A stretch of DNA of 54,513 bases from Polaribacter sp. (GCA_045110395.1 JBGCFX010000202.1:1-54513); one strand, 5' to 3'. Numbered from the stretch's first letter, positions 1 to 54,513 are shown. Notes: generated by a model from the letters alone, not told the origin. A program made the numbers and translations.

Positions 1-1296
1 TTAATCAGTTACTTGTAATAAATAATATGTTTTTTTACCACGTTGTAACAACACATATTTATTTGCGATTAAATCTTCTTTAGAAATGGTAAAATCTTCT
101 TTTACTTTTTCCTTATTTACAGAAATTGCGTTTTCTTTTAAAGCTCTTCTTGCTTCTCCATTAGATTTTAAGAAGTTAGTTTTGGCAGCTAAGGCTCCAA
201 TCATATCTAAACCATCATTTATATCATCTAAAGAAACAGAAGCCTGAGGCACACCATCAAAAACATCTAAAAAAGTTTGTTCGTCTAAGGTTTTTAAGTC
301 AGAAGCAGTAGATTTTCCAAACAAAATAGAAGACGCTTTTATTGCGTTTTCGTATGCTTCTTTTCCATGCACTAATAAAGTAACTTCTTCTCCAATCGTT
401 TTTTGTAATAAACGTAAATGAGGTGTTTCTTTATGCTCTGCAATTAATTTGTCTATGGTTGTTTTGTCTAAAAAAGTAAAAATTTTAATATACTTTTCTG
501 CATCTTCATCAGAAGCATTTAACCAATATTGGTAAAATTTATAAGGAGATGTTCTTTTAGCATCTAACCAAACATTGCCACCTTCAGATTTCCCGAATTT
601 AGAACCATCAGATTTTGTAATTAAAGGACATGTAATTGCATACCCTTTACCACCACCAATTCTTCTAATTAGTTCTGTTCCTGTTGTAATATTTCCCCAT
701 TGATCAGAACCTCCCATTTGTATAGAAGCATTGTTATTTTTATATAAATGTAAAAAATCATAACCTTGCACTAATTGATATGTAAATTCTGTAAAAGACA
801 TTCCGTCTTTAGATTCTGAACTAATTCTGTTTTTTACAGAATCTTTTGCCATCATATAATTTACGGTAATGTGTTTCCCTACATCACGTATAAATTCTAA
901 GAAAGAAAAATCTTTCATCCAATCGTAATTATTTACTAAAACTGCAGCATTTTCTGCTTTAGAAGTAAAATCTAAAAAGTGACTTAATTGTCCTTTAATA
1001 GCTTCTTGATTGTGTCTTAAAGTGGTTTCATCTAACAAATTACGTTCTGCAGATTTTCCTGAAGGATCACCAATCATACCAGTTGCACCACCCACTAAAG
1101 CAATTGGTTTATGACCACATCTTTGAAAATGTGCTAAAAGCATAATTGGTACTAAATTACCAATATGTAAAGAATCTGAAGTAGGATCAAAACCCACATA
1201 AGCACTTCTCATACTTTCTAATAAGTGCTCTTCTGTTGTTGGCATTGTATCATGCAACATTCCTCTCCATTGTAATTCTTCAATAAAATTTTTCAT
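1..1296 (-). CDS. tyrS: Tyrosine--tRNA ligase
   Basis: [15 protein letters not shown] (HIGH), [15 protein letters not shown] (KMSKS-like) and C-terminal S4-like domain; stop at 1-3. Confidence 0.98.
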
Positions 1297-1320
1297 TATA
1301 ATTGTATCTGTATTTTCTGT

Positions 1321-1383
1321 TCGAGCGCAGTCGAGAACTTATTTAAAGTTTAGATTTATTAAAAATATCTCGACTGCGCTCGA
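1321..1383. repeat. REP-like GC-rich inverted repeat
   Basis: TCGAGCGCAGTCGAGA (1321-1336) and its perfect reverse complement TCTCGACTGCGCTCGA (1368-1383) around a 31-nt AT-rich spacer. Confidence 0.85.
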
Positions 1384-1420
1384 TAAGACATTGTGAAATT
1401 TTAAGTCTTTTTATCAGGGA

Positions 1421-1428
1421 CAAAGATA
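1421..1428 (-). promoter_or_regulatory. Bacteroidetes -7 promoter element for tyrS
   Basis: TATCTTTG on the minus strand matches TAnnTTTG. Confidence 0.65.
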
Positions 1429-1461
1429 AACTTATCAATCAAAAAACCATAAATTAGCCCT

Positions 1462-2460
1462 ATGATTTTAGTTACAGGAGGAACAGGTTTAGTAGGCGCA
1501 CATTTATTATATCATTTGATAAAAAATGATGAAAAAATACGTGCAATTTATCGTTCTGAAAAAAAAATTGAAGCTGTAAAAAAAGTCTTTTCTTATTATA
1601 CTGATGATAAAACACTCGTTGATAAAATAGAGTGGTTTCATGCAGATATAACTGAAGTTCCTGCAATGATTCCTGCTTTTATTGGTGTAAAAAAAGTATA
1701 TCATTGTGCTGCACTTATTTCTTTTAATCCTAAAGATTATAGAGAAATGCGAAAAGTAAATATTCACGGAACTGCAATTATCGTAAATCTTTCTATTGAT
1801 GCAAAAATTGAGAAACTTTGTTTTGTAGGTTCTATTGCTTCTGTTGGAAAATCTTTAAAAGAAGAATTCATTACAGAAGAATGTGAGTGGAATTCTCAAG
1901 AAGATAATAGTGGTTATTCTATTACAAAATTTGGTGCAGAAATGGAGGTTTGGAGAGCTAGTCAAGAAAATATAGATGTAGTTATTGTAAATCCTGGTGT
2001 AATTTTAGGAAGTGGTTTTTGGAATAATGGTTCTGGTAAATTATTCTCTCAGGTTTACAATGGTTTTAAATATTATACTGAAGGTTTTACAGGTTTTGTT
2101 GGGGTAAAAGATGTGGTAAAAGCTATGATTTTAATAATGAATACTAATGTTAAGAATGAACGTTTCATATTAGTTTCAGAAAATAAATCATTTAAAGAGG
2201 TGTTTTTTATGATTGCAGATGGTTTTGGTAAAAAAAGGCCATCAACAAAAATTAAATCTTGGCAAACTGCTATTTTTTGGCGATTTTCTTGGTTACTTTC
2301 TAAAATTACAGGCAAAGAACCTTTGCTAAGTAAATATTCTGCTAGAAGTGCGCATACAATTTCTAAATATTCTTCAAAGAAAATTGAAGAAAGAGTGGGT
2401 TTTCAGTTTCAAAAAATTGATGAAGTAATTCATGAAACTTGTAAAAATTATATTAGTTAG
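1462..2460 (+). CDS. NAD-dependent epimerase/dehydratase family protein
   Basis: ILVTGGTGLVG Rossmann motif, YHCAA, YSITK (YxxxK). Confidence 0.92.
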   Translation: MILVTGGTGLVGAHLLYHLIKNDEKIRAIYRSEKKIEAVKKVFSYYTDDKTLVDKIEWFHADITEVPAMIPAFIGVKKVYHCAALISFNPKDYREMRKVNIHGTAIIVNLSIDAKIEKLCFVGSIASVGKSLKEEFITEECEWNSQEDNSGYSITKFGAEMEVWRASQENIDVVIVNPGVILGSGFWNNGSGKLFSQVYNGFKYYTEGFTGFVGVKDVVKAMILIMNTNVKNERFILVSENKSFKEVFFMIADGFGKKRPSTKIKSWQTAIFWRFSWLLSKITGKEPLLSKYSARSAHTISKYSSKKIEERVGFQFQKIDEVIHETCKNYIS

Positions 2461-2881
2461 CATCAGGATCTTGAATGGTGTCTAAAACCGATGTTTTAAT
2501 TTTAGATTTTTCAATAGAGTCTCTTCTAATAGAATCGAACTTTGTTTTTAAATCGGTTACAAAAGCTTTCTTTTTGTCGATACTATTTTTTGCATCTTCA
2601 ACAATTTCTTTATAAACATCCATTTCAGAAGCATAATAAAGGTTGCTTTCCTTAAAACGAGTACTATCTATTTTAAAACGATTGTATACTAAAGGCAAGT
2701 AATTTATCTGAGATTCTAAACTTTTGTTTTTTTGATATTTAGCAGAGCTAGCAATCATCAGTTCTTGAATTAAAAGACTCATAGTATCTTTAGGAATCAA
2801 GTCTTTTGGCTTTTCAAAAATGGTATTACTTGTACAAGAATATAAAAAAATGAAACAAAAAAGGATTCGTAAATTTTTCAT
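2453..2881 (-). CDS. DUF4296-like lipoprotein
   Basis: Lipobox LYSC; KPKDLIPKDTM and IDSTRFKESNLYY patterns; follows dihydroorotase. Confidence 0.75.
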   Translation of the reverse strand: MKNLRILFCFIFLYSCTSNTIFEKPKDLIPKDTMSLLIQELMIASSAKYQKNKSLESQINYLPLVYNRFKIDSTRFKESNLYYASEMDVYKEIVEDAKNSIDKKKAFVTDLKTKFDSIRRDSIEKSKIKTSVLDTIQDPDAN

Positions 2882-2883
2882 AA

Positions 2884-4224
2884 TTATCTATTAAACGTAA
2901 TTCTTTTTCCTTTTATTTCATCATTAAAAACACCTTTATTATACATTAAGTTTCCGTTTACAAAAGTGTGTGTAATTGTAGATGAAAACGTGGTTCCTTC
3001 AAAAGGAGACCAACCACATTTGTATAAAATATTGTCTTTAGAAACGGTTTGAGGTTTATTTGCATCAATTAAAACTAAATCTGCATAAAAACCTTCTTTT
3101 ACAAACCCTCTTTTTTCTATTTGAAATAATTTTGCAGGATTATGACTCATTTTTTCAACCAATTTTTCAATCGGAATTACCCCTTCTTTTACTTTTTCTA
3201 AAAGTGCAATAACTGCATGTTGCACTAATGGTCCTCCACTTGGTGCTTTTAAATACGTATTACTTTTTTCGTCTAAAGTATGAGGTGCATGGTCTGTTGC
3301 TAAAACATCAATCCTGTCATCTAACAAAGCTTTCCATAAACCCAATCTGTCTTTTTCGGTTTTTACAGCAGGATTCCATTTTATATGTGTCCCTTTTTTG
3401 TCATAATCCTTATCAGAAAACCATAAATGATGTACACAAACTTCTGCTGTAATTTGCTTTTCTTCTAGAGGAATATCATTTCTAAATAAATGTGTTTCTT
3501 TTTCTGTTGATAAATGAAAAACGTGTAATCTCGCTCCAGTTTTCTTCGCTAATTCTATGGCTTTAGAAGATGATAAATAGCAAGCTTCTTCACTTCTAAT
3601 AATTGGGTGGTACTTGATAGGAATATCATTACCAAATTTTTCTTTAAATTCTGCTGTATTTTTTCTGATGGTGGCTTCATCTTCACAATGTACAGAAATA
3701 ATCATTTTTGTTGATGAAAATATTTTCTCAAGAATTTCTTCATTATCAACCAACATATTACCTGTAGATGAACCTAAAAATAGTTTGATTCCTGCTACTT
3801 TTTTAGGATCTGTTTTTAATAATTCTTCTAAATTATCGTTAGTGCCACCAAACATAAAAGAGTAGTTTGCATAAGAATCTTTAGCAGCAATTGTAAATTT
3901 ATCTTCTAATAATTCTTGTGTAGTTGCTTGTGGTACTGTATTTGGCATTTCTATAAACGTGGTAATTCCGCCAGCAATAGCAGCTTTACTTTCTGTGGCA
4001 ATATTTGCTTTGTGAGTTAAACCAGGTTCTCTAAAATGCACTTGATCATCTATAAAACCAGGAATTAAATATTTGCCTTGTGCATCTATAATTTCTATAT
4101 TCTCAACAACATTAATTTCTGTCGAAATTTGTTTTATTAATTCATTTTCAATCAAAACATCACCTTTAAAAGTGCTGTTTTCATTTACAATTGTCGCGTT
4201 TTTTATTAAGTATTTTTTTTCCAT
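2884..4224 (-). CDS. pyrC: Dihydroorotase
   Basis: PGFIDDQVHFREPG, MPNTVP, ATDHAPH amidohydrolase motifs. Confidence 0.93.
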   Translation of the reverse strand: MEKKYLIKNATIVNENSTFKGDVLIENELIKQISTEINVVENIEIIDAQGKYLIPGFIDDQVHFREPGLTHKANIATESKAAIAGGITTFIEMPNTVPQATTQELLEDKFTIAAKDSYANYSFMFGGTNDNLEELLKTDPKKVAGIKLFLGSSTGNMLVDNEEILEKIFSSTKMIISVHCEDEATIRKNTAEFKEKFGNDIPIKYHPIIRSEEACYLSSSKAIELAKKTGARLHVFHLSTEKETHLFRNDIPLEEKQITAEVCVHHLWFSDKDYDKKGTHIKWNPAVKTEKDRLGLWKALLDDRIDVLATDHAPHTLDEKSNTYLKAPSGGPLVQHAVIALLEKVKEGVIPIEKLVEKMSHNPAKLFQIEKRGFVKEGFYADLVLIDANKPQTVSKDNILYKCGWSPFEGTTFSSTITHTFVNGNLMYNKGVFNDEIKGKRITFNR

Positions 4225-4277
4225 TTTATATTTTATTTAACCTGTAAAAGGAGGTTTTTTTCGCAAAATTTTTTTTT

Positions 4278-4300
4278 ACTGAAACTGCGACTGCCAACTG
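4278..4300. repeat. Short ACTGnn tandem repeat (4 units)
   Basis: ACTGAA ACTGCG ACTGCCA ACTG immediately after the GT2 stop. Confidence 0.55.
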
Positions 4301-5026
4301 TTATTTTTTTGGCAATCCGTTTATTCGCATTTTTATCACTCCAAATATGGCTTCAGAAATAATATTTCCGCTCATTTTAGATGCTCCTAAAGCTCTATCT
4401 GTAAAGACAACAGAAACCTCTTTTATGTTAAAATTGTGTTTCCAAGCTTTAAATTTCATTTCAATTTGAAAGGCATACCCTACAAATTTTATTTTATCAA
4501 AATTAATATTTTCTAATACTTTTCTTTTCCAACAAACAAAACCAGCAGTAGTGTCGTAAATAGGAATTCTTGTTATGAGACGAACATATTTAGAGGCAAA
4601 ATACGAGAGTAATAACCTTTTAATGTCCCAGTTTACAACATTTATTTTGTTGTTTACGTATCTAGACCCTACAGAAACATCTCCATCTCCATTTTTACAA
4701 GCATTGTATAAACGTATCAAATCTTTTGGGTTGTGAGAAAAATCGGCATCCATTTCTATAATATATTCATAATCTTTGGCTAAAGCCCATTTAAATCCGT
4801 GAATATAAGCTGTGCCTAACCCATTTTTACCTTTTCTTTTTTCGATAAAAAGTTTATTCTGAAACTCAATCATTAATTTTTCTACGATTGCAGCAGTTTC
4901 ATCAGGAGAATTATCATCTACTACCAAAATATGAAACTCTTTTTTTTGATTAAAAACAGCTCTAATTATAGCTTCTATGTTTTCTTTTTCGTCGTAAGTT
5001 GGGATAATTACTATGGTATCAGACAT
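4301..5026 (-). CDS. Polyprenol monophosphomannose synthase (GT2, DPM1-like)
   Basis: IIPTYDE, VVDDNSPD, GLGTAY, EMDADFSHNP, GYAFQIEMK. Confidence 0.92.
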   Translation of the reverse strand: MSDTIVIIPTYDEKENIEAIIRAVFNQKKEFHILVVDDNSPDETAAIVEKLMIEFQNKLFIEKRKGKNGLGTAYIHGFKWALAKDYEYIIEMDADFSHNPKDLIRLYNACKNGDGDVSVGSRYVNNKINVVNWDIKRLLLSYFASKYVRLITRIPIYDTTAGFVCWKRKVLENINFDKIKFVGYAFQIEMKFKAWKHNFNIKEVSVVFTDRALGASKMSGNIISEAIFGVIKMRINGLPKK

Positions 5027-5052
5027 AAAGAAATTTCTATGTGGTAAGAAGA

Positions 5053-5082
5053 CAAATATACATAAAGAAATTACTAATTTTG
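5053..5082. promoter_or_regulatory. Divergent pair of -7 promoter elements
   Basis: TATATTTG on minus (5053-5060) and TAATTTTG on plus (5075-5082). Confidence 0.65.
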
Positions 5083-5107
5083 CGTTAATATTTTCAAATT
5101 AAAATAG

Positions 5108-5749
5108 GTGCAAGCATTAGAAAGAGTTAATAGTAATGATTATTGGGTTACCATTGTTTTGGTTTGCCTATTAATTGCTGTTTTTTTTCTTAAATTATTA
5201 GATGCTAAAAAATTAAAGGGCTATGCTTTTTCTATGTTTTCTAGGGGTTTTATAGAGGATGAAATAGAAGAAAATATAGGATTTTTTAATTCTTTTCAGA
5301 TTCTTATTTCTTTCTTTTCTGGTATTGTTATATCCTTGTTAGTCTATAATTTGCTTTCTATTTATGGCAATAATTTTGATGAAGGTTTTTATTCTTTTTG
5401 CATAGTTTTTTTATTGATTAGTATCTTTTTTTTAATAAAAAGATTCTTAGAATATGCATTAACGTTGTTGTTTAACATTAAAAAACCTTTGCGTTTCTAT
5501 TTAGTATCTAAATTTAGTTATTTATTCGCAATCTGTTTTTTATTGTTTTTTGGCCTTGTATTAGTCGCTTATGCTCATATAAACATTGTGTTTTTAGTTT
5601 ATTCTTCTATTGCATTATTCGCAATAAGATTTGTCTTACACGTATTTAATAATAAAAAGCTGATTTTTAGTAAGTTGTTTTATTTTATTTTGTACTTTTG
5701 CGCCTTCGAAATAGCACCGCTATTAATCTTGTTTAAATTGATGTTTTAA
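5108..5749 (+). CDS. DUF4271-like membrane protein
   Basis: Multiple TM segments, C-terminal FYFILYFCAFEIAP, upstream of hemD; GTG start. Confidence 0.8.
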   Translation: MQALERVNSNDYWVTIVLVCLLIAVFFLKLLDAKKLKGYAFSMFSRGFIEDEIEENIGFFNSFQILISFFSGIVISLLVYNLLSIYGNNFDEGFYSFCIVFLLISIFFLIKRFLEYALTLLFNIKKPLRFYLVSKFSYLFAICFLLFFGLVLVAYAHINIVFLVYSSIALFAIRFVLHVFNNKKLIFSKLFYFILYFCAFEIAPLLILFKLMF

Positions 5750-5767
5750 ATAAATAAACGAAAGCTT

Positions 5768-6514
5768 ATGAAAGTGAAAACGATTTTAGTTTCGCAGCCA
5801 GAACCTAAGGCAGAAACATCACCTTATTTTGACTTATCAGACAAACAAAAGGTAAAAATAGATTTTAGACCCTTTATTCATGTAGAAGGAATTTCTGTAA
5901 AAGAAGTTAGAGGTCAGAAAATTGATTTAAAAAATTTCACAGCAATTATTTTAACGAGTAGAAATGCTGTAGATCACTTTTTTAGAATTGCTGAAGAAAT
6001 GCGATTTAAAGTGCCAGATGATATGAAATACTTCTGTCAATCTGAGGCTGTTGCTTTTTATTTACAGAAATACGTTGTCTATAGAAAACGTAAAATTTAT
6101 GTAGGCAACAGAACGTTTCCTGAATTAACAAAGTTAATTAAGAAGCATAAAACCGAAAACTTTTTATTACCATCTTCAGACAAACTAAAACCATTAGTGC
6201 CAGAAGAATTAAATAAATTGGCTGTAAAATGGACAAGAGCAGATTTGTATAGAACTGTAGTAAGCGATTTATCTGATTTAGAGGACGTTTTTTATGATGT
6301 ATTGGTTTTCTTTAGCCCATCAGGAATTGAGTCTTTGTTAAAAAACTTCCCTGATTTTAAACAGAATGATACAAGAATTGCAGTTTTTGGTAACTCTACA
6401 GTAAAAGCTGCAACAGATGCTGGTTTAAAGTGCGATATAACTGCACCAACACCAGAAACACCTTCTATGACAATGGCTCTAGATAAATATATTAAAGTAG
6501 CTAATAAGAAATAA
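5768..6514 (+). CDS. hemD: Uroporphyrinogen-III synthase
   Basis: ILVSQP, IILTSRNAVD, LYRTV, VFFSPSG HemD motifs. Confidence 0.88.
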   Translation: MKVKTILVSQPEPKAETSPYFDLSDKQKVKIDFRPFIHVEGISVKEVRGQKIDLKNFTAIILTSRNAVDHFFRIAEEMRFKVPDDMKYFCQSEAVAFYLQKYVVYRKRKIYVGNRTFPELTKLIKKHKTENFLLPSSDKLKPLVPEELNKLAVKWTRADLYRTVVSDLSDLEDVFYDVLVFFSPSGIESLLKNFPDFKQNDTRIAVFGNSTVKAATDAGLKCDITAPTPETPSMTMALDKYIKVANKK

Positions 6515-6540
6515 AACTTTTTTTAAGTTGATAAATATAT

Positions 6541-6569
6541 AAAACCAAGCAGAAATGCTTGGTTTTTTT
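6541..6569 (+). terminator. Rho-independent terminator after hemD
   Basis: AAAACCAAGCA-GAAA-TGCTTGGTTTT followed by Ts. Confidence 0.88.
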
Positions 6570-6649
6570 GCTTTTTAAATATTAGTTGGGTAACATTTTA
6601 AAGAATTTTAAGTCTTTATAAAAAGCATGTTTTATAAACCTACTTAAAA

Positions 6650-7450
6650 ATGAATCAATTAAAAAAAGGAAATTTTTTTGGAACTCACTATAAAAAATCT
6701 AATTTCGATAGTATCATTATAACAGACACAGAATATACACATCTTAAAGTAGATTGGCATTATCATGAAAATCCTTATTTCACCTATTTGCTTCAAGGAA
6801 AACTTTTTGAATCTAATAAAAAAGAATCTTATTATTTAAAACCAGGAAGTTTACTTTTTCATAATTGGCAAGATGCACATTATAATATAAAACCAAACGA
6901 ATTTACAAGAGGTTTTCATATTGAATTAAATGAAGATTGGTTTTGTAAAAACGATATTGATATTATGAATTTTGAAGGAAGTATGACCTTAGAAAATCCT
7001 GTGACTAAAAACTTAATGAACACTATTTTTATTGAATCAAAAATAAATGACCAATATTCTAATTTGAGCATAGAAGCGTCTTTAGTTGCTATTTTTAATA
7101 CTGTAAAAAGTTCGGAAAATAGTACTTTTAAAAAACCTTTTTGGGTACACAAACTCAAAGAGTTTTTAATAGAAGAAAATACAGATTTTTCCTTAAAAAA
7201 TTTAAGTTCTATTTTAGGAATTCATCCTGTTCATTTATCAAGAGAATTTCATAAATATTTTGGAGTTTCTTTAGGAAATTATATACGCCTTTTAAAGGTA
7301 AATAAAGCGTTTTACTTGTTAGCATCTAAAAAATTTACCTTAACAGAAATTTGTTATCAATGTGGTTTTTACGACCAAAGCCATTTTATATCAAACTTTA
7401 AATCTATATACAAAACAACACCTTCAAAAGTTTTAAAACAAATTTCTTAA
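6650..7450 (+). CDS. AraC-family transcriptional regulator
   Basis: Cupin-like WHYHENPYF N-terminus; C-terminal HPVHLSREF and CGFYDQSHF HTH motifs. Confidence 0.93.
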   Translation: MNQLKKGNFFGTHYKKSNFDSIIITDTEYTHLKVDWHYHENPYFTYLLQGKLFESNKKESYYLKPGSLLFHNWQDAHYNIKPNEFTRGFHIELNEDWFCKNDIDIMNFEGSMTLENPVTKNLMNTIFIESKINDQYSNLSIEASLVAIFNTVKSSENSTFKKPFWVHKLKEFLIEENTDFSLKNLSSILGIHPVHLSREFHKYFGVSLGNYIRLLKVNKAFYLLASKKFTLTEICYQCGFYDQSHFISNFKSIYKTTPSKVLKQIS

Positions 7451-7516
7451 ATGTTAATTTTATACAATTTTAGAATCTTTAAAATGAATAATTTTGTTAA
7501 AAATTAAACAAAACAG

Positions 7517-9133
7517 ATGAAATTAAATTTTTTAGTACTATTGGTTAGTTGTCTAATTGTTTCTTGTGGTAATGCACAAGAAAAGAATTCAGAAAAAGAA
7601 AATAGTTTATTTTTCTCAAAAGAAGAAATAACTCAAAACAATATTCACACAAAGAACTATACAGATCTTTTTACACTTAATAAAGAAGAATATTTGAATA
7701 TTCATTTTACACTAAAAAAACCACTTGTAAAAAGCCTTCAAGAATTAGCACCTAATTTAAGTGAAGATCAATTATTAGAAAAAGGGAATTTCCAATTTTC
7801 GTTTTTAGTTGATGGAGAAGTAATTTACGTTGAAAATTTGCATAAAGGAGCAGGATTTAAAGCATCAAAAACAACACAATTAAAACATACAATTCGTTTA
7901 GTTACTCCTAAAAAAATAGATTATTGGGGCTGGTTTATGTGGTTAAAGTTTATGAAATTAGGTGGTGGACAAGATAAATTGAATAAAGGAAACCATAGTT
8001 TAACAATAGAAGTAAGACCTTATTTAAAAGAAAATAATTTAAAAGTTGGAGCTGTTTTAGCTAAAGGAAAATTACCTGTAGAAGTTGCAGAAATTCCTGT
8101 TGATAAAAGTTTAATTCCTCTTCAAAAAATAGCAAAAAATAGCGGCTGGAAAGTTTCGAGTGATAATTTTGATAAAATAAAAATTGAAGCCTTAAACAGA
8201 AAGATTGCAGAAAATAGATTCGAAAAAATAAATGGAATCGTAGTTATAAAAAACAACGAACTTCTAATAGAACAATATTTTAATGGAGAAAATAGAAATA
8301 GTTTGCACGACCCAAAATCTGTAGGTAAATCCATCGCATCTACAATGTTAGGCATTGCAATTGAAGAAAAATTTATTAAAAATGAAAACCTACAATTAAA
8401 AGATTTTTACAATTTAAAATCATTTAAAAATTATAATAATAAAAAAGAAGAAGTTACTTTAAAATCTTTGTTAACAATGAGTTCTGGCTTTGTTGGTAAT
8501 GATAATGATTATGGGAGCTTAGGGAATGAAGAGAAAATGTATCCAACAAAAAACTGGGTAAAATTTGCACTAGATTTACCAATGGAAGAAAACAAAATTA
8601 TGGAAAAAGATTTTTCCTATTTTACTGCAGGTATTGTGGTTTTAGGTGATGTAATTGAAAAATCTGTACCAAAAGGTTTGGTTTCTTATGCCGATAAAAA
8701 ATTATTTAAACCTCTAAATATTATTGATTATCAATGGGAGTTTACACCTCAAAAAATAGGAAATACAGCTGGTGGAATTCGATTAAGAGCCATAGATTTT
8801 GCTAAATATGGACAGTTATATAAAAATAATGGAGTTTGGAGTGGACAACAAGTTTTACCAAAAAAATGGGTAGAAAAAAGTTTAAGTAAACAAGTAGAAA
8901 TTTCCTCTAATGAGTTTTATGGCTATTTGTTCTGGAATAAAACTTACAAAGTCGGAACTAAAGAATATGAAGTTTCTTATGCAAGTGGTAATGGTGGAAA
9001 CAAGATTTTTATTTTTAAAGATATTCCTTTTGTGGTTGTAATAACTTCCTCTGCTTATAATTTTCCGAACGCACATAAAAATGCTGATAAAATGATGACG
9101 GATTATATTTTGCCAGCAGTTTTAAACAAATAA
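7517..9133 (+). CDS. Serine hydrolase (beta-lactamase/PBP-like) lipoprotein with N-terminal extension
   Basis: Lipobox IVSC; SVGK (SxxK), LLTMSSG, FSYFT, DFAKYGQLY, ASGNGGN. Confidence 0.88.
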   Translation: MKLNFLVLLVSCLIVSCGNAQEKNSEKENSLFFSKEEITQNNIHTKNYTDLFTLNKEEYLNIHFTLKKPLVKSLQELAPNLSEDQLLEKGNFQFSFLVDGEVIYVENLHKGAGFKASKTTQLKHTIRLVTPKKIDYWGWFMWLKFMKLGGGQDKLNKGNHSLTIEVRPYLKENNLKVGAVLAKGKLPVEVAEIPVDKSLIPLQKIAKNSGWKVSSDNFDKIKIEALNRKIAENRFEKINGIVVIKNNELLIEQYFNGENRNSLHDPKSVGKSIASTMLGIAIEEKFIKNENLQLKDFYNLKSFKNYNNKKEEVTLKSLLTMSSGFVGNDNDYGSLGNEEKMYPTKNWVKFALDLPMEENKIMEKDFSYFTAGIVVLGDVIEKSVPKGLVSYADKKLFKPLNIIDYQWEFTPQKIGNTAGGIRLRAIDFAKYGQLYKNNGVWSGQQVLPKKWVEKSLSKQVEISSNEFYGYLFWNKTYKVGTKEYEVSYASGNGGNKIFIFKDIPFVVVITSSAYNFPNAHKNADKMMTDYILPAVLNK

Positions 9134-9200
9134 TAAATTTAGAATACTAGTTTTAGAAAGTTAAAGATTAAAATAATAATTTGAGAATTTATGGTTAAAA

Positions 9201-10562
9201 TTAAGCAAACAAAGTAGCAAAAGCCTCTTCAATTTTACCTACTAAAATCAGTTTAATTCCGTGATTTTTTGATGAAATCTTATTATATTTTGAAGCAACA
9301 AAAGTTTTATAACCTAGTTTTTCTGCTTCTAAAATACGTTGGTCTATTTTAGAAACTGGTCTTATTTCTCCTGCCAAACCAACTTCTGCAGCAAAACACA
9401 CATTTGGGTTTATGGCAATATCTTGGTTAGATGATAAAATTGCAGCAACCACAGCCAAATCTATTGCTGGATCATCTACATTTATGCCTCCAGTAATATT
9501 TAAAAAAACGTCTTTTGCACCCAATTTAAAACCTGCTCTTTTTTCGAGAACAGCTAAAATCATATGCAAACGTTTTAGATTGTAACCTGTTGTAGATCTT
9601 TGTGGAGTCCCATAAACTGCTGTAGAAACCAAGGCTTGAATTTCTATCATTAAAGGACGAATGCCTTCTAATGTTGATGCAATTGCTGTTCCACTTAAAT
9701 CTGCATCTTTTTTAGAAATTAAAATTTCTGACGGATTTGAGATTTCTCTCAAACCATTAGACAACATTTCGTAAATCCCTAATTCTGATGTAGAGCCAAA
9801 TCTATTTTTTTGACTTCTTAAAATTCTGTAGGTATGGTTTCTGTCGCCTTCAAACTGTAAAACAACATCTACCATGTGTTCTAAAATTTTTGGACCTGCA
9901 ATGTTTCCTTCTTTGTTAATATGACCAATTAATAAGACTGGTGTTGCAGTTTCTTTGGCAAATTTTATCAATTCTGCACTGGTTTCTCTAATTTGAGAAA
10001 TACTTCCTGGAGAAGCTTCAATATTGTTTGTGTGTAATGTTTGTATAGAATCGATTACTAAAACTTCAGGTTCAGTTTCTTCGATATTTTTGAATATTTG
10101 TTGTGTATTTGTTTCTGTTAAAATTAAGCAATTAGAGTTTTTGGCATCCAATCTTTCTGCTCTCATTTTTATTTGAGATTGGCTTTCTTCACCAGAAACA
10201 TACAATACTTTTTGACTTATATTTAAAGCGACTTGTAATAATAAAGTTGATTTTCCAATACCTGGTTCTCCACCTAAAAGTGTTACAGAACCTTTTACCA
10301 AACCACCACCTAAAACTGTATCTAACTCGTTATTATTAGTAACAACTCTCTCTTCAGGGTTTAGCTGAATATCAGCAATTTTTAGAGGTTTATTTATAAC
10401 ACTTTTTGCTGTTGTAGATTGTTTCCAAACTCTTTTATCTTCTTTTTGAATAACTTCTTCAACAATGGTGTTCCATTCTTTACAAGCACCACATTGTCCC
10501 ACCCATTTTGCGTGTTGTGTGCCACAATTCTGGCAGAAAAAAGTTGTTTTGGTTTTAGCCAT
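9201..10562 (-). CDS. radA: DNA repair protein RadA/Sms
   Basis: C4 zinc finger, GGEPGIGKS Walker A, KNRFG motif, Lon-like C-terminus. Confidence 0.98.
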   Translation of the reverse strand: MAKTKTTFFCQNCGTQHAKWVGQCGACKEWNTIVEEVIQKEDKRVWKQSTTAKSVINKPLKIADIQLNPEERVVTNNNELDTVLGGGLVKGSVTLLGGEPGIGKSTLLLQVALNISQKVLYVSGEESQSQIKMRAERLDAKNSNCLILTETNTQQIFKNIEETEPEVLVIDSIQTLHTNNIEASPGSISQIRETSAELIKFAKETATPVLLIGHINKEGNIAGPKILEHMVDVVLQFEGDRNHTYRILRSQKNRFGSTSELGIYEMLSNGLREISNPSEILISKKDADLSGTAIASTLEGIRPLMIEIQALVSTAVYGTPQRSTTGYNLKRLHMILAVLEKRAGFKLGAKDVFLNITGGINVDDPAIDLAVVAAILSSNQDIAINPNVCFAAEVGLAGEIRPVSKIDQRILEAEKLGYKTFVASKYNKISSKNHGIKLILVGKIEEAFATLFA

Positions 10563-10571
10563 TGATAAAAT

Positions 10572-10607
10572 AGTTACAAAGTTTGAAAGTTGCTAAGTTA
10601 CAAAGTT
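10572..10607. repeat. 8-nt-period AGTTnnnA tandem repeat
   Basis: AGTTACAA AGTTTGAA AGTTGCTA AGTTACAA AGTT. Confidence 0.6.
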
Positions 10608-10638
10608 AAATAGCCAAAAATGATAAGGCTAAATATTT

Positions 10639-11583
10639 TTACTTGTTCTTATTATAAATGGGTAAAACAAAAAATGCCAAACCTCCAAAAACGATAATCA
10701 TTGCAGTTTGTGCAGTCCACATAATCCAACCAAAAGCGGTTGCAGGTTCTGTTTCAATACCAAATAAAGCCAATGCACCAGCCACAGCAATTGGGTATAA
10801 ACCAACTCCACCATTTGTAGCTGCAATAGAAAATCCGCCAGCAATAAAACCGATTAAAATTCCGCCAAAAGGTACGTTTAAACCATTAATTGCAGGAATT
10901 GTTGCCCAAAACATAGCTACATACATTACCCAAATAAAAACGGTATGAAAGATAAATGCCCATTTGTTTTTCATTTTAAAGATGCTTGTAACACCTTCTA
11001 TTAAGCCAGAAACAAAGGTTTTTATTTTTAGTAAAAATCCTGATTCTGCTTTTTTTACAAAGGATGAAAAAATGAAAAACCCGATGATTAAAACAGCTAA
11101 TCCAATGCCAATTTTTGTAGGATCGAAATTTTTAATAAGCAGTTCATAAATAAAATCAAACTGTACAAAAAGTGTAATTGCAATTATGCAGAGCATCATT
11201 ATTAAATCTGCAATTCGTTCTGCTACAATGGTTCCAAATCCTTTTTCAAAAGGAATTTTCTCATAATTTGCCATTACAGTTGCTCTAGAAATTTCTCCTG
11301 CTCTTGGCAAAGCTAAATTTACTAAATACCCCACTAAAACAGCCAAAACACTATTTGTAAATTTTGGTTTGTAACCTATTGGGTCTAAAATAAATTTCCA
11401 TCTATAAGCTCTGGATAAATGGCTTAAAATTCCGAAAAATAAACCAAGAAAAATCCAGCTATAATTAGCTTCTTTAAAATATGTACCTAAAGTTTCTAAA
11501 GAAATATCAGATAGAGAATACCAAACTAAAAAACCACCTAAAGCAAGTGGTAAAATAATTTTTAAAATCTTTTTGATGTTCAA
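10639..11583 (-). CDS. Lysylphosphatidylglycerol synthase TM-domain (flippase-like) protein
   Basis: SRAYRW, PRAGEISRA, GTIVAERIAD, GGVGLY; multi-TM. Confidence 0.85.
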   Translation of the reverse strand: MNIKKILKIILPLALGGFLVWYSLSDISLETLGTYFKEANYSWIFLGLFFGILSHLSRAYRWKFILDPIGYKPKFTNSVLAVLVGYLVNLALPRAGEISRATVMANYEKIPFEKGFGTIVAERIADLIMMLCIIAITLFVQFDFIYELLIKNFDPTKIGIGLAVLIIGFFIFSSFVKKAESGFLLKIKTFVSGLIEGVTSIFKMKNKWAFIFHTVFIWVMYVAMFWATIPAINGLNVPFGGILIGFIAGGFSIAATNGGVGLYPIAVAGALALFGIETEPATAFGWIMWTAQTAMIIVFGGLAFFVLPIYNKNK

Positions 11584-11585
11584 AA

Positions 11586-11936
11586 TTAGGTAAGTGTGTT
11601 GTCTTTTTCGTTAGGGAAAACCAAAGATGGTTTAAACTTTTTAGCTTCCTCTAATTCTAAAAAACCGTAAACAATTAAGATTAAAACATCGCCTTTAGCA
11701 ACTTTTCTGGCAGCAGCACCATTTAAGGTTATTTCTCCACTTCCTCTTGGGCCAGGAATTGCATAGGTTTCTAAACGCTCTCCATTATTATTATTCACTA
11801 TTTGAACGCGTTCACCTTCTATAATGTTGGCTGCATCCATTAAATCTTCATCTATGGTTATGCTTCCTATATAATTTAAATCTGCACCTGTAACTTTTAC
11901 ACGATGGATTTTAGATTTTACTACTTGTACTAACAT
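11586..11936 (-). CDS. panD: Aspartate 1-decarboxylase
   Basis: [14 protein letters not shown] (Gly-Ser autocleavage site), ETY, NGAAAR. Confidence 0.98.
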
Positions 11937-12040
11937 ATGGCAAAAATAGGTTTTTTTAGTGAAACTAAATTTTGAATATTTTTATAAAAATGGTTAAAGT
12001 TGTAAGATGAATTAATCTAGATTTTCAAACGGAATAAAAA

Positions 12041-12889
12041 TTAATTTTTCAAACGAATATTATCTATCAATCTAATTTTACCAGCAAAAACTGCAATAAA
12101 AGCACGATATTTTTTCTTAGCTTCTTTTTTATTTGCGGTTTCTAAAGATTTTTCATCGGCTATTGTAAAATACTCTAATTCTAATAAAGTTTGTTTTTTA
12201 AATTGATTTTCTACCCAAGCATTAATTTCATCAATCGTTTTTGTTTTAAACTTTTTCTTTACTTTTTTAAGTGTTTTCAGAATAAATGGCGCAATTTCTC
12301 TCTGTTCTGTTGATAATCTTGTATTTCTAGAACTCATTGCCAAACCATCTTCTTCTCTAAAAATTGGGCAACCTTTAATTTTTACATTGATGCGATTTTT
12401 CTTCACCATTTTTTTGATGATTTGTAATTGCTGAAAATCTTTTTGTCCAAAATAAGCATTGTTTGGAGTCACAATTTCGAACAAGGTTTTTACAATTGTC
12501 CCTACACCATCAAAATGACCATCTCTAAATTTTCCTTCCATTTGGTGTTCTAAACCATCAAAATCAAAGTTTTCTGAAGTAATTTTATCACTATAAATTT
12601 CTTCAACAGAAGGTAAAAATAGTACATCACAAAAAACACTTTCTAGCAATTTAGTATCATTCTCTATGGTTTTAGGGTAATTTACCAAGTCTTCCTTTTT
12701 ATCAAATTGTGTAGGATTTACAAAAATACTAACCACAACAAGATTGTTTTTTTTCTTGGCTTTTTTTATCAAAGATAAATGTCCTTCATGAAGTGCGCCC
12801 ATTGTTGGCACAAAACCAATGGTTTTATTTTGCTCTTTCATGGTTGATAAATAGCGTTTTAAATCTTGTTTTGTCGTAAAAATTTTCAT
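12041..12889 (-). CDS. panC: Pantoate--beta-alanine ligase
   Basis: PTMGALHEGH, SIFVNPTQF, FGQKDFQQ, GLAMSSRN, RLIDN. Confidence 0.98.
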   Translation of the reverse strand: MKIFTTKQDLKRYLSTMKEQNKTIGFVPTMGALHEGHLSLIKKAKKKNNLVVVSIFVNPTQFDKKEDLVNYPKTIENDTKLLESVFCDVLFLPSVEEIYSDKITSENFDFDGLEHQMEGKFRDGHFDGVGTIVKTLFEIVTPNNAYFGQKDFQQLQIIKKMVKKNRINVKIKGCPIFREEDGLAMSSRNTRLSTEQREIAPFILKTLKKVKKKFKTKTIDEINAWVENQFKKQTLLELEYFTIADEKSLETANKKEAKKKYRAFIAVFAGKIRLIDNIRLKN

Positions 12890-12912
12890 CCTTAAAAGTA
12901 AAGTAAAGTCTG

Positions 12913-12960
12913 CAAACTTACCATTTTAACACGATATTAGCATAATAATTTGTATTTTTG
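12913..12960. promoter_or_regulatory. Divergent -7 elements for panC and the GT5-domain gene
   Basis: TAAGTTTG on minus (12913-12920), TATTTTTG on plus (12953-12960). Confidence 0.62.
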
Positions 12961-12986
12961 CGCTTCTCATAAAAGAGTTTGATTTA

Positions 12987-13796
12987 ATGAAGGACAAGAG
13001 AATATTATTTGTTTCCTCGGAAGTAGTTCCATACTTACCAGAAACAGAGTTATCATCAACAGCTTTTAATGCAGCGAAAAATGCGCATTCTAAAGGAGTA
13101 CAAACAAGAATATTTATGCCAAGATTTGGTGTAATTAACGAACGTAGACACCAGTTACATGAAGTAATTCGTTTGTCTGGGATGAATCTTGTTGTAAACG
13201 ATATGGATATGCCTCTAATTATAAAAGTAGCTTCTATTCCTAAAGAAAGAATGCAGGTTTATTTTATAGATAATGAAGAATATTTTAAAAGAAAAGCCGT
13301 TTTTACAGATGAAGATGATGCTCTTTTTGAAGACAATGATGAACGCGCAATTTTCTTTGCCAAAGGTGTTGTAGAAACTGTAAAAAAATTGAATTGGGCT
13401 CCAGATATTATTCATATCCATGGTTGGATGGCTTCTTTATTACCTCTTTATTTAAAAGAGTTTTATAAAGAAGAGCCTTTATTTACAGAAAGTAAAATAA
13501 TTACTTCTTTGTATAATAATAGTTTTGAAGGAGCTTTAAATGAAGATTTAGCAAATAAGGTGAAATTTGATATGAGTCATGATGCTAAATTAGCGACCAT
13601 TAAAACACCAAATTTTACAAACATCTTAAAAAGCGCTATCGAAAACTCTGATGCAATAATTCACGGAAGTGAAACAATATCTGATGAATTAGATGCCTTT
13701 ATTACTGAGCAAGAATTACCAGTATTAGCACATCAAGAAGAGAACTTAAAAGAAAGTTATTTGAATTTTTACGCCCAATTACTAGAGGCTAAATAA
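12987..13796 (+). CDS. Glycogen/starch synthase (GT5) N-terminal-domain-only protein
   Basis: RILFVSSEVVPY, RIFMPRFG, DNDERAIFF, PDIIHIHGW; 269 aa, no second GT-B domain. Confidence 0.85.
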   Translation: MKDKRILFVSSEVVPYLPETELSSTAFNAAKNAHSKGVQTRIFMPRFGVINERRHQLHEVIRLSGMNLVVNDMDMPLIIKVASIPKERMQVYFIDNEEYFKRKAVFTDEDDALFEDNDERAIFFAKGVVETVKKLNWAPDIIHIHGWMASLLPLYLKEFYKEEPLFTESKIITSLYNNSFEGALNEDLANKVKFDMSHDAKLATIKTPNFTNILKSAIENSDAIIHGSETISDELDAFITEQELPVLAHQEENLKESYLNFYAQLLEAK

Positions 13797-13806
13797 TTGT
13801 TATATA

Positions 13807-15402
13807 GTGAGAAATTTTTTTAGAAGAAGTATTGTTATAGGTTTATTAATCTTAACATTAGTAGGAGTTATATCTTGCGAAAAAGACTTTACAGATATAG
13901 GTACAAGTATAGTTGGTAACACCAAATTTGACACCAAAGACACCATTTTAGAAGTTTTAGTTAGCCAAAGACCAAATATAGATGCAATTAGAGGAGATAA
14001 TCTTTTGACTGGTTCAATAGGAGAATATTGGTTGGGAATTTATCAAAATGATAAAAAACAATATGAGAAAATAGAAGCTTCTATAGTTACTCAATTAGCA
14101 GCTTTTAGAACGGTAAATTTAACAGATGGAGTTGTAGATACTACAAAAGTGACTAACACATTTGATAATGCTTTTTTAAAGTTTCCTTATTTAGCGACAA
14201 AAACAGGAACAGATAAAAAAACAGTAAAAATTAATGGTAAAGACAGTATTATAACAATACCAGTTTTTGAAATTGATGACAAGTTAGGAACTTCTGCAAT
14301 AGGAGTAGATTTAAAAGTATATGAAAACACAACTTTTTTAAGTTCGTTAAATTTAGTAGATCCAACTAAACCTAATGTTTATAAAACAGATGCTGTTTAT
14401 GGCAAAGGAGATTTATTAAATGCAGATTCGAATTTTAAATTTATTCCAAATCCAAACGATACATTATATATTTATGATCGTTTTTTAAAAGATGGTGTTG
14501 CTTCTTATAAAGACACCTTAAAACTTTCTAATGCAAATCCTTTTTTAGTAATTCCTTTAGATAGAGATAAATTAAAAAAATTGTTTTTTGATAGATTTAA
14601 TGGGACAGAACTTACCTCTCAAGAGTTGTTAAACAATTATTTTAGAGGTTTAATAATTGAGGTTTCTGGAGATGAAAACTCATTAGTACCTTTTAGGTTT
14701 TCTAATCCACAACAAATTTTTTTAAACCCTACATTAGAATTAAATTACACAACTACAGTAGAGCATAAAACAAAAAACACAGTTGTAGACACTTTAAGAC
14801 AAACCCTTTCTGTAAATTTATCTGGTATACAAAACAGAATTTATAAAATGACACCAGAATCTGTTGGAGTTGGTACAGATCAAATTGTTATACAAGGTAC
14901 TGCAGGTAAAATGGCAGATGTAAAGATTTTACAAGGCAACCAATTGCAAGATTTAAAAAGTAAAAACTGGTTAATTAATGATGCTACTGTTACTTTTTAT
15001 ATAGATCAAACTAGAGATACAACTGCTATCCCACAAAGATTATTTTTGTACAGAGAATCACTTAATTATTCTAGACAAATTCTAGACGCTTACCAAGAAG
15101 GTTTTTCTGTTTTTTCTGGAAACCTAGAAAAAGATGGAATTAAAAATGAAAGTTATAGTTTTAAAATAACAGATTATATTTCTAATATTTTAGGACCAAA
15201 TTCGCATCAAAATGATAAGTTAGTTCTAAAAGCATTTAACGAAACAGATACTCCAGTTATTAATAGCGTTTTAGATAGCGTTGTAAAAACTTATAATTGG
15301 AATCCAAGAGCAGTGACTATATTCAACCAATTCCCTTCTAATGGAACGATTAAGGGAACAAGAAAAGCACAGCTGAAAATTTCTTACACAGAAAAAAAAT
15401 AA
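13807..15402 (+). CDS. DUF4270-like lipoprotein
   Basis: Lipobox VISC-EKD; NYFRGL, QGTAG, C-terminal LKISYT; lies between the GT5 gene and glmS. Confidence 0.78.
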
Positions 15403-15421
15403 TCAACTAAAGAAAAAAATT

Positions 15422-17278
15422 ATGTGTGGTATTACAGGTTATATAGGATATAGAGATGCCTACCCAATAGTAATAAATGGTCTGAAAAGGATAGAATACA
15501 GAGGATAAAAAAGTGAAGGAATAATGATGTATGATGGTAATGCTATTCAACTATCTAAAACCAAAGGAAAAGTTTCTGATTTAGAGCTAATAACTAATAA
15601 AGAAACAAAAAGAAAAATAGGAACTATAGGAATGGGTCATACACGTTGGGCAACACATGGTGTTCCTAATGATTCAAACTCTCATCCTCATTTTTCTAAA
15701 TCGGGGAATTTAGTTATTGTTCATAATGGAATTATAGAAAATTATGATACTCTAAAAAAAGAACTTATTTCTAGAGGTTATGATTTTAAAAGTGATACTG
15801 ATACAGAGGTATTAATAAATTTAATAGAAGAAGTAAAGAAAAAGGAAGGCTGTAAATTAGGACAAGCAGTCCAATTAGCACTAAACAATGTTATTGGTGC
15901 TTATGCAATTTCTGTTTTTGATAAAACAAAACCAGATGAAATTGTGGTAGCACGTTTAGGAAGCCCAATTGCTATAGGAGTTGGGAAAGACAATTCAGAG
16001 TTTTTTATTGCCTCAGACGCTTCTCCGTTTATAGAATATACCAAAGATGCTATTTATTTGGAAGACGAAGAAATGGCAATTATTAAATTGGGTAAAGAAA
16101 TAAAAGTTAGAAGAATTCATGATGATGCTTTAGTAGACGCAAATATTCAAGAATTACAAATGAGCTTAGATCAGATAGAAAAAGGAGGTTATGAGCATTT
16201 TATGCTTAAAGAAATCCATGAACAACCTAAAGCCATTATAGATACTTACAGAGGTAGGATGCTCGCTGACGAAGGCATTATAAAAATGTCTGGTATAGAT
16301 GAGCACATGAATAAATTCTTAAATGCAGAAAGAATTATAATTGTTGCATGTGGTACTTCTTGGCACGCAGGTTTAGTGGGTGAGTATTTAATAGAAGATA
16401 TGGCTAGAATACCTGTAGAAGTAGAATATGCCTCTGAATTTAGGTATAGAAACCCAATTATTACACCTAATGATATTGTAATCGCAATTTCTCAATCTGG
16501 TGAAACTGCAGATACATTAGCTGCTATTAAACTAGCAAAATCTAAAGGAGCCTTTGTTTTTGGTATTTGTAATGTTGTAGGATCATCTATAGCTAGAGAA
16601 ACAGATGCAGGTGCTTATACACATGCTGGACCAGAAATTGGGGTAGCTTCTACAAAAGCATTTACGACACAAATAACCGTTTTAACATTAATCTCTTTAA
16701 AACTAGCCTCTAAAAAGGGAACTTTATCTAAATCTGCTTTAAGAATGTATTTGCAAAAAATGCAAACAATACCTTCTAAAGTAGAAGAACTTTTAAAGAT
16801 AGATGAAAAAGTAAAAGAAATTGCAGCTGTTTATAAAGATGCAAAAAACTGTTTATACTTAGGAAGAGGATTTAATTTCCCTGTAGCATTAGAAGGCGCT
16901 TTAAAGTTAAAAGAAATCTCTTACATACATGCAGAAGGGTATCCAGCTGCAGAAATGAAACACGGACCAATTGCTTTAATTGATGAAAATATGCCAATAT
17001 TTGTTATTGCTACAAATAAAGGACATTATGAGAAAGTGGTTAGTAATATTCAAGAAATTAAATCTAGAGCTGGTAAAATTATTGCAATTGTAACAGAAGG
17101 AGATACGCAGGTTAAAGAAATTGCAGATCACGTAATTGAAATTCCTGATACAGAAGAAGCTTTAACGCCACTTTTAACTACAATACCTTTTCAATTATTA
17201 TCTTACCATATTGCAGTAATGTTAGAAAAAAATGTAGATCAACCTAGAAATTTAGCAAAATCTGTTACTGTAGAGTAA
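15422..17278 (+). CDS. glmS: Glutamine--fructose-6-phosphate transaminase; as sequenced has an in-frame TAA at 15506-15508
   Basis: ATG TGT GGT ATT (MCGI) at 15422 is in frame with the 15524 ORF; [33 protein letters not shown]. Confidence 0.95.
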
Positions 17279-17297
17279 TTTAGAAAAATTAAAATAT

Positions 17298-17325
17298 AAA
17301 AAAACCTGCTTTTGCAGGTTTTTTT
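17298..17325. terminator. Bidirectional terminator between glmS and the TonB gene
   Basis: AAAAAAACCTGC-TTTT-GCAGGTTTTTTT between convergent genes. Confidence 0.9.
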
Positions 17326-17330
17326 ATATT

Positions 17331-18062
17331 TTATCTAACTTCAAAAGTAATAGGAATACTATAACTTACACCAACAGCTACACCTCTTTGTTTACCAGGA
17401 GTCATTTTTGGTAAAGCACTAATAATAGAAGTTACTTCTTTTTCTAAAACTGGATGTGGTCCTCTAGCTTTAACATTTACGACTTTGCCCTTATTGTTAA
17501 TAGTAAAAATAACATACAATCTTTTTTTACCTGTTTGTAAACCTAATTTTTCTGCCAAGCCTATATCAAATCGTTTACCAAAAAACTCTGTCACTTTTTT
17601 TGTAAAACATGCTTTTAATTTTTTATTGTTGCCCTTACAACCTGGATATACTGGTACATTTTCAATTAAAATAAAAGGAATGTCTTCTATAACTTCTTCT
17701 GCTTCTTCTATTTCTAAAATTTCACTAGTATCTACAATTACGCTTTCATTTTCATCTGTTTCTGTAGATTCTATTAAGGTTTCTTCAATTTTTAAATCAT
17801 CTTCTACCACTTTTATTTTTTCTACAATAGGAGGAGGTGTTTTTTTTGGAGGTGGTTTTAATTCTTGAATTTGAATGATAGGAATATCTTCTTTCATATC
17901 ATCAGTCATATTTACTTGCCCCAAACCTCTTAAATCATTTTTTTCGTAGGTTTTGTGTTCTATTAAACTATATGTAACAAACAAAGAGAGTGCTAACCCA
18001 ATTTGTAAAAATATTTTACTATAATTTTCTAACTGTAATTTTGGATTTTTTTTAGTTTCCAT
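17331..18062 (-). CDS. Energy transducer TonB-family protein
   Basis: N-terminal TM, Pro-rich linker (PPPKKTPPP), PVYPGC, PGKQRG..V.YSIPITF. Confidence 0.9.
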   Translation of the reverse strand: METKKNPKLQLENYSKIFLQIGLALSLFVTYSLIEHKTYEKNDLRGLGQVNMTDDMKEDIPIIQIQELKPPPKKTPPPIVEKIKVVEDDLKIEETLIESTETDENESVIVDTSEILEIEEAEEVIEDIPFILIENVPVYPGCKGNNKKLKACFTKKVTEFFGKRFDIGLAEKLGLQTGKKRLYVIFTINNKGKVVNVKARGPHPVLEKEVTSIISALPKMTPGKQRGVAVGVSYSIPITFEVR

Positions 18063-18201
18063 CCTGTAACCCTTTTAAGTTTAAATAAATTGGCTATCTA
18101 AAAATAGTCTTGGAGAAAACTCAAGACAAAGTATAGTTACTAACTTGAGTCTTTCTCGATATAAAGGTACTAAGGATGAAGGTGTTAAAATATGATTAAA
18201 A

Positions 18202-18807
18202 TCATACTTTATCGTGTACTTTTGTATGGTTATTGTCGTTCCAAAAAGTAAGAATATCTGTGGCTACACTTGCGCCACTTCCTGCAGCAATAGAAAATTG
18301 ACTGCGCCAACCAGCAATTGTACCACAACAATATAAACCCTCTTTTATAAGATGATTATTGTTTTTAAATTGAATTCTATCTTTTTTAGGATTTGCTCTT
18401 TGATGAGGTTCTAAGTAATCCTCTAAACCTTTAATAGTAAAAGGTTTAGAGTAATTTAAAGCTAGAATTATTATCTTAGAAAAAAACTCGTTTTTATTGG
18501 TTGTAATTATAAAACCATTATTAAATTCAGCAACAGAAAGAACTTTTTCTGTATGAATTTGTTGCACTTTTGGGTATAAATTAGTTAATTGTTTTTTACC
18601 TTCAATTAAAATGTCTTTTCCTAATGTTTTTGGTGATAAACCCAAAACATTATTAAACAAAGCATTCTGTAAATGAGATGTTTTTTGATGCGCTATAATT
18701 CCGATTTTTTTATCTGATGCAAAGGGCTTGTTTAGTGCAGATCCTAGAACTAATGCACATTGCAAACCAGAAACACCACCACCAATAATAAGACAATCGA
18801 AATTCAT
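18202..18807 (-). CDS. Short FAD-dependent oxidoreductase (thioredoxin-reductase-like FAD domain)
   Basis: DCLIIGGGVSG and GLYCCGTIAG..SQFSIAAGSG; 201 aa. Confidence 0.8.
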   Translation of the reverse strand: MNFDCLIIGGGVSGLQCALVLGSALNKPFASDKKIGIIAHQKTSHLQNALFNNVLGLSPKTLGKDILIEGKKQLTNLYPKVQQIHTEKVLSVAEFNNGFIITTNKNEFFSKIIILALNYSKPFTIKGLEDYLEPHQRANPKKDRIQFKNNNHLIKEGLYCCGTIAGWRSQFSIAAGSGASVATDILTFWNDNNHTKVHDKV

Positions 18808-18808
18808 A

Positions 18809-19390
18809 CTAAAATAATTCTTTAATATTGGCAGCGAATAATTTTACAGAAATGGCTAATAAAATTACTCCGAAAACTTTACGAATAATTTGTATTCCAT
18901 TAGGTCCTAAAATACGTTCTATTTTAGAAGATGTTTTTAAAACTATATAGAGAAAAACTATGTTTGCAATAATTGCTACAATAATGTTTTCTAATTCAAA
19001 TTCTGATCTTAAAGAAAGTAAGGTGGTTAAACTTCCTGGGCCAGCAATTAGCGGAAATGCTAATGGAAAAACTGAAGCTGTAATAGCATTTACATCTCCA
19101 TCATCTTTATAAAGTGTAATTCCTAAAATCATTTCTAAGGCAATAAAAAATAAAATAAAAGAACCAGCAACTGCAAAAGAATTTACATCAATTCCAATTA
19201 AATTTAATAAACTTTGTCCTACAAACAGAAAAAGAATCATAATAAAACCAGCAATTATAGAAGCTTTACCAGACTGAATATGACCTGCTTTTTTTCTTAA
19301 ATCTATAATGATAGGAATGTTTCCTATAATATCTATTACTGCAAATAAAACCATAAAAGCAGTAAAAATTTCTTTAAAGTTAAAGTCCAT
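18809..19390 (-). CDS. MarC-family membrane protein
   Basis: LFAVIDIIGNIP, FPLAFPLIAGPGSLT, about six TM segments. Confidence 0.92.
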   Translation of the reverse strand: MDFNFKEIFTAFMVLFAVIDIIGNIPIIIDLRKKAGHIQSGKASIIAGFIMILFLFVGQSLLNLIGIDVNSFAVAGSFILFFIALEMILGITLYKDDGDVNAITASVFPLAFPLIAGPGSLTTLLSLRSEFELENIIVAIIANIVFLYIVLKTSSKIERILGPNGIQIIRKVFGVILLAISVKLFAANIKELF

Positions 19391-19478
19391 TTTTGGCGGT
19401 TTAAATTTTTTGCAAAAATAGTCAACTAATTTTACGAAAACAGAAATATAATGAAAAATATTCGCTTATTTTTGCGAG

Positions 19479-20051
19479 ATGTTTCAACTAGGAAAAACCA
19501 TAGTATCAGAAGACATTATCGAAAAAGATTTTGTCTGTAATTTATCTGCTTGTAAAGGAGCTTGTTGTGTAGATGGTGAAGCTGGTGCTCCTTTAGACAA
19601 AGAGGAAATCAAAATTTTAGAAGAAATTTACCCGAAGGTAAAACCGTTTTTACGTAAAGAAGGCATAGATGTTATTGAAAAACAAGGCACTTGGGTTAAT
19701 AGTGATTGGGGTGAATTAGAAACACCTTTAATTGACAATAAAGATTGTGCTTATGTTATTTTTGATGAAAAAAACACAGCACTTTGTGGTATTGAAGAAG
19801 CTTATAATTCTGGAGCAATTAGTTGGAAAAAACCTGTTTCTTGCCATTTATATCCTATTAGAGTTAAAGATTATAGCGAGTTTGCTGCTGTAAACTACCA
19901 TAAATGGGAAATTTGTGATGATGCTTGCACTTTAGGAAAAGAACTGCAAGTTCCTGTTTACAAATTTGTAAAACAAGCTTTGGTCAGAAAATTTGGTGAA
20001 GATTGGTATGAAGAGTTAGAAAAAGTAGCAGAAAAACATCTTAATTCATAG
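19479..20051 (+). CDS. DUF3109-like Cys-rich protein
   Basis: FVCNLSACKGACCVDGEAGAP, KPVSCHLYPIR. Confidence 0.88.
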   Translation: MFQLGKTIVSEDIIEKDFVCNLSACKGACCVDGEAGAPLDKEEIKILEEIYPKVKPFLRKEGIDVIEKQGTWVNSDWGELETPLIDNKDCAYVIFDEKNTALCGIEEAYNSGAISWKKPVSCHLYPIRVKDYSEFAAVNYHKWEICDDACTLGKELQVPVYKFVKQALVRKFGEDWYEELEKVAEKHLNS

Positions 20052-22836
20052 TATTTTTAGTTCTTCTTCTAAAGAAAAGAACCACAAAAAAGACCATAAT
20101 TATTGGAATAATTAGATAAAAAATAACTGAAGAAGTTTTATCAACAATAGTAGCATCACTTCCATAAACTACAAAACCAGCCCAATAATAGGGTGCAGAT
20201 AATTTACTATTTGTGTTTTCTTTTCTGTACGTTATTTTGGCATTTTTTAGAGCTTCAGATTTTGTTTGTCCAGCTTTTAAGTTTTTATAAAAAAGAACCA
20301 TAATTTTTTGGGTACTTGCATCTGGCACTTCCCATAAACTAGCAACAGTAGCAGAAACCCCAGCAAAAGTAAAAGCTCTTTGAAAAGAGGCTAAAGAACC
20401 ATTTTTTTCTAAACCACCACCAGTATTACAGGCACTTAAAATAGCCAAATCTGCACCTAAACTGATACCATATAATTCTTCTAAATACAAATGATCTTCT
20501 TCATTTTCTAAATTATTACTGAATAACAAACGACTAAATTCTGGAAAATCTTTATTTACTTCTGCATGCATAGCCAAATGTAAAATTTTAGCTTTACTAG
20601 CAGTTTTAATAAATTTTGATTTGGTTAAATTTTGTTGATTATATAATTTTGATGGAAATAATTTACTGATGGTTTTTGCCTCCTTATTTGCGCCTTCTAA
20701 AAAAGAAATTGAGCCTCTAATATCAGATTTAGTTGTTGTGTTTACATAATTTGGAGCATAAATATGTACATCATTTAAAAATGATGATTCTTGTATTTTT
20801 GGTTCTATAAAACCTAAATTAGAGGTGTATCTTATATTATAAATTTCTGTTGTTAGTTTATTTTTTGTTTTTAAAATTTCAAAAGGGAGTTTGTATAAAA
20901 TACCATCTGGGTTTATGATAATGTTGCTTATATTTTTATCTATTTTAGGAAATAGTAACTGTCCAAATTTAGAAGCTAATTCAGAATTGTAATTTTGATT
21001 ATGAGTTTCTTTGATGAATTCAGTTAATTTTTCTTGAGTTTTTTTTGTCCATTTTAGTACATCAACTTTAAAATTATTTTTAGAAATTTGATATATAGCT
21101 AATTCATCATTCAATAAAATGTACTTTAAAACCAAGTCTTTTCCAGTTAATTTTTGTTGTAAATCTTCTATAGAAAAGGTAAAATCGCTAAATAAATCTA
21201 ATTGAGGAAACAACTTTTCCTTATTAATTTGGTGTTTCTCTAATAATCTATTTATAGAATCTTGTTGTTCAATATTTTGGTTTAATTTTGCTGAAGAAAG
21301 TAAAGAAGCCAACTCTAATTGACGGTTTTTTACAGCATCTAAATTTGGTAGAGAGTTTGTATATCTATTTTCATAAAACTTTTTCCAAGCTATTTTACTT
21401 TTAAAGGTTTCAAACTTATTTAAAATTGTTTTTTGTAGAATATTATGATCAATAAAACCAGTTTTTTTATCATTTAAAATTCCCTGAATAATTTTACGAA
21501 GTTCATTGTTTTGTTTTGGGTTAAAATTTATATCTAAATAACTATTTTCAAATTGTTGTAAAGCTAAAAGATACATTTTATTAACTTTTTTCTGAATAAG
21601 TGTATCTTTTTTGTAATAATAGTTTAATTCTTCACCAATTCTAATCAATAAATTTGTATGATTATAACTTTTGCTGGGTGTAAAATTACTATAGTTTTTA
21701 TGTAGTGTGGCTTTGCCTTTATGAATTTTTTCTATGGATTTATAAAAATAAAATAAGGCACTATCTTTTTGTTTTTTCTTGGCTTTAATTTGAGCTTTTT
21801 GTGCTAAAAAAAAAGGCAGCCTTCCATCACTTTTAGAAATTCCTCGAAATAAAACAGCCATTGTACTATCTGCTTTTTCTAATTGATTCCCTCTTATAAA
21901 ACCTTTTGCAATATTGTATTTTATAGCCCAAGGAGTACCTAAATAATTTTTATTTTCAACTAAATCGAGTGTTTTTAGTAAGTATTGTAAACCAGTTGCT
22001 ACATCTTTTTGTGTGGTTAAACTATCGTGTTTATGAGATATGAACCAATCTCCTATATGATTTAATGCTGTACTATAATAAATTCTTTCTTCTTTATGAA
22101 AATCAGGTTGATTGTGCATATTTTCAAGAGATTTCATCGTATTTAATATTGCTAAACTATCTTTAGAATTTTTAGAACTATAAAATAGATATACTTTTCT
22201 ATATTTTGCAATTACGCCAAGTCTGTGATGATTTCCATTTAGCTCCCAAGTATTTTTATCTATTTCTACTTTATTTTTTGCATATACATTTTCTGCCAAA
22301 CGCATATAATATTTAGCTTTTTCAAAATTACCATAATAAGCATGATGATTAGATAATAAAAGATAAGCACCCATTAAACCACCAAAACTGGGATTTGGCA
22401 AGCTTTCTAGTAATTTGAGTGAATTCGTTATATCTTTATAACTTTTAATACTAGAACCTATTTCACTTTCTAAATATGCTTTTTTATTATAGAAAACAGC
22501 TTTTAGACTATCACCAGTATTAGAATTAGGACAAAAAAGAACTCCTTTATCTAAAGAAGATATATTTTTAATGCTTTTATTGGTTTTATGAAGACCCATA
22601 AATTGATACAAATATATTTTAGCAAAAAGTAAACTATCTTTAGAATTTGTAGATTTTAAATCTTTTAGTGCTTTGTTAGATACAGAAATAACGCTATCAG
22701 CTTTGTTTAAAAAATACAACTCACTTAACTGCTTTATAATAGAATTTGATGTTTTGGTTTGTGCAAATAACGAGTGAGAATTGAACCCAAAAAGGATTAC
22801 AAATAAGCCAAAAAATATTTTTGATTTAAAACTCAT
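20041..22836 (-). CDS. CHAT (caspase/HetF-like) protease with N-terminal TPR-like region, signal peptide and C-terminal TM anchor
   Basis: IINPDGILYKLPFE, LHLAMHA (His codon 20566-20568), LAILSACNTG (Cys codon 20428-20430), SLWEVPD, PYYWAGFV; signal ...SLFA-Q; TM followed by RRR. Confidence 0.93.
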   Translation of the reverse strand: MSFKSKIFFGLFVILFGFNSHSLFAQTKTSNSIIKQLSELYFLNKADSVISVSNKALKDLKSTNSKDSLLFAKIYLYQFMGLHKTNKSIKNISSLDKGVLFCPNSNTGDSLKAVFYNKKAYLESEIGSSIKSYKDITNSLKLLESLPNPSFGGLMGAYLLLSNHHAYYGNFEKAKYYMRLAENVYAKNKVEIDKNTWELNGNHHRLGVIAKYRKVYLFYSSKNSKDSLAILNTMKSLENMHNQPDFHKEERIYYSTALNHIGDWFISHKHDSLTTQKDVATGLQYLLKTLDLVENKNYLGTPWAIKYNIAKGFIRGNQLEKADSTMAVLFRGISKSDGRLPFFLAQKAQIKAKKKQKDSALFYFYKSIEKIHKGKATLHKNYSNFTPSKSYNHTNLLIRIGEELNYYYKKDTLIQKKVNKMYLLALQQFENSYLDINFNPKQNNELRKIIQGILNDKKTGFIDHNILQKTILNKFETFKSKIAWKKFYENRYTNSLPNLDAVKNRQLELASLLSSAKLNQNIEQQDSINRLLEKHQINKEKLFPQLDLFSDFTFSIEDLQQKLTGKDLVLKYILLNDELAIYQISKNNFKVDVLKWTKKTQEKLTEFIKETHNQNYNSELASKFGQLLFPKIDKNISNIIINPDGILYKLPFEILKTKNKLTTEIYNIRYTSNLGFIEPKIQESSFLNDVHIYAPNYVNTTTKSDIRGSISFLEGANKEAKTISKLFPSKLYNQQNLTKSKFIKTASKAKILHLAMHAEVNKDFPEFSRLLFSNNLENEEDHLYLEELYGISLGADLAILSACNTGGGLEKNGSLASFQRAFTFAGVSATVASLWEVPDASTQKIMVLFYKNLKAGQTKSEALKNAKITYRKENTNSKLSAPYYWAGFVVYGSDATIVDKTSSVIFYLIIPIIMVFFVVLFFRRRTKNTMN

Positions 22837-22864
22837 TACTGTTATTTTTTCTTTGATAGAAAGA

Positions 22865-23497
22865 CTAATTAAGATTGTTTAGTAAAACCTTTACTTCATC
22901 AATTTTAAAAGATTTTTGTTGTTGTAATTTTAGTAAATGCAATTTTGCAATATCCGTTTTTTCTAATTTTAGAGAGATTAATGCCAAATACCAAAGACTT
23001 TCTTGTTGCCATTTTTGGTTGTTATTATCAACAATTTGTTGTAATAAATCTTTTGATTTCTTATAATTTTTAATACTTAAATATGCATTTGCCTTATAAA
23101 AATTGATGGTTGCAACATCTGTAGTATCTGTGTTGGTTAATTTGTTAAATTGTGCAATTGCTTTTTGGTATTCACCAAGTTCATAAAAAGCAAAAGCCTG
23201 AGCTTTTTTAGTTAGATTTAGGTTATTTCTAACAATAGGAACAATTACATTTTCGTAAGGTGTAAAATTTTCTGCATACAATTCTTGGTTAGATAAAGAT
23301 TGATTATCAACAATAAAATAGACAGACAAACCAATTATAGCAACAATAGAAGCAGCAACTAACCAATTTATTTTCTTTGGTTTTTCAATAGATTTATCTA
23401 AAGAAGCTTCAACAGATTTTAAAAACAATTTTTGCTTTTTTCTTTCTGCTGCAGTAATTGCCTTTTTTAGGTTTTTATTAAATTCTGTATCTTCCAC
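22865..23497 (-). CDS. Single-TM TPR protein, putative anti-sigma factor
   Basis: Short N-terminal helix, TM WLVAASIVAIIGLSVYFIV, TPR-like FYKANAYL and WYLALISLK; 4 nt downstream of the ECF sigma. Confidence 0.75.
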   Translation of the reverse strand: MEDTEFNKNLKKAITAAERKKQKLFLKSVEASLDKSIEKPKKINWLVAASIVAIIGLSVYFIVDNQSLSNQELYAENFTPYENVIVPIVRNNLNLTKKAQAFAFYELGEYQKAIAQFNKLTNTDTTDVATINFYKANAYLSIKNYKKSKDLLQQIVDNNNQKWQQESLWYLALISLKLEKTDIAKLHLLKLQQQKSFKIDEVKVLLNNLN

Positions 23498-23501
23498 TAC
23501 A

Positions 23502-24047
23502 TTATTTTTTTATAAAATCTTTTAATTGTTTTATACATCTCGATTTCTGACTTTTCACCACATTTTTATTATTATAATTCAATTTTTCAGCAATTTCATC
23601 AATTGTAAAACCTCTGTAATAAAACAGCGTTAATACTTCTTTACATTTTTTACCAAGTTCTGCAAACCCTTTTTGCAATAAAAGCTGAAATTTATTTGGT
23701 TCTTCATCAAAAAAATCATCAGCAATTTCTTTATAATTATAAGCTTCACTTTCTAAAGGGAAATCAGAATTTGTTTTACTATTTTTTCTCGCTTTTTCAT
23801 ACAGCATATATTTTCCTATGCCAAATAAATAAGTTCTAATAGAACAAGTTAAATTCATTATATCACCTTTTATAGCTTTCTCTTGCAAAGTAATAATTGC
23901 ATCTTGATATACATCTAAAATATCAGCATTAGAAAGATGAAACTTTCTAGCAAAATTGATAAAGGCATCTCTATTATCAACATATATTTTTTTAAGCGTC
24001 TTTTTATCAGATGCTTTTAAAAGAATTATAAGTTGCTGTTCGTTCAT
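23502..24047 (-). CDS. ECF-type RNA polymerase sigma factor (start corrected to 24047)
   Basis: Region 2 DILDVYQDA..RTYLFGIG and region 4 LGKKCKEVL.LFYY...IDEIAEKL...VKSQKSRC; the upstream 32 codons are low-complexity intergenic DNA. Confidence 0.92.
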   Translation of the reverse strand: MNEQQLIILLKASDKKTLKKIYVDNRDAFINFARKFHLSNADILDVYQDAIITLQEKAIKGDIMNLTCSIRTYLFGIGKYMLYEKARKNSKTNSDFPLESEAYNYKEIADDFFDEEPNKFQLLLQKGFAELGKKCKEVLTLFYYRGFTIDEIAEKLNYNNKNVVKSQKSRCIKQLKDFIKK

Positions 24048-24172
24048 TAATGATAGAAAAATAGAAAAGTAAACAAAAAAATAAAAATAATTAAAAAATG
24101 TTAACCTTTCTATTTTTAAAACATTAAAAGAAAAAAGACTCATAATTTATATTACAAATTACTGCAAATAAA

Positions 24173-24242
24173 TCAATTATACAGTTATTTATACCAGTTA
24201 TACAAATGCTCTTTTTTTATATAATTATATTTAAAATATTTG
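24173..24242 (+). promoter_or_regulatory. Putative LytTR binding site with weak -7 element (cargo promoter 1)
   Basis: TATACA at 24178 and 24199 (21-bp period); AATATTTG at 24235-24242. Confidence 0.72.
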
Positions 24243-24275
24243 TTTGATAACAAATATGAATTTAAAAAATAAAGT

Positions 24276-25643
24276 ATGAAAATTATTAAAATAGTAGCAT
24301 TAAGTTTTTTTTTAATAGGAATAAGTATGCCAACAAATGCTCAATTCTGGAAAAAGCTAAAGAAAAAAGTTCAAAAAAAAGTAGAGCAAAAAGTTGATGA
24401 AAAAATAGACAAAGAGACCGATAAAATTATTGATAGTACTTTAAACGGAAAAGCAAAGAAAAAAGAAGTAGTAAAAAAAGATGCCAGATTAAAATCTTAT
24501 GGCTCTGCATCAATTAGTCATTCTGCAATTTACGGAATGTTTAGTGTAAACGATTTAACTAAAACTAAACTAAATAAAGAAGGCAAAAAGGTATCCGTAA
24601 AAGGATATTGGAGAACTTCTGGAGCAGATGTTTTTGATGGTTATATTTTAAATATTAGTACTGTTGATGATATTAATGCACTTCAAAATAAAACCTTTAA
24701 AATTCCAGAAGAGGCTACACTAAAATTAGCTTATAATGCCTTGGTAAAAGGAGAATATGTTTACAAAAGAGGTCAGATTCATGCGCCTCAAAATTTGCAA
24801 GTTAGTTCAGGTTCTGTAACGATCTCTTTTAATAAAGACAATAATGTAAATATCAATTTTTCTGGAAATGTAAAATTAAATAATCATAATAATCCTTCAG
24901 CTCCTAATACTTCTTCTACAATTAATGGAATGATTAGCACAACAGCACCAGAATTTACAATTACTAAAGAAAGAAAAGAACAACAAAAAGACGCTGTTGA
25001 TGAAATGTCTGAAGAAGAGAAAATGGAGGTATTTAAAAAAATGTCGCCAACAGTAAACATTCCATCAACATTTAGTTTTAATAAAACTATTGAAGTAAAA
25101 ATGACAGATGAAAAAGGAGATTCTCAAACAGTAGAATTTTTAACAGGAAGTTATCCAGATATTTATGCACTGGCTGTAGCACCAAAAGAAATGCAAGGTC
25201 AAGAAATGCTGATTGTAAATACGCCTAAATCATCATCTATATTTATGAATATGGGAGGTATGAAAATAAAGAAAATAACCTCTTTAGAGCAAATGGGAAG
25301 CCAATACAATATGGTAGAAAATTTACCTGAAGATGGAGATTTTAAATATAAAAAAACAGGAAAAACCAAAACAATTATTGGCTATTTATGTGAAGAAGTA
25401 AAAGTTGAATACGATTACACAAACTCTAAAGGAAGTGCTTCTTTTTGGTTATCTAAAGACTTTCCAATTCAAAATAAAGCAATACCAATGTTGGGTATGA
25501 GAATGAATAATCCTAATTTTTCTGGTTTTGTTTTAGAAATGAATACCACACAAAATGGTAAGAAATTTACTATTGAAGTTACAAATATATCAGACAAAAA
25601 TGTGTCTATCAATACAAATGAGTATAAAAAAATGGGATTTTAA
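24276..25643 (+). CDS. Secreted protein with C-terminal DUF4412-like domain
   Basis: Signal ..TNA-Q, Lys-rich QFWKKLKKKV N-terminus, YKKTGKTKTIIGYLCEE, C-terminal INTNEYKKM. Confidence 0.75.
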   Translation: MKIIKIVALSFFLIGISMPTNAQFWKKLKKKVQKKVEQKVDEKIDKETDKIIDSTLNGKAKKKEVVKKDARLKSYGSASISHSAIYGMFSVNDLTKTKLNKEGKKVSVKGYWRTSGADVFDGYILNISTVDDINALQNKTFKIPEEATLKLAYNALVKGEYVYKRGQIHAPQNLQVSSGSVTISFNKDNNVNINFSGNVKLNNHNNPSAPNTSSTINGMISTTAPEFTITKERKEQQKDAVDEMSEEEKMEVFKKMSPTVNIPSTFSFNKTIEVKMTDEKGDSQTVEFLTGSYPDIYALAVAPKEMQGQEMLIVNTPKSSSIFMNMGGMKIKKITSLEQMGSQYNMVENLPEDGDFKYKKTGKTKTIIGYLCEEVKVEYDYTNSKGSASFWLSKDFPIQNKAIPMLGMRMNNPNFSGFVLEMNTTQNGKKFTIEVTNISDKNVSINTNEYKKMGF

Positions 25644-25656
25644 AAAAACAAAAACT

Positions 25657-28600
25657 ATGAAAACAAAATTACTACTACTATCACTTTTTTTAGCAACTCA
25701 GGTTAGTTTCACACAAATAGATGTTACTCCAAATCAATTAAAACCAATAGAAATTGCAAAAATCACTTCAACAGAAACAACAAGTTATTTTGGTAATTCA
25801 ATAAGCTTTTCTAACGATGGTTCAGTGTTGGCTATTGGCGAATCTGGTTATGGAACTTTAGATAGAGTTAGTAGTGGTAGAGTTCGTGTTTACACAAATG
25901 AAACTGGTATTTGGTCGCAAAAAGGGCAAGATTTAATTGGTATAGAAGATTTTTTTAACGCTTTTGGTACAAAAGTAGAATTGTCTTCAGATGGTAATAC
26001 ACTTGCAGTATACGATTCTCAAATTAATCTCACTTTAAATGCTGGTGAAACTTTAGCAGATAAATATGGAGATTTAGCACCACAGTATTTTCCTTACATA
26101 CAGGTTTATCAATTTATAAATGAAGCTTGGGTAAAAGTGGGCGCAGATTTTTTATGGGATGATGTTTTGGATGTTGTAGATATGTCTCTTTCTGGAAATG
26201 GAACATCAATAGCAATAGCAGGTAAAACAGGAACAAAAACGTATGAATTAATTGCAAATACTTGGAATCAAACTGGTCAAGAAATTCCTGCAAGAGATCA
26301 AATTTATAACGAAAAAGTAGATTTATCAGCAGATGGTAAAACCTTAATTATAGGCGATAGTCATTTTAGTGAATCTAACAACCAAAACCCTTCTTGGGAA
26401 GGTCAGGTAAAAGTATATGAATATAATTCAACTACTTGGACTCAGTTAGGAAATACTATTAAAGGAGCTATAAATTTAGGACTTTTTGGTAGTGAGGTTA
26501 GCATAGCAGCAGATGGTAAAACTATAGCAGTTTTGGCATCACAGATTAGTAATGATGATTATATTGCCGTTCTTGAGTTTACAGGAGGTAATTGGGTTTC
26601 TAAAGGAACAAATATTCAACAAAAAAATGCTGAAATAACAAGTATGCAACTTTCTGGTGATGGAAATGCAATAGTTATTGGAGAAACATTATCTGCAAGA
26701 GTGCTAAAATACAATACAGATTGGGAGCAAGTAAATGTAGCAGCTGAAGGTGATAATAACACAGATGGATTTGGTAAAGCAGTAACTATCTCCGCAAATG
26801 GAAACGTTTTTGCAGTTGGAGCTCCTAATAGTTCAAATGGATATGTAAGTATTTTTAATCATAATAAAAATAGTGCAACTCGTTTTGGAGATGAAATTTA
26901 TGGTTATGGCGATTATGATAAACTAGGAAGTAGTGTAGCTGTTTCTGGTAATGGAAATATTATTGCTATGGGTGCAGAAGGTAATTATAATGATAATGGA
27001 ACATATAGATTTGGACACGTTAGAATTTTTGAAAAAACAAATAATGGATTAGAACAAATTGGCGTAGATCTTAGAAATACAACAGATTTTGATTCTGGTG
27101 CTTTTGGATCAGAAGTGTCCTTGAATGAAGATGGAACCCTTTTAGCTATTGCTGCTTCTTATTTAGGCACTAGCAATAATGGTGCTGTTTATGTATATCA
27201 AAGAAATGGTGATACTTGGGATCCTATAGGAAATATAATTACAGATCCCAAAGGTGATAGAACAGGTTCTTCCCTTGCTTTTTCAGATGATGGATCTATT
27301 TTAGCAGTAGGTTCAGGAACAAACCCTACTGGTGGTTCTACAACTAATTACAAAGGATTTACTACTATTTATAAATATAACAATACTAATAATCTTTGGG
27401 AAGTTTTAGGGCAACAAATTTTAGGAGAAGCTACAAGAGATTACTCAGGAGCATCCATAGATTTATCTGGTGATGGAACCATAGTTGCAATAGGTGCTTA
27501 TGGAAATGATGGAGAAACAACTAATGGAGGTCATGGACACGCAAGAGTTTTCAAATTTGTAAACAATAGTTGGGAACAAATGGGAGAAGATGTTGATGGA
27601 AATGCAGATTTTAATATAAATTTTGGAGGTGTTGTAACGCTCTCTAATGATGGTAAAACGTTAATAGTTTCAGATTTGAGTTCGCAAACAAGTGCTGGAA
27701 GTGTAGAGATATTCAATTGGAATAATAATACTAGCCTATGGGAACATGAGGTACAACTTAAATCTTTTAAAAGTTCAGGAACAAATAATTTTCATAGATA
27801 TAAATTTGGATCCTCTACTGCTATTTCTAATAATAAAAAAGTTTTAATTGTTGGAGAAACAGAAAATGTTCAAGGTAAAGTATATGTGTATGTAAAAAAC
27901 GAAACAGGAACTTGGGTAGAAAATGATTTGTTTTTAAAAGGAACAAAAAAATCTGGTCAGTATTTTGGGAATGATGTTAGTTTAAGTAGTAATGGAAACA
28001 CACTTGTTGTGGGTTCTGAAAGACATAATCAAAAAGGAACTCAAACAGGTATGGCTACAGTATATCATCTAAATTTATGTTCTTCTGTAGAAGGTTTTGA
28101 AGTTTTTGATGGTGTAGAAAACTATCCACTTTCTACTTCAAACAATTTGGTAATAAACGGAAGTGCAGAAATTTTACCAATAACAGAAAATGGTTGGACA
28201 ACTGTTTCTGGTAAATGGGAATGGCCAATAAGAAATGTACAAGGAGTTCCTGCAAAATACGGACATAAATATTTTAAAACAACAATATCAGGGGCTGCAG
28301 AAATTTATCAAGATGTAGATGTATCCTCTTTTAGTACTTCTGTTGATGCTGGAAATCAATATTTTTACTTCAGTGCTTATCTTCAATCTTTTCAGGTAAA
28401 TAGCGTTGAAGATGATTCGCAAGTTATTGTAGAATATAGAGACATTTCTGGAAACGTATTAGCAACTTATGATACTGGTTTGTCTCAAATAACTGAAGAT
28501 TGGACCTTGTTTAAAGATACACGTTTAGCACCAATTGGTACAAAAATAATTCGTGTAAGGTTAAAAGCAATTAATAATAATCAATTTCGTGCTCCTTTGG

Positions 28601-29970
28601 CTTATATAGATAATGTGTTTTTAAGTACAACAATAGCACCTAATGCAGTAAGTATACCAGATGCAAATTTCGAGCAATATTTAATTGATGCCAATATAGA
28701 TTCTGATGCAACTATAAATGGTCAAGTTTTAAAAGTTGATATAGAAAATGTTACGCAAGTTATTGTTAATGACAAGAATATTTCAAATTTAACAGGAATT
28801 CAAGAATTTACAAGCTTAGTTGAATTAAATGCAGCAAATAACCAAATAGCAACAATCGATTTAAGTAAAAACCTGTTATTAGAAAAATTATACATAGCTA
28901 ATAATCAATTATCAAAAATAGATATATCAAAAAACACAAAACTTAAAAACTTAGATGTTGGTGAAAATAGTTTAAAAGAATTAGATGTTCATTTATTATC
29001 AAATTTAGAAACACTTTCTTGTTATAAAAACCAATTAAGTACTATAAATTTAATTTCAAATAAAGAATTGGTGACATTTATTGCGAATGAAAATCAATTA
29101 AAATATGTAGATATTAGAGAAAACAAAAACCTATTTTGGTTAGATGTTGATGACAATTTATTAGAAGATTTAATGCTTAAAAATGAAAATAATTCAAAAA
29201 TAACCACTTTTAGTATCACAGGAAACCCAAATTTAACCTGTATAGAAGTAGATGATGTTAATTTTAGCAATACAAATTGGACTAATAAAGATGCTACAGC
29301 AAATTATTCTACAGATTGTGCACCTTCTAATGATGATTGTGCAAAGGCAATTCCGTTAACTTTTGGGCAGCAAACTCCTGGAGATATAAATAGTGGAAAC
29401 GCAAACAACAACCCAAGTTGTGCAACAGGCACAGTTTTAGCAGACGTTTGGTTTTCTGTTGTTGTACCACAAAGTGGCGAGTTTAGTGTTCAAGGTACTG
29501 GTTTTGGTGGCAATTTAAAATTTGCTATTTATCAAACCTGTGCTAGTTTAGCACCAATTGCTTGTGGAGAAAATATCTCTTTGAAAAACTTAACAGTAGG
29601 CACAAAATTCTACCTAAAAGTTTGGTTAGAATCTGATTCAGGAAAAAACGCAACAAAAATAGAAACTGGTACTTTTACTTTAAAAGCAGAAGAATCTAGT
29701 GTTTTATCTGTGGATAATTTTACAGCAGATAACTCACAATTATTGGTGTATCCAAATCCTGCAAAATCAAGTATTTCAATAGAACTATCTAATAGTTTAA
29801 CTATTGTACAAGTTGAAGTGTATAGTGTTTTAGGTGATAAAATAATTACTCAAAAAGGTTTAAACAAATCAAAAATAGGTATTGATGTTTCTAATTTATC
29901 AACAGGAATTTATTTTATAAAAGCAAAAACAAATAATGGAGTTTTGTCTAAAAAGTTAATTATAAAATAA
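25657..29970 (+). CDS. T9SS-secreted multidomain protein: 14 FG-GAP-like blades, FBA-like domain, LRRs, NDxC..DVWF domain, type A CTD (start corrected to 25657)
   Basis: Signal MKTKLLL..SFT-Q; 14 FG.xVxLSxDGxxLAVG repeats; IPDANFEQYL cap plus LRRs; VYPNPA..GIYFIK..KKLIIK. Confidence 0.9.
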   Translation: MKTKLLLLSLFLATQVSFTQIDVTPNQLKPIEIAKITSTETTSYFGNSISFSNDGSVLAIGESGYGTLDRVSSGRVRVYTNETGIWSQKGQDLIGIEDFFNAFGTKVELSSDGNTLAVYDSQINLTLNAGETLADKYGDLAPQYFPYIQVYQFINEAWVKVGADFLWDDVLDVVDMSLSGNGTSIAIAGKTGTKTYELIANTWNQTGQEIPARDQIYNEKVDLSADGKTLIIGDSHFSESNNQNPSWEGQVKVYEYNSTTWTQLGNTIKGAINLGLFGSEVSIAADGKTIAVLASQISNDDYIAVLEFTGGNWVSKGTNIQQKNAEITSMQLSGDGNAIVIGETLSARVLKYNTDWEQVNVAAEGDNNTDGFGKAVTISANGNVFAVGAPNSSNGYVSIFNHNKNSATRFGDEIYGYGDYDKLGSSVAVSGNGNIIAMGAEGNYNDNGTYRFGHVRIFEKTNNGLEQIGVDLRNTTDFDSGAFGSEVSLNEDGTLLAIAASYLGTSNNGAVYVYQRNGDTWDPIGNIITDPKGDRTGSSLAFSDDGSILAVGSGTNPTGGSTTNYKGFTTIYKYNNTNNLWEVLGQQILGEATRDYSGASIDLSGDGTIVAIGAYGNDGETTNGGHGHARVFKFVNNSWEQMGEDVDGNADFNINFGGVVTLSNDGKTLIVSDLSSQTSAGSVEIFNWNNNTSLWEHEVQLKSFKSSGTNNFHRYKFGSSTAISNNKKVLIVGETENVQGKVYVYVKNETGTWVENDLFLKGTKKSGQYFGNDVSLSSNGNTLVVGSERHNQKGTQTGMATVYHLNLCSSVEGFEVFDGVENYPLSTSNNLVINGSAEILPITENGWTTVSGKWEWPIRNVQGVPAKYGHKYFKTTISGAAEIYQDVDVSSFSTSVDAGNQYFYFSAYLQSFQVNSVEDDSQVIVEYRDISGNVLATYDTGLSQITEDWTLFKDTRLAPIGTKIIRVRLKAINNNQFRAPLAYIDNVFLSTTIAPNAVSIPDANFEQYLIDANIDSDATINGQVLKVDIENVTQVIVNDKNISNLTGIQEFTSLVELNAANNQIATIDLSKNLLLEKLYIANNQLSKIDISKNTKLKNLDVGENSLKELDVHLLSNLETLSCYKNQLSTINLISNKELVTFIANENQLKYVDIRENKNLFWLDVDDNLLEDLMLKNENNSKITTFSITGNPNLTCIEVDDVNFSNTNWTNKDATANYSTDCAPSNDDCAKAIPLTFGQQTPGDINSGNANNNPSCATGTVLADVWFSVVVPQSGEFSVQGTGFGGNLKFAIYQTCASLAPIACGENISLKNLTVGTKFYLKVWLESDSGKNATKIETGTFTLKAEESSVLSVDNFTADNSQLLVYPNPAKSSISIELSNSLTIVQVEVYSVLGDKIITQKGLNKSKIGIDVSNLSTGIYFIKAKTNNGVLSKKLIIK

Positions 29971-29998
29971 AAAATTAAACTTCATAAAAAAGCAGCTG

Positions 29999-31453
29999 TT
30001 ACTTTAAAGGAATTTCTAAAATTACTTTAGTACCAGTTGCTTTGTTTTTTTCATCAACCAAATCTATATAAGTAATAGCATAGTTATTTTTAAAATTCTT
30101 TACAAAATTATCTAATCTATCTTTAGTTAAACTAATACCTACAGCCCCTCTTTTTATCGATTTCTCTGACTTTATTTTTGCAGATGCAATTCTCCCTATT
30201 CCATTATCTTCAATATTAATTTGAATAAAGATCTCTGTAGTTTTTTGTATGTTTAACAGTATTTTTTTATCATTTTTTTTAGATGATAAGCCATGCCATA
30301 ATGCGTTTTCTAAAAAAGGTTGTAAAATTAGTGGAGGTAATTTTGTAGTTTGTAGGTTTATGTTTTCATCAACAATAACTTGAAAATCTATTTCATTAGA
30401 GAAACGAATATTTTCTATAGTCATATACAAATCCATTGTTTCTAATTCTTCGCTTAAAGTAGATTCTTTTTGTTTAGAAGCTTCTAATATTTTTCGAATC
30501 AACTTAGAGAATTTATTCAAATAATGTGAAGCTTTTTTGGGTTCATTATTAATAATGTGCAATTTAATAGAGTTTAGCGCATTAAAAATAAAATGAGGAT
30601 TCATTTGAGTTAGTAAACTTGTAAGTTTTAACTCATTTATTTGTTTTTCGTAAAGGTTTTGAACTTCTGTTATTTTTTGAGTTTCAATTTTTTCTGATAA
30701 CTTCTCATTTAAACGATCTTTTAAAACTTCATTTTTTTGTAATTCTGCAATTAAAAGCGAATTGTAATTATTACTTTCTTGTCTATAAATATGATATTTA
30801 TACCCCAAACCAATAGACAAAGTAATAGCTTCTAATAAAACACCTATCATAAAAAAATCTATAGGTCTTATAAATTTTATAGGATAATTTTCTGAAATTA
30901 CAGATAAATAAAGCGCTAAAACAGAAAAACCTAAAAAGAAAATTAAGCCTACAACAAAAAACTTGTTTATTTTATCTTTAAACTTATAAATCGCCTTTAA
31001 GAAAAAGTACACAAAAAGTAAAGAAATTGGCGTAAAGACAAACATAAAAAAACGTGCTATATATTTCATTTCTAGAAAGAACAAATCAATAATAAAAAAG
31101 AACGTGCTAAAAATGGTTGTTATTAAAATGTAAAACGAAATTTGTTTTGCTAATTTTAAGTCTTTGTTTTTTAAGTTTAGAAAATGAATAGCAAAACAAG
31201 AATATAACATCCAATACCAAATCTGAATCACCCAATTAAAACTCGTAAAAAAATAATCAAAGTTTTCTGATAAATAATTAGAACTAGTATTTATTGTTCT
31301 TGGTATTAAATAAACTGCTACTAAAAATAAATAGGCAGCATACATTACAAAACTCTTGTCTTTGGTAAAAAAGTATGAAGTTGTATGGTATGCTATTAAA
31401 ATAAATAACATGCCTTGTAACCAAGAAGAAAAATCTAGAAAAAAGAGTTCCAT
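29999..31453 (-). CDS. LytS/YehU-type sensor histidine kinase with 7TM input domain
   Basis: Seven TM segments (7TM-DISM-like), QMNPHFIFNALNSI H-box, LQPFLENALWHG, EDNGIG. Confidence 0.9.
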   Translation of the reverse strand: MELFFLDFSSWLQGMLFILIAYHTTSYFFTKDKSFVMYAAYLFLVAVYLIPRTINTSSNYLSENFDYFFTSFNWVIQIWYWMLYSCFAIHFLNLKNKDLKLAKQISFYILITTIFSTFFFIIDLFFLEMKYIARFFMFVFTPISLLFVYFFLKAIYKFKDKINKFFVVGLIFFLGFSVLALYLSVISENYPIKFIRPIDFFMIGVLLEAITLSIGLGYKYHIYRQESNNYNSLLIAELQKNEVLKDRLNEKLSEKIETQKITEVQNLYEKQINELKLTSLLTQMNPHFIFNALNSIKLHIINNEPKKASHYLNKFSKLIRKILEASKQKESTLSEELETMDLYMTIENIRFSNEIDFQVIVDENINLQTTKLPPLILQPFLENALWHGLSSKKNDKKILLNIQKTTEIFIQINIEDNGIGRIASAKIKSEKSIKRGAVGISLTKDRLDNFVKNFKNNYAITYIDLVDEKNKATGTKVILEIPLK

Positions 31454-31456
31454 AAT

Positions 31457-33379
31457 TTAATTTGTGGGTATTTTAAGCCCCACTTTTGTACCTAAAGGGT
31501 TTTTGTTTTCATCTACTAAATCATTAAAAACTAAGCTAAAAGGATGTTTAAAATCTTTGATAAAATTATTTAATCTTTCTTTAGTTAAATGAATACCTAT
31601 AGATTTTCTTTGAATAACTTTATTCGATTTTATTTTTGCGGATGCTTTTCTGCCAATTCCATTATCTGTAATATCTATCTGAATAAAATCTTTGGAAGGT
31701 TTAAAAACAGATAAAACAATATTTTTTTCTCCTTTTTTAGAAGACAATCCATGCCATAAAGCATTTTCTAAAAAAGGTTGCAAAACTAAAGGTGGTACTT
31801 TTATAGATGATACATCAAGAGTCTGATCAACATTAATTTCATAGTTAATTTCGTTAGAAAAACGGATATTTTCTATATTCATATACAGATCCATCGTTTC
31901 TAATTCCTCTTGTAAAGAAACTTCTTTTAAAGTAGATGATTCTAGTATTTTTCTTACCAATTTAGAGAATTTATTCAAATAATGAACCGCATTTTTCTTC
32001 TCGTTATTTATAATATAATGTTTAATAGAATTTAAGGCATTAAATATAAAATGCGGATTCATCTGCGTGCGTAAAACATCTTGCTCTAAGGTTAAAATCT
32101 TTTTTTGATTTTCTAACAAACGTTGTCTGTAGAGGAAATATAAAACAGCCAACAAAAGCATTAAACTAACAAGAATAATAACCCAGATATTTCTATTTTC
32201 TATAAGTTGTAATTGGGCAATTTTATTTTGTTCTGCTAAACTTTTTATCTCGTTATTTTGTCGTTCACTGTCGTACTTAATAATTAAATCGTTTACATAT
32301 TGAATGGTTCTTTCGTTAGAAATTTTACCTTCGAACTTTTCAGAAATCTTATAATATTTCAACGCATTTTTATAGTCATTTTTACTTTGGTATAATTCAG
32401 AAAAATGACTGTAAGCATAAGATAAAGCAGAAGCAAAATCATATTTTTTTGCGATTTCAAGCCCTTTATTCAGGTTTTTTTCAGCCTCAGAAAACTGTTT
32501 TAATCTAGATTGTGCCCAACCTAAGTTTAAATATTCGTAAGCAAGATATTCTTTATTCCCAAATTTTTCTGCGGTTTGTAAATTCTCTTTAATTAAGACT
32601 AAAGCTTTTTCAGGTTCTCCTTGTTTTATATACATATTTGCAATACTACTTTTGCAAATAATTAAGCCATAAGTATTGTTTATTCTGTTGTTTATTTCTA
32701 AAGATTTTTTAAAATACTCTAGAGCTTCATCACTTTTACCTTGTGCATTTTTTGCATAGCCAATGTTTTGATAATTAATGGCTAAGCCTAATTCATTATG
32801 AATGCTCCTTTCTATTTCTTGCGATTTTTTAAAACGTTCTATGGCTAAATCATACTGTTTTAAAAGCAAGTAAATATTACCCATACTATTTAAAGAAACA
32901 GCAATACTTCTTCGCAAACCCAAACTCGGTTTTTCTACAGTTTCTGCAAGAGATAAAGCTTCATGATTATAATCTAAAGCAGTTCTGTTAGCGTCAATTT
33001 TTCTATAATCTACACCTAACATATTTAAGCTAAAAACACGAAATTCTATGCTATTGGCTCTTTTTGCAGTTTCTAAAGCGTTTTTATGTGTTGCAATTGC
33101 TTTTTTGTATAAAGAATAGTTTCTGTATCTAATTCCTAAAAGATTTTCTACATAGGTTTTACCATCTAAATAATTGTTTGTTTCAAAAGTAATTACGAGT
33201 TCTTTTAGTTTGGTTGTATCTCTTCTAAAAGGTCTTAAAAAAGAATTAATACCTTTATAAGTAATTGGTTTTACTTTTAAAATACTGTCTATTTGCGTTT
33301 TAAAATCAGGTTTTTGTTGTTGTCCATTTATAATAAAAGTACAACTAAGAAAAAGCAATAATGCAAGGGCTCTTAACAT
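31457..33379 (-). CDS. LytS-type sensor histidine kinase with periplasmic TPR input domain
   Basis: Signal peptide, TPRs (SLNSMGNIY, NYQNIGY), one TM, QMNPHFIFNALNSI, ENALWHG, DNGIG. Confidence 0.92.
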   Translation of the reverse strand: MLRALALLLFLSCTFIINGQQQKPDFKTQIDSILKVKPITYKGINSFLRPFRRDTTKLKELVITFETNNYLDGKTYVENLLGIRYRNYSLYKKAIATHKNALETAKRANSIEFRVFSLNMLGVDYRKIDANRTALDYNHEALSLAETVEKPSLGLRRSIAVSLNSMGNIYLLLKQYDLAIERFKKSQEIERSIHNELGLAINYQNIGYAKNAQGKSDEALEYFKKSLEINNRINNTYGLIICKSSIANMYIKQGEPEKALVLIKENLQTAEKFGNKEYLAYEYLNLGWAQSRLKQFSEAEKNLNKGLEIAKKYDFASALSYAYSHFSELYQSKNDYKNALKYYKISEKFEGKISNERTIQYVNDLIIKYDSERQNNEIKSLAEQNKIAQLQLIENRNIWVIILVSLMLLLAVLYFLYRQRLLENQKKILTLEQDVLRTQMNPHFIFNALNSIKHYIINNEKKNAVHYLNKFSKLVRKILESSTLKEVSLQEELETMDLYMNIENIRFSNEINYEINVDQTLDVSSIKVPPLVLQPFLENALWHGLSSKKGEKNIVLSVFKPSKDFIQIDITDNGIGRKASAKIKSNKVIQRKSIGIHLTKERLNNFIKDFKHPFSLVFNDLVDENKNPLGTKVGLKIPTN

Positions 33380-33389
33380 AGAATATGGG

Positions 33390-34124
33390 TTAAAGTTTTT
33401 CTAAAAATTCAGATTTACGTTGTCTAGAAACTGGTATTTTTGCATTGTTTTCTAAAACTACATACCCATCAGATTTCAGAAACTCTTTAATTTTATTAAG
33501 GTTGATAATAAAAGAATTATGAATTCTAAAAAAATAATCTGTAGGTAATAATTCGTTAATTTCTTTCAACTTTTTTGTAACCACAATTTTTTTGTTATTT
33601 GATAAATAAAGTGTGGAATAATTACCATCAGATTCTGCATAAAAAATATCATTAGGTTCTAAAAAAACTAATTTTCCATCTGTATTTATGGTAATTTTTT
33701 TGTGATGCCTTTTGTTGTTAAATTTTAGTAAAATATCTTCAAATTTATCTGTACTAAAACCTTTTGTAAGGTGTTTTTTAATTTTAGAAATGGTTTCTCT
33801 TAAATCGTCTGTATCTATTGGTTTTAGCAAATAATCTATGGCTTCTTTTTTTAAGGCAGTTATGGCATATTCATTATAAGCAGTAGTAATTACAACTGCA
33901 AAATCTTTTTTTTCTAACTTTTCTAAAAACTGAAAACCATCCATAGTTGGCATTTCTATATCTAAAAAAAGACAATCTATTTTAGAAGATTTTAAATAAG
34001 GTATGGCTTTTTCTGGTTCTGTAAATGTGGCAATTACTTCTAATTCGTCTTCAAAATTAGAAAGTTCCCAAGTTAAGCTTTGAATGGCTTTAGGTTCATC
34101 ATCAATAATAACAGCTTTAATCAT
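33390..34124 (-). CDS. LytTR-family response regulator (start corrected to ATG 34124)
   Basis: AVIIDDE, FLDIEMP, DYLLKP, FFRIHNSFIIN, IPVSR; the TTG at 34142 lies inside the -7 box TAACTTTG (34140-34147). Confidence 0.95.
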   Translation of the reverse strand: MIKAVIIDDEPKAIQSLTWELSNFEDELEVIATFTEPEKAIPYLKSSKIDCLFLDIEMPTMDGFQFLEKLEKKDFAVVITTAYNEYAITALKKEAIDYLLKPIDTDDLRETISKIKKHLTKGFSTDKFEDILLKFNNKRHHKKITINTDGKLVFLEPNDIFYAESDGNYSTLYLSNNKKIVVTKKLKEINELLPTDYFFRIHNSFIINLNKIKEFLKSDGYVVLENNAKIPVSRQRKSEFLEKL

Positions 34125-34257
34125 TGTAGTCAATTTTATCAAAGTTAAAATTTATTTCTCAATTATACTTTATAGTTGTACAAATTGAGAACAATCTCTT
34201 ATAACCTGCTTTTTTTTGATGATAATTGGTTTGTTTAATGCTAAAATTAACTCAAAC

Positions 34258-34327
34258 CCATTTATACAGAAAACTTAACCAAGCATACAAAGGTTCTTTT
34301 TTAAAATTGAATTTTACCCAACATTTG
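34258..34327 (+). promoter_or_regulatory. Putative LytTR binding site with weak -7 element (cargo promoter 2)
   Basis: TATACA at 34263 and CATACA at 34284 (21-bp period); AACATTTG at 34320-34327. Confidence 0.75.
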
Positions 34328-34360
34328 CAACATAAAATTATTGCCTAAAAAATTAAAACT

Positions 34361-36616
34361 ATGAAAACAAAATTACTCATCATCTTATTTTTTGCTACTA
34401 CAAGTTTAATAAGTGCTCAAAAAACATTAATACCAGATGCTAAATTCGAACAATACTTAATTCAGAGTAATATAGATTCTGATGGAACTGTTAATGGAGA
34501 AGTATTAACTGCAGATATTTCTGGTGTAAAACAAATAGATATTTCATTAAGAAATATAACAGACTTAACAGGACTTCAAAATTTTACTTCTTTAACGTAT
34601 TTAAATGCTTTTGAAAATAAACTAACAAGCATAAATGTTAGTCAAAATACTAATTTAGAACAATTGTATTTAACAGGTAATAAACTAACAAGTATAGATG
34701 TTTCTAACAATGTTAAGTTAATTCAACTAAGTGTTTCAGATAATTTATTAACCTCAATAGATGTTTCTAAAAATGTAAAATTAGAGTCTTTAAGCTTAAC
34801 AATAAACCAATTAACAACTTTAGATGTTTCTAATAATATAAAATTAACTAGTTTAAAATGTGGTAGTAATAATATTAATAATCTAAATGTTAACAATGTA
34901 ATAGATTTAGAGGAACTCTGGGTTCCTGAAAATAAACTTTCTCAACTAGATATTTCTGGTAGTACAAAACTTAAAAGTATTAATGCAGGTGAAAATGATT
35001 TAACTACAATAGATTTGTCTAACCATTTAGTTTTAGAAAATGTAAGTTTTAATGACAATAAATTAACCGAATTAAATATTAAAAATGGAAATAACGTTAA
35101 TATTACCACTTTTAGAAGCGATAGAAATTTCGATTTATCTTGTATAAAAGTAGATGATGCAAATTATAGTGCAAATAACTCAGGTTGGACTAAACATTTT
35201 GAAAGCACCTATTTAGAAACTTGTGGAGAAGGTACTTTTATACCAGATGCAAATTTTGAATTGTATATTGAATCTTTAGGATTAGGAAATGGTATTAATG
35301 ATGATAAATATGTAGATACAAATAAAATTTTAGCACTTACAACATTAGATATTTCGAATAGAAATATAAGTAATGCAGAGGGTTTACAAGATTTTGTTGC
35401 ATTAACAAGCTTAAATGTTTCTAGAAACCAAATAACAACAATAAATGTAAGTAAATTAATAAATTTAGAAGAATTTGTGTGTTTTGATAATAAACTAAAA
35501 AGTTTAGATGTATCTAAAAATACAGCCCTTAAAACTCTAAATTTTGGTAAAAATGAAATCTCAGAAATAGATGTTAAAAAATTAACAGAATTAGATCGTT
35601 TATTTGCATTTAATAATAAATTAACAGAATTAGATGTATCAAAAAACACAAAATTAGAAGTTTTAAATTGTAGCACAAATCTATTAGAAAGTTTAAATGT
35701 ATATTCTAATATTAACCTAGAAAATATAGATGCATTTGAAAATAAGTTAAGTTTTTTTGACATTCAAAAGAATATAAAACTAATTAACCTAAGCATTAAT
35801 GATAATGAACTAATTGGGTTAAACCTTAAAAACGCTAACAACACAAAAATTGAGTTTATTTTTATAAATAACAACCCAAATTTAACTTGTATAGAGGTAG
35901 ATGATATTGCATACAGCAATACAAATTGGACTCATAAAGATGCACAATCTACTTTTTCTAGAGATTGTACACCAGTAAATGATAATTGTGCAAATGCAAT
36001 TCCGTTAACTTTTGGGCAGCAAACTCCTGGAGATGTAAATAGTGGAAATTCTAATAACAATGCAACTTGTGTAACAGGTACTGTAATTGCAGATGTTTGG
36101 TTTTCTTTTAATGTGCCAAAATCTGGTGAGTTTAGTGTAGAAGGAACTGGTTTTGGTGGCGAACTTAAATTTGCGGTTTACGAAAACTGTACAACAGCTA
36201 TGACACTTGCTTGTGGTAAAAACATATCTTTAAAAAACTTAACAAGTGGCTCTGAGTTGTATTTAAAAGTATGGATAGAAGCAGCTTCTGGTAAAAATGC
36301 GACAAAGATAGAAACAGGAACCTTTACAATTAAAGCAGAAGAAACAAGTGTTTTATCTGTAGAAAATTTCGAGGAATTAGGAAATCAGTTTTTATTGTAT
36401 CCAAATCCTGCAGAAGCAAATTTTACAATTTCATCAACAAAAAATACCATACAAAATATAGAAATATTTAATGTTTTGGGTAAAAAAGTGTGGAGTAAAA
36501 GTGTGAAAAATCAATCTAAAATAAATATAAACTCAGCAGATTTATCAAAAGGAATTTATATGATAAAAGTTAATTCTGATAACAAAATAATCTCTAAAAA
36601 ATTAATAATCAATTAA
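34361..36616 (+). CDS. T9SS-secreted leucine-rich-repeat protein (two LRR modules, NDxC..DVWF domain, type A CTD)
   Basis: Signal ..ISA-Q; two IPDAxFE caps, 21-aa NxLTxLDVSxN repeats, LYPNPA..GIYMIK..KKLIIN. Confidence 0.92.
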   Translation: MKTKLLIILFFATTSLISAQKTLIPDAKFEQYLIQSNIDSDGTVNGEVLTADISGVKQIDISLRNITDLTGLQNFTSLTYLNAFENKLTSINVSQNTNLEQLYLTGNKLTSIDVSNNVKLIQLSVSDNLLTSIDVSKNVKLESLSLTINQLTTLDVSNNIKLTSLKCGSNNINNLNVNNVIDLEELWVPENKLSQLDISGSTKLKSINAGENDLTTIDLSNHLVLENVSFNDNKLTELNIKNGNNVNITTFRSDRNFDLSCIKVDDANYSANNSGWTKHFESTYLETCGEGTFIPDANFELYIESLGLGNGINDDKYVDTNKILALTTLDISNRNISNAEGLQDFVALTSLNVSRNQITTINVSKLINLEEFVCFDNKLKSLDVSKNTALKTLNFGKNEISEIDVKKLTELDRLFAFNNKLTELDVSKNTKLEVLNCSTNLLESLNVYSNINLENIDAFENKLSFFDIQKNIKLINLSINDNELIGLNLKNANNTKIEFIFINNNPNLTCIEVDDIAYSNTNWTHKDAQSTFSRDCTPVNDNCANAIPLTFGQQTPGDVNSGNSNNNATCVTGTVIADVWFSFNVPKSGEFSVEGTGFGGELKFAVYENCTTAMTLACGKNISLKNLTSGSELYLKVWIEAASGKNATKIETGTFTIKAEETSVLSVENFEELGNQFLLYPNPAEANFTISSTKNTIQNIEIFNVLGKKVWSKSVKNQSKININSADLSKGIYMIKVNSDNKIISKKLIIN

Positions 36617-36664
36617 ATAAAAACCACTATGAAAACAGTAAAAATCAATTTAAAAACAACCACT

Positions 36665-37378
36665 ATGAAAAAAATATTGAATCTATTCTTATTAGCAACA
36701 GTAGTCTTTTTTACATCTTGTAGCAGTAATGATGATGCTATTGTAAATGAAGAACTTTCTGAAAAAGTAATGCAAGATTTTGCAAAAAACATTAGTAGTC
36801 TAACAGTGCCTAGTACTATGAAAAATTCTAGCAATACCTACGCACAACAGGCCAGTTCTCAATTTACGGCTTTGCAGAGTTTAGCAGGCTCATTTACAGG
36901 TTTTTTTACAGTACCAGCCAATGCAGTTGCTGCAAAAAGTAATGCTAAATCTAAAACAGTATCAAAAGCAATTGTTCTAAATTCTAAAACCTATACTTGG
37001 TCTGCAGATGGTGTAACAATTACCTACACAATATCAGAACAATCAGACAGATATACTTTTGCTTACACAATTGCATCAGCAGAAATTACAGGTAAAGTAA
37101 TGGATGGTTACCAACTAAAAGATGGTAGTTATGCAGAAGTAACTTTATATGATGATAATACAGAAACAGCTAAAATAAAATGGACTATAAATGATGATAT
37201 TACCAAAATTGAAGTAACATCAGATAGTATTAAATACGTTTTAGAATCTAACACAGCTAACAATTCTGGTAATTTAAAACTATATGAATCTAGCACACTA
37301 ACAGCTTCTTATGTATGGAGTTCAGATGGATCAGGAACGTTTACAAATCACATATCAGGAAAAACATATACTTGGTAA
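36665..37378 (+). CDS. Hypothetical lipoprotein, probably surface-exposed (alternative in-frame start at 36629)
   Basis: MKKILNLFLLATVVFFTS-C followed by acidic SSNDD, resembling the Bacteroidetes lipoprotein export signal; beta-rich C-terminus. Confidence 0.8.
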   Translation: MKKILNLFLLATVVFFTSCSSNDDAIVNEELSEKVMQDFAKNISSLTVPSTMKNSSNTYAQQASSQFTALQSLAGSFTGFFTVPANAVAAKSNAKSKTVSKAIVLNSKTYTWSADGVTITYTISEQSDRYTFAYTIASAEITGKVMDGYQLKDGSYAEVTLYDDNTETAKIKWTINDDITKIEVTSDSIKYVLESNTANNSGNLKLYESSTLTASYVWSSDGSGTFTNHISGKTYTW

Positions 37379-37444
37379 AATAAATGGGGAGAAAGTAAGA
37401 ATCACAATTATTAAATTAGGGGTTAATATGGGTAATTGTGTAAG

Positions 37445-37478
37445 CAGCATCAAAGAAATTTGATGCTGTTTTTTTTTT
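37445..37478 (+). terminator. Rho-independent terminator ending the cargo operon
   Basis: CAGCATCAAA-GAAA-TTTGATGCTG followed by T10. Confidence 0.9.
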
Positions 37479-37492
37479 GGCACGTTAATTGT
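37478..37492 (+). promoter_or_regulatory. Putative sigma-54 -24/-12 promoter for the TonB gene
   Basis: TGGCACG-TTAA-TTGT against consensus TGGCACG-N4-TTGC. Confidence 0.6.
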
Positions 37493-37529
37493 TTTAACAA
37501 GTCTTTAACATTTAAAAACTTAAACCATT

Positions 37530-38267
37530 ATGAAAAACTCAAAAAAACCCATCAGAAAATTAGAAAAATTCTCTAACATTTTTACACAATTAGGCCTTGT
37601 CTTGGTTCTTTTTGTTGTGTATGTTACTTTAGAACATCAAACAGAACAAAAACAATTAAAAGATATTGCTTTTTATGAACCTACAACAACTCAAATAGAA
37701 CCCAGTACAGAAATCTTTTTTACCAAAGAAGTAAAAGTGATACAAAAAGTAGAAATCCCAAAAACAGATGTTTTTATTGCTGATGCTCCAATAGAAAAAG
37801 CAAAAAATGAAGATATAGAAACTGTCATAGATTTACCAAAAGATGATCCAACACCTATCAATCCAGAAGATATTATAGAAATAGCAATACCTGTTAAAGA
37901 AGGTCCAGAAACAGTCCCTTTTTTATTGATAGAAAATGCACCTGTTTTTAAAGGCTGTGAAGGTTTGTCTAAAAAAGAAAATAAACTTTGTTTCGATAAA
38001 AAAATGAAGCAATTTGTACAACGTAATTTCGATACAGATTTGGCAAATGATCTAGGTTTAGATACTGGTACTCATAGAATATATACAGAGTTTGTAATAG
38101 ATAAAACAGGCAATATTATAGATTTAAGAGTTAGAGCACCTCACAAAAAATTAGAAAATGAAGCTGGCAGACTCATAAAAAAACTACCACAATTTACACC
38201 TGGCAAACAAAGAGAGAAACCAGTAAAAGTAAAATATACCTTACCTATTTTATTTAGTGTGCAGTAA
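37530..38267 (+). CDS. Energy transducer TonB-family protein
   Basis: N-terminal TM, APVFKGC, EFVIDKTG, PGKQREKPVKVKYTLPILF. Confidence 0.9.
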   Translation: MKNSKKPIRKLEKFSNIFTQLGLVLVLFVVYVTLEHQTEQKQLKDIAFYEPTTTQIEPSTEIFFTKEVKVIQKVEIPKTDVFIADAPIEKAKNEDIETVIDLPKDDPTPINPEDIIEIAIPVKEGPETVPFLLIENAPVFKGCEGLSKKENKLCFDKKMKQFVQRNFDTDLANDLGLDTGTHRIYTEFVIDKTGNIIDLRVRAPHKKLENEAGRLIKKLPQFTPGKQREKPVKVKYTLPILFSVQ

Positions 38268-38297
38268 TTAAATAGTTATTTTATAGTAAGAATAGTA

Positions 38298-38323
38298 AAA
38301 CCCAACCTTTTTAGGTTGGGTTT
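38298..38323 (+). terminator. Terminator hairpin after the TonB gene
   Basis: AAACCCAACCT-TTTT-AGGTTGGGTTT. Confidence 0.78.
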
Positions 38324-38359
38324 ATATGTTTAAAGCCTTAATTTATTACTTTTGTAACT

Positions 38360-39106
38360 ATGAAAATCAACCAATATTTAGATGCTACTTATTTAAAAAC
38401 AGCAACTCAAGCCCAGCTTTCTGAAGAAGAAAACAAGCAGAAAGTAATCGATTTAATAAAAGAAGTTATTGTATACGATTACAAATTGGTTATGATTCGT
38501 GCTAAATACATCACTTTAGCAAAAAAAATGCTTCAAGAAGCGAATAAAAAAATCTTAGTAGGCACTGTTATTGGTTTTCACCAAGGCACTTATGCTATAA
38601 AAGAGAAGTTAGAAGAAGCACAAAATGCTATTAATTTAGGAGCAGACGAGTTAGATTTTGTAATTAATTACAAGCAGTTTAAAAAAGGAAATATGCAATT
38701 GATAAAAGAAGAAGTGACCAAATGCACAGAACTTTGTCTAAAGAATAATAAAGTTGCAAAATGGATTATTGAAGTTGCAGCCTTAACAGAAAAAGAAATA
38801 GTTGTAATTTCGCAATTGATTAAAGAGATTGTTTTTACTGTTTTTGGTGATGAAAATGCAGATAAGGTTTTTGTAAAATCATCTACAGGGTTTTTTAAAA
38901 CAGAAAATAATTTGCCAAATGGCGCTACATTTAAAACAATGAAGCTAATTGCAGAAAATGCAAAACCATTAAAAATTAAAGCTGCAGGTGGTGTAAGAGA
39001 TTATGGTACAGCTTTAAAAATGGTATCTTTAGGAGTAGATAGAATTGGTACATCCTCTTCTAAAGAAATCGTAAACAAAGAAAAAAACACAAATTCAGGA
39101 TACTAA
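38360..39106 (+). CDS. deoC: Deoxyribose-phosphate aldolase
   Basis: [36 protein letters not shown]. Confidence 0.95.
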
Positions 39107-39108
39107 TT

Positions 39109-39666
39109 TTGATTGATTATTTTGCACATAAAACAGCTGTAATAGATAAAAATTGCAGCATTGGTAAAGACACTAAAATCTGGCACTTTAGTCATATTAT
39201 GTCTAATGCTATAATTGGTGAATCTTGCAATATTGGTCAAAATGTGGTGGTTTCTCCTGAGGTAGTTTTGGGCAACAATGTAAAGGTGCAAAATAATGTT
39301 TCTATTTACACAGGTGTTATTTGCGAAGATGATGTTTTTTTAGGACCATCTATGGTTTTTACAAACGTAATCAATCCACGAAGTGCAATTAAACGCAAAA
39401 ACGAATACCAAAAAACGTTGGTAAAAAAAGGAGCAAGTATAGGTGCAAATGCAACTATTATTTGTGGCAACAATATTGGCGAATTCGCTTTTATTGGTGC
39501 AGGTGCTGTAGTTACCAAAGAAGTTTTACCTTTTGCATTAGTAGTTGGGAACCCATCTAAACAAATAGGTTGGGTTAGCGAGTTTGGGCACAGATTAGAA
39601 TTTAATACAGAAGGTTTTGCAACTTGTAAAGAAAGCCACCAAGAATATCAATTAAAAATAACGTAG
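39109..39666 (+). CDS. Hexapeptide-repeat N-acetyltransferase, WbpD-like
   Basis: [45 protein letters not shown]; TTG start; C-terminus possibly frameshifted. Confidence 0.88.
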
Positions 39667-39681
39667 TTACAAAGTTATAGA

Positions 39682-41751
39682 ATGATAAAAAAATATATAT
39701 TTTTAGTTTTATTATTTCCCTCAGTTTTATTTTCTCAAAAAGAAAGATATCCCATTTTCGATGTTTGTAAAGGAGCAGAAATAGAATCTTTAGAAAATTG
39801 TTTTTTTGCAACTACAAAAAAGCACTTTTTTTCTGATTTTAAAACACCACCTATTGTAGAAAACGAAGCATTTACAGGTAATGTAAATATTACCTTTGCA
39901 GTTACAGAACAAGGCGATTTTAATTTAATTTACATAAATACACCTTATCAAGAATTAAAAGACGAGGTAAAAAGAGTGTTTTTAAACTTCCCTAAAATTA
40001 CTCCTGCTTGGAATAATAATCATCCAACAGCAATGAAATTTATACTTCCTGTTAGTTTTCCGATTACTTTAGAACAAGCAACAGTTAGTGTAAAAGGAGA
40101 AAATTCTAAAGATAAAAAAGAAGACTTATTTACAGTAGTAGAAAAAAACAGAATTGCAGATTCTACTTTTTTAGAACATAATAGCCATTTAAATGTGCCA
40201 TTTACACACCAAAGATATGTAGATTATGAGTTTGCAATGCACAAAACAAAAGGCACACATACAGCTTCTAAACCTTATACTTATAATGAAGTTGGGAAAT
40301 ATTTTGATTTAACAGCACAGAAAAAGCAATTTTTAAAACCCAATAAAAGAACTTGGGTTGGCAATAAAATTTGGAATGAACATTTATTGCAAATTAAAAA
40401 GAAAGATTATTGGTTAACCATAGATTTTCTTTTAGATGTTCAATTAGGTAAAGATAATTCTGATGTACCTTATACATTTAACAATACAAGAGCTGTAAAT
40501 GTAAATGGTGCAATTGGTAAAAACTTTTCTTTTTCTACAACCTATTATGAAAGTCAAGGAAGATTTGCCAGTTATGTAAATAGCTTTGCAGAAAATCCTG
40601 CAGCAAATGTTAGACCAAAAAACTCAGAAGGATTAGTTCCTGGAAGAGGAAAAGCAAAACGTCATAGAACAGATTCTTTCGATTATCCTGTTACAGAAGG
40701 TTATTTAGCATATACACCAAATAAACACATGCAGTTTCAATTTGGTAATGGTAAAAATTTTATTGGTGATGGATATCGTTCTTTTATTTTATCTGATGTT
40801 TCTTCACCAACTACGTATTTAAAAATGAAAATAGATTTGTGGAAGTTTCAATACACAAACGTTTGGTTATGGAACACAGAACCTTCAATTTCTTCAATTT
40901 CAGATCCAAATGAACACGCAAGAAAATATGTAGCTGCTCATTATTTAAGTTTTAATGTTTCAGAAAGATTAAACTTAGGTTTTTTCGAAACTGCAATTTC
41001 TGCAGGAGAAAATGGTTTTGATGCAGGTTTTTTAAACCCTATACTTTTTTATAGATCTTTAGAGTTTAATAGAGGAGAAGATGCAGGAAATGCAATAGTA
41101 GGTTTAACTGCTAAGTATAAACTAAATGATAACGTTTCTTTATACTCTCAATTAGTTATTGATGAATTTTCTTTCGGTAACTTAAATGATTTAAGTGATT
41201 GGCGTAATAAATTCGCGTATCAAATAGGCGCAAAATATTTTGATGCTTTTAAAGTTAAAGATTTATTTCTGCAATTAGAATACAATTATGCAAGACCTTA
41301 TACTTTTGCTCACAAAAGTCCAATTTTAAATTACGGAAATTACAGTCAACCTTTAGGACATCTTTGGGGAGCTAATTTTTGGGAAGCAATTGCCATAACT
41401 AGATATAAAAAAGATAGATGGTCTGGCTATGCAAAAGTTATTTTAGGAAAAAAAGGATTCGATTTTCAAGATCAAGTTGTAAGTTATGGTGGCGATATTT
41501 ATCAATCTTACAATGATCGTTTTGCAGATACAGGTAATGAATTAGGTCAAGGAAACACAGCAAATATCTTTATTGCAGATGTTCAAGCCAGTTATTTAAT
41601 AAACCCAAGTACTAATATGAGCTTATTTGCGAGCCTTTCTTACAGAAATTTCTCTCCAAAAGTATCTTTAATTGGTTTTCCTGAAAGTTCAAATGTGTGG
41701 TTTTCATTAGGTATAAAGGCAGATGTGTTTAATTGGTACTTAGATTTTTAA
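39682..41751 (+). CDS. remB: Gliding motility protein RemB-like (N-terminal TonB_C-like domain plus outer-membrane barrel)
   Basis: Signal peptide, YPIFDVC..CF and PKITPA TonB_C-like region, GKNFIGDGYRSFILSD, C-terminal FNWYLDF; upstream of cyoE. Confidence 0.7.
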   Translation: MIKKYIFLVLLFPSVLFSQKERYPIFDVCKGAEIESLENCFFATTKKHFFSDFKTPPIVENEAFTGNVNITFAVTEQGDFNLIYINTPYQELKDEVKRVFLNFPKITPAWNNNHPTAMKFILPVSFPITLEQATVSVKGENSKDKKEDLFTVVEKNRIADSTFLEHNSHLNVPFTHQRYVDYEFAMHKTKGTHTASKPYTYNEVGKYFDLTAQKKQFLKPNKRTWVGNKIWNEHLLQIKKKDYWLTIDFLLDVQLGKDNSDVPYTFNNTRAVNVNGAIGKNFSFSTTYYESQGRFASYVNSFAENPAANVRPKNSEGLVPGRGKAKRHRTDSFDYPVTEGYLAYTPNKHMQFQFGNGKNFIGDGYRSFILSDVSSPTTYLKMKIDLWKFQYTNVWLWNTEPSISSISDPNEHARKYVAAHYLSFNVSERLNLGFFETAISAGENGFDAGFLNPILFYRSLEFNRGEDAGNAIVGLTAKYKLNDNVSLYSQLVIDEFSFGNLNDLSDWRNKFAYQIGAKYFDAFKVKDLFLQLEYNYARPYTFAHKSPILNYGNYSQPLGHLWGANFWEAIAITRYKKDRWSGYAKVILGKKGFDFQDQVVSYGGDIYQSYNDRFADTGNELGQGNTANIFIADVQASYLINPSTNMSLFASLSYRNFSPKVSLIGFPESSNVWFSLGIKADVFNWYLDF

Positions 41752-41803
41752 AAAAAAGTTAAATTATTACAAATTAAGAATGATTTTTATCTATATTTGT
41801 AAT

Positions 41804-41877
41804 GTGATTTTTAAATAAGTCACACTTTTTCTTTTTCATAGCAATTTTCCCACTCAATTTATTGAGTGGGTTTTTTT
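41804..41877 (+). ncRNA. Candidate small RNA with its own promoter and terminator
   Basis: -7 TATATTTG (41792-41799), 5' hairpin GTGATTT/AAGTCAC, single-stranded CTTTTTCATAGCAATTTT, terminator CCCACTCAA/TTGAGTGGG followed by T7; no ORF. Confidence 0.55.
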
Positions 41878-41949
41878 ATGCTAAAAGCTTCATAAAATTT
41901 ATGGTAAAGTCATATTTATCAAATATCTTTGCAAACTATTAGTAAAGAA

Positions 41950-42852
41950 ATGGATACTACAGTTATTACAGGCAATTCTACAACTATGAAAGCTATTTTT
42001 TCAGACTTTAAACAACTTACCAAAGTTGGCTTATCTTTAAGTGTAGTTTTTTCTTCTGTTGCTGGGTATTTATTAGCAGTAGATGTTGTCAACTATTTTA
42101 CACTTTTTCTTTTAGCTATAGGAGGTTTCTTTATGGTGGGTGCATCTAATGCCTACAACCAAATTATAGAAATAGATACAGATAAGTTAATGAAACGTAC
42201 ACAAAACAGACCTTTACCAACAGGTAGAATGTCTGTTAATGTGGCTTTAACCATCGCAATTTTATTCACAATTTCTGGTATTGCAATATTATATAGCATC
42301 AATCCAAAAACAGCTTTGTTTGGTGCAATCTCTATATTTTTATACACAAGTGCATATACACCTTTAAAATCGGTAACACCTTTAGCAGTTTTTGTGGGTG
42401 CCATTCCAGGTGCCATTCCTTTTATGTTAGGTTGGGTTGCAGCTACAAATCATTTTGGTATAGAAGCAGGTTTTTTATTTATGATTCAATTTTTCTGGCA
42501 ATTCCCACATTTTTGGGCAATTGGCTGGTTACAAGACGAAGAATATAAAAAAGCAGGTTTTAATATGTTACCAATGAATACCAAAGATAAAGGAGCTGTA
42601 AAACAAATTATTTTTTATACCATAATTATGATTTTGGTATCAATTGCACCTGTTTTAAAAGTATCTGGCGCATTTTATATTCATCCAATAACAGCAGTTA
42701 TTGTTGCTTTATTAGGAGTTTATATGTTGTATTTTGCAGTAAAATTACACAAAAGTGAAAATAATATAGACGCAAGAAAACTAATGTTATCAAGCGTTTT
42801 ATATATTACAGTAGTCCAAATTATATATGTAGTAGATAAATTTTTACATTAA
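41950..42852 (+). CDS. cyoE: Heme o synthase / protoheme IX farnesyltransferase (start corrected to ATG 41950)
   Basis: NQIIE.DTDKLMKRTQNRPLP, YTPLK, FFWQFPHFWA; the TTG at 41929 lies inside the -7 box TATCTTTG. Confidence 0.96.
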   Translation: MDTTVITGNSTTMKAIFSDFKQLTKVGLSLSVVFSSVAGYLLAVDVVNYFTLFLLAIGGFFMVGASNAYNQIIEIDTDKLMKRTQNRPLPTGRMSVNVALTIAILFTISGIAILYSINPKTALFGAISIFLYTSAYTPLKSVTPLAVFVGAIPGAIPFMLGWVAATNHFGIEAGFLFMIQFFWQFPHFWAIGWLQDEEYKKAGFNMLPMNTKDKGAVKQIIFYTIIMILVSIAPVLKVSGAFYIHPITAVIVALLGVYMLYFAVKLHKSENNIDARKLMLSSVLYITVVQIIYVVDKFLH

Positions 42853-42853
42853 A

Positions 42854-43441
42854 ATGATAAGCGAACAAATTTTACAACAAGAATTAACAGTGGCCAAGAA
42901 AAAATCTGCAAAACCTATGTTATGGGTTTCTATGATTAGTATGGTTATGTTTTTTGCAGGATTAACAAGTGCGTATGTAATAAGTATGAAACGTGATGAT
43001 TGGGTTTCTTTTGATTTACCTCAAGCATTTTATGTGAGTACATTTTTAATTGTAACAAGTAGCATTTCGCTTTTTTTATCGCAAAAATTTCTAAAAAGCG
43101 ATAAAAGACAACTCTCTTTAATCTTTGTAGTTGTAACTTTATTACTAGGAATTGGTTTTATTTGGCAACAATATGTTGGTTTTAACGAATTAAAAAGTGT
43201 TGGTTTATTTTTTACAGGACCAGAAAGTACAGTATCAACATCATTTATAATTGGTATTACATTTATGCACGTTTTGCACTTGTTGGCAGGTGTTTTAGTA
43301 CTTTTCGTTGTTATTTATAATCATTTTAAATACAAATACAAATCAGACAATATGCTTGGCTTTGAGTTAGGTGCTATCTTCTGGCATTTTGTAGATATAC
43401 TATGGATTTATCTATTTTTCTTTTTCTATTTTATTAGGTGA
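42854..43441 (+). CDS. Cytochrome c oxidase subunit III family protein (first)
   Basis: MFFAGLTSAY, HVLHLLAG, FWHFVDILW. Confidence 0.92.
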   Translation: MISEQILQQELTVAKKKSAKPMLWVSMISMVMFFAGLTSAYVISMKRDDWVSFDLPQAFYVSTFLIVTSSISLFLSQKFLKSDKRQLSLIFVVVTLLLGIGFIWQQYVGFNELKSVGLFFTGPESTVSTSFIIGITFMHVLHLLAGVLVLFVVIYNHFKYKYKSDNMLGFELGAIFWHFVDILWIYLFFFFYFIR

Positions 43442-43497
43442 TGAAAAATAGTTATTTTTGCGAAACTAACTTTAGAATTAATTAACAGAAAATATAT

Positions 43498-44478
43498 ATG
43501 GAAGCAAATATTGCTATACCTTCTGATAGTAAAGAAACTTGGAATGGTGGTGGAGTAAAACCATTTGGTGCAAGTTATGGTAAAATGATGATGTGGTTTT
43601 TTATCGTTTCTGATGCTTTAACCTTTTCAGGGTTTTTAGCTGCTTATGGTTTAACAAGATTCAAATTTATAGATTCTTGGCCAATTGCAGATGAGGTTTT
43701 TACACATATTCCTTTTTTCCACGGAAATTACCCAATGATTTATGTTGCTTTTATGACATTTGTCTTAATTGCTTCTTCTGTAACAATGGTATTGGCTGTA
43801 GATGCTGGTCATCATATGAAAAAAAATAAAGTGGCTTGGTATATGTTTGCAACCATTATTGGTGGTTTAATATTTGTGGGTTCTCAAGCTTGGGAATGGA
43901 ACACATTTATCAAAGGATCTTATGGAGCTGTAAAAACTACTGATGGTAAAGTTCTACAGTTTGTGAAAGATGGTCATCAAATAGCTTTGTCTGACTTTGT
44001 CGTTGGCGAAAGAACAGATGATAGAGTACAACATACCAAGAAAAATGGTTTATGGTTTCAAGAAGAAGCAACTATTTCTACCTATTCTATAGATCAAGTA
44101 ATTAACGCTTACAATGCGAATCCAGATATTTTAATAAAATCAGAATTGATAAATGCTGATGAAAAAAGTAAAGTAATTCTCTCTAGAGAAGAAGGAATGG
44201 CACAACTTGCAAAAACAAAAATGGTTGTAGAAGGCGCAAACTTAAAAGTAAATGAATATGGAAACACCATTTTTGCAGATTTCTTTTTCTTTATTACAGG
44301 TTTTCACGGGTTTCACGTTTTATCAGGAATCATTATTAATATCATCATTTTCTTTAATGTTATTTTAGGTACTTATGAAAAAAGAGGACATTATGAAATG
44401 GTAGAAAAAGTTGGATTATATTGGCACTTTGTAGATTTAGTTTGGGTATTTGTATTTACCTTCTTCTACTTAGTTTAA
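43498..44478 (+). CDS. Cytochrome c oxidase subunit III family protein (second, with a large loop insert)
   Basis: GKMMMWFFIVSD, TGFHGFHV, GLYWHFVDLVW. Confidence 0.93.
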   Translation: MEANIAIPSDSKETWNGGGVKPFGASYGKMMMWFFIVSDALTFSGFLAAYGLTRFKFIDSWPIADEVFTHIPFFHGNYPMIYVAFMTFVLIASSVTMVLAVDAGHHMKKNKVAWYMFATIIGGLIFVGSQAWEWNTFIKGSYGAVKTTDGKVLQFVKDGHQIALSDFVVGERTDDRVQHTKKNGLWFQEEATISTYSIDQVINAYNANPDILIKSELINADEKSKVILSREEGMAQLAKTKMVVEGANLKVNEYGNTIFADFFFFITGFHGFHVLSGIIINIIIFFNVILGTYEKRGHYEMVEKVGLYWHFVDLVWVFVFTFFYLV

Positions 44479-44531
44479 CAAAAAATATTTTTTAGCAAAA
44501 GTTAAAGTCTAAAATAAAGCATATTTAAAAA

Positions 44532-44870
44532 ATGGCACACGCACAATCTCATACAAAAAGAATCTGGAACGTATTTTGGATATTATCTGCAATTACAATT
44601 GTAGAAGTAATATTAGGTATCTATAAACCAGATTCCTTACACCTTACAAGCATTTTAGGAACTAGTCCTCTAAACTGGATTTTTATAATTCTAACTCTTG
44701 CAAAAGCTTACGGAATTACTTGGGCATTTATGCATATGGAAGGAGAAAAGAAATGGTTTAGAAGAGCAGTAGTTTGGACAGCCGTTTTTCTAATCTGTTA
44801 CTTAGTAACACTACTTTTAATAGAAGGAGATTATTTACACAGCACATTAGCACCACTTGTAAGATGGTAA
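44532..44870 (+). CDS. Cytochrome c oxidase subunit IV family protein
   Basis: ILSAITIVEV, LTLAKA...FMHM; three TM segments. Confidence 0.88.
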   Translation: MAHAQSHTKRIWNVFWILSAITIVEVILGIYKPDSLHLTSILGTSPLNWIFIILTLAKAYGITWAFMHMEGEKKWFRRAVVWTAVFLICYLVTLLLIEGDYLHSTLAPLVRW

Positions 44871-44881
44871 TAAAATAATAG

Positions 44882-44908
44882 AAAGGTGGTTTTTAACCGC
44901 CTTTTTTT
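44882..44908 (+). terminator. Terminator after subunit IV
   Basis: AAAGGTGGTT-TTT-AACCGCCTTT followed by Ts. Confidence 0.8.
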
Positions 44909-44970
44909 ATACTAAATAATTAATTACAAGATTTAAAAAAATCTGTAAGACTTAGTAAAATTTTAAATAA

Positions 44971-45642
44971 ATGAAATTTTTCACAAAAAAAAGAATTGTA
45001 TTATTTCTGCTTTTTATATTTCCTTTAATCTGTTTTTTAATTTTATCTACAGGAGAAAATAATTTCACAAAACTACCTATAGTTACTCCTAACATTATCG
45101 ATGTTTCAGAAATAGATGCAAACAAACAAGTACAATTAAAAGACCATATTTCTATTATTTGCTTTTTAGGAAATGATGTAAATGCAAACAAGTCTGGCTT
45201 ATTTAACTTGAATGAAAAAGTCTATAAAAAGTTTACAGATTATAAAAAGTTTCAAGTTTTGGCAATTTATCCAAAAGAGCAAGAAGCAGAAGCCCAGAAA
45301 TTAAAAAAAGAAATAGGTGCTTTTACAGATATGCAAAAATGGAAATTTATACCAAGTTCTAAAGAAGAAATAGAAGGTTTTTACCAAAGCTTTTCTTATA
45401 ATGAGCCACTTGTAAATTTAGGCTCATCAAAAGCATTTTTAGTAGACAAATATGTGAATTTAAGAGGGAGATTAAAAGATGAAGATGCTAAAAATGGCAA
45501 ATTATATGGTTATAATATGAATTCTGTTTCTGTATTAAATGGCAAATTAAAAGACGACGTAAAAGTATTGTATTATGAGTATTATGCAGCTTTTAAAGAT
45601 AGAAACAAAAATAAGGCAGACAGAAAAGAGGTAGGATTATGA
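44971..45642 (+). CDS. Membrane-anchored thioredoxin-fold (SCO-like) hypothetical protein
   Basis: N-terminal TM; WKF, FLVDKYVNLRG and LKDDVKVL parallel the adjacent SCO protein; no CxxxC. Confidence 0.6.
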   Translation: MKFFTKKRIVLFLLFIFPLICFLILSTGENNFTKLPIVTPNIIDVSEIDANKQVQLKDHISIICFLGNDVNANKSGLFNLNEKVYKKFTDYKKFQVLAIYPKEQEAEAQKLKKEIGAFTDMQKWKFIPSSKEEIEGFYQSFSYNEPLVNLGSSKAFLVDKYVNLRGRLKDEDAKNGKLYGYNMNSVSVLNGKLKDDVKVLYYEYYAAFKDRNKNKADRKEVGL

Positions 45643-46283
45643 ATAAAAAATATTCGTACATAGGCATTACTTTTATTATTTTACTGTTTGGTATTTACAC
45701 AGTGCCAAAAGTGGTAAATCATTTTAAAAAAGCAGATTTACATACTTTTAATAAAGTACCTAATTTTTCTTTTACAAATCAAGAAGGTAAAACAATTACA
45801 AATAAAGAGTATGAAGGCAAAGTTTATGTAGTAGAGTTTTTCTTTTCTACTTGCCCAACTATTTGCCCAATAATGAACCAGAAAATGGTAACGATTCAAG
45901 ATACTTTTTTTGGCAATCCAGAATTTGGAATTGCGTCTATTTCTATCACTCCAGAAATAGATACTCCAGAAATTTTAAAAGAGTATGCCAAAAATAATGG
46001 GATTACACACAAAAATTGGCATTTGCTAACTGGTAAATCAGAAGAAGTGGTATATGCTTTATCTAACAAAGGCTTTAAATTATATGCAGGAAAAGGAGAT
46101 GAAGCACATGGAGGTTTTGAGCATTCAGGTTTATTTGCTTTAATAGATAAAAACGGCTTCATCAGATCAAGAAAAGATGAGTTTGGTAACCCAATTATGT
46201 TTTATAGAGCGATTGAAGAGCAAGAATTTCCTGATCAAATAAAAGAATTAAAAGAAGATATAAAATTGTTGTTAAATGAGTAA
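45639..46283 (+). CDS. SCO-family copper chaperone
   Basis: FFFSTCPTICP (CxxxC), DTPEILKEY, conserved His in EHSG. Confidence 0.95.
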   Translation: MNKKYSYIGITFIILLFGIYTVPKVVNHFKKADLHTFNKVPNFSFTNQEGKTITNKEYEGKVYVVEFFFSTCPTICPIMNQKMVTIQDTFFGNPEFGIASISITPEIDTPEILKEYAKNNGITHKNWHLLTGKSEEVVYALSNKGFKLYAGKGDEAHGGFEHSGLFALIDKNGFIRSRKDEFGNPIMFYRAIEEQEFPDQIKELKEDIKLLLNE

Positions 46284-46839
46284 TACAGAAATGAATTCAG
46301 CACAAGGTTTATCACAAGAAAAAAAGTACAAAAAAATTATTACTGTATTGTCAATTGTAATTCCTTTGGCTGTAGCAGTTTTGTTTGGTGTAAATTTAAA
46401 AGACTTAGGTTTTAATGTAAAACCACTCACTTTTTTACCTCCCATTTATGCATCTATCAATGGTTTAACTGCTGTTATTTTAATTGCTGCAGTTATCGCT
46501 ATAAAAAAAGGAAACAGAAAGTTACATGAGCAATTAAATACATTCGCTATTTTTTGTTCCTTACTTTTTTTGTTGATGTATATAGCCTATCATATGACTT
46601 CAGATTCTACTAAATTCTTAGGAGAAGGAGCTATAAAATACGTTTACTATTTTATTTTAATAACGCATATTATTTTATCAATAATTATAATTCCATTTGT
46701 ATTAACAACATTTATGAGAGCAAGATTGGGCAATTTTCCAGAACATAAAAAAATTGCTAAAATTACATTTCCTCTTTGGTTATATGTTGCTATAACTGGT
46801 GTTGTTGTCTATTTAATGATTTCTCCATATTATGTTTAA
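46276..46839 (+). CDS. DUF420 membrane protein
   Basis: YYFILITHIILS, HKKIAK, LWLYVAITGV. Confidence 0.9.
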   Translation: MSNTEMNSAQGLSQEKKYKKIITVLSIVIPLAVAVLFGVNLKDLGFNVKPLTFLPPIYASINGLTAVILIAAVIAIKKGNRKLHEQLNTFAIFCSLLFLLMYIAYHMTSDSTKFLGEGAIKYVYYFILITHIILSIIIIPFVLTTFMRARLGNFPEHKKIAKITFPLWLYVAITGVVVYLMISPYYV

Positions 46840-47053
46840 AAAAAGAGTTTTATTGTTAGTTTTGTTGATGATTTTCTCATCAAAAACAGCATTTTCACAA
46901 TGTGCAATGTGTAAAGCAGTAGTAGAAAATGGCGACGTTTCTATGGCAGAAGGTGTAAATAACGGAATTACCTATTTAATGGTATTTCCATATCTTTTAA
47001 TAGGAACTTTATTCTTCGTTATTTATAGATATAAGAAAACCGCTAAAAATTAA
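46832..47053 (+). CDS. Small exported membrane protein with QCAMC motif
   Basis: Signal ..AFS-QCAMCKA, NNGITYLM, C-terminal TM; overlaps the DUF420 stop. Confidence 0.8.
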   Translation: MFKKRVLLLVLLMIFSSKTAFSQCAMCKAVVENGDVSMAEGVNNGITYLMVFPYLLIGTLFFVIYRYKKTAKN

Positions 47054-47075
47054 CATTATTATAAGACGATAGTTT

Positions 47076-47102
47076 TGTAACATATTTTACATTTAGTCGT
47101 CT
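47076..47102 (+). promoter_or_regulatory. Putative ECF sigma promoter upstream of tolC
   Basis: TGTAAC-N16-CGTCT fits the ECF AAC/CGT architecture. Confidence 0.55.
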
Positions 47103-47227
47103 TATAGAAACTAAGAAAAACTAAAGTGTTCATTATTGATGAACAAAGTGTTCGATTTTAAATAATAACCAATTATTCACAAAATTTAAAACACTGATTA
47201 TCAACATCTTTACATTTTATTTTTTTT

Positions 47228-47242
47228 TGGCACAACCATTGA
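47228..47242 (+). promoter_or_regulatory. Putative sigma-54 promoter for tolC
   Basis: TGGCACA-ACCA-TTGA, with the palindrome TGTTCAT-N5-ATGAACA about 90-100 bp upstream. Confidence 0.55.
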
Positions 47243-47277
47243 AAATCAACTAATAAGAAATATAAAATTTTAAAATT

Positions 47278-48609
47278 TTGAAGACCAACCTTATCCTATT
47301 TGTAGCCATATTTACATCAATAGCTACATTTTCACAAAAAAAATGGACATTAAAAGAAGCTGTAGATCAAGCACTTCTAAAAAACATTTCTATTCAACAA
47401 AATAGATTAAGTTTAGAGCTAGCTAAAAAAGATGTAGATATTGCAAAAGGTAATTTCTTACCTAATTTAACTGCAAATACAAGAGGAAACTTAAACTTTG
47501 GAACTGGATTTGATCCTGTATCTCAAAATCGTGTAAATACAACTTTTTTTGGAGGTTCTTTTGGTGCAAGTTCTGGATATACTGTTTTTAATGGTTTCAG
47601 AAATACAAATACCTACAAACAAGCACAATTAGGTGTAGAAACAAGTTTATACGATTTAAAACAAATAGAAAATGATGTTTCTTTAAGAGTTGTAAATACA
47701 TATTTGAATGTGTTATTTGCGAAAGAAAATTTAGAAGTAGCAAAAGTGCAAGCAGCAATTAGTAAAAAACAAATAGAAGCTGCAGATGCAAGATTTAAAG
47801 CAGGGTCTATTGCTAAAGGAGATTTGTTAAACTTTCAATCTACAGCAGCAAACGATTTGCAAGGAGTTGTTACCCAAGAAAACGCTTTAGATATTGCTTT
47901 GTTAAACTTAGCGCAATTAATTCAAGAACCTGTAGAAAATTTTGATGTTGCCCCAATAAATGTAGGCACACCATCTTCTAATTTATTTTATAAAACCTCA
48001 AGTTCTGTTTATAATAAATCTTTAGATTATATGCCAGAAATTGCTAGAGCAAAATTAGATATAGAAAATGCAGACTTTAATATTGCTATTGCAGAAAGTG
48101 CATTTTATCCAACAGTTACAGCGTCTGCTTCCTTATCTACAAACTATGGTTATAACTTAAATTTACCAGCTGGTGTAAGCAATACAGGTTTTGGAACTCA
48201 ATTAGATGACAATTTTGGTTATGGTGCAGGGTTTAGTGTAAACATTCCTATTTTTAATCGTTTTCAGACAAAAAATAGAGTGGCACAATCTATAATCAAT
48301 AAAGAAATTTCTGAAACAAGATTAGAGAGTCAGAAATTACAATTAAAACAAACGATAGAACAAGCATTCTTAGATGTAAAAACGGCTTTAAAAACTTATG
48401 AAGCTGCTAAAATTTCTTTAGAAGCACAAAAAGAAGCTTTTAAAAATGCACAAGAAAGCTATAATTATGGAGCTATGACTTTGTTTGATTTCGATTTGGT
48501 TAGAACTCGTTTAGTAAACGCTGAAGGAGCTATGATACGTTCTAAATACGACTATGTTTTTAAAACAAAAGTATTACAGTTTTACTCTGGTGAGTTAGTT
48601 TTAGAATAA
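47278..48609 (+). CDS. TolC-family outer-membrane efflux protein
   Basis: Signal peptide, WTLKEAV..AL, FLPNL, YTVFNGF, FYPTV, NIPIFNRF; TTG start. Confidence 0.93.
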   Translation: MKTNLILFVAIFTSIATFSQKKWTLKEAVDQALLKNISIQQNRLSLELAKKDVDIAKGNFLPNLTANTRGNLNFGTGFDPVSQNRVNTTFFGGSFGASSGYTVFNGFRNTNTYKQAQLGVETSLYDLKQIENDVSLRVVNTYLNVLFAKENLEVAKVQAAISKKQIEAADARFKAGSIAKGDLLNFQSTAANDLQGVVTQENALDIALLNLAQLIQEPVENFDVAPINVGTPSSNLFYKTSSSVYNKSLDYMPEIARAKLDIENADFNIAIAESAFYPTVTASASLSTNYGYNLNLPAGVSNTGFGTQLDDNFGYGAGFSVNIPIFNRFQTKNRVAQSIINKEISETRLESQKLQLKQTIEQAFLDVKTALKTYEAAKISLEAQKEAFKNAQESYNYGAMTLFDFDLVRTRLVNAEGAMIRSKYDYVFKTKVLQFYSGELVLE

Positions 48610-48632
48610 TTTTATAATCTTAAAATATTTAC

Positions 48633-48665
48633 AGACCCTTCAAGTTTTTAAAACCTGAAGGGTCT
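48633..48665. repeat. REP-like 33-bp palindrome (may also act as a terminator)
   Basis: AGACCCTTCAAGTTTT-T-AAAACCTGAAGGGTCT, 16-bp arms with one mismatch. Confidence 0.75.
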
Positions 48666-48721
48666 TTATTTATATGAGGTTTTCTTTTTTTGAAATACTA
48701 TCTTTGTAAAAAAAATAGAAA

Positions 48722-49408
48722 TTGGCAATTATCCTTAACATAGAAACTGCAACAAAAAATTGCTCTGTAAGTATTGCAAAAAACGGAGCTATTTTAGCTA
48801 TAAAAGAATTGAATAATGGCAATTATTCGCATGCAGAAGTTTTGCATCCTTTTATTGTTGATATTTTAAAAGAAGCAAATCTAGCATCTACAGAAATAGA
48901 TGCTGTAGCAGTTAGCAAAGGACCAGGTTCTTATACTGGTTTAAGAATTGGTGTTTCTGCTGCAAAAGGACTTTGTTTTGCTTTTAACAAACCTTTAATT
49001 TCTTTAGAAACCTTAACTTCTTTAGCTCATAGTATTTCTATTGAAGAGGGTCTCATTGTGCCTCTTTTAGATGCTAGAAGAATGGAAGTGTATGCAGCTG
49101 TTTATAATAACCAACATCAACAAATAAGAGATATTAAAGCAGAAATTATAGATGAAAACTCTTTTTCTGAATATCTAAAAGAGCATAAAGTTTATTTTTT
49201 AGGTGATGGGGCTCAGAAATGCAAAGAAATTATCACACATAAAAATTCAGTTTTTATTGATGACAAATTTCCATCAGCAAGAGAAATGGCAATATTATCG
49301 TATGCTAAATACAAAAAAAACGACATCGAAGATGTCGCTTATTTTGAGCCTTTTTATTTAAAAGATTTCGTTGTAATTCCTGAAAAGAAAAAGAAACCTA
49401 TTTTTTAA
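48722..49408 (+). CDS. tsaB: tRNA threonylcarbamoyladenosine biosynthesis protein TsaB
   Basis: ILNIETAT, HAEVL, GPGSYTGLRIG, DARRMEVY, EPFYLK. Confidence 0.96.
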   Translation: MAIILNIETATKNCSVSIAKNGAILAIKELNNGNYSHAEVLHPFIVDILKEANLASTEIDAVAVSKGPGSYTGLRIGVSAAKGLCFAFNKPLISLETLTSLAHSISIEEGLIVPLLDARRMEVYAAVYNNQHQQIRDIKAEIIDENSFSEYLKEHKVYFLGDGAQKCKEIITHKNSVFIDDKFPSAREMAILSYAKYKKNDIEDVAYFEPFYLKDFVVIPEKKKKPIF

Positions 49409-49412
49409 TCGG

Positions 49413-50219
49413 TTATTCTGGTTTATTAATGTTTACTCTGTGTGGATAAGGAATTTCGATTCCTGCTGCATCTAAAGCTAATTTCACGTTTTCTGTAACA
49501 TCAAAATAAACAGTCCAATAATCTTCTGTATTACACCAAGGTCTAACTGCAAAATTTACAGAACTATCTGCCAATTCTAAAACAGTTACTCCAGGATTAG
49601 GTTCTTTTAATACTTTTGGGTGCGAAGTCAAAACTTGCGTTAAAACTTCTTTTGTTTTTTTAATATCTGCATCATAAGACACACCAATAACCAAATCTAC
49701 TCTTCTAGTTCCTTCTGTTGTGTAATTAATAATGTTTCCATTAGATAGACTTCCATTAGGGATAATAATTTCTCTATTAGACAAACCAATTAATTTTGTG
49801 GTAAAGATTTCGATTTCTTTTACAACCCCAATTTCTCCTTGAGCTTCAATTAAATCGCCCAATTTAATAGGTTTAAAAATCATAATTAAAACACCTCCTG
49901 CAAAATTAGCAAGAGAACCTTGAAGTGCTAAACCAACAGCTAAACCAGCTGCTGCAATAATTGCTGCAAAAGAGGCAGTTTCTACACCTAACTTTGCAAT
50001 TACTGTAATAAATAATAAGATTTTTAGAGACCAACCCAAAAAGTTTCCTAAAAATTTCTGAAGTGTTTCGTCAACACCTCTTTTCTTGAGTATATTTTTA
50101 GAGGTTTTTACAACAATACCTATTACAAACAAACCAATAATTAAAATAGCCAATGCTACTAGTATTTTTGGTGAGTACTCAACTACAAAGTTTTTAATTT
50201 TTTCTATATATTCTTCCAT
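49413..50219 (-). CDS. mscS: Small-conductance mechanosensitive channel
   Basis: GLAVGLALQGSLANFAGG, IIPNG, RRVDLVIGVSYDADI, GIEIPYP. Confidence 0.93.
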   Translation of the reverse strand: MEEYIEKIKNFVVEYSPKILVALAILIIGLFVIGIVVKTSKNILKKRGVDETLQKFLGNFLGWSLKILLFITVIAKLGVETASFAAIIAAAGLAVGLALQGSLANFAGGVLIMIFKPIKLGDLIEAQGEIGVVKEIEIFTTKLIGLSNREIIIPNGSLSNGNIINYTTEGTRRVDLVIGVSYDADIKKTKEVLTQVLTSHPKVLKEPNPGVTVLELADSSVNFAVRPWCNTEDYWTVYFDVTENVKLALDAAGIEIPYPHRVNINKPE

Positions 50220-50282
50220 TATTTTCTTGTTAGAAATTAAGTTGCAAAAATAGTAGTTTCTTATTGAAGAATAAAAATTAAC

Positions 50283-50639
50283 TTAGAATAATAGGAGAGA
50301 AATTAAACCCAAAGATGCAGGTATTGTTTGTATGTAAAGAATACTTCTTTTTTTAGTTGAATAGGCTCCATAAATTCCTGCAATTGCTACACAGCTAAAA
50401 AAGAAAATGGCAGTATTAGGGTTATCAGAAATAAAAGCCCAAATAAATCCTGCAGCTAAAAAACCATTATATAAACCTTGATTAGCAGCCATAACTTTGG
50501 TTTCTTCTGCAAATTGTTTGTCTTTTAAGCCAAATGTTTTAATTCCTTTTTTGGTGGTCCATAAAGCCATTTCTAAATACAGTATGTAAATGTGAATAAT
50601 GGCAACTAACAGAACAATTGATATTTGAAAAGTATTCAT
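50283..50639 (-). CDS. DUF1304 membrane protein
   Basis: HIYILYLEM, AANQGLYNGFLAAG. Confidence 0.9.
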   Translation of the reverse strand: MNTFQISIVLLVAIIHIYILYLEMALWTTKKGIKTFGLKDKQFAEETKVMAANQGLYNGFLAAGFIWAFISDNPNTAIFFFSCVAIAGIYGAYSTKKRSILYIQTIPASLGLISLLLF

Positions 50640-50651
50640 AATATATAAATT

Positions 50652-50685
50652 AAAAAAGCGACTTAATAATCAATATTAAATCGCT
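50652..50685 (-). terminator. Terminator after the dodecin gene
   Basis: Minus strand AGCGATTTAATA-N5-TATTAAGTCGCT followed by Ts. Confidence 0.7.
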
Positions 50686-50709
50686 CTATAGTAGTTAGTA
50701 TAATATCGT

Positions 50710-50910
50710 TTAATTTACTTCAAAAGTAATTTTTAAGTTTACTCTAAATTCGGCAACATCATCACCATTAACAACAGCACTCTGAGATTGTACAAATACA
50801 GATTTAATGTTTTTAACTGATTTAGAGGCTTGTTTTACCGCTTTTTTTGTAGCATCTTCCCAACTTTTGTCAGAATTTGCTAACACTTCAATAACTTTCA
50901 TTACTGCCAT
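50710..50910 (-). CDS. Dodecin-family protein
   Basis: KVIEVLANSDKSWEDA, FRVNLKITFEV; 66 aa. Confidence 0.92.
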   Translation of the reverse strand: MAVMKVIEVLANSDKSWEDATKKAVKQASKSVKNIKSVFVQSQSAVVNGDDVAEFRVNLKITFEVN

Positions 50911-51056
50911 AATCTTACAATTTATTTAAATTAATATGTAGTAAATATATCAAAATTTTTTCAAAAGCCCTAATGTTAATAAAATGTCATCACTTGTAAA
51001 ATCAACTATTTATCTCAATTAGAGTCAAATCTCTAAAAAATATAGATTTTAAAAAT

Positions 51057-52346
51057 TTAATTCATTAAATCTTCAATTTCATCTGCCTCTATAGGTATAT
51101 TTCCCATTAAATTAAAAGGTTCTCCTTTTTCTTGAATAACAACATCATCTTCTAAACGAATTCCAAAACCTTCATCAGGAATATAAATTCCAGGTTCTAC
51201 AGTAAAGACCATATTTGCTTGCATTGGTTCGTGTAAAAGGCCATAATCGTGTGTGTCTAAACCAATATTATGGCTTGTTCCGTGCATAAAGTATTTTTTG
51301 TATGCAGGCCAATTTTTATCTTCATTTTTAATATCAACTTTATCTAATAAATCTAATTTTAATAATTCAGCTGTCATAATATCACCAACTTCTTTATGAT
51401 ATTCTTTCCAAATTGTTCCAGGAACTAATAATTTTGTAGCTTCCTTTTTTACGTGATTAACAGCATTGTAAACTGCTTTTTGTCTATCAGAGAATTTACC
51501 AGAAACAGGAATTGTTCTTGACAAATCACTTTTATAATTTGCGTATTCTGCAGCAATATCAAACAAAATTAAATCACCAGCCTTACATTGTTGATTATTC
51601 TCTATATAATGCAAAACATTGGCATTATTTCCTGATGCAATAATTGGTGTATAAGCAAATCCTTTAGAACGGTTTTTTACAAATTCGTGCAACAATTCAG
51701 CTTCAATCTCATATTCCCAAACATTGGGTTTTACAAAGTTTAAAATGCGTCTAAAACCTTTTTCTGTAATATTACATGCGTGTTGCATTAAGTCTAATTC
51801 TATTTGGTCTTTTACAGAACGCAAACGTTGCAAAATAGGATTGCTTTTTGCTACAGAATGTGCAGGATATTTTGCCAACAACCATTTTATAAACCTATCT
51901 TCTCTTGTTTCAGTTTCTACAGAAGCTCTGTAATGTTCATTGGTGTTGATGTAAAAAGTATCTGCATAAGTACTCATTTCAAACAAAATTTTCTCTAAAT
52001 CTTGTAACCAATAAATTGTTTTTACTCCACTTGTTTTGGTAGCAGCTTCTTTGGTTAGTTTCTCACCTTCCCAAACTGCAATATGTTCATTAGTTTCTCT
52101 AACAAAAAGCACTTCTCGTAAATTTTCATTTGGGCAATCAGGAAACAACATTAAAACACTTTCTTCTTGGTCTACACCACTTAAATAAAATATATCTCTG
52201 TGTTGCTCAAAAGGCATTGTGCTATCTGCACTTATAGGATAAATGTCGTTAGAATTAAAAATAGCAATACTATTTGGTTGCATTACAGCAGCAAAATTTT
52301 TGCGATTTTTTATAAAAAGTTCTGAATTTATTTGGTGATATTTCAT
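51057..52346 (-). CDS. pepP: Xaa-Pro aminopeptidase (M24B)
   Basis: AMP_N-like N-terminus, LHY, SDLSRT, HGTSH.IGLDTHD, TVEPGIY, GIRLEDD. Confidence 0.9.
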   Translation of the reverse strand: MKYHQINSELFIKNRKNFAAVMQPNSIAIFNSNDIYPISADSTMPFEQHRDIFYLSGVDQEESVLMLFPDCPNENLREVLFVRETNEHIAVWEGEKLTKEAATKTSGVKTIYWLQDLEKILFEMSTYADTFYINTNEHYRASVETETREDRFIKWLLAKYPAHSVAKSNPILQRLRSVKDQIELDLMQHACNITEKGFRRILNFVKPNVWEYEIEAELLHEFVKNRSKGFAYTPIIASGNNANVLHYIENNQQCKAGDLILFDIAAEYANYKSDLSRTIPVSGKFSDRQKAVYNAVNHVKKEATKLLVPGTIWKEYHKEVGDIMTAELLKLDLLDKVDIKNEDKNWPAYKKYFMHGTSHNIGLDTHDYGLLHEPMQANMVFTVEPGIYIPDEGFGIRLEDDVVIQEKGEPFNLMGNIPIEADEIEDLMN

Positions 52347-52402
52347 ACAAATTTGAGTTTAAAACACAAATGTAGCAATAATATCATCAACAAAAAATGC
52401 TA

Positions 52403-53722
52403 TTAAAAACGCTTCTTTTTAGGAGCGCCAGTTCTACCACGTCCAGAAGTTGCACCTGCAGGTTTATTTCCTTTAAAATGAGGTTTCTTTTTAGGTCTAT
52501 TTTGGTTTGATGAACTAGAAGAACCACCTTTATTTTTCTTTCCAAAAGAACCTTTGCTTTGTGAAGCAGCTCTTTTGGGTGGTGCAGTATCTGTAGGTTC
52601 AAAACCTGCTACAATAGTAGATTTTAATTTTTCGTTTAATAGTTTTTCTATTTCATTCTGGTATTCAGTTTCCTCACTACAAACTAAAGAAATTGCTTCT
52701 CCTGCAGCTCCAGCTCTTCCAGTTCTACCAATTCTATGTACATAATCTTCTGGCACATTTGGCAATTCGTAATTAATTACATGAGGTAATAAAGGAATAT
52801 CTAAACCACGAGCTGCAATATCTGTAGCAACCAAAATTTTAATAGAATTATCTTTAAAGTTTTTCAGCGCTTTTGTTCTTGCACCTTGACTTTTATTTCC
52901 ATGAATAGCAGCTGCAGAAATTTTAGATTTTATTAATTTTTCAGTTAACCTATTTGCTCCATGCTTTGTTCTAGTAAATATTAAAACTTGATTCCAATTA
53001 TTATCTTGAATTAGTTTAATAGTAAACTCCGTTTTTTTCTTTTTATCAACTTTAAAAACCTTGTGAGTTACTTTTTTTGCAGTAGAATTTTGTGGAGCAG
53101 TTTCCACCTCAATAGGATTTCTTAAAATAGTAGCTGCCAATTTCTTAATATCTTTAGAAAAAGTAGCAGAAAACATTAAGTTTTGCCTTTTGGCAGGCAT
53201 AAAACTAATGATTTTGTTAATATCTCTAACAAAACCCATATCTAACATTCTATCAGCTTCATCTAAAATTAAAACATCTACACGTTTAAAAGAAACCGCT
53301 TTTCTATCGTGTAAATCTAACAATCTACCAGGTGTTGCCACTAAAATATCAACTCCGTTTTTTAAAGTTGCAATTTGTGGTTTCGCATTAACGCCACCAA
53401 AAACTACAGCAGATTTAATGTTTACATATTTGCTATATTCTCTTACATTATCATAAACTTGCGCAGCCAATTCCCTTGTTGGCGTTAAAACCAAAGCTCT
53501 TAAAGGTCTGTATTTTGGATGTTTTGTTTCTGTTAAATACTGTAACACAGGTAATGTAAAACCAGCTGTTTTTCCTGTTCCTGTTTGTGCAGAAGCTAAA
53601 ATATCTTTGCCCTCTAAAATTGGCGGAATTGCTTTTTCTTGTATGGGTGATGGTTTGGTGTATCCTTTTTCTTCAACAGCTTTCAAAATCGCGTTAGATA
53701 AACCTAAATCTTTAAATGTCAT
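52403..53722 (-). CDS. rhlE: DEAD-box RNA helicase, RhlE-like
   Basis: [35 protein letters not shown]; basic C-terminal tail. Confidence 0.9.
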
Positions 53723-53804
53723 AAATAATATTTACGAAACTCGCTTTATGTAGCAGTTTCTGTGGGCAAAGATACGTTGTTTTAAGTTGGAGAACTTTAA
53801 TTAT

Positions 53805-53883
53805 TTTTTGGGCGTTTTAACAGGCTTTCCATTATATCTTTTTGCTGAAAAAGCAAAAAGGATGTCATTTCAATCCTTAACGC
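53805..53883 (+). ncRNA. Flavo-1-like structured RNA or repeat element
   Basis: TTTTTGGGCGT..CAGGCTTTCCATTATATCTTTTTGCT-GAAAA-AGCAAAAAGGATGTCATTTCAATCCTTAACGC; nested stems; resembles my recollection of the Flavo-1 motif. Confidence 0.62.
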
Positions 53884-54022
53884 TTCTTTAATATTTATTA
53901 AAGTTTGTTAAAGACTTATAAATTTGTGAATTCATAGCAAAAAAACCAAAAAGGTGTTAATTTTTTTGATATTCATTAAACAAGCAGTAATTTCATCACT
54001 TTAAAACCAAACCTAATTTCTT

Positions 54023-54513
54023 ATGAAATCTATTTTTCAATTAGTAATAATGTTTTTTTCAATCACATTAGTAGCACAAACACCAACAAGTTCAGACATT
54101 ATTCAAAATTCTTTAACTCAAAAATCGAAGATGATGCAATCATCATTGGTTAAAAATATTGAGTTTACCAATATTGGCCCCACAGTAATGAGTGGTAGAG
54201 TTGCAGATGTTGCTGTAAACCCTAATGATACAACAGAATTTTATGTGGGTTATGCTTCAGGAGGTTAAAAAAAAAAAAAAAATAACGGAACTACCTTTAC
54301 ACCAATTTTAGACAACTCTCCAACACAAAATATTGGTGATATTGCTGTCCATTTTAATTCTGGAACGATTTGGGTTGGTACTGGAGAAAAAAATTCTTCA
54401 AGATCCTCTTATGCAGGAATAGGAATGTTAAAATCTACTGATAATGGAAAAACTTGGACAAATGTTGGTTTGCCAGATTCACATCATATAAGTAGAATAT
54501 TAATCAATCCAAA
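54023..54513 (+). pseudogene. VPS10/BNR-repeat glycosyl-hydrolase-like secreted protein, interrupted by TAA plus poly-A and truncated by the window end
   Basis: IGPTVMSGRV, YVGYASGG*KKKKNNGTTF, then the same frame continues IGDIAV..IWVGTGE..SYAGIGMLKSTDNGKTW. Confidence 0.82.

Follow-up and report, generated by a model that had tools for sequence, protein, structure and literature searches.

Site-1 proteases acting on anti-sigma factors include enzymes of the DegS, PrsW or Prc type, with DegS and RseA as an example of protease and anti-sigma. Caspase-like TPR-CHAT proteins have been linked to sigma factors in two other settings. In DdvA/DdvS of Myxococcus xanthus (PMC11506125, in part; PDB 8rot), an ECF sigma factor is paired with DdvA, a fusion of a single-pass anti-sigma bearing a zinc site with a periplasmic TPR-CHAT carrying a His-Cys dyad. 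A site-1 cut by CHAT in the juxtamembrane linker followed by RseP has been proposed, and a DdvA that lacks the TPR-CHAT serves as a substrate for RseP, but according to the part of that source on which we draw, the CHAT cleavage was not shown for want of a signal, and autoproteolysis by the DdvA CHAT is itself unproven (PMC11506125, in part). In the type III-E Csx29/Csx30/RpoE system, the TPR-CHAT protease Csx29 is cytoplasmic and is activated by Cas7-11 and target RNA; its substrate is the neighbouring sigma-binding protein, cut after Leu407 in the organism of that paper (PMC9729208, in part). Only 6% of Bacteroidetes ECFs have been assigned class I anti-sigmas (PMC7406223, in part).

We analysed a window of 54,513 nt from Polaribacter sp. 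(GCA_045110395.1 JBGCFX010000202.1:1-54513), in which a set of three genes lies on the minus strand. As stated in the initial annotation, the genes are tightly spaced, with gaps of 4 nt (sigma/TM-TPR) and 28 nt (TM-TPR/CHAT). They encode an ECF sigma-70 factor of 181 aa (23502..24047), a single-pass TM-TPR protein of 210 aa with a GTG start, predicted to be an anti-sigma from hydropathy, alignment and a structure model (22865..23497), and a 931-aa protein in which PF12770, a structure model and Foldseek delineate a signal peptide, a TPR superhelix, a CHAT protease domain and a C-terminal membrane anchor (20041..22836). The first product is indeed an ECF sigma, with a TIGR02937 match (E 7.7e-18; 64.7 bits against a cut-off of 42.9). 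It consists of sigma-2 and sigma-4 only (about 180 aa), with Sigma70_r4 matches and a weak r2 match, and its homologs, those named being from Flavobacteriaceae, begin at the position of the ATG at 24047 and are 180-183 aa long.

The 931-aa protein is classed as a CHAT (clan CD) protease by PF12770 (residues 627-893, E 6.1e-51; 174 bits against a cut-off of 24) and its His-Cys dyad, and is predicted to be proteolytic. Sequence and family alignment place the dyad at His757 (20566-20568) and Cys803 (20428-20430; together 20428..20568, minus strand), intact and 46 residues apart as first described; His757 aligns to His862 of DdvA, and both residues are kept in 120/120 family CHATs. Only two hydrophobic segments are present, residues 7-25 and 904-922, the latter followed by RRRTK, which bears out the annotated signal peptide and C-terminal TM. 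Hydropathy and the Q-rule predict a Sec signal peptide at residues 1-25, followed by Gln26 (22762..22836, minus strand); Gln occupies column 26 in 75/83 aligned CHATs and fits the Bacteroidetes Q-rule (PMC5837995, in part). The C-terminal anchor with its basic tail (residues 904-922; 20071..20127, minus strand) was called by hydropathy of at least 1.4 and by charge, and net charge is higher after the anchor than before it in 108/113 family members. Hydropathy, charge and the Gln26 that follows the signal peptide lead us to infer that the CHAT and TM-TPR proteins are held in the inner membrane with their TPR and CHAT domains outside, in agreement with the periplasmic topology originally suggested for both. 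The CHAT model (pLDDT 85.3) matches Csx29 (E 3.9e-16) and DdvA (E 1.8e-12) in Foldseek, and the separase protease domain superposes on it (VIA-align) with Z 26.1 and rmsd 3.3 over 310 residues. When the PDB was searched by sequence with full-length alignments, the best 60 matches were all generic TPR proteins. The TPR superhelix resembles the peptide-binding proteins LGN, Rap and NprR (Z 22-24), a generic likeness that we do not count as evidence for a peptide ligand. An Arg near residue 711, in a CHAT loop, was considered as a conserved site of self-cleavage and rejected as a general feature, since only 19/71 Arg-type rows have it.

The TM-TPR protein comprises one cytoplasmic helix (residues 3-37), a TM at 45-63, a periplasmic linker and TPR helices at 97-209, and the basic residues preceding the TM suggest that its N-terminus is inside. 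Pfam TPR matches are weak (best E 4e-6), and the model is TPR-like (pLDDT 79.7; Foldseek YbgF TPR, E 5.7e-4). As in the class I anti-sigma (ASD I) layout, it directly follows the ECF gene and has a single TM; in place of the ASD I three-helix bundle plus helix 4, however, the model has one helix. The single TM and TPR-like C-terminus of the initial annotation thus stand, while its "short N-terminal helix" is better described as a truncated form of the longer cytoplasmic domain of relatives. Compared with full-length relatives, it lacks about 34 residues at the N-terminus, and this short N-terminus is common to 54/57 near-full-length close homologs. The window protein matches none of the anti-sigma models searched, including NF052375, which full-length relatives match in 18/40 rows (best E 8e-8), these matches being below the cut-off or with the cut-off unchecked. 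Ahead of its TM there is no Cys or His, and hence no CHCC zinc centre of the DdvA type. The helices by which class I anti-sigmas contact sigma-4 are absent from it, and the sigma-2-binding C-terminal helix carries 12/14 of the top predicted contacts in that class (PMC7406223, in part). We infer that the TM-TPR protein functions as an anti-sigma.

The expected co-occurrence of the three genes is borne out by a survey of gene neighbourhoods. In the Flavobacteriaceae sample, drawn from 149 listed CHAT matches (36 more lie beyond these) with every fifth skipped, the sigma and TM-TPR pair lies near 89/113 membrane-anchored and 0/7 unanchored CHAT genes, and 18/113 anchored CHATs have no pair within the fetched stretch. 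Both families occur in 96 of 200 genomes, CHAT only in 5, TM-TPR only in 2 and neither in 97, so that roughly one in two of the sampled Flavobacteriaceae genera carries a CHAT gene (101/200). The triad is kept in convergent, divergent and co-linear gene orders, and anti-sigma and CHAT are separate ORFs in all triads surveyed. Within the genus, only 12/36 other genomes match the window CHAT. Unanchored CHATs with pairs occur outside the family (L190, L192, L197, L202, L340). Among 20 hand-picked TM-TPR loci from other orders (8/28 distant matches were left out), 12 have no CHAT within the fetched stretch of at most about 9 kb per side, and 3-4 of these 12 bear the Arg motif described below; L359 was omitted as a spurious TM-TPR match. 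A search of genome contigs with a single protein gave only 2 loci, and a metagenome scan used a narrower 11-row alignment, biased to LSAC-type CHATs. Several triad loci share the DUF3109 site, and the neighbours in the window are housekeeping genes. No description of the triad was found in the literature searched, consisting of open-access papers and part of the ECF supplement.

Alignment and covariation point to a candidate cut site in the TM-TPR linker, with Arg90 (codon 23228..23230, minus strand), 27 residues past the TM, as the predicted P1. Arg90 is invariant in alignment A1, and Arg occupies this position in 111/148 triads (in L334 and L354 it was set by eye, the misalignment being 1-2 columns); the next residue is small (G, S, D, N, T or A) in 99/100 and E in one. 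The covariation hypothesis was set down before the test. In the training set, 71 Arg/Asp839 triads contrast with 29 non-Arg/Glu839 triads, column 839 is the sole error-free CHAT column, and P1 and column 839 show 4 matched changes on the tree. Asp839 alone was rejected as a predictor after failing in 4/48 held-out triads (L219, L264, L271 and L339 keep Asp839 without Arg), and the rule combining Glu719 with Asp839 is post hoc. With this rule, 111/111 Arg cases keep both acids (3 without coverage of 719), and at least one of them is changed in 36/37 non-Arg cases, the remaining case having Lys. Thirty columns reach 90% conservation or more in Arg rows; within this set, Glu719 and Asp839 depart in the largest number of non-Arg lineages, 4/7 each, compared with 3 for Ser801 and 0 for the catalytic dyad. 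In the reverse scan, column 90 is the top TM-TPR column. The pocket tracks the P1 residue in about 6/7 lineages, and the sign tests (p 0.125; basic P1 against Glu719, p 1) are not significant because independent changes are few (about 7 lineages). The same two acids are also the default in unanchored CHATs without sigma, and the TM-TPR genes of two genomes without a CHAT match (L160, L162) have both lost the Arg motif.

The candidate S1-pocket acids, Glu719 (20680-20682) and Asp839 (20320-20322; together 20320..20682, minus strand), lie in the model within the helix that follows the first core strand and immediately past strand 5, respectively, and P1-binding residues occupy corresponding places in MALT1, gingipain and caspase-3 (PMC4626109, in part). 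Asp839 was rejected as the counterpart of separase Asp2151 because of a four-residue offset: it is Trp835+4, whereas Csx29 Lys670, the stated equivalent of Asp2151, is Trp+8. The complex prediction of CHAT with TM-TPR, which had been suggested as a check, scores 0.54 against 0.00 for the best of 3 controls and is graded weak; at least 70% of contacts agree between runs, and partner pLDDT is at least 83. The score mark is reached by 116/157 solved and 2/215 mismatched pairs, and 18 solved and both mismatched pairs score at or below 0.60. The covariation gives indirect support, and the complex model weak support, to cleavage of TM-TPR by CHAT at the predicted Arg90 site, which we regard as likely.

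A matrix scan predicts a promoter for the window sigma, TGTTAACCTT-N13-CATTAA (24099..24127, plus strand), directed toward divergent exported-protein genes. With a matrix built from 42 other loci, no site in the genome (3.16 Mb) scores higher than this one (26.2). The second-best (score 21.6) lies on the sigma strand, its last base being the A of the sigma ATG (24047..24075, minus strand). At the 42 loci, sites are divergent in 32/42 and on the sigma strand in 24/42, against 0.45 in shuffles; an ATG follows 43/53 target sites at a distance of 17-48 nt, 18/21 sigma-directed sites end within 1 nt of the sigma ATG (-1 to +1), and the 300 nt upstream of CHAT starts hold the motif in 0/42. The first predicted target is an exported 455-aa protein (24276..25643, plus strand), which has no Pfam match of its own and resembles motif-led neighbours at L028, L031, L023 and L045 (BLASTP E 7e-11 to 1e-7), the L023 protein being a DUF4412 protein. 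The second is a T9SS-secreted FG-GAP/LRR protein (25658..29970, plus strand; ATG 25658; Por_Secre_tail E 1.4e-15, FG-GAP_2), probably co-transcribed with the first because the gap is 14 nt. Motif-led genes with a Pfam match mostly encode exported types: DUF4412, OmpA, beta-barrel, Kelch, subtilase and T9SS cargo.

Taken together, we consider it probable that the triad is a conserved signalling module in which the anchored TPR-CHAT cuts TM-TPR after Arg90 and frees the ECF sigma for nearby exported-protein genes. With both membrane proteins facing outward, the cytoplasmic helix of TM-TPR would keep the sigma inactive until some cue acting on the TPR superhelix turned the protease on. Cleavage after Arg90 would remove the TPR cap and expose the stub to an RseP-type intramembrane protease, for which an RseP-like ORF found by motif scan (G000:C264:5338-6690) is the candidate. 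The freed sigma would read TGTT(A/T)ACCTT-N13-CATTAA promoters, here before the 455-aa protein and the T9SS cargo, and the motif copy abutting the sigma ATG may reset the switch by driving a transcript that serves only the anti-sigma and the protease. The earlier reading of the triad as a protease-triggered sigma switch is thereby partly supported, its ligand gating of the CHAT being a conjecture. The wider claim stands at about even chances: that Bacteroidota hold a large undescribed family of caspase-like periplasmic site-1 proteases, with pocket and cut site re-tuned together (Arg, Met, Lys), small local exported-protein regulons and a reset promoter that skips the sigma start.

An unlikely alternative is that the linker occupies the CHAT active site as a pseudo-substrate, for docking or inhibition, or is cut constitutively in maturation, and that signalling proceeds by complex release or through another protease. 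What the covariation and the weak complex score demonstrate is fit rather than catalysis, separase is inhibited by securin acting as a pseudo-substrate (PMC10317155, in part), and DdvA dyad mutants still repress DdvS (PMC11506125, in part). Yet securin acts by presenting a large hydrophobic residue in place of the P1 Arg (PMC10317155, in part), whereas Arg and the small next residue are kept here, and the dyad is intact throughout the family. We give a still lower probability to CHAT belonging to the output of the sigma regulon and processing another exported protein (lipoprotein, subtilase or T9SS cargo), with the anti-sigma controlled independently. Such a role would suit the motif-led lipoprotein/subtilase genes directly upstream of CHAT on the same strand at several loci (L023, L028, L036, L045, L053, L064, L067 and L088 among others), the orphan pairs and orphan CHATs, and ECF54, which lies beside CHAT and subtilase genes and lacks an anti-sigma in the part of the source cited (PMC7826278). 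It leaves unexplained, however, the tracking of P1 by the pocket and the near-matched presence of the two families in genomes while other neighbours vary.

That the module is a switch for defence against phage, as in DdvA/DdvS or the protease-sigma systems linked to CRISPR, is very unlikely: the closest structures, Csx29 and DdvA, are defence-linked, but the 9 window proteins tested gave no PADLOC match, the neighbours are housekeeping genes, the DUF3109 site recurs at several triad loci, and the motif-led genes are mostly of exported types. The slightest probability goes to the family working as proposed while the truncated TM-TPR of the Polaribacter-like clade no longer restrains sigma, leaving a rewired or decaying module. 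The missing N-terminal residues and the patchy presence of CHAT in the genus are in its favour; conversely, across the 54 short homologs the remaining helix is more conserved than the TPR domain (0.78 against 0.64), most top predicted contacts of class I anti-sigmas fall on the sigma-2-binding C-terminal helix, and the module retains Arg90, an intact dyad and both copies of the motif.

If the proposed cleavage of TM-TPR is correct, the family would supply the missing testable case of the CHAT anti-sigma cleavage proposed for DdvA, give a role to the CHAT genes of the genera surveyed, and name a regulatory mode for Bacteroidetes ECFs, and re-tuned pocket/cut-site pairs could insulate paralogous switches in one cell. 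The idea can be tested without knowing the cue because the split system has a predicted scissile bond, natural specificity variants and a predicted promoter. The candidate cut site, the promoter-like motif and the clade-specific truncation of the anti-sigma are new here.

Among described systems, the closest precedent is DdvA/DdvS and not Csx29/Csx30, the analogue named in the initial annotation; the TPR-CHAT fold is shared with Csx29 (Z 27-29). The CHAT domains of DdvA and the window protein align (E 2.5e-9), and the two systems share the components and the proposed two cuts described above. Unlike the DdvA fusion, the window proteins are encoded by separate genes with their own starts, the protease carries a signal peptide and a C-terminal anchor of its own, and the anti-sigma bears a small TPR cap and lacks zinc ligands; DdvA/DdvS targets CBASS/CRISPR (PMC11506125, in part), whereas the predicted targets here are exported proteins. 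Compared with Csx29, the window CHAT has an exported topology and a predicted Arg specificity. By its flanking genes, which are not Cas genes, and the lack of PADLOC matches among the 9 proteins tested, the locus shows no Cas partner and no link to Cas7-11 and a CRISPR array, in support of the CRISPR independence suggested at the outset. The predicted two-step logic and topology are those of regulated intramembrane proteolysis of ECF anti-sigmas (PMC11506125, in part), with the difference that the predicted site-1 enzyme is a dedicated cysteine protease of clan CD whose gene accompanies each sigma pair. ECF54 sigmas also adjoin CHAT-TPR and subtilase genes, but as given in the part of the source cited they are 100% actinobacterial, lack an anti-sigma and use a GTATCAG / CTCC promoter (PMC7826278); by taxon, by the TM-TPR gene at +1 and by promoter motif, the window sigma is not ECF54. 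Separase, which is eukaryotic and soluble, likewise cuts after Arg in unstructured linkers (PMC10317155, in part), with its Arg-binding Asp one helical turn from Asp839, and the predicted site in the window has no ExxR motif.

The three minus-strand window ORFs, separated by 4 and 28 nt, encode an ECF sigma that passes TIGR02937, a TM-TPR protein predicted to be its anti-sigma, and a 931-aa CHAT protease with PF12770 at residues 627-893 and the His757/Cys803 spacing described in the initial annotation; the TPR-like character claimed for the small protein is borne out by its predicted model, its TPR matches being weak. The predicted CHAT model (pLDDT 85.3) structurally matches Csx29 (the type III-E CRISPR TPR-CHAT protease), DdvA (a Myxococcus xanthus anti-sigma-TPR-CHAT fusion) and separase. 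Each gene is single-copy in the genome (tblastn), and named homologs come chiefly from Polaribacter and other Flavobacteriaceae. The CHAT protein begins with a hydrophobic stretch followed by Gln26 (Gln at that column in 75 of 83 aligned rows) and ends with a TM and a basic tail, with no internal TM, and net charge is higher after the C-terminal anchor than before it in 108/113 anchored family CHATs. The TM of the TM-TPR protein is preceded by basic residues. From these hydrophobic segments, the charge pattern and Gln26, we infer that the CHAT catalytic domain and the TPR domains both lie in the periplasm, as initially proposed. At 20041-20051, the CHAT 3' end and a convergent DUF3109 gene share an 11-nt overlap. 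DUF3109 also lies within the fetched stretch of ten other survey loci (L002, L003, L005, L021, L029, L041, L048, L049, L065, L068), which suggests that the triad site beside it is old and patchily retained.

PF12770 matches occur in 101 of 200 Flavobacteriaceae genomes sampled at one per genus, and all 120 CHATs fetched from the 149 matches listed have an intact His-Cys dyad. A sigma and TM-TPR pair lies within 1.3 kb of 68 of the 113 anchored CHATs and within about 4 kb of 21 more; six have one partner, mostly where the fetched stretch ends, and 18 have neither within the fetched stretch. The expected co-occurrence is thus found at 89/113 anchored CHATs versus 0/7 unanchored ones. The triad is real and conserved, in variable gene order (convergent, divergent or co-linear). 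A TM-TPR profile search of the same 200 genomes gives a clear score gap (E < 1e-37 versus > 1e-16), with both families in 96 genomes, CHAT only in 5, TM-TPR only in 2 and neither in 97, co-presence counts that are biased upward because the profile derives from CHAT neighbours and just 13 candidates were scored per genome. Of 149 TM-TPR matches, 121 have a listed CHAT match no more than 10 kb away; 20 of the remaining 28 were fetched, with CHAT in 11 and none in 9. Phylum-wide, CHAT matches occur in 84/150 genomes. Among 40 hand-picked loci, the pair is present at 9/14 from the window's class; at 6/26 from other classes there are partners, weak and divergent, and in four of these six they adjoin unanchored CHATs.

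The cut-site hypothesis and the region to test were set down before the covariation test. The TM-TPR family has a conserved linker residue 21-27 residues beyond the TM in 99/100 rows; in the window this is Arg90, the candidate P1, followed by a small residue in a linker that is extended and of lower confidence in the model. In the first 100 triads, Arg occurs with Asp839 (71/71) and non-Arg with Glu839 (29/29), 839 being the only error-free CHAT column; the next-best columns (719, 801, 808 and 713) are also in the catalytic domain. On a tree built without the columns under test, P1 and 839 each undergo four changes, on shared branches (length-weighted chance ~4e-7, uncorrected for columns scanned); a sign test on four matched changes gives p 0.125, significance being out of reach at this count. 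Of 48 held-out triads (11 genomic, 37 metagenomic), four broke the Asp839-only rule for P1 Arg. Under a two-residue rule (Glu719 plus Asp839), framed post hoc with these failures known, 111/111 Arg triads keep both residues (719 not covered in 3), and 36/37 non-Arg triads have one or both altered, the exception being Lys. General divergence does not explain this pattern well, because among 30 well-conserved CHAT columns Glu719 and Asp839 deviate in more non-Arg lineages than any other column does, with no deviation at the dyad, and because long-branch Arg rows (e.g., L115, L170 and L176) retain both acids. Both TM-TPR genes from genomes lacking a CHAT match have lost the Arg motif, and some Arg-bearing TM-TPR genes have no nearby CHAT.

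P1 Arg is bound by MALT1 Asp365 and gingipain Asp163 from one helix, and MALT1 Glu500 and caspase-3 Arg207 lie in the segment after strand 5 (PMC4626109). By structural element rather than by residue, the CHAT model places Glu719 in that helix and Asp839 in the post-strand-5 segment. Equivalence of Asp839 to separase Asp2151 was ruled out by alignment. Complex prediction with CHAT 46-896 and TM-TPR 66-210 scores 0.54 versus 0.00 for the best control (70% or more of contacts shared between runs, partner pLDDT 83 or above). The tool rates this as weak: 18/157 solved pairs pass at 0.60 or less, as do the only two of 215 mismatched pairs that pass.

Glu719/Asp839 is the CHAT family default. It is kept in seven CHATs without a C-terminal anchor or sigma pair (L073, L075, L079, L084, L087, L094, L103), most of which start signal-peptide-like and which must have other substrates. 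A 29-member clade with linker PGLPT(T/V)M(S/G) (L105, L110, L113, an L117-L152 subset, L173, L263, L282, L357) has mostly co-linear, LTAC-type CHATs of mostly 1070-1100 aa and is likely a Met-specific branch; L219/L264 reached Met at P1 separately. At L227, L229-L232 and L252-L255, the sigma gene is followed by a 370-410-aa TM protein with a TPR end, a long linker lacking the Arg motif and no CHAT within 1.5 kb, apparently a related anti-sigma type.

The window TM-TPR protein lacks about 34 N-terminal residues of full-length relatives, and an anti-sigma model match is found in those relatives only. The short form is, judging from its distribution, neither an error nor a recent break, because it recurs in 54/57 close homologs and 6/100 triads with its remaining N-terminal helix well conserved. 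In class I anti-sigmas, two helices each bind one sigma domain, helix 4 sigma-2 and helix 1 sigma-4 (PMC7406223), so a single-helix sigma inhibitor is plausible. At L057:3258-3884, in a different CHAT clade, the anti-sigma N-terminus is shortened again, apparently separately.

A gapped motif lies upstream of the closest sigma genes in 20/43 regions (z 16 versus at most 10 for shuffles). A matrix trained on 42 loci with the window left out finds divergent sites in 32 and sigma-strand sites in 24 of them (shuffles, 0.45), and its two best sites genome-wide, 24099(+) and 24075(-), are both in the window. The strict motif occurs in 7/40 other genomes of the genus, all seven with CHAT matches. Because motif and sigma are co-located, the window sigma presumably reads the motif. 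At other loci, target-directed sites lie 17-48 nt upstream of an ATG in 43/53, and a hydrophobic N-terminus is encoded downstream of 47/53 (crude score). Neighbours include DUF4412, OmpA, beta-barrel, Kelch, subtilase, collagen-like and T9SS cargo types, with no Pfam match in 23/44 scanned.

In 18/21 cases the motif copy on the sigma strand stops within 1 nt of the sigma ATG (-1 to +1). If its 3' block is the -10 element, the transcript would begin within the sigma ORF and encode only the anti-sigma and, in the window, the protease. We offer this reading as a guess; alternatively, the copy could mediate autorepression or be a misassigned element.

Other genes near the triads were also recorded. 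Window positions 29999-36616 hold a pair of LytS-type histidine kinases with 7TM-DISM and TPR sensors, as well as a LytTR regulator, between related T9SS/LRR cargo genes at 25555-29970 and 34361-36616. Two triads about 6 kb apart in one genome (G009; L021, 1-2205 and 6804-10787) flank a T9SS/LRR cargo gene resembling the window's. In a widespread subfamily (L091, L098, L100, L104, L106-L108, L114, L126, L128, L136, L138, L141), two or three of the DUF7849/DUF7619/PKD, 330-aa lipoprotein-like and 146-aa exported genes separate the sigma pair from an 850-900-aa CHAT. Exported proteins of 419-524 aa, subtilases in all four scanned, adjoin CHAT at L063, L064, L067, L080, L086, L088, L092, L099 and L111 and are possible upstream activators or substrates.

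Taken as a whole, we favor the reading that CHAT probably cuts the TM-TPR protein after Arg90, which would free the ECF sigma for nearby exported-protein genes. No published description of the triad was found in the open-access literature and the part of the ECF supplement covered. The triad shares the general logic of site-1/site-2 proteolysis and belongs to none of the DdvA-type, craspase and ECF54 groups. The CHAT-subtilase link of ECF54 is echoed by exported subtilases beside CHAT at some survey loci. DdvA (PDB 8rot) has Asp943 at the Asp839 column, a hint that DdvA, too, could be cut in its linker after an Arg. The likeness to DdvA and its ECF sigma DdvS is that the window triad would work similarly, but in split form.
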